DNA from: Selaginella moellendorffii
Lineage: Eukaryota > Plantae > Lycopodiophyta
NCBI RefSeq assembly: GCF_000143415.4
Contig: NW_003314338.1
Location: forward strand, 444,202 to 508,201
Direction: 5' to 3'
DNA: 64,000 nt
A program made the position numbers and the translations under genes. Under the pieces are notes generated by a model that searched no databases, was not told where the DNA came from, and saw nothing but the letters and a program-made list of their open reading frames with translations. Below are positions 1 through 64,000 of the stretch, one piece after another. How positions within the stretch are numbered: the first letter of the stretch is position 1; the number at the start of each line of letters is the position of its first letter.

Positions 1-125
1 AGATCACGGCATTGGCAGGACAATTTCTAGTTTATGTCCCCATATGCAAATATATAACAGCGTATTTCATGCTGTACATGGCATCAGTATATCTCATCCA
101 TGAACAAAAATCGATCAAAAATCGA

Positions 126-3100
126 TCATCCCCCACGAACTTCAATCACGTCTCCGTCCCTGAGCTCCACCAGCGGCAGTGCGAGCTGCCCGTTCACGTA
201 CATGATCTTGTTGTCGATGCCCATGCGCTGGGCTGCGTCCGAGACTGTGCTCCCGGCAGGCATTCGAACGATATCACCGTTTGGCCACGAGATCACCAAG
301 ACCTCCGTGAGAACAGCCGAGCTCGGATCATCCGGATGCCGTGCCGCCTCAAAGTGGACCTCTTTTTCCCACTGGAGCATCGATCTCAGCAGCTTCACCT
401 GTGTTTTCGCAAACTTTCCTTGTGATGGAACGCAAAAGCTTTTCGCTTCCTTACCTTGTTGTTAAGTCGCGTTGTCGCCGATCCCGAGCTTAAGTTCTGG
501 CTTGACATCGATGTCCCAGCCTGGGTTTGGAGCTCTATCTCGATTCCTTCGTCCACCATGGTCATCACTTCCATGTACTCTTTAAGTTCGCGAGCATCCA
601 ATTCTAGCAGCTGGAGAAATGTTGGCAATGGACGGTGAAATTGATCCTTCTGTTCGTCAGGCAGCCACAATGTTTTTTACTTGCCTGCCTTGAAAGAAAC
701 ATAAAAGCAAGGAACCACGAACCTTGTGATAGATATGATCCCCGCATAAGACATATTTCTCGAGACAGGTATCCCAATCACCGTGTCCCGGAGCAAACCA
801 CCAGCTTTTGGCCACCTGATATTTTCCCGCTCTAGTTACGGAGAAACAAAACTGTGAACAAACCTTGCTGTACATGTACGCAAAAATCTTCCACCGATCC
901 TTATCGTCGAATGAAGCTCCAGATACTATAGCTTCTCCAGAACTTACAGCCACCAGCAGCTCTTTCCCATCATGGTCTACTCTGCAAGCAACACAATTAA
1001 AACCGCGAGTAATTGGATTCAGGTTTCCTCGAGAGGGACCTTATGACAACAGCTGCTCGAAGACTTCCACCTTCGATTCTAAGAGCAGGGTATCTCAACT
1101 GGACTTGCTTGGAGGGTGTAGACGATGATGGCGTTAGATCCGTGTCCGAATCTCTGCCATTTGTAGGCAGAGCCTGCGTCATAACTGGAGCTCCACTCTC
1201 TTTGTAAAGCCAATGAGCAGCATTTCCGCTCTCTGCTTGTTCATGCATCAGCTTGTATCAAAGACAAACTTTGTGTAAGTAAAGAGAATCTTAGTAAACT
1301 CTCCATACCTGAGTACGAATTTGCACCTCTAGGGGGGCACCGTCAGGTCCTCTCACAGCCGTGTGAAGAGACTAGAGGATAAAACAGCTACAGTGTAAGA
1401 TTAATTCAACCTGAGACGCTGCATACCTGATATCCACTTGGTTTTGGATTCAAAATATAGTCGTCAAACTCCCCACTAATAGGCATCCACAATCTACAGA
1501 ACGATGCTCGCGTTAAGTGGTCCTCAAAGTAAAAGAATTTGGCAAAGAAATAAATCACCTGTGGACCACGTCAAGAAGGCTGTAACACCCTTTGATGGCG
1601 GCCACATGGAGCTTTCCTCCACCGTCTCCAACGACAACTCTCAAAGCACGAGCATCATAAATTTGATCCAGATGAACACCTTTTCTCTTCATCTGCAAGC
1701 CTTGGTAAGAGTGTGTGACCGTAAAACAAGCGAGCTGTCACCTTGGAATGCGTGCTATACAGGCTCTTTAATCGACCAGATAGAGTTACTTCAGTTCCAG
1801 GGATGTATCTATAAGTTGCGGGATTAGTACGCTGAATGTAATACTTCGGATTGGTAAGAACCTTACGGGGTGGAAATCGCTACTTCTTTATCAAGTGCCT
1901 CTTCGCAAAGGGAGAGAGCCGCAAGCGCAACTTTAGTATCTTCGATCACCTTGCTTTTGGACAGAGACGGTGGCAAACCAAATTTTTGCTTTCCACGATT
2001 TTTACGACCTGAGAGCAAGTCAAACGGAATTACTGCATCCAGGAGATCCTGCACAAAAAAGGACCATAAGTCTAGTCAGTCAGCAAGCTCTTTAGTAAGA
2101 ACCTTCATTGATAAATCTTCTATCTCTTCGTTGCTCTCGTCCTCGGTGGATTCCGTGCCATAAATCAAGGCTCTCCTTTTTTCCCTCTTTGTCATTTTCC
2201 TGTAGTGCCTGACCTCCTCGTCAACTGACCACATTGCAGCAAGTCCAGACCGTAGCTCTCGAAAAGTTTGCGGCTTTACAGAAACAAAACGTTAGAAATC
2301 TTTAAGGAAAACTTCAGGACCGCACCTCAAGTACAGCAAAACAAAGATCCTCAAGCTCCGCTTTGACGGTCCAGACTCCAAGTCTGGAAGCGAGTGAGCA
2401 CCAAACAGCTAGTGTCTCTTGTGCTACAGCACGCGCCTTTGGAGCAGGCAGAGCATATCTAAACAAACCAATAGCCGTTAAAACTCGCGTCGCACATAAA
2501 TGATTTAGCTTACATTGTCCTCATGTTGTGCAAGCGATCAGCAAGTTTCACGAGAACTACTCTGGGATCGTTAACCATTCCTAGCAACATAATGCGCAAG
2601 CTGTCCACCTGGAAATACAAAAAGCATGAACATCTCTGGGCAGGCTCACGCACTGTTTCTTTACCTCCTCCGAAGTTAATCCATTCCCAAATTCTTCTCT
2701 TTCATGGGCGGTTTTTCTTCGATGTCTGCGCAGCAACTGCCTTAAAACACATGAGACTGTTTCTGAGCACTCGTCTACGGCCGTACCTGGTTTATGTAGC
2801 TCAGCCTAGAAACGCCTGCCACAAGGTCAGCCACATTATCACCAAAACTGGTCCTTAAGTCATGTAAGCTTCTCGTAGTATCGTCAACTACATCATGTAA
2901 AATTCCAGCAACAACGGTGTCAATTGCCTGAGAGACAATTGGTTTTAGCGCTTTGAAAAGGTGACAAGGACGTAAAAAAAAAAGAGCATTACCTTGGTTC
3001 CCACTTGTGGAACTAAAGCAGCTAAAATCTTAGCAGTATGAATGCAATGTGTTATATAAGGATCACCCGTCATCCGCATCTGTCCAGCATGAGCTTCTCG

Positions 3101-3624
3101 AGCGTAAGAAACTGCTCTCTGGACCTGGAGGAAAACGGGCACTTGATCGAAAACTACACGATTGTCGATCCATACCTTCTCATCTTGAAAAATTGGATAG
3201 TCACTAACATCCACTCCATCGAACACCAAGCTCGCTGCTGGCGATCAAGAACAATGTAAAGAAAAAGAAGAAGACGAGACCGCGCCTTACTTCCATCGTC
3301 AACTTTCCCGTTTCGTGGATCACTGCTCGCCTGTGGAAGAATGCATGCTCCATACGCCACGGCCGCCGTGACCGCAACTTGAGCAAAGGTCATGAGCGCC
3401 ACAGCATGAGCCGAGGCGGTCGGAGCCACAGTCCTGAAAGCAGTGCTCCCGGTCGCGAGCAGCTGCCCCACGGACGCCAGCGGCACCTGGCGGACGACAT
3501 GATCCAGCAGCAAGCTGCTGCGACAAACCGGAAGGAGAAATCGCCGCCGCTTCCTCCTCACTGTCGATCGATTCTTGCCGCCGCAATGCGCCCACAGCGC
3601 CACATTCCCGCAGGCGCAATCCAT
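126..3624 (-). CDS. RSH: RelA/SpoT homolog ((p)ppGpp synthetase/hydrolase), multi-exon, probable plastid transit peptide
   Basis: Spliced exons give HD-domain motifs (HAGQMRMTGDPYITHC, GILHDVVDDT, KLADRLHNMRT), synthetase motifs (GRLKSLYS, IYDARALRVVV, EFDDYILNPKPSGYQSLHT, EVQIRT, AESGNAAHWLYKE) and a C-terminal TGS-like domain (WPNGDIVRMPAGSTVSDAA...LRDGDVIEVR). Introns are short GT-AG. Start codon is approximate. Confidence 0.93.
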
Positions 3625-3984
3625 GCCGCCAGCGGCAGCAGCAGCATCGCACAGCTCGCGCGCTTCGTTTTAGCCCTAAATCCTCGCGGAAGAACAGCGA
3701 GTGATATTACGCCACTCCGCCATGGCCACCACCGCAAGAGGACAGAGCGCTAGATACCCGAAACGTGGCTCTTTCCAAAGTCTACACGTCTCACAATAAT
3801 ATCCTCTAGAATATTCCACACTTTGAAAATGTGAGTTGACCCCTTCAACACGGAGGGGGAAAGTTCTTTCCATCTCTTTCGATCGCCCAAAAAAAAACTC
3901 TCTTCACTTACTTCGCGGCACTACCTACACGATCGCATCGTGTTGGTCGATCAAACAAAAATATAGAAGAAGCAGCTAGAAAAC

Positions 3985-4395
3985 TCACGAGATTGCCTGG
4001 CGCCGCCCTTCCTTCTTCACCAAAACTCTGTCCCCCTCGCGAGCCACCGTGATCTTCTTATACACGAGCAAATCGTCCGAGTCCACGCTCAGAGCAGCGG
4101 CGCCGCTCGAGCTCAAGCTCCGCCCCTCCAGATTGTTTGCTGCTCCATCTCCATCACTCACTACCACGACTCTCATCTCGTAGTACGTATCCGTCCCAGC
4201 CATGTCCACCGGGACAAACTTGTCCGAGAAAGGGGCCACCGAGAGCCTGAGCCTGCCAAGCTGATCCCTGTATCGGTCCCGGAAAACCACCGTCGCCGGT
4301 GTCTGGTTGCAAATCCAAGTCACTCGCTGCAAATCCATGCTGCACGGCTGCGAGTCGGACGTCTTGATTCTGGAGAAGCATCCCAGCTTGAACAT
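3985..4395 (-). CDS. Small intronless protein of unknown function (136 aa)
   Basis: ATG-initiated GC-rich ORF with a TATA-like TTTATAAG ~40 nt upstream. The pattern TWICNQT...DTYYEMRV...LSVDSDDLLVYKKITV recalls, from memory only, a small beta-rich family of non-seed plants. Confidence 0.6.
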   Translation of the reverse strand: MFKLGCFSRIKTSDSQPCSMDLQRVTWICNQTPATVVFRDRYRDQLGRLRLSVAPFSDKFVPVDMAGTDTYYEMRVVVVSDGDGAANNLEGRSLSSSGAAALSVDSDDLLVYKKITVAREGDRVLVKKEGRRQAIS

Positions 4396-6187
4396 CTCCT
4401 CGCTCGAAGAACTGAGACCAACTGTATGGAGCTTATAAACTGCCGACCACCATCAGTTTAGTCGCCCTGTTCGGCCCGCCAGAGCTACAATCGGGCGGCT
4501 ATTGAGCTCCGTGCCGTACTCGGACAAGTATCCATTGCCGACCATTCTTTCTGTGAAACATCAAAATATAAGTCATCTCCCTGGAACGCTGAAAAAACGA
4601 GCTAGCTTCATTACCAGATAGCCGAGTTGAAGTTGAGGATCTTGGTGAGCGCAAAGTCGTCGAAAGGGAAATAAAAAAAAAGTCTCGCTGGAAAAGCCTA
4701 CATGTGGAGAGATCAACGAAGGTACACAGAAAGTAACAAGCTTAACTTGCTGCTGCACATGACTAAAGACAGTGGGCTCCTTCAATGCTGCCGCTTTTCA
4801 CACCCAACTTGAACAAACCACCCTTGTCTGCAAACCAAAAACAAAAAGACACTTGCATCAAACCAGAGAGAAGACTTGGTAGAGAAAGCACACCTCACTC
4901 ACAAGCTTAATCTAGGTAAGATGTTGCAGAGAGGACTCGTGCAATGCGCCTGAGCGAATAGGTGTGAGTGACAACGACGCTGCCTGCACCAACAACAGCG
5001 TATTAGTCAGAAAGAGGAAAAACAAGTGATGCTAAGAGTAAGATAAAGCCACTACCAAGAGCGCAACAAATGCAGCGCAGACGAAAGAGTTTTCGGCCTT
5101 ACTCAAACCGCTGAAGATGTTCTAGCGTCGCGACTTCTGAACGGAAAAATAGTTCGACGTATCATCAGTAGTACACTGGCGTTATACTTCCCCGTCAATT
5201 CGTCGAGAAAGACGTTCTTGCTCCCCTATGAAACAATCAGACACCACCACCATCAGTAAAAATTCCATACAGCACTACTGGCGAGCCATCCTCCAACAAA
5301 AACACACCAACGCTGCCAAACATCTCCCTCCCTATGAGAGGGAAGTAACAACCAAAGCAGAAAAAAGAGAGGCAGAAAACAAAGAAATCACAAACTATTA
5401 GAACCTGTCCCTGTCAAAAGCTCAGTAGCTTGCATTCATGCTGCACCTTCGGAGCCGCTGCAAGCCTTGTCTGCTTCATTTAACGATTGGAAAATGAAAA
5501 GCAGCTTGATGAAATATACAAACATTCATTACCTTCACAGCGACAGCAAGGCGGTGCTCATCCATCCTCAAGCTTCAAAGCTTTTGAATTCTCTGCATCC
5601 AAACAAGTTGAAACCACAGATTCATTACCAGAGAGAAAAGGTAAGAGAAAACAAACAAAAAAAAGAGGATAATACCTTGTTGTCAAAGAATTATTACTTC
5701 CAGAAGATCTGCACAGATCATCAAACATTAACGAGCTACGGACTAAGAAACATAGAAAAATCTCGCCTATACACCAATCATTTCAAAGTAAACATTTGGT
5801 GATTGCTTTCGCCGTTTGGAAACAAAAAAAAGAGTTTCGTAGCAAGTGACATAGTTTAGTACTTCTTCCCAATCTAGAGGAGGTAGAACCTCTAGAGGCC
5901 AGGAAAAAAAGGCCACTGTACTGCTAAATTTCGGAGGCCCCTTGGGAAACACACACGGCTTACCCAAGCAGAGGACCTTCAACCCCACTCAAACTTATTG
6001 TCATGAATCGCCTTCGTCTCGATCTTATCTAGAAGGTCTGGGAAGAAGAGTGAAAACCAAAGGAGAAAAGAAGATGAGAACTTAACAAGAGATTAACCTG
6101 AAGAAGCCGTGTCGAATGAATAAAGGGACCACCCTTCGTGTCCTCCTCCCGTCCCACTCCACAGTATTTACAAAACTTCGTGTGGAA

Positions 6188-7114
6188 CTATTCGCTCTTC
6201 CAAGCGTAGAGAAGCAACGAAAAACCAGCCGCCGAGACGTGTGAAGCAGCAGTAGCAGCATCCTGGGCTGCTGCTCCTGTTCCCGGCTGGACTCGCAAGC
6301 TCGACGAGCAAGCCATGGCGTCTTTCATCCACGGCCTCTCGGACGAGACGCACGTCTGGAACATAAACACGGCATTCCCCAGCGAGGGATTGAAGAGCCA
6401 ATTGTGCACGTCCCAAAACACCTCCACCGGCAAGCCGTCGACGAGGATGGTCTGGTTCCCCCTAAACTTCCACATAAGCTTCTTCACCTGGATCACCAGC
6501 TGCCTGTCCACCCTCACGTAAAGCCGCGGCTCCCGAGCTCCATTCGTGTGGCACTCGATCATAATGTCGTGAGTTCTTCCACTCTCGCCAAACTGCGCCT
6601 TGGTGGTGTAGTACCGCTTCCCAAAGACGTGCTCCCGCCGCGAGAGAAGCATAGCCTCGATCGTCGGTGGCCTCGCCTGCGTCTTCTTGTAAGCCTCCCT
6701 CACCATATCGCCCAGCAGCAATGCCACCTCTCCATCGGAAACGATGGCGAGGTAGAAACCATCTTGCGGCTCCGGCCCGCAGAGATACTTGGCCGAGGAG
6801 AGGTCCCAAAAGACCTCCACTTTCTGCCCATCCACCTCCATAGCCTTGGATCCCTGCTTCTTCCAGAAGAACCACGGCTTCATGTCTACCTTGCAAGTGT
6901 AGTGGCACGCTGGGTCGTCCACATTGACGCTCAGTCCCTGCCCCATGAGATTCTTGCACCATGTCACCGTGATCAAGCGGCAGTGGCCCCAGAGCTTGGT
7001 CTGATAGACGCAAGTCACCAGATTTTGCGTCATCCTGGCGCCCATGGACATGTCCGCGACCTGGACGCCGTATTCGCCGAAGCAAGAGGGGAATCCATCC
7101 GGCATTCTCAGCAT
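6188..7114 (-). CDS. DUF868 family plant protein, intronless
   Basis: FPSCFGEYGVQVAD, QNLVTCVYQ, ITVTWCKNLMGQGL, CKVDMKPWFFWKKQGSK, FWDLSSAKY..GPEP, WKFRGNQTILVDGLPVEVFWDVHNWLF and GFSLLLYAWK are typical of DUF868. First ATG taken at MLRMPD. Confidence 0.92.
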   Translation of the reverse strand: MLRMPDGFPSCFGEYGVQVADMSMGARMTQNLVTCVYQTKLWGHCRLITVTWCKNLMGQGLSVNVDDPACHYTCKVDMKPWFFWKKQGSKAMEVDGQKVEVFWDLSSAKYLCGPEPQDGFYLAIVSDGEVALLLGDMVREAYKKTQARPPTIEAMLLSRREHVFGKRYYTTKAQFGESGRTHDIMIECHTNGAREPRLYVRVDRQLVIQVKKLMWKFRGNQTILVDGLPVEVFWDVHNWLFNPSLGNAVFMFQTCVSSERPWMKDAMACSSSLRVQPGTGAAAQDAATAASHVSAAGFSLLLYAWKSE

Positions 7115-8339
7115 CGTCGCGGGAGCGCCGATAATCTTGGATGGATTCTGGCGATGTTCTTGCCGCAATGCCGCAGGAATCTTGGGGCTTGGATCCGAGA
7201 TCTTGCTGTCAGCCAAAAGCAAGGCAGCTCCGCTTGTCGTGGAAAGAGCGCCGCTCCTCCTGTTCCTGTTCCCCGAAATTCCTCATCCGGGAAAGATTCC
7301 AGGCCGCCGCCGCCGCCGCACAGATCTTCTGTCGCGGCGCTGGAGCTCGAGGAATCAAGAACGCCAAAACCCTAGGCCTAGAATATGAGCGGCAAGCGAT
7401 CGAAGTGACCTGGGAAGAATGGAGGCCTCCGCCAATGCGGCCGCGTCGCGATTCTTCCAGCGCCCCGGCACGAATTCGCCACGCCCTAGCTAGAGCGCGC
7501 AAAAGCAATAAATCCTCGAGCTTTTGGGAGCTAGAAAGAGCTCGCCCAAGCACTGACTGGTATCCCCCATTTTACACGGATAACGGAACTAGGTAGAGAA
7601 AAAGCTCGCCTTTAGCCAGAAACGCTACCTAGCGATCGTGCGTTCGAATCCAGTCCACTCAAAGGCGCCAAAGCCACACCGTTGGATCCACATACCATTC
7701 AAACCTCGGCCGTTGGATTTGGGATTGGTCAAATAGTAGTTTTCTCACGACTTTAAAAAACGGGAAGGTGGAGGTATAAAGAATGTCTGATACCGCGGCA
7801 TATTCTGTACCTAGCCACCTTGCACGACTATACATCATGCTCTGCGCAAATGCGCCAAATTACCATTAGATTTCGTGATGGTGATGCCTTACATCACAAA
7901 CCAAGCTAACCTAAAATAAATAGTTCCATGATCCATGATTGGTTATGCCTCCGTCAACTTTCCTAGAAACAAGCATGGTTGATATTTTCCACGTCAACTT
8001 CCTCGACTTACGTAACAAATGATCCAGGTTTGATACCTCGTGTCAATCTTTAGGGAAAAATTCTCCCGGCTTTTGGCATAGAAAAAAGAGAATGTAAAAA
8101 AAGTGACAAACCTCTTCATATACACTGTCCCACACCATCTTGTCAAACACCAAACTTTGGATTTTTTGCTTGTTTCTCCACGCCACGAAACATGAGAGAG
8201 ACAGGGAAGGCTGCAAATCTCTAGGAAATCATACTGTGCCTTGTTGATGCGTTAAGGTGGATTTCAAGTGATCGTAGCTGTTTACAACGATACATACCTT
8301 CTTTGTTAACATTTTCTTCGCTGGAGGTGGAGCCAAAGT

Positions 8340-9333
8340 CGAGATCCATCCATTGCAATGCGATTGTTAAAGAGCCTCTCTAAAATCTCCCAGATTGAGG
8401 CCGCGGACCTGACAATCGTGGCAATGTCACTCCTGACAAGTAGACCAGAAAGAAACAACAACAAACAAACCTGATCGTTTCCACCAGTGGACCAAGTTCG
8501 CAAATTGATATCATCGCACGAAGGTTGCTCCTAGAATGCCAAGCCGCTTCCCACACTTAGAAAGCAATATCTGGGGAAAAGAACAACGTTACAATCTGTG
8601 TCTTTCACGAGTCAGAGCCTGTCAAAACCGAAGGATTCAGCGAGAAAGAGAGGAAAGAAAAAAAAAAAGCAGAACTTTCCCACTTGACATGGATTGTCCT
8701 TTGAGAAGATTTTGTAGGAGTGACCTGCGGCCATCAGAGTCAGGTAGTGGACGCATATTCTCTTTCACCTGGAGAGGAAAAGCAAGAGGAGAACTTAAAA
8801 AAACGATCACGCGTTGGACTCACGAGACGCCTCCGTACTGGATCATCTATTTCCGCTGGCCTGTGAGTAGCACCTGTGACAAAAGAAATTCTCAGCTCAG
8901 TGGCAATGAATATCGCGCGCTTTACCCATCACAAAAAATTCGATCGTCCTTGATGGCTAAAAAATTTTCCGGTTTGAGCCTGCGGCCAGCATCATGTTCA
9001 TTCGAACAAAATGCTGCCTATCTGGAAACGATTCGAACTCGAAGTTTCATGTGGGAAGCCCAACCTGCGTAGCAACTAAGCATAAGCTCCACAGACTGAT
9101 AATAGAACAAATCTTACCCACTTTGAAGTGAACGACGAAGAAAGAATGCACTATAGGCCACTCAGATGCCACTGCCTTGGCCAGCAAGCCTGTTAAAGTG
9201 GGCGTCAGGCAAAAAGCAACGCGGGCTTTGTTTAAAACCTGGAGCTGGTGTGCGAAAATCCGTGAAAAGATCACTCCTTTTTGTAGGAAGAATAACCATC
9301 TCCATCAAAGCGTGCTTGAGTTTGCAAGTCCAG
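8340..9333 (-). pseudogene. Degenerate spastin/katanin-like AAA ATPase gene relic (intron-containing)
   Basis: Collinear exon fragments: AGLA/(frameshift)KHALMEMVILPTKRSDLFTDFRTPAPG, LLAKAVASE, NEHDAGRRLK, GATHRPAEIDDPVRRRL, VKENMRPLPDSDGRRSLLQNLLKGQ, AMISICELG, QVRGLNLGDFREAL*. Walker A (GPPGNGKT) and Walker B are not recognisable; frameshifts and stops are present. Confidence 0.78.
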
Positions 9334-9612
9334 CTGCAAGAAGTAGCAATGTTCACGCAAGAAAAAGAAAAAGGACAAACACTAAGAAACATACCAATGA
9401 TGGCCTGCCATAGACAATCTTACGTTTGATAGAAGTTGTCCGCCATTGGTACGACGATCACCACAGACGAGCTAGAAAGAACAGTTTGTGGCTGTAAAGT
9501 TCCAAGCTTCCAAAATCAAAAGATATAAAGAGAAATCACAAATACCGGTCGAACCTGAATAGTGATCAAATTCTCCAGCCAGAGCTTCGCATCGCTCCCA
9601 TTTTTCTAGGGC

Positions 9613-12042
9613 TCATATCAGTAGCGATCTCTTTGCCACTGAATCCGGCCAGAACGGCATGCTCTCGAGCAATTCCATTGCGAAATCCCTGCGCCCCGAC
9701 CTCGCAAGAGCGCCGAGAATGCAGCAGTAGTGCCGGATCGACGCCTGGAGCCCGAAATCCAGCGCCATTGACAAGAACTGGCGCCGGCTCTCCTCGATCG
9801 ACCGCGGCGATCCCAGCACCGCCAAGAACGTCCCCCTGTCCGGCGCAAACCCTAGCAAGACCATTGCGTGGAGGAGCTCGATCGCGTTGCCAAAAGAGGA
9901 GCTTGCCGCCACAATGTACGTGCTCCATGATACGTCATCACGCTCTGGCATCCAAGCGAATATCTTCCCGGCCTGTTCTAGACTCCCAGCCTGGGAATAT
10001 GCCACCATCAGCGCATTCCATGCCACAAGATTCCTCTCTGGCATGTTGTGAAAGGCTTCCCTGGTGGCATCAAGCTCCCAATTCTGGGCAAAAGATGCCA
10101 CCATTGTGGACCAAGATATGGTGTCCAGCCATGGAATATTATCAAACACTCTCTTTGCTTGACAAATATTCCCAGCTTTAGAATATGCCTGCAGCATTGC
10201 AGTGGAGCATATTACATTGTTTTTAATTGCCATTTTGTCATATACACATTGTGCCTCTTCAATGCTGCCTTTGGAGGAAAATGCTTGTAGAATGGATGAC
10301 ATTGAAGAGATAGTATATTCTGGCATTTGATTGCAAAGGTGTAGAGCTTCCTCTTCAAAATTATTGGAGATGAGTGCCACAATAATCATGGACCATGAGT
10401 GAATATCCCTCTCCCTCATGCTTTTGAATATGATCCTTGCTTCACGCATCTGCCAGGCTTGGGCATATGCTCCAATCATTAAGCTCCAAACTTTCAAATC
10501 ATGCTCTGGCATATTCTTAAAAATAGTTTTTGCTCCCTCCAAATTCCCAGCCCTGGCATATCCTTGCAACATTGCAGTGTATGTTATAATGTTTTTAACG
10601 GGAATGTCCTGGAATATGTTTTCTGCTTCAATCATATGCCCACATTGGGTATAAGCAGTGAGAAATGAGGTCCAAAACACCACATCTGGATATTCAACCT
10701 TCAGAAACAAATCCATTGATTCCTCAAATTTGCCATTTTTCACTAAGCTCTGAAGCATTATTTCTAAACCATGCCCATCCCAAAGAGGCATTTGGTGAAA
10801 AACTTTCTTTGCTAGATCTAAGTGCTCACATTGACAATAAACTTGTAGCAAAGCATTCCAAGTTCCCAAAGTATGGCAAGGCATCTCCAGAAAAACACAC
10901 TTTGCTGCTACCACGTCGCCCAGCTGAGAATATGCGCCAATAGCAGCGTTGCAAGAAAGAATATTCACCTCTGGAAGCCGCTTAAACATTCTAACAGCTC
11001 CCTCTGGATACCCATTCTGGGAATATCCAGCTATGCATGTAGTCCACGACACTATGCTCGTCAATGGCATCTGGGCAAAAAGATTCCGGGCATCCTCCAA
11101 CCATCTGCAGCATATATAACCTGCTAGCATAGAATTCCACGTAACCAAATTATGCCTAGGCATCTTACTATAGAGTTTCCAAGCTCCATCAAGATTCCCA
11201 TTTGAGGCAAGTGCATCAAGCATAATATTCCAGGACACAATATTCCTTTCGGGCATAGAATCGAATATTCTTTTGACTGAAACAGAATCATTGCTTTGAC
11301 TGTAAGCTGCGAGCATCACGTTGAACGACACTGTGTCTGGATGAGGAATCTTCTCAAACAAGGACTTGGCACTTTCAAGATGCCCGTTTTGGGCATATGC
11401 TTGTACCATAAGATTCCAAGATACAACGTTCTTGTGGGCAATACCATCAAACAATCCCTTTGCCTTTTCTAGAAATCCATTTTCCCCAAACGCTTGTATC
11501 AAAGCATTGCACGAAACTAGACTCTTCTCCGGGATTCTTTCAAAGTAAGACACGGCGTCCTCCAAATGCCCAGCTTTGGCGAGCCCTGTGACGATCGAAT
11601 TCCACGATACTTGATTCGCATCGGGCATTTCCTCGAAGATCTTCTTTGCGGCGTCGAGATCCCCGCTCTGGACGAACAAGCTGATCATGTTGTTCCATAG
11701 AACAGGAGGTTTCTCTGGAGCCATGTCAAAGAGGCTCTTCGCTGCGTCGAAATGACCGTTCTGGGCATAGGCCGAGATCATGGTGCTCCAGGAGAATGCG
11801 TTTGGCGGCTCCATCTTGTCGAAGATCGAGCGCGCGGATTCCACACAGCCGCACTTGCCATACATGTCGATGAGAAGGTTGAGGAGGAACCTGTCAGATC
11901 GGAGCTGGCTCTGCGACACCCAATCGTGAATTTGCCTGCCGGACAAGAGATCTCGATCAAACGCGCAGCCACGGATCACTTCCGCGAAATCCTCGACCCT
12001 GTGGAATTTATCAGCAGCGCCCGTGATCTGGATTGCATCCAT
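9613..12042 (-). CDS. PLS-class pentatricopeptide repeat protein (809 aa), no DYW domain
   Basis: Intronless ORF with tandem ~31-aa PPR motifs (FxxMPExNxVSWNxMxxAYAQNG) and an L2/S2-like end (HYCCILGALARSG...SMPFWPD). Confidence 0.93.
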   Translation of the reverse strand: MDAIQITGAADKFHRVEDFAEVIRGCAFDRDLLSGRQIHDWVSQSQLRSDRFLLNLLIDMYGKCGCVESARSIFDKMEPPNAFSWSTMISAYAQNGHFDAAKSLFDMAPEKPPVLWNNMISLFVQSGDLDAAKKIFEEMPDANQVSWNSIVTGLAKAGHLEDAVSYFERIPEKSLVSCNALIQAFGENGFLEKAKGLFDGIAHKNVVSWNLMVQAYAQNGHLESAKSLFEKIPHPDTVSFNVMLAAYSQSNDSVSVKRIFDSMPERNIVSWNIMLDALASNGNLDGAWKLYSKMPRHNLVTWNSMLAGYICCRWLEDARNLFAQMPLTSIVSWTTCIAGYSQNGYPEGAVRMFKRLPEVNILSCNAAIGAYSQLGDVVAAKCVFLEMPCHTLGTWNALLQVYCQCEHLDLAKKVFHQMPLWDGHGLEIMLQSLVKNGKFEESMDLFLKVEYPDVVFWTSFLTAYTQCGHMIEAENIFQDIPVKNIITYTAMLQGYARAGNLEGAKTIFKNMPEHDLKVWSLMIGAYAQAWQMREARIIFKSMRERDIHSWSMIIVALISNNFEEEALHLCNQMPEYTISSMSSILQAFSSKGSIEEAQCVYDKMAIKNNVICSTAMLQAYSKAGNICQAKRVFDNIPWLDTISWSTMVASFAQNWELDATREAFHNMPERNLVAWNALMVAYSQAGSLEQAGKIFAWMPERDDVSWSTYIVAASSSFGNAIELLHAMVLLGFAPDRGTFLAVLGSPRSIEESRRQFLSMALDFGLQASIRHYCCILGALARSGRRDFAMELLESMPFWPDSVAKRSLLI

Positions 12043-12054
12043 CGAGCCAAGCTC

Positions 12055-12339
12055 TCACGCGTGCTTGAAGAGCTTCATGCTGAGCCAGTGGAAGTAGACA
12101 GCCACGATCAAGACCGGGATCGTCATGGGAACCAGGAAGAAATAGTACCTGGGATCATCAAGAAACCCCAGATCTCGTCAAGAAACGATGAAGCGAAGGA
12201 CTTACCACTCTCCCCGGATGAAATCCAGAGGCTTTGGCCCCGACGATGGCAAGAGCTGCGCCAAGAACGCGAAGTAGACGATGGCGCCAAAGGAGCAAAC
12301 GCTGAGCGCTAGAAGAACAGCTCCGCCTTTCCCGCGCAT
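12055..12339 (-). CDS. PIG-Y: PIG-Y, GPI-GlcNAc transferase subunit Y (75 aa; exons 12339-12206 and 12148-12055)
   Basis: Splicing a 57-nt GTAAG..CAG intron (12149-12205) gives MRGKGGAVLLALSVCSFGAIVYFAFLAQLLPSSGPKPLDFIRGEWYYFFLVPMTIPVLIVAVYFHWLSMKLFKHA*. The C-terminal WYY..LVP.T.PV..VAVYFHWLSMKLFKHA is the PIG-Y signature. Absent from the ORF track. Confidence 0.9.
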
Positions 12340-12580
12340 TGCTTCTGCCCTAAAAGTTTGAACGAACTCACCCGGGTTAGCGTTAACCTAACCTGGAATC
12401 CCTTTAAAACGATGCCTGGATCTTCGGATCCTTTTTTAATATATGAGGAGGAGGAAGCCCGTGTGTCTCGAGGGCTCTTGTCCACGCGCACACCCCAGCG
12501 CGCTTCTTGGAAGGTACGATTCAATCCATCTTGGCGCTCGATCAATCTCCAGGGGAATCGATTCCAGTCCACGCCGCCAT
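12340..12580. promoter_or_regulatory. Short divergent (bidirectional) promoter between PIG-Y and the RING-H2 gene
   Basis: About 240 bp between oppositely oriented gene starts. Contains telo-box-like AACCTAACC/GCCCTAAA and a TATA-like TTTAATATAT. Confidence 0.45.
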
Positions 12581-12720
12581 GAATCGATCTGGTCGGTAAT
12601 CCGATTTCGCGAGATTTCGTGCTCGACTCACCCTGTTCTTGACAGCCGCGCAAGATTCTACCCGGAATGAGAGATCGATCGGCAAAGGTATGGAAATCTC
12701 TTCCAAGAAGCCTAATGTAG

Positions 12721-13710
12721 GAACCAGGGGCGTGTCCAGGTCGTCGGCGCAGAGCTGCCGCGGAGCAGCGGCGGATAGAACAGCAGCGATGGGGGCAATT
12801 CGACGAAGACAAGGACGAGGATGGAGCTACGGACTTGATCCTAGCGCCGGCGCCGAGGCGGCGTAGCAGGCGTCCCTCGCGGCGAGAGCTGCTACAGGAT
12901 GAGCTCCAACTGGCGAGGGATGAGCTCGAGATGGAGGCGCTGCGCTTGCGATACGGCGGATCTCACGAGCTCGATATTGCTCTAGGTAAGTTGTCGCAAC
13001 TCGCAAGGTACTTCTTTCCCTCTTCTTTGCTTGTTTGGTTTTTTTCTTTTCTTTGTTTGAGTGCCTTCTTTGCTTCCATTGATCAAAGTGGTTTGCCTTC
13101 CTTCATCTATTATGTTTTCCCTTCTCACGGTTCTTCTATTTGTTTTGAGAAAACTTCTCACGCTTCTCCTTGTTGGTTTGTCTTCCTTCATCTTTTTTCC
13201 TTTTCTCGAGAGAACTTCTCACGGTTTGAAGTGCAGCCTTGTCTCTCTCCTTGAGTGATGAACCGACTTACGCTCACGCGGAGGCTACTGCGGTTTCTTC
13301 ACTGGATATGTCGTATGAGGCAAGTAACTTCCCTTCTTTCTTTTCGCGTAGTTTTCTCGAGCCTGAGACTCACTCGTCTTCCACAGAGCCTCGTAGAACT
13401 CGAGAGCGTGAAGTGCGTGGCTTCTCCAGCTCTAGTGGCTTCCCTTGACCGGACCATCTTCTCAGATGGCGGCGGCGGCGGCTCCGCCGAGTAAGTCCCT
13501 CTGATCACTCTCCCTCCTCTGACTTGGGCTTTCTTTGTGGCTTTTCTATCCAGCTCTTGCGTCATCTGCCAGAACGAATACGTTGGCGGGGACAATCTCT
13601 CCCGCCTACCTTGCAAGCACGACGTTCACGAAGCTTGCGGCTCCGAGTGGCTGCTCAACTATTCAAAGCTCTGCCCCGTCTGCAAGGCGGACGTGACCAT
13701 GGAGCATTGA
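12721..13710 (+). CDS. RING-H2 zinc finger protein (putative E3 ubiquitin ligase), multi-exon; 5' end uncertain
   Basis: Spliced exons give ...LDMSYE|SLVELESVKC...GSA|DSCVICQNEYVGGDNLSRLPCKHDVHEACGSEWLLNYSKLCPVCKADVTMEH* (C3H2C3). A GC-AG intron at 13320-13386 is required. Candidate ATGs lie at ~12579 and 12667. Confidence 0.85.
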
Positions 13711-13888
13711 TCTTTGTACAGTTCCAGGTAAAACTTCATACTCGATCGATCGAAACTAAGAGAACTTCTTCCTTTCTTGTCCCGCAGATAGGTACATTAT
13801 TATTTCTCATTGATTCATCTAGCAACGATGAACAAGCTGTACATTCAACCTTGTAAAAAATGGTTCTTCTTTCTTGTATTTAACTTGT

Positions 13889-16024
13889 ATGTCAAGGCAG
13901 CGTGTCTTATCGTGGAACATCGCTATAGCAGGCCATGCCCGAAATGGTCAGGTGGAGCTCGCAAAGGCGGTGTTTGACGAGAGCCCCCAGCGCGACGTGT
14001 CTTCGTGGAACACACTCGCGCAGGCCTATCTCCACCGCCAGGACTTCTCCTCCGCGAAAAGAGCCTTCGATGGAATGCCTTCTCACGACGTTGTGTCGCT
14101 CAACACGATGGTTTGTGGGCACGTTCGGGCTGGATTGGTCCAACACGGTGAGGATCTCTTCCGCTGGATGGCGCAGAGGAGCAGCGTCTCATGGAAGAGT
14201 TTGTGCCAAGCATATGCCCAAACTGGGCATCTGGAGAGAGCTAAGAACTTGTTTGAGAAAATGCCACAGTTGGATCTTTTGTCATGCACAAGCCTCTTGA
14301 GTGTATTTGCCCAAACGTGTCAAGTGGAACAAGCAAAACTTATTTTTGATGTGATGTGTTTTAGAGATGTTCTGTGCTGGGTTGCCATGCTTGCAGCATA
14401 TGCCAAAGCTGGGTATATGCTAACTACTGAAGTGTGTTTTGCTTTGATGCCTTTCTGGGACAATGTGGCGTTCACTGTTATGGTGGCGACATATTCCCGT
14501 TGTGGACAGTTAACCAAAGCCTTGGATATCTTTCAGAAAATAGTCTCTCACGACGTTTATTCCTGGACTGCGCTGCTTTCGGCATATGCCTCAAACGGGC
14601 ATCTTGAGGAAGCGCAAGGAATCTTTTCCTTTATGCCGTGCCGCGGGCCTGTCGCGTGGAACTCGATGATTTCTTCGTTCTCGCAAATGGGAAACTTGGA
14701 AGTGACGAAGTTTTTGTTTGAAGAGATGCCTCAGCTGGACATTGTGGCGTGGGCGTCGCTGGTCATGGCCAGTACCGAGGCAGAACAAATGGGCTTGGCC
14801 CAAAACGTGTACGACCGGATGCCCCAGCACAATGCCGTGGTTTGTACGTCGCTTTTCCAGGCATATGCCCGCTATGGACATCTCAAAGAAGCCGAGAAAA
14901 TGTACCACGGAATGTTCTACAAAGATGCCCTCTCGAGTACAGTCTTGTTGAGTGCCTACATACGGAACAAAGAACCGGTTCTAGCGAAAGAGTTTTTTGA
15001 CAAGATGTGGAAGAGGGATCAGTTTTCGTGGAACATTTTGCTGTGCGGCTTTGTGCACTGCGGCTTGCTAGACAAGGCCGAGATTCTGCTGCACGAAAAG
15101 ATGCCAATGTACGGCATTGTGCCGATGAATGCCATTCTAGCCGGATATTCCCAGCTTGGGAATCTGGAGAAAGCTAAGATGCTCTTTGATGCTCTTCCTT
15201 GTGGCAATGTTGTCTCGTGGTCCATTCTCATTGCTTGCCATGCGCACAAAGGGGAATCTCTCCAAACAAAGCTCGTGTTTGGAAAGATGCCGCAGCTAAA
15301 CATGGTGGCTTGGAATGCCTTGGGATTCGTTAGTGGTTTGACGAAGCAGCTGGAAACAGCACGAGAAGTTTTCCATTCGATGCCGGGTCGTGATTTTCTC
15401 TCGTGGGCGAATTTTCTTACAACATCACTATCGAGTGGAGATCTTCCATCGGCAAAGCGGGTCTTTGAAAAGATCCCGATGCTGGACATGGTTCTTTGGA
15501 CGACTTTGGTTTTGGCTCATGCCCAAGCTGGGCATATTGGTGAAGCCAACACACTCTTTGCAAAGATGCCAGCCAGAGACTTGGTAGCCTGCAACGCCAT
15601 GCTTGGAATCTATGCCCAGAATGGGTATTGCAGCGAGGCAACTGGCCTCCTCCAAGAGATGACCCTGGAAGGTTTGAGCGCCGATGGAACGAGCTTCACG
15701 AGCTTGCTCAGTGGATTTGGCCACTCAGGATTGCTCAGCGATGGATTGAGCTGCTTGGCGAGCATGGCTAATGACTTTGGTCTTGTTCCAGATCCCCAAC
15801 ACTACAGCAGTGTGATTGATCTCGTTGCCAGGAGTGGAGAGGTGAAAGATGCAAAGGGAATGCTGGCATCGTTTGGCCTTGCAAGCGATGTTGCCTGGAG
15901 GAGCTTGCTCGCTGCTTGCCGCATTCAGCTGGATGAAGAGAGCGCCCTGGCAGCTGCTAGCTCCCAAGAACATCACAAGGAAAAGGCTCCCTATTCTTTG
16001 CTTGTAAACATTCTTGCAAGCTGA
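13889..16024 (+). CDS. PLS-class PPR protein (~710 aa), degenerate E extension, no DYW
   Basis: Intronless ORF of tandem PPR motifs ending HYSSVIDLVARSG...AWRSLLAACRIQ...PYSLLVNILAS. The first ATG (13889) leads directly into a PPR motif. Confidence 0.9.
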   Translation: MSRQRVLSWNIAIAGHARNGQVELAKAVFDESPQRDVSSWNTLAQAYLHRQDFSSAKRAFDGMPSHDVVSLNTMVCGHVRAGLVQHGEDLFRWMAQRSSVSWKSLCQAYAQTGHLERAKNLFEKMPQLDLLSCTSLLSVFAQTCQVEQAKLIFDVMCFRDVLCWVAMLAAYAKAGYMLTTEVCFALMPFWDNVAFTVMVATYSRCGQLTKALDIFQKIVSHDVYSWTALLSAYASNGHLEEAQGIFSFMPCRGPVAWNSMISSFSQMGNLEVTKFLFEEMPQLDIVAWASLVMASTEAEQMGLAQNVYDRMPQHNAVVCTSLFQAYARYGHLKEAEKMYHGMFYKDALSSTVLLSAYIRNKEPVLAKEFFDKMWKRDQFSWNILLCGFVHCGLLDKAEILLHEKMPMYGIVPMNAILAGYSQLGNLEKAKMLFDALPCGNVVSWSILIACHAHKGESLQTKLVFGKMPQLNMVAWNALGFVSGLTKQLETAREVFHSMPGRDFLSWANFLTTSLSSGDLPSAKRVFEKIPMLDMVLWTTLVLAHAQAGHIGEANTLFAKMPARDLVACNAMLGIYAQNGYCSEATGLLQEMTLEGLSADGTSFTSLLSGFGHSGLLSDGLSCLASMANDFGLVPDPQHYSSVIDLVARSGEVKDAKGMLASFGLASDVAWRSLLAACRIQLDEESALAAASSQEHHKEKAPYSLLVNILAS

Positions 16025-16554
16025 TAGCTTCATTTACACAAGTGAGAAAGTGAGTGAAGAGGTGAAAATTAAGTGGTTTTATGCCCCTAGAGTCTAGGTG
16101 GGTGTTGAAAAAACATACACTGTAAAATCTAAAGCTCTAAGTAGTTTTTTAGAATACCACAAAAACAAGTCCTTGATTTTGGTTGACCCTCCAAAGCCTT
16201 CACACAAGTTCCAGAAATTATGTGTGTCATATTGAGAGGAATTAGGATGCTCATAGGTGGAAAATGTACTGACACTTCCCCAAACTTCTGACTCAACTGA
16301 CTGAAGGGCAGGGTCCATGTCCCCACTTGCAAAATGTAGCTTTCCCCACCTCAGGCGCTCACAGGAATCTCTCCTCTCATTTACTGATTCCCAAATTATG
16401 TTGTGGCCATTGAGTGTGTTGATTTCTTTCTTTGCTTTCCCCTGCTTTTCCTTCCACCCACAGATCTATATAGAAATCCTTTCTCCTCTATCACTTGCTT
16501 GATCTGGAAAATAGATCTGATGCTCTGACCTTTCAAAGCTTCCCCCTGCTCCCC

Positions 16555-16917
16555 TCATGATCCCTGAATTGCAGACTGGATTGTGAACTGACACCATAGC
16601 AGAAACAGCACCAGTGCAATGAGCCCTCCAACCAAGAGTGAAGACTGTGAAATCCCTGGATTTGATGGGCTGAGCTTTGAGCCAGAGGGAGAGGGAGAGG
16701 AGGAGGAAGAGCTGAGGAAATGGAGGAGGAAGAGCAGGAGAACTGGGAGCAAAAAGAGTGGCTTGAGTGACATCTCTGATGATTTCTCCTCCTCCTCTTC
16801 CTCCTCTGCTCCCTCTAATGTAAGATACCATGGGATAATCAGGATTCCCAGCACCAGCACAAGAATGAGCAATGGAACCAGTGGGGATGGAGAGGAGGCA
16901 TCTGCAGCTGTTGCCAT
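16555..16917 (-). CDS. Small plant transmembrane protein (120 aa, three hydrophobic segments)
   Basis: ATG-initiated ORF: TM (LVPLLILVLVLGILIIPWY), acidic linker, TM (LFLLPVLLLFLLHFLS), Ser/Pro linker, TM (LLVGGLIALVLFLLWCQ). This layout matches a known family of small plant membrane proteins. Confidence 0.75.
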   Translation of the reverse strand: MATAADASSPSPLVPLLILVLVLGILIIPWYLTLEGAEEEEEEEKSSEMSLKPLFLLPVLLLFLLHFLSSSSSSPSPSGSKLSPSNPGISQSSLLVGGLIALVLFLLWCQFTIQSAIQGS

Positions 16918-17354
16918 TTTCGAAAATGGGAGAAAAGAAAATAGAGAAAAAAGATAAAAGGGAATGAAAAGAGGCAGCTGCTGTTGTAGGTAGATGGAAT
17001 TGAAGCTGTTTGTATTTACTTTCTCTTTTGTATTTCTGGTCTGGTTCTTCCTTGTGGAGGTCCTTTGCAGCCCAGTAAAAATGCTTTAAAATTCTACACA
17101 CTCACATGTAAGATGGTGTCAAGCTCTTGCTTGAGCCCGCCTGCATGTTTCCTTTGATTTGCTCTCCCTCCTGTAACTTTTTTCTTCTTTTTATCCTCCT
17201 TGATTTTGTTGGTAGAGTCTAAAAAGGAAGCAGAGCGCGTTTTCTCTTCCGTCCTACTCCATAAACATCAACGTCGTCTTGTCCCAAACAGATGCCTTTT
17301 TGGTGCATTTTCTTTTTTCTTTAGAGAAAAGAAGTCTTGTTTTTTCCTTTGATT

Positions 17355-19937
17355 TTAGTGACTACTTGATAGTGAATTTGCTAGAAGGGCCAGGGCTCCA
17401 GCTCTCTTTCCATCCAGCCTAGCGAGCACATTGGTTCCTTTGATTAGAGTTTTAGGAGCCGCTCCCAGTAAACATGTCCACTCCAAGGAATCTGGCTCGA
17501 ATGGCATGTTCTCGATTAGATCTCTCGCAGCTTCATAAGAGGCTGCTCTTCCCACTAAATCGACCATGCAAGAGTAGTGCTGCTTCAAAGCCACAAATCC
17601 GTAGCTTTCAACCAGCATGAAAAAATTCTTCCTTCCATTTTCAAGATCTCCCAAGCGACTGCACGCAATAAGAACTGATACAAAACACGTCTGGTCGGTC
17701 ACGTCCAAGATTTTCGCTTCCTCAAATAAAGCAAAAGCTTCAAGGTAGTGGCGGTTTTGGGCATATGCAGCAAGCATCGTGTTCCAGGTAACAATGTCTT
17801 TCTCAGGCATTTTATCGAAAAACGCTTTTGCAAGAGCTATATCCCCAGCTTGGGCATATGCAGCAAGCATGGCATTCCATGTTACTACAGTTTTCTCACC
17901 GCACATAGTGTGGAACATCCCAAAGGCAGTTTGTAGGTCTTCACAGGCTAGAATCTCATTGAAAGAAATAGAATCTTGCTGTGGCATGGAGTTGAATACA
18001 ACCTTGGCTTGCTCGATATGCCCAGTTTGGACATATCCACAAAGCATAGAATTCCAAGAAGATAAACCTCTATGCGGCATTTGCTCAAACATTGCCTTTG
18101 CGTCTTCAATGCGATTGTTCATTGCATAGGCACTTAACATTGCATTCCAAGACACGATATCGTGAACTGGCATTGAATCAAACAAGAGTTTTGCCGATTC
18201 AAGCTGACCTGTTCTTGAGTAGCCTGTGATCATAGTTGTCCAGGCTACAAGGTCTGTCTCTGGAATTTGGTCAAAAATGCTCTTTGCTTCCTCCATCTCT
18301 CCTTCTTGGGCATATGCTCCTATCATGGTAGTCCAAACACAAAGGTCCTTAGTGGGCATAGCATCAAATATGATTCCAGCATTTTGAAAGTCACCTTTCT
18401 TAGAATAAGCCCATATAAGTATTGCCCATGAAACTAAATTCCATTGTGGCATTGTATCAAAGATATTGGAGGTTTTCTCAAAGTTTTTCCCTTGTGAGAA
18501 GGCCATTAGCATTGCATTGTAAGAGCTCAAGTCCTTCTCTAGCATTCTAAGAAACAAAAACTCACATTCTAGATAATACCCATGTCGGGCATATGCTAAG
18601 AGCATTGTATTTGCAGATAAAAGGTCCCACTCTGGCATTGTGTTAAAAATGTGTCTTGCATAATCAAAATCATTTGCTTGATTATAGCATGACAGCAAAC
18701 ACGTCCACGAAACTAAGTCATATTGGGGCATATCCTCAAATAAACGACGAGCTTCATCAATATATCCCATTTGGGCATATGCTTTCAACAAGGTGGTATA
18801 AGACGTCATATCCTTCCAATGTAAATCCTCAAAAATCTTCTTGGCCTCGTCAAAATTTTGATTAGAAGCATAAAAGGCAAGCATGGCATTCCATGAGATA
18901 ATAGAATGCTCTGGTAGTTCACAGAGCATTCGCTTGGCCTGCAACGTATCACCTTCGCTTACATAAGCAGAAAAAAGAGTGACCCATGACACACAATCAT
19001 GAGTTGGAATCGAGTCTACAAGTTTTTCTGCCTTTTCAATATGTCCAGTTTCAATAAATACAGAGAGCAGAAGTGTAGAAGAAACTAAGTCGATCTGTGG
19101 CATATTCACGTATATGCTCTCAGCAAAGGATACATTTTCGTCTTGGCAGTACCCTTCCAGAATTGTGTTCCAAGATACAAAATCTTGATACCGCATTGTG
19201 TCAAAGAAATTTCTGGCCTCTTGCATTTGCCCGGATTTGGTAAATGCTCGTAAAACGATGTTGCTTGATATCAAGTCAAACACAGGCATTTTGTTGTAGA
19301 GGGCTTCTTTTTCCGGTACTTTTTCAGAATTGTAAGCCGAAAGTATCAACGTCCAAGAAACTAAGTCGTGAACCGGCATCCTCTCAAACAGAAATTTGGC
19401 ATTTACTAGATGCCCATCACGGGCATATACAGAAAGCATGGAGTTCCAGCTCACAAGGTTTCGTTCGGTCATTTCGTTGAACACTAGCTCTGCCTCCTGT
19501 ACCTCGCCATGTTTTGCATACAGTGTGAGAAGTATATTGTGGCAGACAACGTCCCACATTGGCATACGAGCAAAGATTCTCTTAGATTCGCTGATATGCC
19601 CATGCCGGGCATATGCCTCGAGCAGCACTGTCCACGAGACAATGCCGGGTTGTGGAATCTCCTCAAAGAGAAGCCTCGCATTTCTAAGATCGTCATTTTT
19701 GCAGTAAGCTAGGAGGATGGCGTGCCAGGAAAAGGAATCTTTCGATCTCAGGGAATCAAAGACGGCTCGTGCGTGGCTAGGCGAGCCGCAGTGGCCGTAC
19801 GCTTGAATCAGCTTGTTGGCAGCGAAGAGATTGTGTGGAAGAAGCGATTTGATCCGCTCGTGAATCTCTCTCGCATCAACCAGAGTTTTGCAGCGCTCGA
19901 TCTGGGCGAACAAATCCCGGTGAGAACTTGGAGCCAT
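17355..19937 (-). CDS. PLS-class PPR protein (~860 aa), no DYW
   Basis: Intronless tandem PPR motifs. First ATG at MAPSSHRDLF (19937); ends HYSCMVDLVGRA...MPFEPDSLEWTCLLGA. Confidence 0.93.
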   Translation of the reverse strand: MAPSSHRDLFAQIERCKTLVDAREIHERIKSLLPHNLFAANKLIQAYGHCGSPSHARAVFDSLRSKDSFSWHAILLAYCKNDDLRNARLLFEEIPQPGIVSWTVLLEAYARHGHISESKRIFARMPMWDVVCHNILLTLYAKHGEVQEAELVFNEMTERNLVSWNSMLSVYARDGHLVNAKFLFERMPVHDLVSWTLILSAYNSEKVPEKEALYNKMPVFDLISSNIVLRAFTKSGQMQEARNFFDTMRYQDFVSWNTILEGYCQDENVSFAESIYVNMPQIDLVSSTLLLSVFIETGHIEKAEKLVDSIPTHDCVSWVTLFSAYVSEGDTLQAKRMLCELPEHSIISWNAMLAFYASNQNFDEAKKIFEDLHWKDMTSYTTLLKAYAQMGYIDEARRLFEDMPQYDLVSWTCLLSCYNQANDFDYARHIFNTMPEWDLLSANTMLLAYARHGYYLECEFLFLRMLEKDLSSYNAMLMAFSQGKNFEKTSNIFDTMPQWNLVSWAILIWAYSKKGDFQNAGIIFDAMPTKDLCVWTTMIGAYAQEGEMEEAKSIFDQIPETDLVAWTTMITGYSRTGQLESAKLLFDSMPVHDIVSWNAMLSAYAMNNRIEDAKAMFEQMPHRGLSSWNSMLCGYVQTGHIEQAKVVFNSMPQQDSISFNEILACEDLQTAFGMFHTMCGEKTVVTWNAMLAAYAQAGDIALAKAFFDKMPEKDIVTWNTMLAAYAQNRHYLEAFALFEEAKILDVTDQTCFVSVLIACSRLGDLENGRKNFFMLVESYGFVALKQHYSCMVDLVGRAASYEAARDLIENMPFEPDSLEWTCLLGAAPKTLIKGTNVLARLDGKRAGALALLANSLSSSH

Positions 19938-19961
19938 TATTTTTCTGTGATTGAGTGGGAC

Positions 19962-21467
19962 ATGATCCACGCTGTTCTTCCAAGCTCTAGGGACGAAATC
20001 GCGGCAGCCATCCGGCACTGTGGAGACAGCAATGATGTGTTCGCCGGCAGGAAAATCCACGCCCAGATCCACCTCTCCCGACAGCACCGGGAGGATCTCT
20101 TCCTCGCCAATCTCCTCGTCCAGATGTACGGCAGGTGGGGCGACACCTGTACGGCACTCGAGACCTTTCGCGCCATCCCCGACAAGAACCTCTTCTCATA
20201 CGCCATCATGATGACTGCCTACCTGGGCACCACCGACATCGCGGGCTGTAAGAGAATATTCGATGCCATGCCCCTGCGCGATCTAGTGTCCTGGAACGCC
20301 ATGGTTACTGCATATGCCCAAAATGGGTATATTCTAGAGTCTCGGCATATGCTTTTTTTAATGCCGGAATGGGACGTCTCCTCGTGGAATTCTCTGCTAT
20401 CGGGGACGGCACAAAATGGGAATATACGTGAGGTACAAGAGGTTTACGGTATGATGCCGTACCGTGACGTTGTGACGGATAGTACGCTCTTGGCAGCATA
20501 TGCCCATAAAGGGCATTTGGAGTTGGCGGAGGAACTTTTTGAGAGTATGACGGTCAGGAACATGGTGTCGTATACGTCGATGGTTGCTGCGTACGGGAAA
20601 AGTGGGATGATCCAGAGAGCGAAATCTATGTTTGATATGATGCCAGAGAGGAATCTCGTTTCGTGGACTGTGATGATTTGTTTGTTTGCGGAGAATGGGC
20701 TCCCAGAGCAAGCAAAGCGCACATATGATCTAATGCCGTGCCAAGATTGTGTCGCTTTGGTTGTGGTGCTGGATTCTTATGCGCAGATTGGAGACAGAGT
20801 TCGTGCCAAAGAGCTGTTTGATTCAATGCCCAAGAAGAGCTTGATCGCGTCAAATGCATTGATGAAAGCACACGCTCTAGCTGGGGACCTGGATGGAGCG
20901 AAAAGTTTTCTGGAGCAGATGCCCGAGTGGAGTGAATCTTCCTTTAACTTTTTCATTGAGTTGTATGGAAGGCATGGGTTTGTTCTTGAGGCTAAATCCA
21001 TGTTTGATATCATGCCCTTAAAGAGCGTCATATCATGGACAAACATGACAGTTGCATTTGCCTCAAATGGACGTGTAGAAACCGCTTTTAAGCTCTTTGA
21101 TGGGATGTTTGAGAAAAACAAAGTGATATGGAACACAATCCTCCATGGATTTGCGCTTAATAACCACAGGACAGAGAGTCTTGAGTTGTTTGTTAAAATG
21201 GTGATTGAGGGATTTGATCCAGATGAAATATCTTTTAACAGTGTTCTGAGTGCTTGCAATCACACTGGGAATACTAAATTGGGTTTGGATTACTTGATCT
21301 CAATGGAAGTGGACTTTGGATTGAAAGTAATGTTAGAGCATTTTCATTGTGTCATGGACCTATTAGGGAGGGTAGGCAGGCTTGATGAAATTGAACAATT
21401 GTTCAATCGTATGCCATCTGCACCAAATAGTATCACATGGACTATTTTCTTAGCATCTTATCATTAG
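19962..21467 (+). CDS. PLS-class PPR protein (~500 aa), ends at the start of the E domain
   Basis: ATG at MIHAVLPSSRDEIAAAIRHC, tandem PPR motifs, ending HFHCVMDLLGRVG...MPSAPNSITWTIFLASYH* at the edge of the AT-rich island. Confidence 0.9.
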   Translation: MIHAVLPSSRDEIAAAIRHCGDSNDVFAGRKIHAQIHLSRQHREDLFLANLLVQMYGRWGDTCTALETFRAIPDKNLFSYAIMMTAYLGTTDIAGCKRIFDAMPLRDLVSWNAMVTAYAQNGYILESRHMLFLMPEWDVSSWNSLLSGTAQNGNIREVQEVYGMMPYRDVVTDSTLLAAYAHKGHLELAEELFESMTVRNMVSYTSMVAAYGKSGMIQRAKSMFDMMPERNLVSWTVMICLFAENGLPEQAKRTYDLMPCQDCVALVVVLDSYAQIGDRVRAKELFDSMPKKSLIASNALMKAHALAGDLDGAKSFLEQMPEWSESSFNFFIELYGRHGFVLEAKSMFDIMPLKSVISWTNMTVAFASNGRVETAFKLFDGMFEKNKVIWNTILHGFALNNHRTESLELFVKMVIEGFDPDEISFNSVLSACNHTGNTKLGLDYLISMEVDFGLKVMLEHFHCVMDLLGRVGRLDEIEQLFNRMPSAPNSITWTIFLASYH

Positions 21468-22068
21468 TCTTACCTCAGAAAATTAAAATAAAGATGTTAT
21501 TAATTTTGAGTTTATTTTAAATTTAATAAAATACAAGGGTAAATTGTAGTATGATTAAGTTTTCTGATCTTTTCTTGTTACTTATTTAGAGTGGTGTCAA
21601 TTATTCTTTTCTCCAACTTGTCATAATATTTGAAATGGTCTCTTCCACTAAGTAAGGAGCCCTTTAGATAAACCACATATCATAAAATTGGGAAAATAAA
21701 CTATCATCCATTTTATACTTTGTAGATGGGTAATAATGAGAGTTATAAAGCCATTGTTATTCCACTTATATATGGCCTAATTCTTCAGTAGACTCCACTC
21801 AAAACAGTGAAAGAATGATTATTAAATATTGATCCTAGGACTTAGTATTAGCAATTTATATCAATTGTGAAGGTAAACTCAACTTTATTAGTAATATTAT
21901 GACCATATAGAAGTTTATCTAGTGAATTATTAACAAAACTTTGTACCCCTATGATACACACGTATTAAAAGATAACAAATAATTATCCCAATTTGAATAG
22001 TAAAAGCTTACGTATCGTGTAATCATCATTTTGAAGGTCCAAATAAACCATTCTACTAAACTATCTAA

Positions 22069-22430
22069 AGGGGGGAGTGATCATGGGTATTAAAAGTTAT
22101 TTATTGGCTAATGTTTTTTGGATATTTTTTCTTTATTACCATGACGGCAAGAGGTTGGTATTATAAGATTCTTTATCTGTCCCTCTTGTTGAAGAGGTGA
22201 TAGTTTACTGTGTTTGCTAAACACTTTTGCTATCATGCCCATTATGTTGGTTTTGATCAACTTAAGGTATGGCTAATCAACTTAAGGCATAGTTTAGCTC
22301 CCACTTGCATGCTTGTTCTTGTTTTGCATCTAGCTTTGGTCTAATCTTGAGTTTCACACTATGCTAATTGGTGGAATATCTATATCCTAGCGTTAGGTTA
22401 CCAGTACATTGAAATAGCAACAAACCAATA
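22069..22430 (+). mobile_element. Deleted/decayed copy of LTR family A, preceded by a polypurine tract
   Basis: AAGGGGGGAGTG followed by blocks matching 33884-34640 (GGCAAGAGGTTGGTATT, CCCTCTTGTT, GGCATAGTTTAGCTCCC, CACACTATGCTA). Confidence 0.6.
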
Positions 22431-22959
22431 GTGGAGATGATATTGTTATATTGAGTGATAAGGAACATTTTTTAGAGCTTGATTTTTTATGTCACTTTTC
22501 TTGTTAGTGTTTTGGTTTCATATTGGATTTTAAAGGTGATAGAAGAAGAATGTTAGTACAATATAAATATTTGAAGATATAATCTTTGTGATTAAGTCTT
22601 AGATATTTATTTAGATTTTGCAGATGTTGAAAACATAGGCATGATGTTCGATTCTTAGCCTTCTTGGACTCCTTGGACTCTATCTTGGACTCTAGGATCA
22701 TCTTCCACAGTAACTGGAGTTGAAACATGTATAATTATAAGTGAGAAAAATAATGTTTCATAGTGTTATGTCAGTCCTAGAGGGGCTAGGGTAAGTGTAT
22801 GCACAAGTCCTACAAGATCATGACAAAATGATAGTTACAACATTCCTAACTTGATCTACTTTAAAATATTTGCTTTTATACGAAGTAAGAGGCTTCAAAA
22901 ACAAACACCAAATTGCATGATTAACTTAGAAAGCCAATGATGCAATTGCTAGAAGGCAT

Positions 22960-23250
22960 CATCACAGTCGTTAACATATCCAAATGCATATTTGAAAATG
23001 TTTGGGAGAAAATTCTAATTTACATGAGTGGCTGTGCTTAAACCATTGTACCACTTTAATGTTATCTCATAGATATAAGTGGAAAACTTATGCAAATATC
23101 GGACATCATCCCAAGAATAATAAGTGGCAATCACCATAAAATGATTGAACCAAAAATACATATCATTCTCACAAAAGAAATTTAACTGAAAGTAAAGATT
23201 GCCAACAAGAGTAAAAGTTGCACCATATATCCTGAATATCAAAAAGTGGC
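22960..23250 (-). mobile_element. Decayed Ty3/gypsy-like gag fragment
   Basis: WFNHFMVIATYYSWDD...LKWYNGL resembles the retrotransposon capsid motif W...F...A....W.D....WY..L; stops flank it. Confidence 0.4.
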
Positions 23251-25399
23251 CTAATCCCTATGAAGATTTTAGTTTGGAAATGAGTAGGCTTTTAAGAAGG
23301 CCCAAAGATGTTTGGACCAAGATAAATTGGTATATTGCACTCTCGATGACTCCATCTTATACTACACCACCAGATAATTAAAAGATTTAAGCAACTAAAA
23401 GACTAAAAAAATATGTAGGGATTATATTAATATAAATACTAGCAAGAAAATATATAGAGAAAGTCAATTTTTTCTTAATAATATTATAAAATAGCATAAA
23501 AAGTCACAAAAATATTTGTATAAATCCCTTCAAAGCTCAATGGATCAAGCTACTTGCATAATATTGTGAAATTAGATAGGCTATTTTCTTTTAAAATTTT
23601 TTTTTAAAATAACATAAATTATTGTATCAAATTTATCATTTGTGACTAAAGTATTAGTATGCATTTTATTCTCTCTACTTCATTCCCTTATATTATAAAT
23701 TTAATTGTTGATAATAATTTGATTTTCCATCTTAAGTTAAACTATAAGAATAAAAGTAATATATGATTATGAAATAAATTTATTAATTGGTCTAGATTTA
23801 CTTTTAATTTTGACTCAGTAAACATTATATTTTAATGAGTTTTCATATACGTCCACTAAATTTTTTTTAAAAAAAGGAAAAGTTAGTTAAAAGAGTAACA
23901 CTATCAAATAAATATAAAATTAAAGTTTAATATTTTTTTTCTAAGAGTACTGTCTACATAAATTTTGATAAATCCGGTTAAGATTATTAAATTAGATGCC
24001 AGTTATTTAACACTTAACTAATAAAATAATAAAATCTCTTTTTTGTATAGAAATAAATTATTTTTCACGTTTTGGTAACTTGATAGATGATAAAACCATT
24101 ATAATGTAGTTAAAATTATTTTTTATAAAGGTCAAAGAATTGTTAAATTATAAAATGTAATATTTTAAAAGAATTTTGCAGCCTAGTATGATAAGGAAAA
24201 TCAAACACTTAGTACATCTCACTTTCTCTCTTTGGAGTTAAATAACTAAATATCTATTTATGAATCTCATTAAATGGAGGGATGTCCAACTTGCGTTTAT
24301 ATATTTCAATTTAAGGTGCAATTTTTCTTATGATGGTCTTGGATTTTACCAAAACAAAAACCTTTTTAAGTCAATGATTTCATCTTTTCTGTGACACAAA
24401 TTTAATATTAGCATTCAAACCCCTAGTTTTACTCTTCTATATTATGCATTGCAACCATTCCAATCTGGAGAATCTAACATAGCCACAGCCCAGGGACATC
24501 TTGGATCTTGGCAATCAAGTCACTAGATTGGATTAGGGAAGAATTCTTTAGTGTAGATGAATGGTGGTAAAGTGAACATCCTTTCAAACTTATACTGATT
24601 TTCTTCTCCTAGATGCCCTAATACCAAATTTGGACTATTGTGGTTGAATCCTTTTCTCATTCATTTTGTTTCCCTCTTTCTTTTTTAACAGTTTTATTAT
24701 TCTCTTTCCAAGCTGATCAAAGACTACAACTTGGTATGGAAGTCCCAATGATACTAGAACTTTTGGTATGGAATCAAATCTCTACAAATCCTTCTTTTTC
24801 TCTTTTTTGTGATCAATGTCTTTGTTTTTGTTTATCTCTGATGTTAGCATTGGGAGCCTTATCCTGTTCAAAAAAAGTAGAGTTTGTGCTGCATGCTGTA
24901 AGGTATGTGAGATTGACGTCTTTCTCCTGTAAACCATTGTGTCAAAATCTTTTATGCCAGAGCTGACTGCTGGAAATAAAATTGTGATATGAAGTAGGTT
25001 TGTAATGAAAATTGGAGACTAAAAAACAAACTTTCCATTCTTTCCCATAGGCATAAACATTGCTTACAAGTTTTATCAGCTCCTCATCATCATAATAATA
25101 TTTAACCACCTAGCTCTTTAGTCATTTACTACATAATTGGCAACCATCAAACAGGTCACACCATATTTCCTTTTTCTTCTCATTTTTGTTTTTTTTTTAT
25201 TTTTATATTTTGTTTTTCTGCAGTGCACTATCCATTGTTGCTATCACTCTTTTGGAGCTTTACAATTGCAAGGTCCATCTTTGATTTTGCAAGGTCCATT
25301 TCCTCAAGCTAACCTCTCTAAACATCACTTTAGTTGCCCTTAGCTTACCATTGGTTTCCATTAATAGTATCATTAGCTATGGACTTCTTATTACCATAG

Positions 25400-25575
25400 T
25401 GTAAGTTTTTAAATTTGGACTTCTTAAGAGGTTACCCAGTCCAGTATTATTCAAACCCAAGGACGTTTAACCCAAAGTATCATTAAACCTTTAACCGATT
25501 CAAAAATGGGGTGCACTTTTATTCATGGGTCATTTCCTTTTTTATGTGAATCCTTATGGGCTATTTTCTGAGTCA
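25400..25575 (-). mobile_element. Decayed 5S-rRNA-containing (Cassandra-like) LTR copy
   Basis: Starts TGTAAG and aligns with 48647-48840 (GGACTTC...ACCCAGTCCAGTATTATTCAAACCCAAGGACGTTTAACC). Confidence 0.7.
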
Positions 25576-25871
25576 ACCAATAGAGTTGGACCCAAGACAT
25601 TTCTAATACCAAATGTAAACTCATGAATTCAAACTTCTCAAGAGATTGTTGTGAGACACAAATCTTTAAACCCCAAAAAGGTGACATGTGGTAGTGGCTA
25701 AAGCAGAAGCCAAATAAGCATAACACATTTGGATTAAAAGCTCTGACTTGAAAAATCAAGAGCAGGAGTGGAACTCCCAATAAAGGGCTTGAGGAACAAG
25801 CATGAAGTGAGCAATAAATGAGTCTTTAGGAAAGGGACATAAGAGGATCATCACATGACACATAAAAATGC

Positions 25872-26270
25872 CGAGATGGAGTTTGAGATGGACCTGAGAT
25901 GGAGTTTGAGATGGAGTCCAAAATGGACCCAAGATGGACCTAAGATGGAATCTGAAATGGACATAAGATGGAGTCCAAGATAGACCCGAGATGGATCTGA
26001 GATAGACCTAAGATGGACCCGAGATAGAGTCTGAGATGGAGTTTGAGATGGACCTAGTTTAGGGTTTAGGGTTAACCCTAAACCCTAAACTAAGATGGAC
26101 TCAAGATGGAGACCGAGATGGAGATCAAGATTGAGACCGGGACTGAGACTGAGATTGAGATCAAGATCGAGACCACGACCGAGATCGAGACCACGGCTGA
26201 GACCGAGTCTGAGTCTAAGTTCGAGTTTGAGTTCTAGTTCGAGTCTAAGTCCGAGATAAAGTCTGAATAC
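25872..26270 (+). repeat. Compound minisatellite: (GAGATGGACC/GAGATGGAGT)-type 10-mers grading into 6-mers (GAGACC/GAGATT/GAGTCT)
   Basis: Directly visible tandem array. Confidence 0.9.
26055..26092. repeat. Perfect 38-bp palindrome of plant telomeric repeats
   Basis: TAGTTTAGGGTTTAGGGTT|AACCCTAAACCCTAAACTA. Confidence 0.95.
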
Positions 26271-27984
26271 TAATATAGCCCAAAGCGATCGTGCCCCAGG
26301 GGGCGGGAAGAGGTTCCAAAGGTATAGTAGGGAAAGTGTGGAGGTTGGACTTTAGTGGAATCAATTTGGCCAGGAAAGGTTAGTGTGGTCTAGAAAGGTT
26401 ATGCCTATGTGTTGGGTGATGATATAACCACTAGAAAGTCTAAGGCTAGAGTGAATACAGACAGACTAATAGGGTATCTTGGTGAAGTGTTCAAAAGTTA
26501 GTTCTAGTTCCCCCGGGAGATTGAATGGTTGATGCTCCTAGTCCAAGTGTGGGTGGCACTACTTACTTGGATACCTAGTATGGCTCATCGGAATCTCACT
26601 CTAGCCACATGGCTAGGGCACCTAAAGGCGGAAGGTGGGAAGAGTACCTATAAGGCTTGTGTAGGGTTGTAGTGTTTCAAAATGTTGTCCCAGAGTCCTA
26701 GACTGTGGAAAGAAAGAGGAGCAGTCCTTTTATATGGCGATTAAGGACATGGTCATGTGGCAAGGAAATCCAGAGGTCAATAGGATATAGTGGTTGGGCA
26801 TAGCCTTGACTCAATGGCAGTGTTGGCAAACATAGCCATGGACAAAAAAGGATTTGGTGAGGATCGAAATAGAGATATTAGGAAAGGCTATTTCCCATGT
26901 TTATGGGCATTTTAAGGATGCTAAAGAGTGGATCTAGGATGATCACTCATGTTTGGATGGCCCAATCTTTGAGAGATAGGATTGTGATGCAAGTGGTGTT
27001 GGATCACTAGTATCATAAAGGTGAATGAGCATGGCCTTAACGTAATGGGATAATATGTTTGTGGTACCTTTGGGTGTTAGTCATGGGATCAGACACATGG
27101 AGCACTTAGATCAAGTGCAAAAGGTTGAGTGGTATAGATGCCATTCTCAGGGCTAGCAAGTCCCCAAGTCTGGAAAAGTTATCCTCTTAGCCTGGAAGAA
27201 AATAACCGAAAGAAACATATAAGGCCAAAAGCAAGTAGTAAAGGGGTAAAATCAAACTATAGTAATCAAAGTGTATAATCAAGAGTGGTTATATAAGTTG
27301 AGAGTGGAGAATCAAGTGGGTGCTCAAAGGTGTTGCTATTAACAATTGTAATGCCATGAAGAGTCTAAAGTATGGAATTGTTCATATTAAACTATATGGC
27401 AATTAAAAAGCTTGTGAAAGGAAAGACTTTAGCAAGTTAAAGTATAAAGTCCATTCAAGGTTCCCAAAGACAAATCTAGGTAGGTTAGTACTTAGAAAGA
27501 TAAATGTAAATGGTTCATAAGAACGCACAAAATCAAAGTGGCACAACATAAGCATGGTGTTGAAGTTTGACATAAGATGAGGCTATTAAGGTTACAAAAC
27601 TAGTTCTCGAGTGTTCAAATAGAAAGGTTTGAATGAAAGTTGATGGTTAAGGACTTTCATGCTTATACATGAAACCATATTACATAAGTTAGGTGACTTA
27701 TTAAACGAGATTGGCAAGTCGGGGGAACAAAGACCTTAATTGAAAGTGTTGACTTCAAAAGAGGTGGCCCAAAGGCCAAGTATAAAGGAGTCCATACATG
27801 ATCACAAACTTATCAAGTGAGAGGACTTGGTAGTTTGGAGGAACTAAGTTCTTAAACTATGAGCCTTTAGTGTCAAACCATTGATGAATATTAGCTAATC
27901 CAATAAGATATAAATCCCTATGCCCTAAAGTAGAGCCAAAAGGGTGCAATGTGATAGTGGCTAAAGTGGAAGCTAAACGAACAT

Positions 27985-29507
27985 AACATGTTTGGATTAA
28001 AAGCTTTGACTTGAAAAGTCAAGAGCGGGAGTGGAACTCCTAACAAAGGGCTTGAGGAACAAGCACAAAGCGAGCAATAAGTGAGTCTTTAGAAAAGGGA
28101 TACAAAAGGATTAATATATGACACTTGGAAGTGTCAAGATAGACTTGAGATGGACCTGAGATGGAGTTCAAGATGGACCTCAGATGGACCTGAGATGGAG
28201 TCCGAGATAGACTCAAGATGGAGTCTAAGATGGAGTTCGAGATGGACCTGAAATAGAGTTTGAGATGGACCCAAGATGGAGTCTGAGATGGACTTGAGAT
28301 GGACTTAAGATGGAGTCTAAGATGGATTTGAGATGGAGTTCAAAATGGAATCTGAGATGGACGCGAAATGGATCCGAGATGGAGTTTGAGATGGACCCGA
28401 GATAGAGTCCAAGATGGACCCAAGATGATCGAGATGGAGATTGAGATTGAGATTGAGACCGAGACCAAGATTGAGACTAAGATCGAGATTGAGACTGAGA
28501 CCGTGATTGAGACCGAGTCTAAGTCCGAGTTTGAGTTCAAGTCAGACTCCAAGTCCAAGTCCAAGACCGAGTCTGAATACTAATATAGGCTATGGGGTGA
28601 AAGCCCAAAGCCCAAAGCAATCATTCCCTAGGAGGGGGGGTTATAAGGGGTTCCAAAAGTATAGTAGGGATAGTGTGGGGGTTGGACTCCAGTGGAATTA
28701 ATTTGGCCAAGAAAAGCATTAATGTGGCCTAAAAATGCTATACCCATGTGTTGAGTGATGATATAACCACTAGGAAATCCAATGCTAGAGTGAATACGGA
28801 CAAATAAGTAGGGTAGTTGGCAAGAGGTAGCTCTAGTTCCCTTAGGAGATCAAATGGTTGATGCTCCCATTCCAAGTGTGGGTGGCATTATCTACTTGGA
28901 TACCTAGCATGGCTCATCAGAATCTCACTCTAGCCACATGTCTAAGGCACCCAAAGGCAGAAAGTGGGAAGAGTACTTATGAGGCTCAAGTAGGGCTGTA
29001 GTGTTTTGAAATGTTGTCCTAAAGTCCCAGACTATGGAAAGGAAGAGGAGCAATCCTCTTGTGTGGTGACCAAAGATATGGTCATGCAACAAAAAAGTCC
29101 CAGAGGTCAATGGGATATAGTGGTTGGGCCTTCAAGCCCTAACTCAATGATAGTGTTGGCAAACACAACCGTGGATGCAAAAGGACTTAGTGGGGACCAA
29201 AAAAGAGATATTGGGGAAGGTTATTCCCCATATCTACGGGCATCTTAAGGATGCTAAGGAGTGGATCTGGGATGATCACTCATGGATGGATGGCACAGTT
29301 TTTAAGAGACGGGACTGTGATGCAAGTGATGTTGGATTATCATTGTGAGAAAGGTGAATGGGCATGGCCTTAGCATAATAGGCTAATATGTTGGTAGTAC
29401 CTTTGGGTGTCGATCATGAGATCAAACATGTGGAGCACTTGGACCAAGTGCAAAAGATTGAGTGATATAGATGCCATTTTCGGGGCTAGCGAGTCCCCAA
29501 GTTTGGA
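27985..29507 (+). repeat. ~1.5-kb direct repeat, copy 2 (repeat family B), with minisatellite at ~28135-28575
   Basis: Collinear with 25720-27176; differences are mostly C/T and G/A. Confidence 0.85.
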
Positions 29508-29589
29508 ATAGGACTGATGGAGGTGGTGAGTGAGACTCCTCCAAGTGGTCAGAAGTGTGGTTAAGTAACTAAAGTAGAATGAAAAATTT

Positions 29590-29765
29590 AGTCACTTCTA
29601 ATCATTTAGCCCAATACTATTTAAATTTAACGATACTTAACCTCTAAATATCCCAAAAGCATTAATTGATTAGAGAAGAGGGTGCACTCTTGTTTATAGG
29701 CCCTTTCCCTCTATATTTGAACTTTTATAAACTGTCTCTCAAGTCATTCTTTTTAGTTGCTTGCA
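29590..29765 (-). mobile_element. Decayed 5S-containing (Cassandra-like) LTR copy
   Basis: Aligns with 48670-48840 (GCCCAATACTATT...GGTGCACTCTTGTTTATAGGCCCTTTCCCTCTATATTTGAAC...GTTGCTTGCA). Confidence 0.7.
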
Positions 29766-30151
29766 CACAGTTGAGTTGCCATGAGCATCCTTAGATATAC
29801 CCATGACATAGCTCCATTAGGACTTGTATGATGTATATTTCTGAGATCTGTAGTTCCATGTTGAGAATGGCAAAGGACATGGTGGATCAATGAAGACAGA
29901 TCTTAGTGAAGTCACTAGTTTTGCAAAATTTGGTGGATTTCAGAGTCCAAAATAGATTGAACATAAAGATGGCTGCTGTGTTCTTATTATTGATTTAAGA
30001 TTTGCCTTTGCAAAATACATCAGACAAATTCCAAATAAGTCCATAATAGCAAATCTTGAGTTTAAGAAACTTTATGATCATTTCAAAGGTATTTGATTAT
30101 AAAGCATGGCACTCACTTAATTGCATCAAGATATGTCCTTAATAGTATGAG

Positions 30152-30261
30152 CAATGCAAACATATTGACTAGGATGAGCAAAAGGCTTCACTAATCAAAC
30201 TACACTAGTGTTTTTTGATTGGTGAAGCATTTTGCTCATCCTAGTCAATATGTTTGCATTG
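30152..30261. repeat. Near-perfect 110-nt hairpin (48-bp stem)
   Basis: CAATGCAAACATATTGACTAGGATGAGCAAAAGGCTTCACTAATCAAA pairs with TTTGATTGGTGAAGCATTTTGCTCATCCTAGTCAATATGTTTGCATTG, with one mismatch and one G:U. Confidence 0.9.
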
Positions 30262-31175
30262 AAGGTAGTGTAGTTTGTGAAGAGTTAAGGGTGGAAGTGA
30301 AGATTTCTCAAGGTTTCTAGTTACTAGAGGCATTTGGGCCAAATATCATCTTCCTCAAGCATATGGATTATAGGGTAATTGGGTTCTTTGTGCAAGTGAA
30401 GACCAGTCCAAAAAGTGGTAATGTGCAGGTTGCCAAGTCTTCAGACAAGCACAGGAAAGAGTAGTAGTGTGCATCTAATGTCCAGCAATGGTCCCTAGGA
30501 AGATCAGCAAGAGAGCTCTTTGAAGCTAAGAGCATTGTTTTAGCAGTGGCAAACCAGATGTGTCTACATATCTCAACTAGTCCATGACAAAAGACATATG
30601 TATCCCAATTGTGTATACAGCCACAACATATGGATGTAGAAGAGCCAAAAAGAGCTGCTGGCAATCCACTGGAACAGCTGCTGTGTTGTCCTTAGTTGTA
30701 TCCATCTATGTCAACCTCCTTCCCAGAGTAAACTATTCATAGATAATATATTATAAAAAAAATGGATTCTATGATGCCTAGATGCCATATGCAAATAGCA
30801 CCTTTAGATAAGGGAGTATGATTGGATGTTCTTGATTATATTGATGTGGTAACCAAGAAAAGCATTGTGACTTCAGATATTTCTAAAATATAGAGTGGTG
30901 GTAATTAAATATTAATGGGGTTTATATTTGAAAAATAAATAATTTAGATTAAATTGATAGGAAGATCAACTTTCAAATTATTTTTGGAAATAATACTTTG
31001 ACTGGGTTATAATCATCAATTTAATTTAGTGTGATTAAATATGATAATAGATGTATTATTTGTATTAATGAAATTTTTAAGTTTTATATTTTATTATTGG
31101 CTATAATAAAGTATATAGATATACATATATTACATAACAATCCAATTTTTGAAACATTAATTCAGAATTTATAAT

Positions 31176-32042
31176 ATGTTTAAATTAATTTTTATATTTT
31201 TTAATTCATACTGTTTATGCATAACTAAAAATTATGAAAATCCAGAAGGTAGTATAACAATTCGTTTTAGACAAGCAGTAATTATCCCAATTATGTTACA
31301 ACTTATTTCAGAAGTGGGTAAAAGGAAAGAAACTTTTATAGGATTTTCATATTCTAAAGTTATACATAGTAAAAATATAGATCTCTTGGTTACAATAAAA
31401 GCTTTTGATGTACAACACACTTTTAAAGCTTATATTAAATTTTGTACTATAATTCCTACTCTTTACTTAGCTAATAAGGGTATATTTTTAGAAACTCAAT
31501 TTATGATGCTTTTAAATAATCATGTTTTATATGATCTTGTAACTTATAAATCTGCTGAATATATAAGTGATCGTTACTCAATATCTTATGCAGTAGAAAA
31601 ATATGAAAATAATCAATTAATATTTCAAAATTCATATAAAGTTTATCATTCTTTAAAATTTAGTGGAAATGATTGCCTTATTTATAAAACTTGTATTACA
31701 AGTGGACCATTTATTTCTCATTTTTCAATGCTAGTTAGTGGGGCTTTTCTTTTATCTCCAAATCAAATATATATTTTACATATGCAGAATGATTGCAATT
31801 TAGTTCTTTATTATAGGAAAATAGTAGTTTGGAATACTAAAACTGATAAAAAAGGTGTTGGATGTTTCTTAAGAATTCATAAAAATGGCAGTTTAGTAAT
31901 ATATGATAACAATATTAATGTTATATGGTCAAATATGTATTGGAAAAATGATGGGTTTGTATTTTCACTTTGTGTAGAAAATACAGGACATGTAGTTGTA
32001 TATGATACAGATAATCAAATATGTATATGGATTTCAAAATAA
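31176..32042 (+). CDS. Intronless 288-aa protein: unknown N-terminal region plus C-terminal bulb-type (GNA) mannose-binding B-lectin domain
   Basis: C-terminus LHMQNDCNLVLY...VVWNTKT...CFLRIHKNGSLVIYD..NVIWS...LCVENTGHVVVYD has one complete QxDxNxVxY site and two degenerate ones. The N-terminus is hydrophobic. Confidence 0.75.
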   Translation: MFKLIFIFFNSYCLCITKNYENPEGSITIRFRQAVIIPIMLQLISEVGKRKETFIGFSYSKVIHSKNIDLLVTIKAFDVQHTFKAYIKFCTIIPTLYLANKGIFLETQFMMLLNNHVLYDLVTYKSAEYISDRYSISYAVEKYENNQLIFQNSYKVYHSLKFSGNDCLIYKTCITSGPFISHFSMLVSGAFLLSPNQIYILHMQNDCNLVLYYRKIVVWNTKTDKKGVGCFLRIHKNGSLVIYDNNINVIWSNMYWKNDGFVFSLCVENTGHVVVYDTDNQICIWISK

Positions 32043-32461
32043 TTTTAAATAATTTAAATAAATAAATATACTATATGCACTATAAAGATGAAACTATTTT
32101 AAAAAAATTTAATTAACATATTAAATAAAAAATAGTGACTTTTGGTGTATTAAGTTTCAAAAGAGTTAAAAATAAAATAATATACAAATCAAGTAATAAA
32201 GATAATTATATATGACAACAAAGTATTAAAATATATAAAATGCATAATAAAGCCAAGAAAGAAGATAAATATATTATATTAAGAGGTTGTTGTTTAGAGG
32301 AGGGGAGATGAAAAAACTACTAATAAAATATTTAAATTGTAATAAAGTAAAAAGTCCTTAAAACTCTATATTTATGGCTTTAGAAACTAATATCAAATAA
32401 TTTAGAAACCTTATTTGGGCATATGCTAATCCTCTGATCAATAGAAGAGGTGGTGTGAACT

Positions 32462-32602
32462 GAACCTTAGTACTACTTAAATCTAAATAAATTTAACACT
32501 ATTTATCCCAAAACTTTTAACTGATTGAAATTTTTTATTTATGGGAATTTTCCCTCTATATTTAAACCCCAATAAATAATATTTTATTTTCTCTTTAGTT
32601 GA
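32462..32602 (-). mobile_element. Heavily AT-eroded 5S-containing LTR remnant
   Basis: Residual blocks AGTACTACTTAAA, TATCCCAAAAC, TTTATGGG..TTTCCCTCTATATTTAAACCCC are collinear with 48680-48835. Confidence 0.45.
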
Positions 32603-32869
32603 ATAAATGGTGGTACAATATGAATAAAACTAGAAGTTTCATGATAAAGTTTCAATAAAGAAACATGAAATATCATATATAAATCCATAAATAATGGAAT
32701 AATAGAATCCATTTACTTTTGAAATAAAGCAAAGAAATAAATTAGCACCAAAAGGTGGAAATAAATTAAGCCTTTTAATCACTAACAATATCAATACATG
32801 AAGGTGGAAAATTTCTTTGTGAATAAGTTTAGCCAACTACTTTCCATCAATCATCTATATGGCAAAAAA

Positions 32870-35720
32870 CTCACTTGAGCAACTTTAGTTCCTTGGTATT
32901 ATTGATTGGAATTTATATAGATTGGCTAGTGTGATAATTGATATGAACAAGTGTTTCTTAGTCATGCAACATTCATTTTGTTTTGTTAATTGTTGCTCGA
33001 GTTAGTTTTCATAGATTAAAATGTTATTTCTTTCAGGTGATACATTCGTGAGCATCTTGCTTGCTAATCAATGATATTTTGTGTTCTTTGAGTTATCTTA
33101 TATAAGTTGTTTAGCATGCTATCTACAATCTTTAATAATTAAGTTTTTATCATTGCATATTCTTAATGATGCATTTACTATTGAATTTTGTTGGATAGTG
33201 AATCCTATATTTTCTAATCTTGATGGTTCCTATACTATCATATTGGTTTATCGGATGATAACTTACTTGGAATACTTTTGTGTTCTAATCTAAGATTTCT
33301 TCACAGATAATTCAATCTCTTAGATTATAACTTTGATATTGTCCATATATTAATCTTTGAGTTTGGGCTTGTATAGGTAAACTAGCTTCAACATTTCGTG
33401 TGCATGGTGAAATCTCTAGATATGGGGTAACTACTATAAACTGGTCACATCACCCACCTCTCTATTGATATTCCTTATTCCGTTAAAAGGCCTTAACTGT
33501 GTAAACAACTCTAACTACCTATTTATAGTAGTCTATTTAAACCTTACTGACGTGTTTAGTTTCTTTGCTCAAGACAATTAGGGCTTTTGGCTTCTCTCTC
33601 TATGCCACCTATGGGTAGGGGCATATCACACTTTTATAAGCTAGGTGACACTCAGAGTAGCAAGGGTGGTTAACTTCGTTAGTCATTTCTTTGTCGGCAA
33701 CAGCTGGAAGGTGTCTGAGTTGGTAATGCATCCACGTTAGACAAAGAGGTTAAACTCATTTAAGTTGGTGCATTTCTCATATAGTGTGATCATTGTGAAC
33801 TTTTTCTAGAGTTGTTTCTTTGGCGGTGGTCTAGACTCGAGTATGCATCAATGAGGATATCAATCTTCCCTACAGGGGGAGAGTGTCGTAAATGTGACCT
33901 TGGATATCAAAAATTATCTGTCAGCTAGTAATTATGGACACTCTTTCTTTACTGCCACAATGGCAAGAGGTCGGTATTGCTGGACCTTTTATCAATCCCT
34001 CTTGTTCAAGTGTTAGTAAACTAGACTTTGCATCTGTACTTGGCCAAATGAGCATAAAGACAGAATTCCTAAGTATCTATTTAGCCAAGTATACTTAGCT
34101 CGGCTTTTTAGTTCTCTTTTACTCTATCTTGCACTTGCTTGACAAGAACCCTCGCATATTGAGATTAGTCCCTCAATAACACTAGATGATAGCTTATCGT
34201 GTCTGCTAAACACCCTCATTATCATGCCCTTTGTGTTAGTCTCATTCCAATCCCAAATGCTATTTATGGAAAGTGTTTAGATTTGCTCATTTGGCATATC
34301 TATGGAATGTAGAGATTGTCTTGAACACAATGGTGTTCGTCCTATGTCCAAATTCATAATTTAGAGATATTCTATATTTAATAAGTTTTGAGCTTGTCCT
34401 AGAGACTAACTTCTAGTACTAAGGGAGGATTGGGGTGAAAGCCCAAAGCGTGTGTTCTTTGAAAGGGGGGGGGGGGGGGGGGGTAGGGATAGTGGGTAGG
34501 TCAGGCATAGTTTAGCTCTCGCTTGCGTGCCTGTCTTTGTTTTGCATCCAGCTTGGGTCTAAGCCCAAGTTCCACACTATGCTAGCTGGTGAAGTACCCA
34601 TACCCTTGTGTTAGGCCGTCGGTATACTGAAATAGCGCTAAACACCATTTGGCTTCATTTTGCACGTTAGTTCTAGCATTGGGATGTTAGTTGCTCTAGG
34701 ACTAATCCAAGTTGCTCTGTGCTCCTGTCCCTTCACTCCTTGGGCTATATGCTTAGGAATCATTCCGTCATCCGGTTCCATCACTATGTTTGGGAGTTTG
34801 GCACCGTACCTTCATTCAGTAGCCCAAGGCTCTGAAACTTGGGTTCCACTCCGCTGTCCTTTAGACATGTGGCATATGACACGTGGCATATGGAGGGTTT
34901 AAGTTCCACTTTGTGATTATCCTATGGTAAATTACCATAGGATAATTGGTAAAAATCACATGCACTACATCAACTAACAATCACTCTTTAACTTGCCTTC
35001 ACAAAACCCAAACACTAAACTCACATTATTAAGTCATATATTTGTCCAATATGAATGTAATACCCCAAATATGAGATATTGGCTCATGGACAAGCACGAA
35101 CTAAATGTCTACTTGAATTCAACTCAACCATAATAAACTCACTAATGCATTTAGCCAATAGCTCTAAGCATGCTTTGAAAAGGCTAGCTATGCATAATTA
35201 ACACTTAGTCAAAACTAAAGTGAAGACTATGAGATGGACTCATATTGGTAAACAACCTCTTCATAAACAAAGTTATAGTATGGGCACCAACATCTCAACC
35301 TGAAACAACTAAATTGGACATCACTATCCTTATCCAAGATGCAGGGCCATGAAGACCAAGTCAAGATCAACAAAGACTCACTACTCTTATAGAGTCTTAA
35401 TGAGTGTAAAGTGCAACTTACCACCAAGCATAACTCTATAAAAGAAAGGCATAAATATTACCTTTCTAAAAAAGTGCAATGGCCACTTTTCTACACCAAC
35501 TCTAGACTTTATCCAACTCAATTGCTTTAGTCCCAAAAGTCAGCATCCCTTTCGGGTTGCATCATACAAACTACCTACTAAGGTCTAAGCTAACCGAAAT
35601 CAATTCCAATCCCTTCACTAGTTTATACTGGCTTACAAAAATAGAATGGTTTTCGAGCAAAAATGATTAACAAATCAGCCATTGGAAAAGCCTAAGAAAA
35701 TTTGTGGAAAGAATTTTAGA
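32870..35720 (+). repeat. Direct duplication, copy 1 (retroelement internal end + LTR A + inverted gag-like segment)
   Basis: Matches 39755-41915, including near-identical ORF-track entries 33081-33293 and 39967-40179. Confidence 0.85.
33884..34969 (+). mobile_element. LTR (family A, ~1.09 kb) of a probable Ty1/copia-like retrotransposon
   Basis: Preceded by polypurine tract AGGGGGAGAG (33874-33883); begins TGTCG and ends CTACA; internal poly-G. The homologous end at ~46278 is followed by a degenerate tRNA-Met PBS (TTGATATCAAAG). Confidence 0.7.
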
Positions 35721-38340
35721 GAAAAAATGACTCTTAGTTTAGGAATGTAAATTTTCAAGACTCAGCCAACTTCCTCCTATTTACAACTTCATGTAAGTTC
35801 ACCCCAACACCAATTCTTATGACCCATAGTATGCTTAAGCCTCGAACATCATACCCATATTTTTTATATCCAACATTGACATTCGTAAAATGCAAAATGA
35901 ACATTTAAGGCTTGATCACGAAAACCATATCTTCAGACATCCACATTGCACTAACACTCTTCTTTAATCATCTTTAAGATTTAATGTGAATCCAAAACAT
36001 TAATAAGAAAAATGACATAGGAAATCAAGGTCTAGGGAAAATTCCTCATCATTCGAAATAACAATGCCACTTCCACTAACACAAGTGTTAGTAATGTTAA
36101 TGCCTTAATTTTACACCTTCTTTATCCAACAATCTACTCCAAGTGCTAATAGATCAACCAACAAACAATAGCAAGTGAATGCCATAACCTTAATAAACAA
36201 ACTCCTCAGGAAACAAGATACCAACTTAAGTTTAACACATCATAGATCACTATTGAGAATCCAGTCAAGGCTACTTCAATGTTACTATTTGCAACTAGAT
36301 TAGCTTCACTATCAACCACTTTGGGGTTAATCATTGTATAACCAAGTAACTTTGTAAATATATTACTTATTATCACATGGATATAATATAAAATCACAAT
36401 GACTTAATCATCAATTGAGCAACACCATGAGTAATGCATATATTACTACTACAAAGGTTATATAAATATGAAGTGCCAACTCAATTCGACAAAATGCAAC
36501 ATAAATGCCACACTCCACTGATAGAGATTTACGATACCCAACACCACTAACATTTGTTCACAACATGGACAAGCTCATGCCATTAGTAGATCCTTCTTAG
36601 GCATGATTATAAGTGGATCAATCATGACTATAAGAATTAGTCTATTGGTTCAAAGTAGTCATTGCCGTGTTCTCTCATAAACTTTTCTTAGATTAGACTG
36701 AAGGCAATGCAAAAGTAAGCTTGAGGTTTGGTCAAAGATGAGACCGAAAAGAGAGTTACTAGAGTTGAAGGATCAAACACATAAATCATTTTCTTTTCTT
36801 GGAGAGATGATTTGCAACGAGGTGTGACTCATTGCTCATGTTCACGATATGCAATCAAAAGTCCCTATTCTGATGCATGTTGGAAATGATAGTCTTACAA
36901 GTGGTGAGTCATGGGATGGATAGTAGTGAAGCGCTATATCATTTTATCTAGACTTACTATTGAAGACTTAGATTACAATGCTCAATTCTTTTTTCAGGAA
37001 CCTTGCTATTGCTCCTTGAGTAACATAGTGTTGGATTAATTTTGAGTTTAGTTTGAAAAGAGAGTGACATAAGCTTGTCTGTGTTGTGAACAAAAGTTAG
37101 TGGTATTAGGTGTTGTAAATCTTTATCAGTGGGGTGTAGCATTTATGTTATATTTTATCAAATTAAGTTGGCACTTGATATTCATATAAACCTTTGAAGT
37201 AATGACATGAACATTACTTATAGTGTTGCTCAATTAATGATCAAGTTATTGTGACTTCCATATTATATCTATATGATAATGAGTAATGTGTTTATAAAGT
37301 TGTTTGGTTAGACGATAATCAATGCCAAAGTGGTTGATGGTGAAGTTAATCTACTTATAAGTAGTAGCATTGTAATAGCTTTAACTGGATTCTCAATGGT
37401 GAACCATTATGCTAAGCTTAAGTTAGTTCCTTGAGTTTGCCTATTGAGGTGATGGAAAAGGGTTATAACATTCAATTATTATAGCTCGTTAGTTGATCCA
37501 TTGGCACTTGGAGTAGATTGTTGAATCGAAGAGGTATGTAGTTGAGGCATTGACATTATTAGCATTTGTGTTAATGGAAGTGGCATTATTATTNNNNNNN
37601 NNNNNNNNNNNNNNNNNNNNNNNNNNNNNNNNNNNNNNNNNNNNNNNNNNNNNNNNNNNNNNNNNNNNNNNNNNNNNNNNNNNNNNNNNNNNNNNNNNNN
37701 NNNNNNNNNNNNNNNNNNNNNNNNNNNNNNNNNNNNNNNNATAAGGCAACCTGAAAAGGATGCTAACCTTTAGGGCTAAGGCAATTGAGTTGGATAAAGT
37801 CTAGAGTTGGTGTGAAAAAATGGCCATTGTACTGTTCTAGAAAGGTGACCTTTAGGCCTTTCTTTTATAGTGTTATGCTTGGTGGTAGGTTGCACCTTAC
37901 ATTTCATTAGATTCTATGAGAGTAGTGAGCTCTCATTGATCTTGACTTGGTCTTGGTAGCTTTGTGCCTTGGTTGAAGATAATAATGTCCAACTTAATTA
38001 TTCAAAGTTGAAATGTTAGTACTCGTACTATAACTGTCTATGAAGAGGTTGTGTACCGATATAAGTCTATCTCATGGTCTTCACTTTAGTTTCGGTTGAG
38101 TGTTGATCATGCATAGCTAGCCTCTTCAAGGCATGCTTAGAGCTATTGGCTAAACGTATTAGTGAGCTTAGTGCAGTTGAGTTGGATTGAAGTGGTCATT
38201 TAGTTCATGCTTGTTCATGAGCTAATATCTCATATATGGGGTATTGCATTCACACTGGACAAATATATGATTTAATAACGTGAGTTTAATGTTTGGGTTT
38301 TATGAAGGCAATTTGAAGAGTGATTGTTGGTTGTTTTATT
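34970..38340. repeat. Large inverted repeat: arms ~34970-36500 and ~37130-38340, spacer ~630 bp
   Basis: 36060-36500 is the reverse complement of 37130-37593; 34970-35560 is the reverse complement of 37741-38340. The missing part of the right arm coincides with the N gap. Confidence 0.8.
37594..37740. other. Assembly gap (147 N)
   Basis: Run of N. Confidence 1.
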
Positions 38341-39754
38341 ACTAGTGATTGTTCATAAACTTGGTCAAAGACTATTTGACACTTTCTTCGTTCAATGATG
38401 ATTTAATAATGATGGGCTTGCTTTATCGGATAGTGTTGCAAAGGATCGTGTCATTAAACTTACATGGTTCTTTCATGTTGGCATATCAATTCTACCTTTG
38501 TCAATGTCATTTGGTTGCATTTAATCTGTAAAGTTGGATTTCATGAAGTCTTGGATGTGGTGAATCACTCCTCGATGATATGTTATTTGAAACTAAGTAG
38601 TGTTGGAGGATTAATTTTAAATACTAATTAAAGTATCTTTGACTTTGGTTAGCTTGGTTGCTGGAGAGCTTTGAGTGGTAATTCACTCTTGCTTTCTATT
38701 AGCTTTGTTATAGTGTTGATGACATAGAAGTGATGCCTTGTCATTGACATTATTATTGTTGAAATTCAAGTGGGATGAAATATCTCTCCGTGGGATTGAT
38801 ATTGAGTTTCATTAGTCTTGATGTAAATAATGTTGATGCTTGGGCTGTAGCTTTATATTATTGGCAGCTACATAATTGTTAATTAACAACTGTGTTGACG
38901 TTCAAACGAGTTGAGTGGCAAGTTTGAGTTAATTATGTTTTAGACAAAATTATTTAGTAGGGGTTGAGCTTTGGCTTTTCTTTGAAAAGTGATTTAGTCA
39001 TGGACTATATTAGCCTTACAAGAGAAAGAGTTAGTGATCGATATTGAAGTGATTGAATCTTTGTTAGATTTAATTTGGGATATATTAATTATTAATGATT
39101 CTTCTTGTGCTTGTTCTAAAGTGAGTTACGTTTTGCTATAGATGAATTCATGAAGGATCATTTGATGATCACTTATTGAGCATAGCTTCATTATGTTTAG
39201 CTTTTGAGTTAATGCAAATATACTCTTCATTAGCTTTGGCATTATGAAGTTTGGCTTATGGATGTATTAAGGAGGATATTGTGAGTTGTACCTGATTTCT
39301 TCTTTAACATTAAAATTAATTCATGTGAGACTCGTGATCATTGTTAGGCAAGACTTAGCTATAAAATTCTTCAAGCTTTTGGTTCTTTGAGTTTTATGCT
39401 CATTGTCCTATTTGTTAGAAGTTGTTGGGGAAGGCATTTGGTTTATTAACTTTGATGTTGAAGTTAGTTTTTGCATCTAGCAATCATTGGTGATAATTGA
39501 TTATCATCTTGGGATAGTTGATTGTTCTCATTAAAAGTTTTGTTTGATTATTGTTGATTTAGAATGACTTGCCATTCTTCGGGATGGTGAATTCTTTCTT
39601 CGACGATGATTATGCATCTTTTCATTGATGGGATGATTGATGATCTTTTATGATAGTTAGTTATTCTCTTTGATGGCTTATGGTTTTCGCATTACCACAT
39701 GTTCTTTGTGGTTTGCTCTAGATTGGTCTCAGACATCAGTAATATGTTGCTGAC

Positions 39755-41915
39755 ACTCGCTTGAGCAACTCTAGTTCCTTGGTATTATTAACCGGAATTT
39801 ATACAGATTTGCTAGTGCAATAATTGGCATGAATGAGTATTTATTGGTCATGCAACATTCATTCTGTTTTGTTAATTGTTGCTTGAGTTAGTTTTTATAG
39901 ATTAGAATGTTAGTTCCTTCACATGATACATTCGCGAGTATCTTACTTGCCAGTCAATGATACTTTGTGTTCTTTGAGTTATCTTATATAAGTTGTTTAG
40001 CATGCTGTCTACAATCTTTGATAGTTAAGTTTTTATCATTACGTATTCTTAATGATGCATTTACTATTGAATTTTGTTGGATAGTGAATCGTATGTTTTT
40101 TGATCTTGATAGTTCCTATACTATCATATTGGTTTATCGGATGATAACTTACTTGGAATACTTTTGTGTTCTAATCTAAGATTTCTTCACAGATAATTCA
40201 ATCTCTTAGATATCATTGTTTATAACTTTGATATTGTCCATATATTAATCTTTGAGTTTGGGCTAGTATAGGTAACTAGCTTCAGCNNNNNNNNNNNNNN
40301 NNNNNNNNNNNNNNNNNNNNNNNNNNNNNNNNNNNNNNNNNNNNNNNNNNNNNNNNNNNNNNNNNNNNNNNNNNNNNNNNNNNNNNTATCATGCCCTTTG
40401 TGTCATCTCATTCCGGTCCTAAATGCTATTTATGGAAAGTGTTCAGATTTGCTCATTTGGCATATCTATGGAATGTAGAGATTATCTTGAACACAATGGT
40501 GTTTGTCCTATGTCCAAATTCATAATTTAGAGATATTCTATATTTAGTAAGTTTTGAGCTTGTCTTAGAGAATAACTTCTAGTACTAAGGGAGGATTGGG
40601 GCGAAAGCCCAAAGCATGTGTTCCTTCGGGGGGGGGCGGGAGGGGGGGTTATGGGGGGTTTTAAATGTATAGTAGGGATAGTGGGTAGGTTGGGCATGGC
40701 CAACTAACCTGAGGCATAGTTTAGCTCCCGCTTGCGTGCCTATCATTGTTTTGCGTCTAACTTGGGTCTAAGCCTAAGTTCCACACTATGCTAGTTGGTG
40801 GAGTACCCATATCCTTGTGTTAGGCCACTAGTATGTTGAAATAGCGCCAGACACCATTTGGCTCTGTTTTGCGTGTTGGTTCTGTCATTAGGATGTTGGT
40901 TATTCTAGGACTGATCTAAGTTGCTCCGTGCTCTTGTCTCTTCACTCCTTATGCTATATGCTCGGGAGTAATTCTATGGTTTAGTTCCATCACTCCTTGG
41001 CTCTATGCTTAGGAGTTTGGCACCGTACCTTCGTTCAGTGGCCCAAGTCTCTAAAACTCGGGTTGCACTCCACTGTCCTTTGGACATGTGGCATATAGAG
41101 GGTTTAGGTTCCACTTCGTGGTTATCCTATAGTAAATCACCATAGGATAAATGGTAAAAACCACATTCGCTATAGCAACCAACAATCACTTTTTAACTTG
41201 CCTTCACAAGACCCAAACACTAAACTCACGTCGTTAAGTTATATATTTGTTCAATATGAATGTAATACCCTAGATATGAGATATTGGCTCATGGACAAGC
41301 ACAAACTAAAATGACCACTTGAATCCAACTCAACCACAATAAGCTCACTCATGCATTTAACTAATAGCTCTGAGCATGCTTTGAAAATGCTAGTTATGCA
41401 TGATCAACACTTAGTCAAAACTAAAGTGAAGACCGTGAGATGGACTCATATTGGTACACAACCTCCTCATAGATAAAGCTATAGTATGGGTACTAACATC
41501 TCAACCTGAAACAATTAAGTTGGACATCACTATCCTCAGCCAAGGTGCAAGGCCACGAAGACCAAGTCAAGATTAACAAAAGCTCACTACTCTCAAAGTC
41601 TTAATGAAATGCAAGGTGTAACTTGCCACCAAGCATAACTCTATAAAAGAAAGGCATAAATATCACCTTTCTAGAAAAGCGTAATGGCCACTTTTCTACA
41701 CCAACTCCAGACTCTATTTAACTCAATTGTCTTACCCCCAAAAGTCAGCATCCCTTTCGGGTTGCATCATACAAATTACCTACTAAGGTTTAAGCTAACC
41801 GAAATTAATTCCAACCCCTTCACTAGTTCGTATTGGCTTACAAAAATAGAATGGTTTTCGAGCAAAAATGATTAACAAATCAGCCATTGAAAAAGCCTAA
41901 GAAAATTTGTGGAAA
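39755..41915 (+). repeat. Direct duplication, copy 2 (spans an N gap)
   Basis: Matches 32870-33390 before the gap and 34219-35720 after it. Confidence 0.85.
40287..40386. other. Assembly gap (100 N, probably of unknown size)
   Basis: Run of exactly 100 N; the paralogous copy has ~830 bp at this position. Confidence 1.
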
Positions 41916-42249
41916 TTTTCCATCTTTCCATAGAGGGTCCTATGATCAAGTCTTGTGGTACTAAGGGTTGTTAAAAATCTGATGGCTTGGTGTGCTTGGC
42001 TGTTTATGCCTGCAAGGAGTGTAGCCGAACCTTAAGTCTAATCTAACCTAGAGAGGGGGATTGGGAGAGATTTGGGAATCCGTTGAGGGATTGTTAGCAC
42101 TCTGTTGCTCGTGTAGTGAGTAGCTGAAACCAAGTAGGAGCTAGTACCATAGGCGGGAACCTTGGCGAGGGAACTTAGCTAAGTTTAAGGAAGTGTCGGT
42201 CAAATAGATAAGGTAAGTTGGCAAATTGAAAAGGAAAAATTTGTGGCTT

Positions 42250-43106
42250 ACACCAAGCCAAACGTAGAACAAGGACAGGCATGCAAGCGGGAGCTAGACT
42301 ATGCCTTAAGTTTGTCGGCCATGCCCGACCTACCCACTATCCCTATTATACATTTAGAACCCCCCATAACACTCCACTTTTGAGGAACACATGCTTTTGG
42401 CTTTCACCCCAAGCCTCTTTTAGTATCAGAAGTTAATTTCTAAGACAAGCTCGAAACTTATTAAATATGAAATGTCCTTAAATTGTGAATTTGGACATAG
42501 GATGAACACCATTGTGTTCAAAACAATCTCTACATTCTGTAGATATGCCAAATAAGCAAATTGTAAGCAACCAAAGAGAACAATTCGAGAGACAATCCAT
42601 GGGGTTCAAATATAAAGGGAAAGGGCCCATGAATAAGAGTGCACCCTCTTTTCCAATCGGTTAAGGGTTTTGGGATACTTAAGGTTAAGCGTCCTTGGGT
42701 TTGAATAGTACTGAGCTGGGTGACCTCCCGGGAAGACTTTCCATAAATAACAATTAAATGAGACGAACACAAAAGGCATGATAATGAGGGTGTTTGGCAG
42801 ACATGGTAAACTATCATTCAGTGATATTGAGGGATTAATGTCAATCTTGTCAAGCCAATGCAAGACAAAACAAAAGAGAACTAAAAGCCAAGCCAAGTAT
42901 GCTTAGCTAGAAACATATAGGAGTTCCTACTTTATGTCCATCTAGCTAAGTACAGATGCTAAGCCTAGTAAACTAACACTTGAACAAGAGAGGCTGATAA
43001 AAGGAACTAGCAATATCGACCTCCTGCCGTTATGGTAATAAGGAAAAAATATCCGAAAGGACTAACTGACATATAACTTTCAATACCCGAAGTCACATTT
43101 GCGACA
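42250..43106 (-). mobile_element. Inverted copy of LTR family A (5' part), interrupted by a 5S-containing LTR
   Basis: CACATTTGCGACA at 43094-43106 is the reverse complement of the LTR start TGTCG(T/C)AAATGTG; collinear with 33884-34560. Confidence 0.75.
42562..42740 (+). mobile_element. 5S-containing (Cassandra-like) LTR, 3'-truncated, nested in LTR A
   Basis: Starts TGTAAGC and contains GTTAAGCGTCCTTGGGTTTGAATAGTACTGAGCTGGGTGACCTCCCGGGAAG, matching the plant 5S A-box/IE/C-box region (GTTAAGCGTGCTTGGGCGAGAGTAGTACTAGGATGGGTGACCTCCTGGGAAG). Host sequence resumes at ACTTTCCATAAAT. Confidence 0.85.
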
Positions 43107-44239
43107 ATAAACCACTCTTGAGCTCATGGGTTGAAGAGTTTAGCTGTGAGTTGAGGTCAATTTTTAATTGTAGTATAATACAAATATTATAAATTTAAAA
43201 GAACTTAAGGTTCATGGTGAATTTAATATTTTTGAAACTAATTACATTATAAAAATGACATTTCTTATTTTAACATTTTAAATATTTATTATATACTATA
43301 ATAGAGATGTTCTTTAGAATATAAAATAAGAAAAGATTTATTTTTAGAAGAAGTGATTTTGTTACTTCCTTAAATCTATACTATGTGCTTTTTATTTAGT
43401 AAATATCAGGTTTATTAGAATTTTAAAATTATTAAATTTGAAATAAGATTATATACAAGGTCATGTAACTATTTGAAAGGAAGAAAATAGCCATTAATAT
43501 AAGTTAAAAGAGAGATTTGGTTTTTCTTTAGAATACATTCTTGAGGGGTTTATCATATCATAGTGTTTAGAATTTATAAATTTTCACTTGTACTCTTATT
43601 CAAAAAAAGGGAAATACATATAAATGTCTATGGGCTCTAGTATTAGTACTTTTCACTCTTGCAATCTTTCTTCCTAGGGTAGTAATTCAAGGGTTAGAAG
43701 TTGCAATAGTTGTGTTATTGCACAATATAACTAAATGATATAAAAAATAAAAAGAAAATTGTGAAAATAGTGATTACAAATTGAAGATAAACATAATGAC
43801 AAAGGGTGCAATAAATTAACTGTAGAGAAATGCCCTTCTATTTTTTTAAAAAAACTATAATTTTATGACTTTCAAGAAATACTCTTGTTATTTTTTGGTT
43901 TCTAATAGAAAGAATGGCGATGATTAGTATGATGGTATATATGCTCTTGCAACACATTGCAACATTATACCTATAAAAGACTACTAAAGATAAAAATGGA
44001 GACATATTGGTATTATAGACAATATTGCAAAAGGAACACTTCTAAGTGTATAAATTAAAAAATATACTTTTTAATTAATTATATAAAGTATAATAAGCTT
44101 ATGTTATTGATAGAAAATAAATATCAATAGTCTTATAGTTTTGGTAAATCTAGTTAGCTCCAAGACTTGTCTAGTGTACATCTAAAATTCTATCCCAAAC
44201 AATATAATGTAAGAAAAAGATATTATAATGTATAAAATA

Positions 44240-44560
44240 TAACATATATACCTCCCAAGGCTAATAGCAAGTTTTATGCCTTCTAGTAAATTCCACAAGC
44301 TAGCCTCTTCTAGTTGAGTCTTTTGCCAGCCTAGATTAAGCAGGGAACTTGTGATAAAATCCTTAAGGATAGTTTTTTGAATATGCTTTGAAATTGTAGA
44401 TGAGTTTCTCAAAGTCTTCTTACATAACATTTTTGAAACAATAAAGAAAACTCTTTTATATCCCTTCTTATATTGAATGCATGTATGTCCTAATATGCAT
44501 ACCCACTCCATCCCAAAGAAGAAAGTAGTACATCTTGACCTCATAGATAGTATGATATAG
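44240..44560 (-). mobile_element. Decayed LINE-type RNase H-like fragment
   Basis: NLGWQKTQLEEASLWNLLEGIKLAISLG resembles the plant non-LTR RNase H motif NLG......AELW.LLEGL.LA..LG. Confidence 0.4.
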
Positions 44561-45374
44561 AGGAGCATTTTTTCAGAACTGGCACTTTAATCCAATAGTA
44601 ATGTGTCATAAGCAAAAGGATTGATTACTGACCTTTCATAAATATGGAATTTCTATAACAATCTCAATTGTATATTTCATTCATGCAATCCAAATGCTAA
44701 CCACACTGAACCATAAACCCTATACCTTTAAAATATTGAAAGTGTGGTTTTGATCTTGCACATATTATGAACATCTTACTTGATCTCCATCCCCTTCTGT
44801 CTGGAACTAGTGTTGGTAATAAGAAGTGGTAGCTAGAAGAAGATGTTGGTGTTGTATTAGGATGGAAGCTCACTCATGGGCCTATACAAAAATAAGCATA
44901 TATAAACTAAAAGGTGGGAAAATTAGAAAGTATTGCTAATAACTTTAAATATTGTTAAAGATAGAGTTGGTGAATTTGAGGCCAACACTAGTATAACTTC
45001 TCCACTTGAAATGGAAGCAAAGAGGATAATGATTGATTTTTGCTTCACATTCACTTGGCTGGAGTATATTTTAGAACTTTGACTAAAGATCCAAAAACTT
45101 AAATCTACTTGAACTTGGAATTTTATAAATCCCATTACTGTCCACCCTCACCCACACTAGAAAGAAGAAACTTTAAACATGCAACCATATCAGTGTTGTT
45201 ACAAATCACAACCTTTAATAGAATAAAGCATTATATCACAAATGTGGCTACAGGTATTGAAAATTATATGTCAGCAAATCCTTTCAGATATTTTTTCCTT
45301 ACTATCACAACAATAAGAGGTTAGTATTACTAATTCCCTTTCAACCCCATTAGTAAACTTGACTTAATATATAT

Positions 45375-46292
45375 ATTTGGCTAGATAAGCATAAAAGAGG
45401 AATTCCTAAGTGTCTATTTAGCCAAGTATACTTATAACAGTAATAGTATGTAGCCTAATTTATTAATTCTCTTTCACTTTGTTATGCACTAACATGATGA
45501 AAACCCCTGTAATATTGAGATTGGTCCCTCAATATTCATTAGGTGATAGCTTACTATATCTACTAAGTCACTCTCGCTATCATGCCCTACATGTTGGTTT
45601 CGTTTGATCCTATTGGTTATTTATGGAAATGGTGGTGTTCCTATGTTCAAATTTGCAATTTAACACCATTTTAAATTTAGTAAGTTTTTGTCACTGTTCT
45701 AGAGACTAACTCTTGGGACTAAAATGAAAGCCCAAAGCATGCATTCTTTAGTGGGGGGCGGGGGGGGGGGGGCACTAGAGGGGGTTCCAAATGTATAGTA
45801 GGGATAGTGGGTAAGTTGGGCATGATTAATTAACTTAAGGTATGGTTCAGCTTTTGCTTGTGTGTTTGTCTTTGTTTTATGTCTGACTTGGATCTAAGCC
45901 CAAATTCTATACTATGTTAGTTGGTGGAATATCTATATCCTTGCATTAGGCCACCGATATACTAAAATTATGTTAAACTCCATTTGGCTCCATTTTGTAT
46001 GTTGGTCTTGACATTAGGATGTTAAATATTCTAGAACTATTCCAAGTCTTGTCTATTCACTCCTTGGGCTATATGCTTAGGAGTCATTCTATGCTCCTCC
46101 AAGCCTTGGGCTACTAAATAAAGGGACAAAGCCAAATTCTTAAGTATGGAGCCAAAGAGTGAAGAAGTTTTGCTCTACTGCTCTTGGACATGTGGTATAT
46201 GGAGGGTTTAGGTTCTGCTTTATGGTTATCTTATGGTAAATCACCATAGAATAAAAATTGAAAACCATATGCACTACATTTGATATCAAAGG
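45375..46292 (+). mobile_element. Decayed LTR family A copy with a degenerate tRNA-Met primer-binding site
   Basis: Collinear with 34040-34969, ends GCACTACA and is followed by TTTGATATCAAAG (compare TGGTATCAGAGC). Confidence 0.65.
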
Positions 46293-47235
46293 ATCAAAAT
46301 ATTGATAAAAGAACTTTAAAAAACAAGGCTTTGAGAGAATGAAAGCTGTAGAAGAAACCTTTCCATCCTTCTATATAGGTTTTGGAGTTCTTTATCTCTC
46401 TTTATGCTACTTATAAAAATCCACAGTGAAACATAAATTAAAATTTAAGGAGAGCAAAATATCAATAATGTATAAAATGAAAATAAATACTACAACATAT
46501 CTAACATGCGTAAGTGTGACAATTGTAATATTACTATCATTTGTTATGATGTTTAATGCATACATGTATATAGATCTAAGGAAGAGTTTTCAACATATAG
46601 TGATGATGTCAATAATAACATTTTGCTATGGCATGTAGATCCAAGATATCTGATCCAATTATCAACATATATGAAGTGTCATTAGTTTATCAAATCTTAC
46701 ATGCTAGGTGATGTCAGTAATGATAATTCTTAAATAACATATATTCAATTCTTAGTATGAGTCAAGTTTTATCCATAAGTGCGAACACTAATTAATGACA
46801 TTTAGAAAACATACCTATAGTTTAGGTTCTTACACAAGACAAAATAAATTTATGAATAAGGATTCATCCATTCATAAATTAATATAGTACAACATAATGT
46901 GCCTTATTTATACTCTTTAAATTTCCTATAAAAAATCCAAAATATATACAAAATATTGATGAGAAGGCACCTTTTCTATAAAATTAGTTTAATGAATAAA
47001 CTAAGATCTATGATATAGTGATGTGGTGATAATGAAACAAACAGCAAAGATTTAAATTATTGGAATGAGTGGCCAAGATGAGAGATTGGTTAGGGTTAGG
47101 GTAGCTACCAAGATTAGTTTTAGGGTATTGTTGGTGCCATGAGTTGAGCACAAGTTAAGTGCACGAGTGATTGAATGAGTGAGAGATTGAGAGCATGAGT
47201 GATTAAACATACAAGAGATTGAGAGACTGAGACAA

Positions 47236-49051
47236 GAGGGGATGGTCCAAAGTTGAGTTGAGCTCAATTTAACACAAGTCAACTCAAGTCAACACAGTCA
47301 ACTAGAAGTATTACAAAGGAAATCTAAATTGAACAAATGAAGGTTCTAGCAAACTTTAAAATATTTAAATATGTAAATATTTGAGTTAAAAGTTTCTATA
47401 AGATTGAATTGTTTAAAGAAGACAAAGTTCATGAGAACCTATCTTTTATAAAGCTATATTATTTTATTATGACTATTGTTACAGCTGTCATATTTTGATT
47501 TGACTACTTAATATTTTGAATATTTTTACAGCTGTATATTTCTTCATTCAAAAGATTTTTTAGGGTTCGTAAGAAGATGGGAAGCAAGGAAAATACAAGA
47601 TCTGTGAGTAAAAGTTGTAATGCAAAAAAATGTGAGAATGCTAATTTTATTTCACTACCATAATTTCCATATTACACTTCTAATCCTTATTACCCATCTA
47701 GGAATGTGGAGATCACTATCACGATTGATAAAAATGCTCATGTTACTTCTGAAACAACAGTCCAAAACAAGAAAAATAAAGAAATGAACAGTACAGTAGA
47801 AAACACCAAGAAATCTACTCCATAAAACTTTCTATGATATTTGTAATTAAAGTGCACACCTTAAACGAGGATAATACTGTAATAGTAAATTTAAACCATT
47901 TAAGAAAGTACTATAAAGATATAAACATAAATATTATCTATATTTTAGAGTATAAAACTATGGATAAGCATGTGGATGAAGCCCTTCCAAGGATTCATTA
48001 TGATAAACTACCTAAGTGCATAGATAACATGGCCAATTGAATGAAGGATAAAGGTCTAAAAAAATTCTACAAAACTACATCAAACTTTGTAAGACCATAG
48101 GAAGGTAAATTAATTTTTCAATTATGGGATCTTGTAAAATTAACTTTCAAAATGGATGGAAGGGATATTAAAATCACTTAGGATCTTATTTCCAAACTTT
48201 TCTATCTCTCTATAGAGCTAAATCAGTGGAATTGGATAGAAGAAGTAGTCTTTTCTGATAAGCTTAAACAAGGATCTACTTATCTAGAATAAAGGGAAAA
48301 TACATATCCCTTAGGAAAGATTTATCTTTATGTTATCTAAGTGTTTTCTTTGATGGGGAAGTTCCAAGAAAAGAAATCAAGGGATATATTAGATAAATAT
48401 TTCTTTTTTTGGAGCAAGCTTTCTCTCAAAATCTTGTTGGTATGGTCTATAGAAATTTTCTCCAGGCAATGTAAAACTTAGAAGAAAAGAAAAGAAAGAG
48501 TAAATACTTTAAGAGTAATGTCTATATTTTAATTTCCCCATTCTATAAACTTTATCAGCAAACCACAAGGATTAATGAGTAGAGATTACTAGGCTAATAA
48601 GGAAAAAAAAATTCCACAATACATTTGCATACAAAAGCAAACTAGATGTAAGCTCCTGAATTTGGACTTCCCAGGAAGTCACCCAGCCCAGTATTATTCA
48701 AACCCAAAGACACTTAACCTCAAATATCCCAAGACCCTTAACCAATTGGAGGAGCAGGTGCACTTTTGTTTATGGGCCCTTTCCCTTTATATTTGAACCC
48801 CATGGATCGTTTCTTGAATTGGTCCCTTTGGTTGCTTACACTAGAGCAGGATTTGGAGAATCCGACTACCTAAGGATAGATAGCATAGGTAGAAAAAGCA
48901 TTACTTACATGTACTTACATATTTAATATTTTAAGTTCATTAGAACCTTCATTTGTTCAATTTAAATTTCCTTTATAAAACTTTTGATTAACCGTATTGA
49001 CTTGTATTGACTTTTGTTAAGTTGAGCTCAACTCAACTTTGGACCACCCTC
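47236..49051. mobile_element. Non-autonomous DNA transposon-like element (~1.8 kb) with ~140-bp terminal inverted repeats
   Basis: Left GAGGGATGGTCCAAAGTTGAGTTGAGCTCAA...AATTGAACAAATGAAGGTTCTA; right TAGAACCTTCATTTGTTCAATT...TTGAGCTCAACTCAACTTTGGACCACCCTC. No clear TSD. Confidence 0.75.
48647..48840 (-). mobile_element. Intact 194-bp solo LTR carrying the 5S rRNA internal control region (Cassandra-like)
   Basis: Termini TGTAAGC...GCTTACA (7-bp inverted repeat), perfect 5-bp TSD CTAGA (48642-48646 and 48841-48845), 5S-like segment at ~48664-48720 on the minus strand. Confidence 0.9.
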
Positions 49052-51023
49052 AAGAAGACTAGACAAAACATGTAAAAGCATTTTGATCTACTAACATATA
49101 TAGATGGTAAGGATAAAGTTTTTAAATATCAAGCCACCAAAATTGTTATTAAACAAATTCCAATATCTTACAAGATGTTATGATATGCTTGGACAATATG
49201 CAATTACATTTTGCCATCAAATATATACAGCTGAGCATAAATTTGTCCCAAAATTAAAGAAATTAATAATCACTATGTTGGGTTGGAGAAACACAACAAA
49301 AAAAAATTAATTGTCAAGTTTTCTAAAAAAATGGATTAGTGGCCTAAACTGCTTCAATCTATGACTTAAGGGAGTGATCAAGTTTATATTAGCTCTACTC
49401 TTGCCTAAAACTTGAAAAGAGCAATTGGTCTTAATGAATAATAATATAGAAAGTCATGGAGAAGAAATGGAGCTAAGATGAAAAAAGTAGATGACTCATT
49501 TAGTTTAATTAAACTAAATATTCTTGTTTTCCAAAACCACAAATGTTGTATCCATTGTACAAGTTTGAGGATGAGCATGGAGACAAAAATGAAATGGTCT
49601 ACATCTCCATAATACATATAAAGGTGGTTTTTGATTCAACATTATCATTTAACATTGATAAAATGCCATTGACATATAGCTCTATTCTCCATTAGAATTG
49701 TGTTTTGCTTATGTGTTAGTTACTCCAAGACTGGGATTGTTAGACAAGGAACAAAAGTTTAATGATGACGCTCCAATTGTTATTCTTGCAATGCTAAGGA
49801 GAAAATATTCTTTAAGGGTTGTATTGTCCTATAAAATATCAGTGGTAACCATTAAAACTTTGATGCAAAGGCAAATATAGATTTTGGAGCCTTGGCACAA
49901 TTGCTAGAATTTATTAATGGTGGTGCACTCTTGATTAATATTGTTAAATATGTTGGTGATGTATTGAATAAAGAGATTGAAATCCTAAAGAACAAAATCA
50001 CTTTTTTCAAAAAAGGTGAAAAACCAAGAAATAGTAAAAAAAGATTTGATTAAGACTATATAATAAGTCAAAGTAGAGTAGTGGCTATACTATATATTGA
50101 TTCAAATATTGATTTAATTTGGTTGAGGAAAAATTTTGCTTACATACAAATTTTTAGCTTTGAATCTTGATACTCTACAAAAGTTATATCAAGCATTGAA
50201 ATAATTTAATACAACACTTCACTTGCAGCTCTACCAAATTATTCAACACCAATAATGGCTTTCTAGTTTGACGAAAAGGATATGAAAAAACCATTAATAT
50301 CAAAGTGGTGGGAGACAATGAAACTACTAATAAACTATTAAAATAGATAAAAAATAAATGATAAATTTTTGTTGAACACTATTTCCAAAACTTTACTTTT
50401 ATAAAGGCTTTGGAAATCACTAGTCCACCCATCTAATCCAAAATTTTAATTAAGTTATGGCTTTATGTTAATCCTAAATGCCTATCCAATGTGCATTGAA
50501 TTTAAATCCGATGAGTGAAGGTTTGGGATTTGATTTTTGCTATGGCTAATATAATAAATATGCTCTTCAATAAATATAGAGAGATGGCAAATATATAATA
50601 TGTAAAAACAAAATGTATTGAAAATAATTATAAGATCTAGAAAAAATAAAAATACTAATAAAAAAGAGTTAGCCACTGCAAGGAAACGCCTAACAATGGA
50701 TAGGCCAAATTCAATAGAGTTGAACTAAGATTATACCATTGGAATTTATTTTTTTCTATTTACTTGATGATGTTGTATCATTATCAAGTGTAATTTTTAG
50801 TCATGCTATAAGGCATAATTTTATTCGTGTTATTTTGCTCTTACTTTTTTAGTAATGATGTAGTTAATCTGTTTATGAGCTCAGATTGGGTAATAATTTT
50901 AAATAATGAACCTGCCCTTTATTTTTAGATATTTTAAATTACTGAAACAGCTGAATTACACTTAAAATACTGTGAAAACCATTAGAATTAAGGAGGAGAT
51001 TCCATTTTCTGTACAAAATGAAG

Positions 51024-52943
51024 TTACAACAAAAACTCTCTAAGATATTTAACTCGAGTTGGATGCTTCAACTTCATCATTCCCCGAATCTCATACTTTC
51101 GAACCATCTCCCTTGAAAGGTTGAGGTTACGTCCAATCTCAGTGAACGATCTCTCGCCCTTTCCATCCAGTCCATAGCGCTGGCGAATTATCAAGCTCTC
51201 CTTTGGTTTCAAAGAATCTAGCTGCAAGAAAGAATGTTAGAGAAGAACAGAGGTGTAAGAGAAACATACTACATCGTCCATTCCAAGGCGAAGTTGAGCT
51301 CCCGCGTTATAATACTGTGCCTCGTTCTCGTCTGGATCGCTGATGCTGTGGATCAGCTCCTCTCCTGTAACTTTGGAGCGCGCATTTAGCGATCTCCTGG
51401 GAGCACCCGTCCTCAGGACTTCAAAGTATCTCCTCGAGTCCATCTTAAGTTCCGTGATCACCTCCTCGTGCGTTGGTTCCCTGTCGAGCTCGAGAGACAG
51501 CTGAGCTCGCTTTCTCTGGATAGTCATCTTTTGCTGCCGGACAAAACAACGAGTCCCTCGTCACCTCACGGAGCTCTAGAGAAAGAAGAAAGCTAAAAGG
51601 CTTACCGCAGCAACGTTGTATGGTACTCTAACGATGTGTCCCAGCCTTGTTTGTGCTCGGAGAATGCTGTTTTTAACCCAGTATACTGCGTAAGTCGAGA
51701 AGCGATAGCCTTTCTTTGGATCAAACTTATCGACTGCGCTCATGAGGCCCGGGACACCCTCTTGGCATAAGTCGAGCAAAGATAAGCTGAGCTCCTCTTT
51801 GAAGTACTTACGAGCCTGATGAGCTACTAGCCGGAGGTTGTGCTGCAAAACAAGCAGTGCTGGCTGAGATCATGATATCCTGGCTTGGAAACTAGTAACA
51901 GGATATCGAGATTATGTGTGAACCTTGATCATCTTGTTCCTTGCGGCCTGACCCGACTGTAACAGCCGCCGAAGCGTCTGTACACTCATCTCTGCCACCT
52001 TGGCCCATTCTTCCTCGGAAGGCTCTCTCTTTAAATGCTCGAAAAACTTTAGTCTTACTTGCTGGAGCCTCTGCATAGAAAACAGGTTTTAGAAGAAAAA
52101 CATAGAGAAGTAGAGCATATGTACCTTTGCCGGGGCCATGAACCACGCAAGACGAACTTCTTCCGGGCCTGTCAAGCGAAGCCGCGGAAGTTTGTCCCAG
52201 TTGAGCACTAGCATGCTTCCACTGGCACCATACTCCTTGATAAGAACCTCGGCCTCCTGAGACCACGGATCGAATTCACAACCTGGCGGAGCTGAAACTT
52301 TCGCTGGAGTTTCAACCTCTTCACTGATCAAAGGAGCGCGATCCTTTGCCAGCTTCTCAACACGCTCCCTATGCAAGGCCATCCTGCTCTCCAGACCAAG
52401 CCGACGCTTCTTATGGTGCTTGACGGTCAAAGGCTGGCTGACCAAATCCATAGACAAAGCTCGCTGTTCTTCTTCCACGCCGTGAAACCTCTCTAGTGAC
52501 CGTAGTAGCACCGGCTTAAAAGCTGGTTGACGGTAGGCCGATTCGAGCAGAGCCGAGAGACTGTTCCTAAGCGAGAGTTCATCCAAAGTCATGGATGGCG
52601 ACAAAGCCTCGAGCTCCTCAGTGGCCACTGCCGGTATCTGTGTGTTCTTGCGACGTCCACCTTTCTTTGGAGAAGTTGACGCCTTTGCCTTTCGTTTATC
52701 CTTCGCTGCTAACTGTTTGTCCGAATCTACCAGTGCATCCTCCACGTATCTACACCTCCAGCAGTGCTGGAGATCCACCCTGTGGCCAAAAATCCCACTA
52801 GTTGCCGCTCTAAGTCCCTGGAGCTGCGAGCAAAAAAATGAGCTCTCCAAGACCCCCGGAATTGGTCCCCAGCATTGAGAGAACGATCCTCTGTGAAAGA
52901 TGTGTGTGGCAGCCGCTGCGTAAGCATAAGCTACCAGGACCAT
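51024..52943 (-). CDS. SIG5: Nuclear-encoded plastid RNA polymerase sigma factor, SIG5/SigE-like (5 exons: 52943-52125, 52070-51924, 51842-51606, 51533-51270, 51221-51024)
   Basis: Region 2 (ARNKMIKHNLRLV...[30 protein letters not shown]), region 3 (LDREPTHEE), region 4 ([24 protein letters not shown]...[11 protein letters not shown]...KLKHP), the last closely matching plant SIG5. Confidence 0.88.
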
Positions 52944-53395
52944 TTTTTAGTCTCACCACATCTGGAAGGAAAAAAGAAAGAAAGAAAGAAATCCGGTGAG
53001 TCAATCGCTCTACAATCCATTCCAAGCACACACAGATCGATCTTATCGATCGCTCTATCCGCTCTATCCGCAAAATCGCGAGCTCGCGATGAGCGACTCG
53101 CGACCTAGCCATGCTCAAGCGCTGCGATTGGAATTCCATACTCCAATCCTGCCTAGATCTACCTGAGAGAGGATTGGCTGTCGAGATTGCGTACCTGAGC
53201 GGCGCCCGGATTCCGTCGCTGCGCCAAGAATTTGGCTCCACGCCGCGCCGCGCATTCAAACCAGCGCCATAGCCACGGGGCGGTGCGCTTAGCTTTGAGC
53301 ATATTGGCGGCATTCCATGCGTTGGATTTCCCATCCAACGGCCCACATTTCGGGGAAAAACCCGCGGATTAGGGTTTAAACTCCAACCGATAAAC

Positions 53396-53433
53396 CGACG
53401 TGTCACTTTTTTATCCAAGAACGCCCACGTGGC
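53396..53433. promoter_or_regulatory. G-box (CCACGTGG) and ABRE-like ACGTGTC upstream of the sigma factor gene
   Basis: CACGTG at 53426-53431, ACGTGTC at 53398-53404, and a GATAA-like I-box on the minus strand between them. Confidence 0.45.
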
Positions 53434-54671
53434 AAACTATCTTGATATTTGAATCGAGGAGCCCTAAAAAAATGGGGGGCTTTTAGCGCAAGGCGGCGAT
53501 ATGGATCGAGGTTTGTGATTCTTTCTTATAGATCTCACGCTTGGAGGGAGCGCATTGCTTGTAGCATTCGATTTGTGTTGGCTGGGGTGAGTTTAGATGA
53601 TCGAGTGTTGTCTCTGTTCTTGGGGCGTCGATTTGGTATTTGATCTTTGTAAACCCTGGTACGCTGCTACTTGTGTTTCTCCCCTTTTCCTTCCATTGAT
53701 CATTTCGCTTGTTACTTGTGGCAATGGTTCTAAATCTTCCTTGGGCGCAAGAATTTCTCGTCCCAAGCATTGCTCCTTTGCCTTGTTTATTTTTCTTCCA
53801 CTCTTTCCATTGACAATTTTTGCTTGTTAACTTTCTTCGCTGCTCACTGGCATGTTTTACTTACTTGGTGCTCTCTCTTTTGCTTGGCCGTGTTTTTCTA
53901 AGAGTCGAGCTCATCAGCAAACAACGCTGGTCTGTTACTTTCGGCCATCGCTTTTTTCTTTTTCCCTTTTCTCACCCGTTTTTTCAACCCGGTGCCTCAA
54001 GCGTTACCTTGACCCGATGCATGCATGCTTGCTGGTGAGGAGTCAGGATTTCCTGGTAGATCTTTTTAAGCTTGCGGTCTCTTCTTTCTCTTTTTTCTTC
54101 TTCTCCGTCTTTCGTTGGGTAGTTTGGTGGCTGGTTTCTTTGAAACTTTGCAATAGAAAAGGTGTAATAGAATGGGAGAGGGAATGAACTTTGCATGATT
54201 TAAGAGAGCTTAAGATATGCTGAGCTCTGCATCTCCGCCAACCCCACCAGCTAGATTCAATTCGTAGTCTTGTTTGTTGAAGCTAGCTTCAAGCCTGTAG
54301 CGGAGTACGATGCAAGCCGATTCTTTGCATTGATCACGAAAGTGACCTGCTTAGTTTTTATTTTCAGCGTGTTTGTCTCCTGACAGAAAATACAAGCAGT
54401 GTCCAGGATCAAAAACTATTGTGCTCCGATGGATGATTGCATAGTTTTTTATTTCCGTCTTCTGGAGTTTCTTGCTTGACAACACCCTTACGTGATTTTC
54501 TTTTTTCGTCAGGTTCCGTAGGTTTGGAACTTGGATGTTTTGGAATCCGAGAGCTCGTACGCGATCAATCTAACGAGAGGTATGGTTAACAAAAACCTGA
54601 GTGACTTCAACTTTATTTCTTCCAGAGTTTTGAGCAGTTCCTCATGCAGTATCCACTTTCGTTTTAGAGTT

Positions 54672-55884
54672 TCAAGTAATCAAATCGTAACTCCATTGTT
54701 CGCCCCGTCCATAGTCGTCTGCACAGGCGTCCTGAGTCAGTGGTAGCAATCTCGGCATTGGATCAATAACCTCCTCCTGCTCACTCCATGTCGGCGAGTG
54801 TCCTGTGTCCAAAACATTGCCCAGTCGGGAAAAATGCTTATTTGAAAGAAAAAGAAAAAATTTCAAAAGCGAAACTCTCTCAACTTTTGTTTTTTTTGGT
54901 GCATTTCTCTTTCTCCTACCTAGAGCTAGAAAAAAAATCTGTGTCATGGTTGATGAGAGGTTTGCTGGGAGTTTTGACATGTACCTTTTGCAGTAATAAC
55001 GGGGTAATAGTTTTGATGCATCAGGATTGCGGGAGGATCACTTTGTTGCGTGCTACTCGGTGTGGTCACGGGTTGTCCGATCATCATGGGAAGCCGCCTC
55101 TCCCGTTGCTGCTGCTGCTCCGTCAACATGGAGCTGCTGCTATCGTCCTCGTCTCTGGAGCAACTCGCTGGTACAGCCGCAGCCGACTCGAGCAAGTCGA
55201 GGCAAAGCCTGAGCTTGTTATGATCGGCAGTCACTCCCGTGAGAGCTCCCACCGCCAGTGCCTCAGACGCCAGGTTCTGGAGTATGTTGAGCGCCGTAGC
55301 ACCGGTTGGAGTGGTGGAGTGTGGATCGGCGTGGTGGTCGAGAAGGACCGCTATCATCTCGGGGTCGGCCAGCTCTCCAGCAATGTGGAGCGGAGTTCTT
55401 CCGTCCGGACCTGGCATATTGACATTGGCTGCCCCCAGCTCTAGCAAATTCTTGACGACTTTGCGGCTGCAGTTTGCTACGGCATAGTGGATGGCCAGAG
55501 TTTTATCCAAGTCGAGGCCTTCTCCCATCACCATCAGCCTCACGAGCTCTACATCCGATGAGTCGAGTGCCTTCTGCATCCTCCTCGTCCGCTGGTCGTC
55601 CAAAGCATCGCTAGAATGCGCTTCGAAGCCGTATCCACACTTTTGCCTGATGGCTTCTACCTCGGCTACTACTTCTCCAGGCAAGTGCTTTCGTAAAACT
55701 TCCGAGGACAGACCTGACTTTGCTACTAGTTTGGAGCAGACTGACCAGAGATGGAGCAAGTCCTGCTTCCTCGCCGCTGCAAGTATCCGCATTACGTCTT
55801 CAATCGATGCTTTCTCAGCAATTCCGGCCAGCTCCCTCTACAGGTACACAGAAAAGTTCCTGTTAAGTTTCTCCTCTTTGGAGT

Positions 55885-55930
<46 letters not shown>

Positions 55931-56381
55931 TTTTTTTCCTTTCCTTCTTCAGTGATCGAGTGCAAACCTGGACTAAGATGGAGAGCTGCTCGATGCTGAA
56001 GACTTGAGCAGCATGCAATGCCTCGAGAGCAAAATCCACCGCTGATCTGCAGTAGACGTGCCAGCAAGCGCCTTCTTTGCAACCGGTTGGATGCGGAGGG
56101 ACCAGAGATAATTGGCCGCTGTATAGAAACTGGAGCATGAGCATGAAGACGTCGTATCCAACAATTCCCACAGGGATCGGTGGCCGTCCTGGTATGTCTT
56201 GTGAAGCTTCACTGCTGCAAAAGATCATCCTAAAGAATTGGCTTCTTGCTGCCAGGACGCACTTGTGAGCGTAGACGGGCCTGCCTTCGACTGTGAAAGT
56301 CACATCGCTGAATGCCTGCCCGTTGGCCAGAAGGTTGAGCAAATCACTGGAGAGCTGCTTCAGAGGCTCCTCCAGATTCAT
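54672..56381 (-). CDS. BOP: BLADE-ON-PETIOLE-like BTB/POZ-ankyrin protein (NPR1 family); exons 56381-55968, 55837-54985, probable 54802-54672
   Basis: LNLLANGQAFSDVTFTVEGRPVYAHKCVLAARS, KASIEDVMRIL.A.RKQD, RRMQKALDSSDVELVRLMVMGEGLDLD, G.TPLHIA, HNKLRLCLDLLESAA. Without the last splice the ORF stops at 54944. Confidence 0.93.
55887..55927. repeat. (CT)n/(GA)n microsatellite in BOP intron 1
   Basis: About 20 perfect CT units. Confidence 0.95.
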
Positions 56382-58339
56382 CCCTCCGGCCAAGTGAAGT
56401 AAGGACTTCTTCTTTCCTTTTACACTTTCAAGCCGCGATCATGGAAATGATGCAGATGGAGGAGCATGGGAGAAATAGGAGAAATGGAAGAAGCGCGGAG
56501 AATCTGGGAGCAAAGATGAGCAGAAAATCCTCCGGAGACTGCGAGGAGCCAGCTTCTCACCGTAACAGGAGAGGAGCTCTTGAAGAAGACGAGCAAGAGA
56601 CCGGTATCTCCATGCCGACAACATCCAAACCCAGGTATTCTTCTCCTCGCTACTTCTCCAGCTTGGTGCGTGTTAGACGCTTCTGGTTCTCCCACATAGA
56701 GATCAGTGCAATTTTTTCGAGCGCTCACCTCTCAGTGAACAGGGCCTGGAAGCCGATACACATTGTCTTTTTTCTTCTTCCTGTTGTGTTCTGCCGTTCT
56801 GCAAGCTATAGATGTAGTATATATATATTCATGGATTTATATTTTTCTTCTTTCCTTTTTTCTTTTTTCTTTCCATCAGAGTTGACCCGGAGGAGTTCCT
56901 GTGCTCTTCGATGGCGCTTAGCTACTAAACGCGATCCCTCGGGAGTTTTAAAGTGAGGTCGGGTCGCTTTGACTCTTTTACTTGTTCTTTCTTTTGTGGT
57001 ATTAACATGGCTGGCAGGCTGTAGCTAGCAAGCTAGAGACAAGGGAACCTACAGCAGAGAGTTGATGCAAGATAAGTTTCACTTTAAACAATTTTTGCTG
57101 TTTTTATTTTGTTTAGTTTGTTTTTCCTTTCGTTTTCAACTGGTTTGTGTTGCACCATGATTGGCAGGGGAAAAAAGAGCGTGTAGATCTGAGATGAGTT
57201 TGGTGAGAACCAAACCAAAACGGAACGAGCGCTCCTCGTTCTCGCTAATCTGCTCGGGTAAGTTGTAAGTGATCTTATGAGTGGTTACTCAGCAAGATTT
57301 TGGCTTTGGTCGCTCGGTCCCCTCCACTTCTAGCCTGCTACCTTTCTTCCAGAGGAAAAGTTAGAGCTTTCTTGGTTTCTATCCCTCCTAACTTTTCCTC
57401 TCTTTTGTTCTTTGCAACAGGAAGACAATCATAGGCTCGGCATTTCTAAATCCATCGCAAGGCGAGGAACGCTACGCTCCTTCTTGGATCCCTAGGAAAA
57501 AGCGCATCAAAGGTACGACTCGATCAAAACTCTCCTTTTCCGCGACAGACACTGTGAAGCAAAAAGAAGAACTTAGTAGTAGCAAGAACTAAGAGACGAA
57601 GAACAGGGTAGGTAGATAGGAATTGCCTCGTTGGTATATCTCTAGCTGTGGCTACATAGCACCATAGCGCTGGCAGCACTGGGACACAGGGAGAGGATTT
57701 CTGGAGAGTGTGACAGACAGTACAGACAGTGTACACACACTACTCAAGTCTGCTGCCGATAAGAAAGGATCGAGAAGTGTTGTCACAGCACAGTGGTCGT
57801 GGTGGTGGTGGTGGTGAAAGAGCAAAAGGTGGACGAGTAGCGGCACTAGCAATAGAATGGGCTGCAAGTTTTGCAGAGGAGGAGAGCGACCGTGCGTGCT
57901 CGCTCTGTAGACACAATAGAGACCGACAGCAGCAGGGACATATGGTGACACTTCCTCCTTTTTTTTTTACTGCATTTTACTGCTGAGCAAACAAGTAAAC
58001 GACAAGCAGGCAGGGCAGACAAGTAGAATCCTCGGGGTTTAGTAAACTAAGAGTCTATGGATCGAGAAGGAAAGCCCGGGAATCAAAGCAGGAATCAAAG
58101 CAAGAAAAACGAGCCGAGTTTTCCAGATCTTTCGCGAAGAAGCTCAAGTGATCTTAAAGGAAAAGCTCGAGCTTGGAAAAACCAGGAAGAAAGAAGAAGA
58201 GAAAGGCATGGGCTGGAAGATCCTTCTTTGGGAGGCTAAAACTTCGTGGGATAGGTGTAGCGGTTCCACGTGCGGCTTTCTGACCGCGCTATTTTCTAAT
58301 TAAATTCCACAGGTTGCTCACCTTCCATTATCAAATCCT

Positions 58340-58705
58340 GTTCGATCACAACAAAGAAATGTTACTTACGTAGGGTCTTCGCACTTTGATAGAAATCTCC
58401 TAGAACGAGTGTGGTTTCATTTGATCAATGTTACTTCGAAACTTATAAAGAAAACTACATTGGGTAATCGCAGTTGGTAGAAATCTCAGTGCTTTGATTG
58501 ATCACACCCAAGAAATGTTACATATGAAGAAAATTACATTGGGCCATCCATCACACTCGATGGAATCGAAACTTATGAGGAAAACTACATTGGGTCATCA
58601 GACTTTTGACAGAAATCTTCAGTAGTTTGATCACAAAAAAGTGAAGTTACTTCTAAACTTATGAAGAAAATTAGATTGGCTCTTCGCACTTGATAGAAAC
58701 CTCCT
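58340..58705. repeat. Degenerate tandem repeat (recurrent AAACTTATGAAGAAAA(C/T)TACATTGGG / TTGATAGAAATCTC / TTGATCACA..GTTACTT blocks)
   Basis: The same motifs recur 4-5 times in the same order. Confidence 0.65.
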
Positions 58706-58788
58706 TGTGTCTCAGTGGTAGTGACAACAGAAACTCAAAAGCTCACCGGAAATCTCACGCTCTTGCGAAAAGCATCGTCATCGACACA
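58706..58788 (-). ncRNA. Box C/D snoRNA, predicted guide for the 18S A in GGUAGUGACAA
   Basis: Terminal stem TGTGTC/GACACA, C box ATGACGA (58781-58775), D box CTGA (58715-58712), and an 11-nt guide TTGTCACTACC complementary to conserved 18S GGTAGTGACAA. Confidence 0.82.
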
Positions 58789-58804
58789 GAGGAATAGAAA
58801 CAAA

Positions 58805-58891
58805 CCGGATGCCTCAGGACTAGAGAGCCTGTTTTCTACACCAAAGCTTCAGGTAATACGTGCAAAGCTAGTAAGCATCACCGGCACCCGG
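58805..58891 (-). ncRNA. Box C/D snoRNA, predicted guide for the 18S U in GCUAAUACGUGCAA
   Basis: 9-bp terminal stem CCGGGTGCC/GGCATCCGG, C box GTGATGC, D' box CTGA (58852-58849) preceded by TTGCACGTATTA (complementary to plant 18S TAATACGTGCAA), D box CTGA (58817-58814). Confidence 0.82.
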
Positions 58892-58907
58892 CTATGGTTT
58901 CCACTGC

Positions 58908-59052
58908 CTTTTGTTTGTCACTGAGAAAGCACAAAATGCAATGGAGGTATGCAAAGTGCAAAGAAATGACAGGCATCAATCTAGCACACATTGGTTTCTT
59001 CCAGGACTTGACGCTAAGGACAGTGCCAAAGAGCCAATTGCCCGAGTGTGCG
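58908..59052 (-). ncRNA. Candidate box H/ACA snoRNA
   Basis: Hairpin 1 closed by GCACAC/GTGTGC, hinge AGATTG (imperfect H box), hairpin 2 closed by TGTCATT/AGTGACA, then ACA+3 nt. Adjacent to two C/D snoRNAs on the same strand. Confidence 0.45.
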
Positions 59053-59166
59053 CATCAACAAACACAAGCAAAGAAAAACGCAAGAAAACGAGAGAAAGAA
59101 AAAACCATACCCGATACGGGTTAACAAAGTTTTGATCTCGGGAAAAACATCGACTCGATCACAAAC

Positions 59167-59435
59167 TCACAGGCCCAGCTTGGTCCTTCGCCAGTGCCTC
59201 CTCTTGGCATTGTAGCTACAAGAAAGATAAAACCAAAAGAAGATCAGGAAAATCCGATGACAACGAATACCGGATGGTGTTGTCGGTCCGCATCCTGATC
59301 CAGTGAGGGATTGGGCGATTCTGGCGCAGCTTCTTGCCCAGTTTCTGCTTGATCCGGAACGTCTTGTGCGACGGCTGCGCAAAATCACAAGCTTATCAAT
59401 CCCTGAGCAATCAAACGCGAAGGAAATCATACCAT
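59167..59435 (-). CDS. RPL39: 60S ribosomal protein L39 (eL39), 51 aa; exons 59435-59433, 59374-59271, 59215-59167
   Basis: Splicing gives [51 protein letters not shown], with an intron immediately after the ATG. Confidence 0.97.
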
Positions 59436-59488
59436 GGCGGCAGGGGCAGCGCTCGCTCTCTCCCGAAAATGTGGGGCTCCGCCGCAAT

Positions 59489-59595
59489 CAAACCCTAGCG
59501 CTAGAACCCTAACCCTAGCTAGCACTTTAAAGTAACGTGGCGAGTGACGTGGTAAAAACGTGGTGACATTTTTTGCCAACGCACATGCCACGTAG
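59489..59595. promoter_or_regulatory. RPL39 promoter: telo-boxes and clustered ACGTGG motifs
   Basis: AAACCCTAG and AACCCTAACCCTAG at ~59490-59518; four ACGTGG/CCACGT at ~59535-59593. Telo-boxes are typical of plant ribosomal-protein promoters. Confidence 0.6.
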
Positions 59596-59698
59596 ACTTT
59601 CAGCTGAAAACGGCCTGTACATATTACTTCACTGAAGAGAAAAAAAAACGAACGAAACGAGAAAAAGAGAGGGGAAAAAAAAAACGCAAGATCGATCG

Positions 59699-59705
59699 TC
59701 ACGGC

Positions 59706-59737
<32 letters not shown>

Positions 59738-62700
59738 GTTGATCCCCACACTCGCCGCCTTCTTGCTGCTCACAAGGTAGCCATTCCTCGAGTGATGCAA
59801 GCCTTCGAGCGTCTTGGCCTCGAGCTCCGCGATCGACTTCTGGAGGAGCTGCTCCTTGCGCTGCTGCTCCAGCGTCGTCAATCCAATCTCGCCCTCCGAG
59901 CAAGCCTGCTTGTGATGCACCAGGACGCTGCTCGTTGTCGCCGATCGCTCCACTCCCCTGCTCGAGGCCTTGTCTCTCTCGCAAATCCCACCACCAATCC
60001 TCAGAGCCTGCCGCTGCTCCAGCGATCCCTGTTGCTGCCTCCCCGGCTCTACAGCTTCTCTACCACTAAACTCTCCCACCATCTCGGAGCTCGGCCTCTC
60101 CGAGCACGTCGCGTCCACGAATCTCTCCGAGCCGTCGAACAGCGTCTCGTATCTCAGCACGCCCGGCTCGCAAAGCCCATTCTCCTTCCTGCCCGTCGCG
60201 TCTTGTTGGCTGAGGAAGCTACACTCGGGCCACGTCCCCGCCGGCTTGAGCGTCCGTTCCAGCTCCGGAGATAGCGACGTTGCCTTGGCTATGTCCACCA
60301 AGTCGGCGAAGCAATCGTTGCTGCATGAAGCGGACGATGGACTCGACGGCGGCCTGTGGTGGTCTTCCACTGCTCTCTCCTGGTCGAAGAAGCAAAATCC
60401 TTCGTCGGGCTTGCACACGGCGCTCAAAGACGTTGATGGTGACGACGAAGCGGCTGTGCTTATCCTATAGGCTGTGGACGTCTCCCCAGCGTCGCACTGG
60501 AATGGAAGAGCTTCTTGAGCTGCAGTGTCCACCGCCTGCGAAGCCACCAGTTGCTGCAAGTCGAAGTCCGTGTCCAGCAGCCGGCTCAACGAGTCCATGT
60601 TTTGGTTGTGCGGGCTGGACTGAGGAGAGCTCAGGCTGCTACTGCGCTTGCACCGGCACCTATTCCTAATCTCCAAAAGAGCCGACTCGTGCTTCCTTTG
60701 CAGCTCCCTCAGCTCCTGCTCTTGTCGCATCGCTAGCAGCTTTAACTCCCGGGCAATGGACTCATCTTGCTCGGCCGAACTTGTTGTGACCGCGGCTACT
60801 GTTGTTGTTGCTGCTGCTGCTGCTAGTGCTATGTCGGAGCTACTTTCTGGACCGCTAACTGCATCCTCCGAGGACTCCACCACCATCTGCTGCTCTGGAC
60901 ACCCGCTGCTCTTGATGGTAACCAGCACCTCGTTGCAGCCAGCCCCGTCCGAGTCCACGTTTTGATGCTCCACAATCTTGAGAAGATTCGTTGGTGTCTG
61001 CTCGGTTTTCACGTCCAAGCAAAAGGTTCCCTGACAGGTTGCCACCGGAGAGCTGACTTCTCCTGTGAGATCCCAGTCATCGCCATCCTCGCGAATTTCC
61101 GAGGAACCACTTGAGAAGATGTGAGGTGCATCATACTGGTCGGATCCTTCCGGGTGATATGTGACCTCTTCAAATCTGCCGTGCATGGAGGACGAAGTGC
61201 CCTCCAGTCGAGGAGAATACGACAAGGGCCCTGTTCTCGGAGACCGTGATTTCACACTTGCTTGACCAGCCTCAACAGTCGGACTTTCGGTTCGTGTTTC
61301 GTCGTCCGAGGTCGCGTCTACTGCAGAAGGTGACTCAACTTCCTCCGGTACAGACACTTGAGCTACCGATGGACCTTCTTCTCTCGCTTGTGCTTGATCA
61401 TCCACCTCTGTCACACCATTGTCCTCAAAAGAAGCCCCGGGTCGCCAGTCGGGGACCAAAGCCACGATTGCCGCATCAATCATTTCAGCGATGGTTGTGA
61501 CATCCTGGTCTGAGAGGTCGAGTTCGGCAACCATTTCACTGGCGACACTCATAGCTGTGTCCCCTTCAATGGAAAACGGAAAGTGGATGTTTCGAACGTG
61601 ACCTGTAAAGCGAAAAGTTAAGCTACAGTGCACATAAAAAGCTGAGACCCACCTTCCAAGTCTGCAATGCGAACTCTCAAAAATATCGTGTCGTCGTCTT
61701 TCTTCTTCCCTTTCACCCTGAAGTCTCTGCTTCGTTTTCCTTCTTCCCTGAAAGAAACTCCCTTCTGATAGCTTCCAAGGCCGCCTTGATCTGAATCCGT
61801 CTGGCTTTGCTCGGGGCTAGAAGCTCCAGAAGGAGCGTCGTCACCCTCTTTATTTTCATCGCTCGTTCGGGCGGCGTCACCCATGATTCCGTCCCTGGCC
61901 GGAGAAGCTTCGGTTCTCCTGCTGGTCGAATCAACGGACCCAGGTCTGCACGACGGCTCCTCTTTGATCGTTGAGAGACCTTCCATATCGTCTGCTCTTG
62001 ATGTTGAGCGGGATATCGGTGGTACCAACTCAAGCGGTTCGCGGTCTTCACTCTGAAGAAACGGGTCCATGAGTAGCTCTCTTGCTGGGAGCCTTTTGGA
62101 GACAGTCGCCAGGCATTTCTCAATAAAAGCTCGGACTTCCAGATCCTTCACTCTGTCAAGTGCAGCTGGCTTCTTCCCCTGATGAAACAGCGGTCAAGTC
62201 AAATGTTAATTTAGTGCTAACACGAGGACTTACGGAGGTCACTTTCTTATATATCTGTGCTGCATTCGTACATTCGCTGTAGGGATACTCGAAAGTGACC
62301 ATCTCCAACAAGCACATTCCAAACGAGTAAATGTCCACTAGCTCATTATATTCTTCTTCATACAGCTCAGGAGCCATAAACTCAGGTGTTCCTGTAACAA
62401 AAAACGCTGCTATTTAAAAGACCGTAACACCGGAGCTTACCAATGACACTGTGTGCTGCGTGCGCCTGTCGCAAGATAGCTGCAAGCCCAAGGTCTCCAA
62501 TCTTCACTTCCCCCTGGTTCCCATTCACAAAGATATTGTCGCACTTTAAATCCCTGTGAATAATAGGAGGATTATGACTGTGAAGATAGAGCAAGCCGCG
62601 TAGTATTTGCTTTGCCCAATTCTTGACCGCTCTCATGTCGACATGCTTGTGCTTCTTGCGATACCTTCACACAAAAGACGATCACATGAGCTTCAAGAAA

Positions 62701-63264
62701 GAATTACTAGATATCAAAACATACTGTCGCAAAGTGCCAGACGTGAAAATCTCCGTGATGAAGTTGACATTCTTCGTCTTGGTATCAACCCACGAGTTGT
62801 AGAGCTTGATGATGTTCTTGTGCTTCAAGGATTTGAGAAGATGAACCTCGGAGTAGAGACGCTCCAAATCCTCGGGGCTTTGCAGCACATCTTCCACCTT
62901 AACTTGGTTCCACGCCACCTCAATCCCGTCAACTTCATCGAAAGCCCTGTATCTGCGGAAACAAAGACAATTAAACAGAAACAAAACCTCTCTAAGTACC
63001 AAGAAGAAGCAAAAGGTCTTTTTTGTTAAGCTAACTTACACAGTCTTAAACGCTCCCTTCCCAAGAATTTCATTATACTGCACACGCCAGACAAAAACCT
63101 TTAAAAAGCTACCAGAGAGATTTTAAGCGATCAAAGCTTACCCGACCATAGCGCCCTGTTGGATCACGCTCCACAAACTCGGCTTCCTCGTCCTCCCCTT
63201 CCTTGCCAGATTTTGATTCGTTGCGAGCTTCTTGCGGATGATCCTCTGGTTTCTTATCCGTCAT
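59699..63264 (-). CDS. WNK: WNK (With No Lysine) serine/threonine kinase, multi-exon, long C-terminal tail ending in poly-Q
   Basis: [13 protein letters not shown]|[13 protein letters not shown]|[73 protein letters not shown], and the autoinhibitory region [26 protein letters not shown]. Confidence 0.96.
59705..59737 (-). repeat. (CAG/CAA)n coding repeat, poly-Q at the WNK C-terminus
   Basis: GCTGCTGTTGTTGCTGCTGCTG... immediately before the stop codon. Confidence 0.85.
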
Positions 63265-64000
63265 CTCGTCTTGCTAGCAACTAACCCTAGGACACAAACC
63301 CTAGCACCCGGAAGAACCTGGAAGAAACGAGCCCGGATCAGCCAGATCGAATGCCGATGCGCGATCGGCAGCGCGATAATCCGCCGATCCAAGCACAAGG
63401 CCAGGGACCGGGCTACTCTCGTTCATCTCGCGAAATGGCGCGCATCCCGCCGGCGAAATCTTTGATCTTGATCTTCCCGCGGCGATGGAGAGGAGAAAGA
63501 GGGAAGAGGAGGAGGCGATCGCGAATTACGCGGCGGTGGATCTAGAGGTATCCAAGAGAATGCCGGGTCCGCCAAGCGCCGCTCCATGCTGCTGCTCCTC
63601 CTCGCCCAGACCTAAGCTGCGGCGTGAGTGCCATGAATCACGTCCACGTTTTTTGCCCCGGGAAGGGAATCGAACCCGTGACCCGGCTATGAAAAAGAGA
63701 CAAAAGGCTAGCGGGTAATAAGTAACTTTATCTCTTTACCGGCTTTATCCCGGCAAGTTGACACTTTCTTCGCGATTTGCATGTTCTTCATGCTGGCTCG
63801 AGTATATCTATATCGAAAATGGAGAGATTTCTTTAGTTCCCGGGAGTGTTTAAAGTTACCTCTTTTCTCCACATTTTCTGGAAGATCTCGTCGTCAACAA
63901 TCGCAGTGGCGGACTCGTAGCTCAGGCAGCGTTTCGAGAAAGCACTCAAGGCACGCTTATCTTTGGCGCTGGATTTCTACATAAGACAAAGAGAAATGTG

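Follow-up and report, generated by a model that had tools for sequence, protein, structure and literature searches.

In Selaginella moellendorffii, a two-exon PIG-Y gene and the intronless PPR gene that starts 12 nt behind it are transcribed together or on overlapping RNAs. This conclusion is well supported, as the junction between the two open reading frames (ORFs) is crossed by contigs from four runs, each belonging to a different study, and contig depth stays flat along the pair. The preliminary description had placed a PIG-Y TGA (12057-12055), 12 nt and then a PPR ATG (12042) in the same frame, leaving no space for a terminator or promoter, and had proposed a common transcript; the minus-strand read and the RNA contigs bear it out on these points. 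We tentatively propose, with confidence just short of even, that the locus yields a nuclear bicistronic mRNA encoding PIG-Y and then the PPR protein, the latter translated via leaky scanning.

Organization of the PIG-Y/PPR locus

The features of the locus, which lies in a 64,000-nt window (the whole stretch of DNA analyzed), are collected in the table. The PIG-Y ORF starts at the ATG at 12339 and comprises 75 codons (44 whole, one split and 30). Since 12 is divisible by 3, its stop codon is also the in-frame upstream boundary of the PPR ORF. The common frame carries no weight alone, being a 1-in-3 chance event; what is unusual is that two real genes of the same strand lie 12 nt apart.

Table. 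Features of the PIG-Y/PPR locus and the divergent RING/PPR2 unit (window coordinates)
Feature	Position	Strand	Basis
PIG-Y exon 1 (M1 to first two bases of W45), first transmembrane helix	12206..12339	-	sequence read, hydropathy peak
PIG-Y intron, 57 nt, GT..AG	12149..12205	-	joint 12145/12203 (cut +3) in X1, X2, X4
PIG-Y exon 2, second transmembrane helix, in-frame AUGs at 12126 and 12078, TGA	12055..12148	-	PF15159
Inter-ORF spacer GAGCTTGGCTCG, 12 nt	12043..12054	-	sequence read; indels reported there in no run
Intronless PPR ORF, 809 aa	9613..12042	-	annotated product in GCA_000143415.2
PPR stop to first downstream splice donor, 58 nt	9555..9612	-	contig joints
Tail introns	9554-9492, 9394-9334, 9238-9190, 9117-9065, 8925-8874, 8823-8769	-	contig joints
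Tail exons	9491-9395, 9333-9239, 9189-9118, 9064-8926, 8873-8824, then from 8768	-	contig joints
5' leader of PIG-Y/PPR transcript, AUG-free	12340..12390	-	X4 record 19 to 12367 plus 23 unaligned letters
Putative shared core promoter between divergent PIG-Y and RING units	12432..12445	.	A/T-rich, TATA-like
RING-finger gene, 214 aa, annotated, PF13639	12579..13710	+	joints, sequence
Intron past RING stop, linking RING terminal coding exon to PPR2 exon	13728..13787	+	joint 13724/13785 (cut +3), all four runs
PPR2, 711 aa, 118 spliced nt past RING stop; upstream AUGs at 13828 and 13861	13889..16024	+	sequence

The PIG-Y exons were searched one by one, each by reference, and the 75-residue length is the sum of the two. 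Exon 2 alone matched Pfam PF15159 with 43.3 bits (cut-off, 25 bits; E = 6.8e-11) over profile positions 41-69 of 69, and a PDB sequence search with it was blank. Exon 1, the poorly conserved half, gave no Pfam match and no candidates in the word search, the latter result being uninformative because of length limits and missing annotation. Hydropathy analysis gave a single peak per exon, corresponding to two hydrophobic helices in 75 residues. Members of the PIG-Y family have approximately 70-80 residues and two hydrophobic helices that form a V-shaped hairpin (PMC12182360). The product is predicted to be a two-helix endoplasmic reticulum (ER) membrane subunit of the GPI-GlcNAc transferase. The gene, which is absent from the S. 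moellendorffii annotation and is now added, probably encodes an essential ER microprotein.

RNA continuity and splicing

The PIG-Y intron is spliced out in runs X1, X2 and X4, which stem from three studies; their contigs skip 57 nt bounded by CT..AC on the plus strand. Record 19 of X4 (3122 nt) covers 12367-12203, then 12145-9555 and then 343 nt of downstream exons, and record 9 of X13 spans the junction as well (10862-12149). Across the X2 contigs, depth equals 8.47 over PIG-Y and the PPR 5' end, 7.42 and 8.78 further on, and 8.79 over the PPR 3' end and tail. The runs represent RNA in practice, because they contain canonical spliced joints on both strands. Moreover, the contigs were built from 31-letter words, which, with a 12-nt spacer, makes non-overlapping separate mRNAs impossible. 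Contigs are not molecules: overlapping transcripts get merged, start, end and strand information is lost, and record 3 of X1 joins RNAs of opposite strands. Because spliced RNA assemblies traverse both ORFs, PIG-Y and PPR most likely reside on one mRNA, which would be a single molecule bearing both, an arrangement that is rare in land plants.

Two candidate splicing events were rejected. The chimeric joints 10044/11378 and 10870/11373 have non-canonical ends with foreign letters between them, and are read as paralogue PPR contigs. An alternative acceptor joining PIG-Y exon 1 to PPR would, at the AGs of the spacer, either run into a stop or leave the PPR frame, and such a joint is unlisted.

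Transcription continues past the PPR stop codon. Record 19 of X4 and record 11 of X2 extend from the PPR exon into tail exons, of which at least three are joined in the 3.1-kb contig and six via another contig. A frame check of 8769..9554 revealed broken frames and no long ORF, and Pfam searches with four tail-exon translations were blank. A kinase-like 'LKPENFL' fragment, noted by eye in one tail exon frame, is unsupported, the frames being broken. With six introns downstream of the PPR stop, the PIG-Y/PPR RNA should be a target of nonsense-mediated decay.

On the plus strand, a RING-finger gene and a second PPR gene (PPR2) form a mirror unit that diverges from PIG-Y/PPR out of one short, putative promoter region. 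The ends of the X4 contigs, at approximately 12367 (plus 23 unaligned letters) and 12481, flank the TATA-like element, and record 5 of X1 extends from RING into PPR2. Both this RING-to-PPR unit and the splicing beyond the PPR stop (at least six exons) had been missed in the preliminary description.

Translation of the PPR reading frame

In the proposed bicistronic mRNA, the short promoter region in common with the divergent RING gene would drive transcription, which would begin approximately 50-60 nt before the PIG-Y ATG. After removal of the 57-nt PIG-Y intron, the RNA would be unbroken through the 12-nt spacer and the 2.4-kb PPR ORF; a 63-nt intron starting 58 nt past the PPR stop would be spliced, and the RNA would continue through short, ORF-poor exons. 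PIG-Y would be translated from the first AUG, while ribosomes bypassing this codon could reach the AUG at 12042 and produce PPR. Some of them may, before re-initiating at PPR, translate a 7-codon in-frame mini-ORF from M69.

The start contexts and the junction were inspected for signals of such translation. The PIG-Y AUG, with G at -3 and C at +4, is in a moderately good context, and that of PPR (U at -3, G at +4) is not superior to it. Two in-frame AUGs lie between the two starts and no out-of-frame AUG precedes 12042 (P = 0.45 under codon shuffling), so that AUG depletion is not significant (3 seen versus 3.85 expected). Leaky-scanning signatures are thus not significant at this locus. Of 200 shuffled sequences, 190 fold more stably than the junction (z = +1.6), indicating that no IRES-like or stimulatory hairpin is present there, and no TURBS-like UGGGA motif was seen by eye 5' of the restart AUG. 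Translation of PPR from the PIG-Y mRNA, and leaky scanning as its route, are inferred.

The alternative that survives best, which we consider somewhat unlikely, involves overlapping but separate mRNAs. PPR would be made mainly from a shorter transcript starting within the PIG-Y gene (exon 1, intron or exon 2), and the long RNA would serve PIG-Y only or be a by-product. Contigs would hide such starts by merging overlapping RNAs, and the absence of AUG depletion fits this alternative. The mirror unit points the same way: for the RING-to-PPR2 unit, leaky scanning is precluded by the 214-codon length of ORF1 and by the upstream AUGs, so PPR2 needs an internal start and the PPRs of the cluster may therefore generally use such starts. 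In Arabidopsis, the second genes of read-through transcripts mostly have their own transcription start site, and it is uncommon for the read-through RNA to serve for translation of their ORFs (PMC9768141). However, the X2 depths of 8.47 and 8.78 argue against a large pool of PPR-only RNA, the sequence read revealed no TATA-like element within the PIG-Y gene, and transcription beginning between 12078 and 12042 would give PPR a leader shorter than 36 nt.

A second alternative, which we judge quite improbable, regards the PPR ORF as a passenger: an old retrocopy in the PIG-Y 3' untranslated region (UTR) without useful translation, such that the locus would in functional terms be PIG-Y followed by a spliced and very long 3' UTR. 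The genes of the PPR family lack introns and have spread by retroposition, and the tail exons, too, resemble decayed sequence. In addition, this PPR ORF terminates approximately 15 residues into an E1-like motif. The C-terminal E1/E2 and DYW deaminase domains typical of PLS-class PPR RNA-editing factors (PF20431, PF20430 and PF14432), which many homologues have, are absent from it at E <= 1, and the first 40 residues (8 D/E, 5 K/R and 2 S/T) are acidic, unlike a transit peptide. With the acidic N terminus and the missing E/DYW domains, the 'organellar' RNA-binding protein of the preliminary description is not supported in that form. However, PPRs nearby and paralogues of the same subfamily have comparably short N termini and tails.

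The PPR ORF scores 419 bits against PF01535 with 19 repeats, and its motifs are spaced by multiples of 31 residues, in arrays of 31-residue S-type repeats. Its best relatives are At4g02750-like proteins. The coding state of the ORF argues further against a passenger. The nearest paralogue is just 36% identical, and this top match leaves no orthologue usable for cross-species comparison. Because 809 codons are still open at such a distance, PPR is an old gene. Indels are reported in neither allele across the 2430 nt of coding sequence, and 9- and 10-nt indels occur within 60 nt past the stop. The 34 visible allelic changes comprise 14 synonymous and 20 non-synonymous ones, giving a dN/dS of approximately 0.38 (binomial P = 0.007) as measured between alleles approximately 1-3% apart in one species. 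The start lies some 17 residues ahead of the first PPR motif, where S. moellendorffii paralogues also start in the alignment. From its sequence, PPR looks like a live, intact and constrained gene.

Finally, stop-codon read-through could generate an ER-anchored PIG-Y-PPR fusion, given the same frame and just the TGA and four sense codons between the ORFs. The PIG-Y TGA is followed by G, which makes an efficient termination context; it fits none of the plant read-through motifs known to us, and a stimulatory structure is absent downstream. As PPR also has its own ATG at a family-typical position, and the chance proportion of one-third for a common frame is likewise found among green-algal bicistrons (PMC7896298), this fusion is extremely improbable.

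Comparison with known two-protein messages

Two-protein nuclear mRNAs are common in green algae; in land plants, to our knowledge, very few are proven, CDC26-TTM3 being the usual example. No description of PIG-Y/PPR or of nuclear PPR bicistrons in Selaginella was found in the literature. If the bicistronic reading holds, PIG-Y/PPR would be a simple test system, in which the PIG-Y AUG is mutated and PPR is read out. The locus also indicates that PPR genes in the compact S. moellendorffii genome can be without intergenic promoter space, which bears on the annotation and expression of the family. A broader proposal, which we regard as distinctly unlikely, is that PPR genes of this species are regularly expressed from the second position of a message headed by a small housekeeping gene (the candidates here being PIG-Y and RING). 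Green-alga-style polycistronic translation would then persist in a vascular plant and aid the promoterless spread of a very large PPR family.

In the human PYURF-PIGY message, PIGY is the downstream ORF and its partner PreY is unrelated to PPR, whereas PIG-Y is upstream here. The parallel that the preliminary description had drawn therefore stands insofar as PIG-Y is again found on a two-ORF message, the human mRNA being listed as bicistronic in PMC13303939, and falls short in the partner and in the order of the ORFs. It is only an analogy, suggesting a theme that recurs among very small ER subunits and not a conserved linkage.

Arabidopsis read-through transcripts arise by intergenic splicing past the stop codon, with PPR genes as frequent participants (PMC9768141). 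Similarly, the PPR tail and the RING-to-PPR2 intron are spliced past stop codons. In the Arabidopsis loci the distance between genes is normal and the genes are expressed on their own as well, in contrast to the 12-nt gap between PIG-Y and PPR.

The Arabidopsis CDC26-TTM3 message (Lorenzo-Orts et al. 2019, cited by PMC11892635 and PMC9768141) is a target of nonsense-mediated decay, and translation of its ORF2 aids expression of ORF1. It resembles PIG-Y/PPR as a message of a land plant in which a larger ORF2 follows a small, essential ORF1 to which it is unrelated. However, CDC26-TTM3 is another gene pair, and its conservation spans algae and angiosperms; PIG-Y/PPR has been seen in one species.

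A close layout is that of the chlorophyte bicistrons (TOM22, OST4 and REX1S_REX1B), which have been proven by Iso-Seq, proteomics and mutagenesis (PMC7896298, PMC11892635). Leaky scanning accounts for translation in green-algal bicistrons whose ORF1 encodes a small membrane protein and whose inter-ORFs measure 14 nt (PMC11892635, PMC7896298). PIG-Y/PPR shares with the chlorophyte loci a small ORF1, which in many cases encodes a tiny membrane protein, and a very short inter-ORF distance (12 nt, compared with 14 nt in REX1S_REX1B). Another probable common trait, as judged here from contigs, is that both ORFs lie on one spliced Pol II transcript without an IRES-like structure. The chlorophyte loci combine a weak ORF1 Kozak context with AUG depletion, neither of which is significant at PIG-Y/PPR. 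Our locus also differs in having a 2.4-kb PPR as ORF2, a lycophyte host and a translation step that we infer. If this reading is true, the lycophyte PIG-Y/PPR pair would carry the green-algal bicistron layout into vascular plants.

Layout of the PIG-Y/PPR pair

PIG-Y, a two-exon gene for a GPI-GlcNAc transferase subunit, directly precedes a PPR ORF on the minus strand of the Selaginella moellendorffii window. According to the preliminary description, the PIG-Y stop lies 12 nt before, and in frame with, the PPR ATG, and the minus-strand read bears this out. Since the spacer keeps the frame, the PIG-Y TGA forms the upstream in-frame bound of the PPR ORF. The two PIG-Y exons were searched one at a time. 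Exon 2 alone matches Pfam family PF15159 (PIG-Y) with 43.3 bits (cut-off, 25), and exon 1 searched alone has no Pfam match. Hydropathy places a clear hydrophobic helix in each exon, in agreement with the hairpin of two helices reported for PIGY (PMC12182360). PIG-Y is missing from the genes annotated on scaffold GL377642.1 (GCA_000143415.2).

Coordinates of the PIG-Y/PPR pair, its spliced tail and neighboring genes; tail introns are given after 'cut' shifts of the contig joints
Feature	Position	Strand	Remarks
PIG-Y exon 1	ATG 12339	minus	44 codons and first two bases of Trp codon
PIG-Y intron	12205-12149	minus	57 nt, GT..AG
PIG-Y exon 2	12148-12055	minus	finishes Trp, then 30 codons; TGA 12057-12055
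Inter-ORF spacer	12054-12043	minus	12 bases
PPR ORF	ATG 12042 to 9613	minus	809 codons, uninterrupted
Tail intron	9554-9492	minus	GT..AG, contig joint
Tail intron	9394-9334	minus	GT..AG, contig joint
Tail intron	9238-9190	minus	GT..AG, contig joint
Tail intron	9117-9065	minus	GT..AG, contig joint
Tail intron	8925-8874	minus	GT..AG, contig joint
Tail intron	8823-8769	minus	GT..AG, contig joint
TATA-like A/T element	12432-12445		between divergent PIG-Y and RING start codons; sequence
RING gene	start 12579, stop 13710	plus	214 aa; annotated, PF13639
Post-stop RING intron	13728-13787	plus	contig joint, four runs
PPR2	ATG 13889; mirror unit to 16024	plus	711 aa
PPR3	ATG 19937	minus	860 aa; Pfam PPR match
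PPR4	ATG 19962	plus	501 aa; Pfam PPR match

RNA across both ORFs

RNA data comprised Logan contigs from four runs of four studies (X1, X2, X4, and X13), aligned to window positions 8400 to 13900. The runs are labelled only 'RNA?' and were treated as RNA because of their many canonical joints on both strands. The contigs, built from 31-letter words, carry no start, end, or strand information. Contigs of X1, X2, and X4 skip the PIG-Y intron. In X4, record 19 (3,122 nt) covers 12367 to 12203 and, past the skipped intron, stays collinear from 12145 to 9555, a stretch that takes in PIG-Y exon 2, the spacer, and all of the PPR ORF. It then continues with 343 nt of downstream spliced exons. X13 represents a second allele (~1 to 3% divergent), of which record 9 (10862-12149) crosses the PIG-Y/PPR junction. 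In X2, mean depth is flat over four contigs, at 8.47 (PIG-Y exon 1 to the PPR 5' end), 7.42, 8.78, and 8.79 (PPR 3' end and tail).

Given 31-letter words and a 12-nt spacer, two non-overlapping mRNAs are ruled out; at minimum, one RNA holds part of the other gene. That PIG-Y and PPR share or overlap transcripts is well supported. The proposed bicistronic transcript thus stands as far as shared or overlapping RNA is concerned, with contigs crossing the junction and skipping the intron. Its single-molecule status is something we infer, as contigs do merge overlapping transcripts: X1 record 3 combines a minus-strand spliced intron with plus-strand spliced introns. The predominant mRNA probably holds both ORFs.

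The PPR ORF and the spliced tail downstream

The 809-aa PPR is identical to an annotated product of scaffold GL377642.1 (GCA_000143415.2), and matches PF01535 with 419 bits across 19 repeats of 31-residue period (S-type arrays). Its initiator Met, ~17 residues ahead of the first motif, aligns with those of S. moellendorffii paralogues and the neighboring PPR3, indicating a family-typical start with no upstream exon missing. The protein ends ~15 residues into an E1-like motif; E and DYW domains are absent in the Pfam search, so that it cannot act alone as a deaminase. The earlier label 'organellar' is an assumption rather than a finding. The N-terminus is acidic, with 8 D/E versus 5 K/R among its first 40 residues.

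The GC content of the ORF is 55 to 60% at both ends and 39 to 45% in the middle. Joints 10044/11378 and 10870/11373 have non-canonical ends with foreign letters between them, and many loose ends occur at 11397-11401 and 11754-11796; rather than splicing, the joints and loose ends are read as paralogous PPR mRNA contigs sharing repeat words. In GenBank, the gene range of the product (window 9613-18326) begins 6.3 kb upstream of its ATG, within PPR3, and spans genes on the opposite strand. A possible acceptor AG lies at 12368-12367, immediately 5' of which X4 record 19 has 23 letters that do not align. A 5' exon located far upstream, or else an artefact of the annotation, could explain this.

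Missed in the preliminary description, a splice donor lies 58 nt past the PPR stop, and the transcript continues downstream. The tail exons contain no long frame (best, start 9411, ~76 codons), and their translations match no Pfam family. Parts of the tail (8469-8611 and 8695-8750) also occur in a paralogue elsewhere whose expression is far higher (depth up to 157) and which has 34 other letters in place of window positions 8612-8694 (83 nt). On these sequence grounds, we take the tail to be the remains of a decayed gene, serving as a spliced 3' region. With six exon junctions past the last long ORF, the RNA should be prone to nonsense-mediated decay. An annotated DUF868 gene (308 aa; 6188-7114, minus strand) lies downstream of the tail, with nothing annotated between it and PPR.

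Possible routes of PPR translation and known bicistrons

Three AUGs precede 12042 in the leader and PIG-Y exons (12339; 12126, M53; 12078, M69), all in the PIG-Y frame. The lack of out-of-frame AUGs there is unremarkable by shuffling (3 AUGs versus 3.85 expected; P[no out-of-frame AUG] = 0.45). At positions -3 and +4, respectively, the PIG-Y start codon is flanked by G and C, and that of PPR by U and G; the stronger ORF2 than ORF1 start context of algal bicistrons (PMC11892635) is missing here. The junction is less stably folded than 190 of 200 shuffles, so it holds neither an IRES-like nor a stimulatory structure and presents no obstacle to scanning. The most economical route to PPR would be leaky scanning past the PIG-Y AUG, which the sequence is compatible with but does not demonstrate; it may involve re-initiation by ribosomes that have translated the 7-codon mini-ORF at M69. 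Translation of PPR from the two-ORF mRNA is, tentatively, the best single explanation.

Less probably, an internal start site supplies the PPR mRNA. The start codons of PIG-Y and the divergent RING-finger gene are 240 nt apart, and X4 contigs of the two sides end flanking the TATA-like element, at ~12390 and 12481. On the RING side, the post-stop intron joins the terminal coding exon to the PPR2 exon, with contigs across the joint in all four runs. With a long ORF1 and two AUGs (13828 and 13861) upstream of the PPR2 start, this mirror unit cannot use leaky scanning, which raises the odds of internal start sites for PPRs in the cluster. In addition, the divergent PPR3 and PPR4 start codons are only 24 nt apart, so each 5' leader must sit within the other gene.

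It is improbable that PPR is an untranslated passenger. The closest of 1,619 matches, mostly At4g02750-like proteins, is only 36% identical; without a close paralogue the gene must be old, and its 809 codons are nonetheless still open. No indels are reported in its CDS in any run, versus 9- and 10-nt indels ≤60 nt past the stop (contig table). Displayed allelic differences in the CDS (14/34 synonymous, 20/34 non-synonymous) give a dN/dS of ~0.38 (site ratio, 1:3.7; binomial P = 0.007; displayed differences only, n = 34). Fifteen displayed sites are bunched within ~240 nt (10117-10357), which may be gene conversion from a paralogue.

The PIG-Y TGA precedes a G and carries none of the known read-through motifs. 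Stop-codon read-through to a PIG-Y-PPR fusion is very improbable, the shared frame being a 1-in-3 event, the proportion seen in algae (PMC7896298).

Neither this PIG-Y/PPR locus nor any nuclear PPR bicistron of Selaginella turned up in full-text literature searches; the layout class is already known. At the human PYURF-PIGY locus, PIGY is the downstream ORF. In this known bicistron (PMC13303939), the partner of PIGY is unrelated to PPR. Arabidopsis CDC26-TTM3 and read-through transcripts are likewise of a known kind, and 'intergenic splicing' there eliminates poly(A) sites and favors read-through (PMC9768141). The first tail intron, U-rich and retained in X13 (record 6), recalls this process and may be a parallel. 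Chlorophyte polycistrons are also known (PMC7896298, PMC11892635), among them REX1S_REX1B, with a 14-nt inter-ORF; PIG-Y/PPR is similar in layout, with a 12-nt inter-ORF and a small membrane-protein ORF1.
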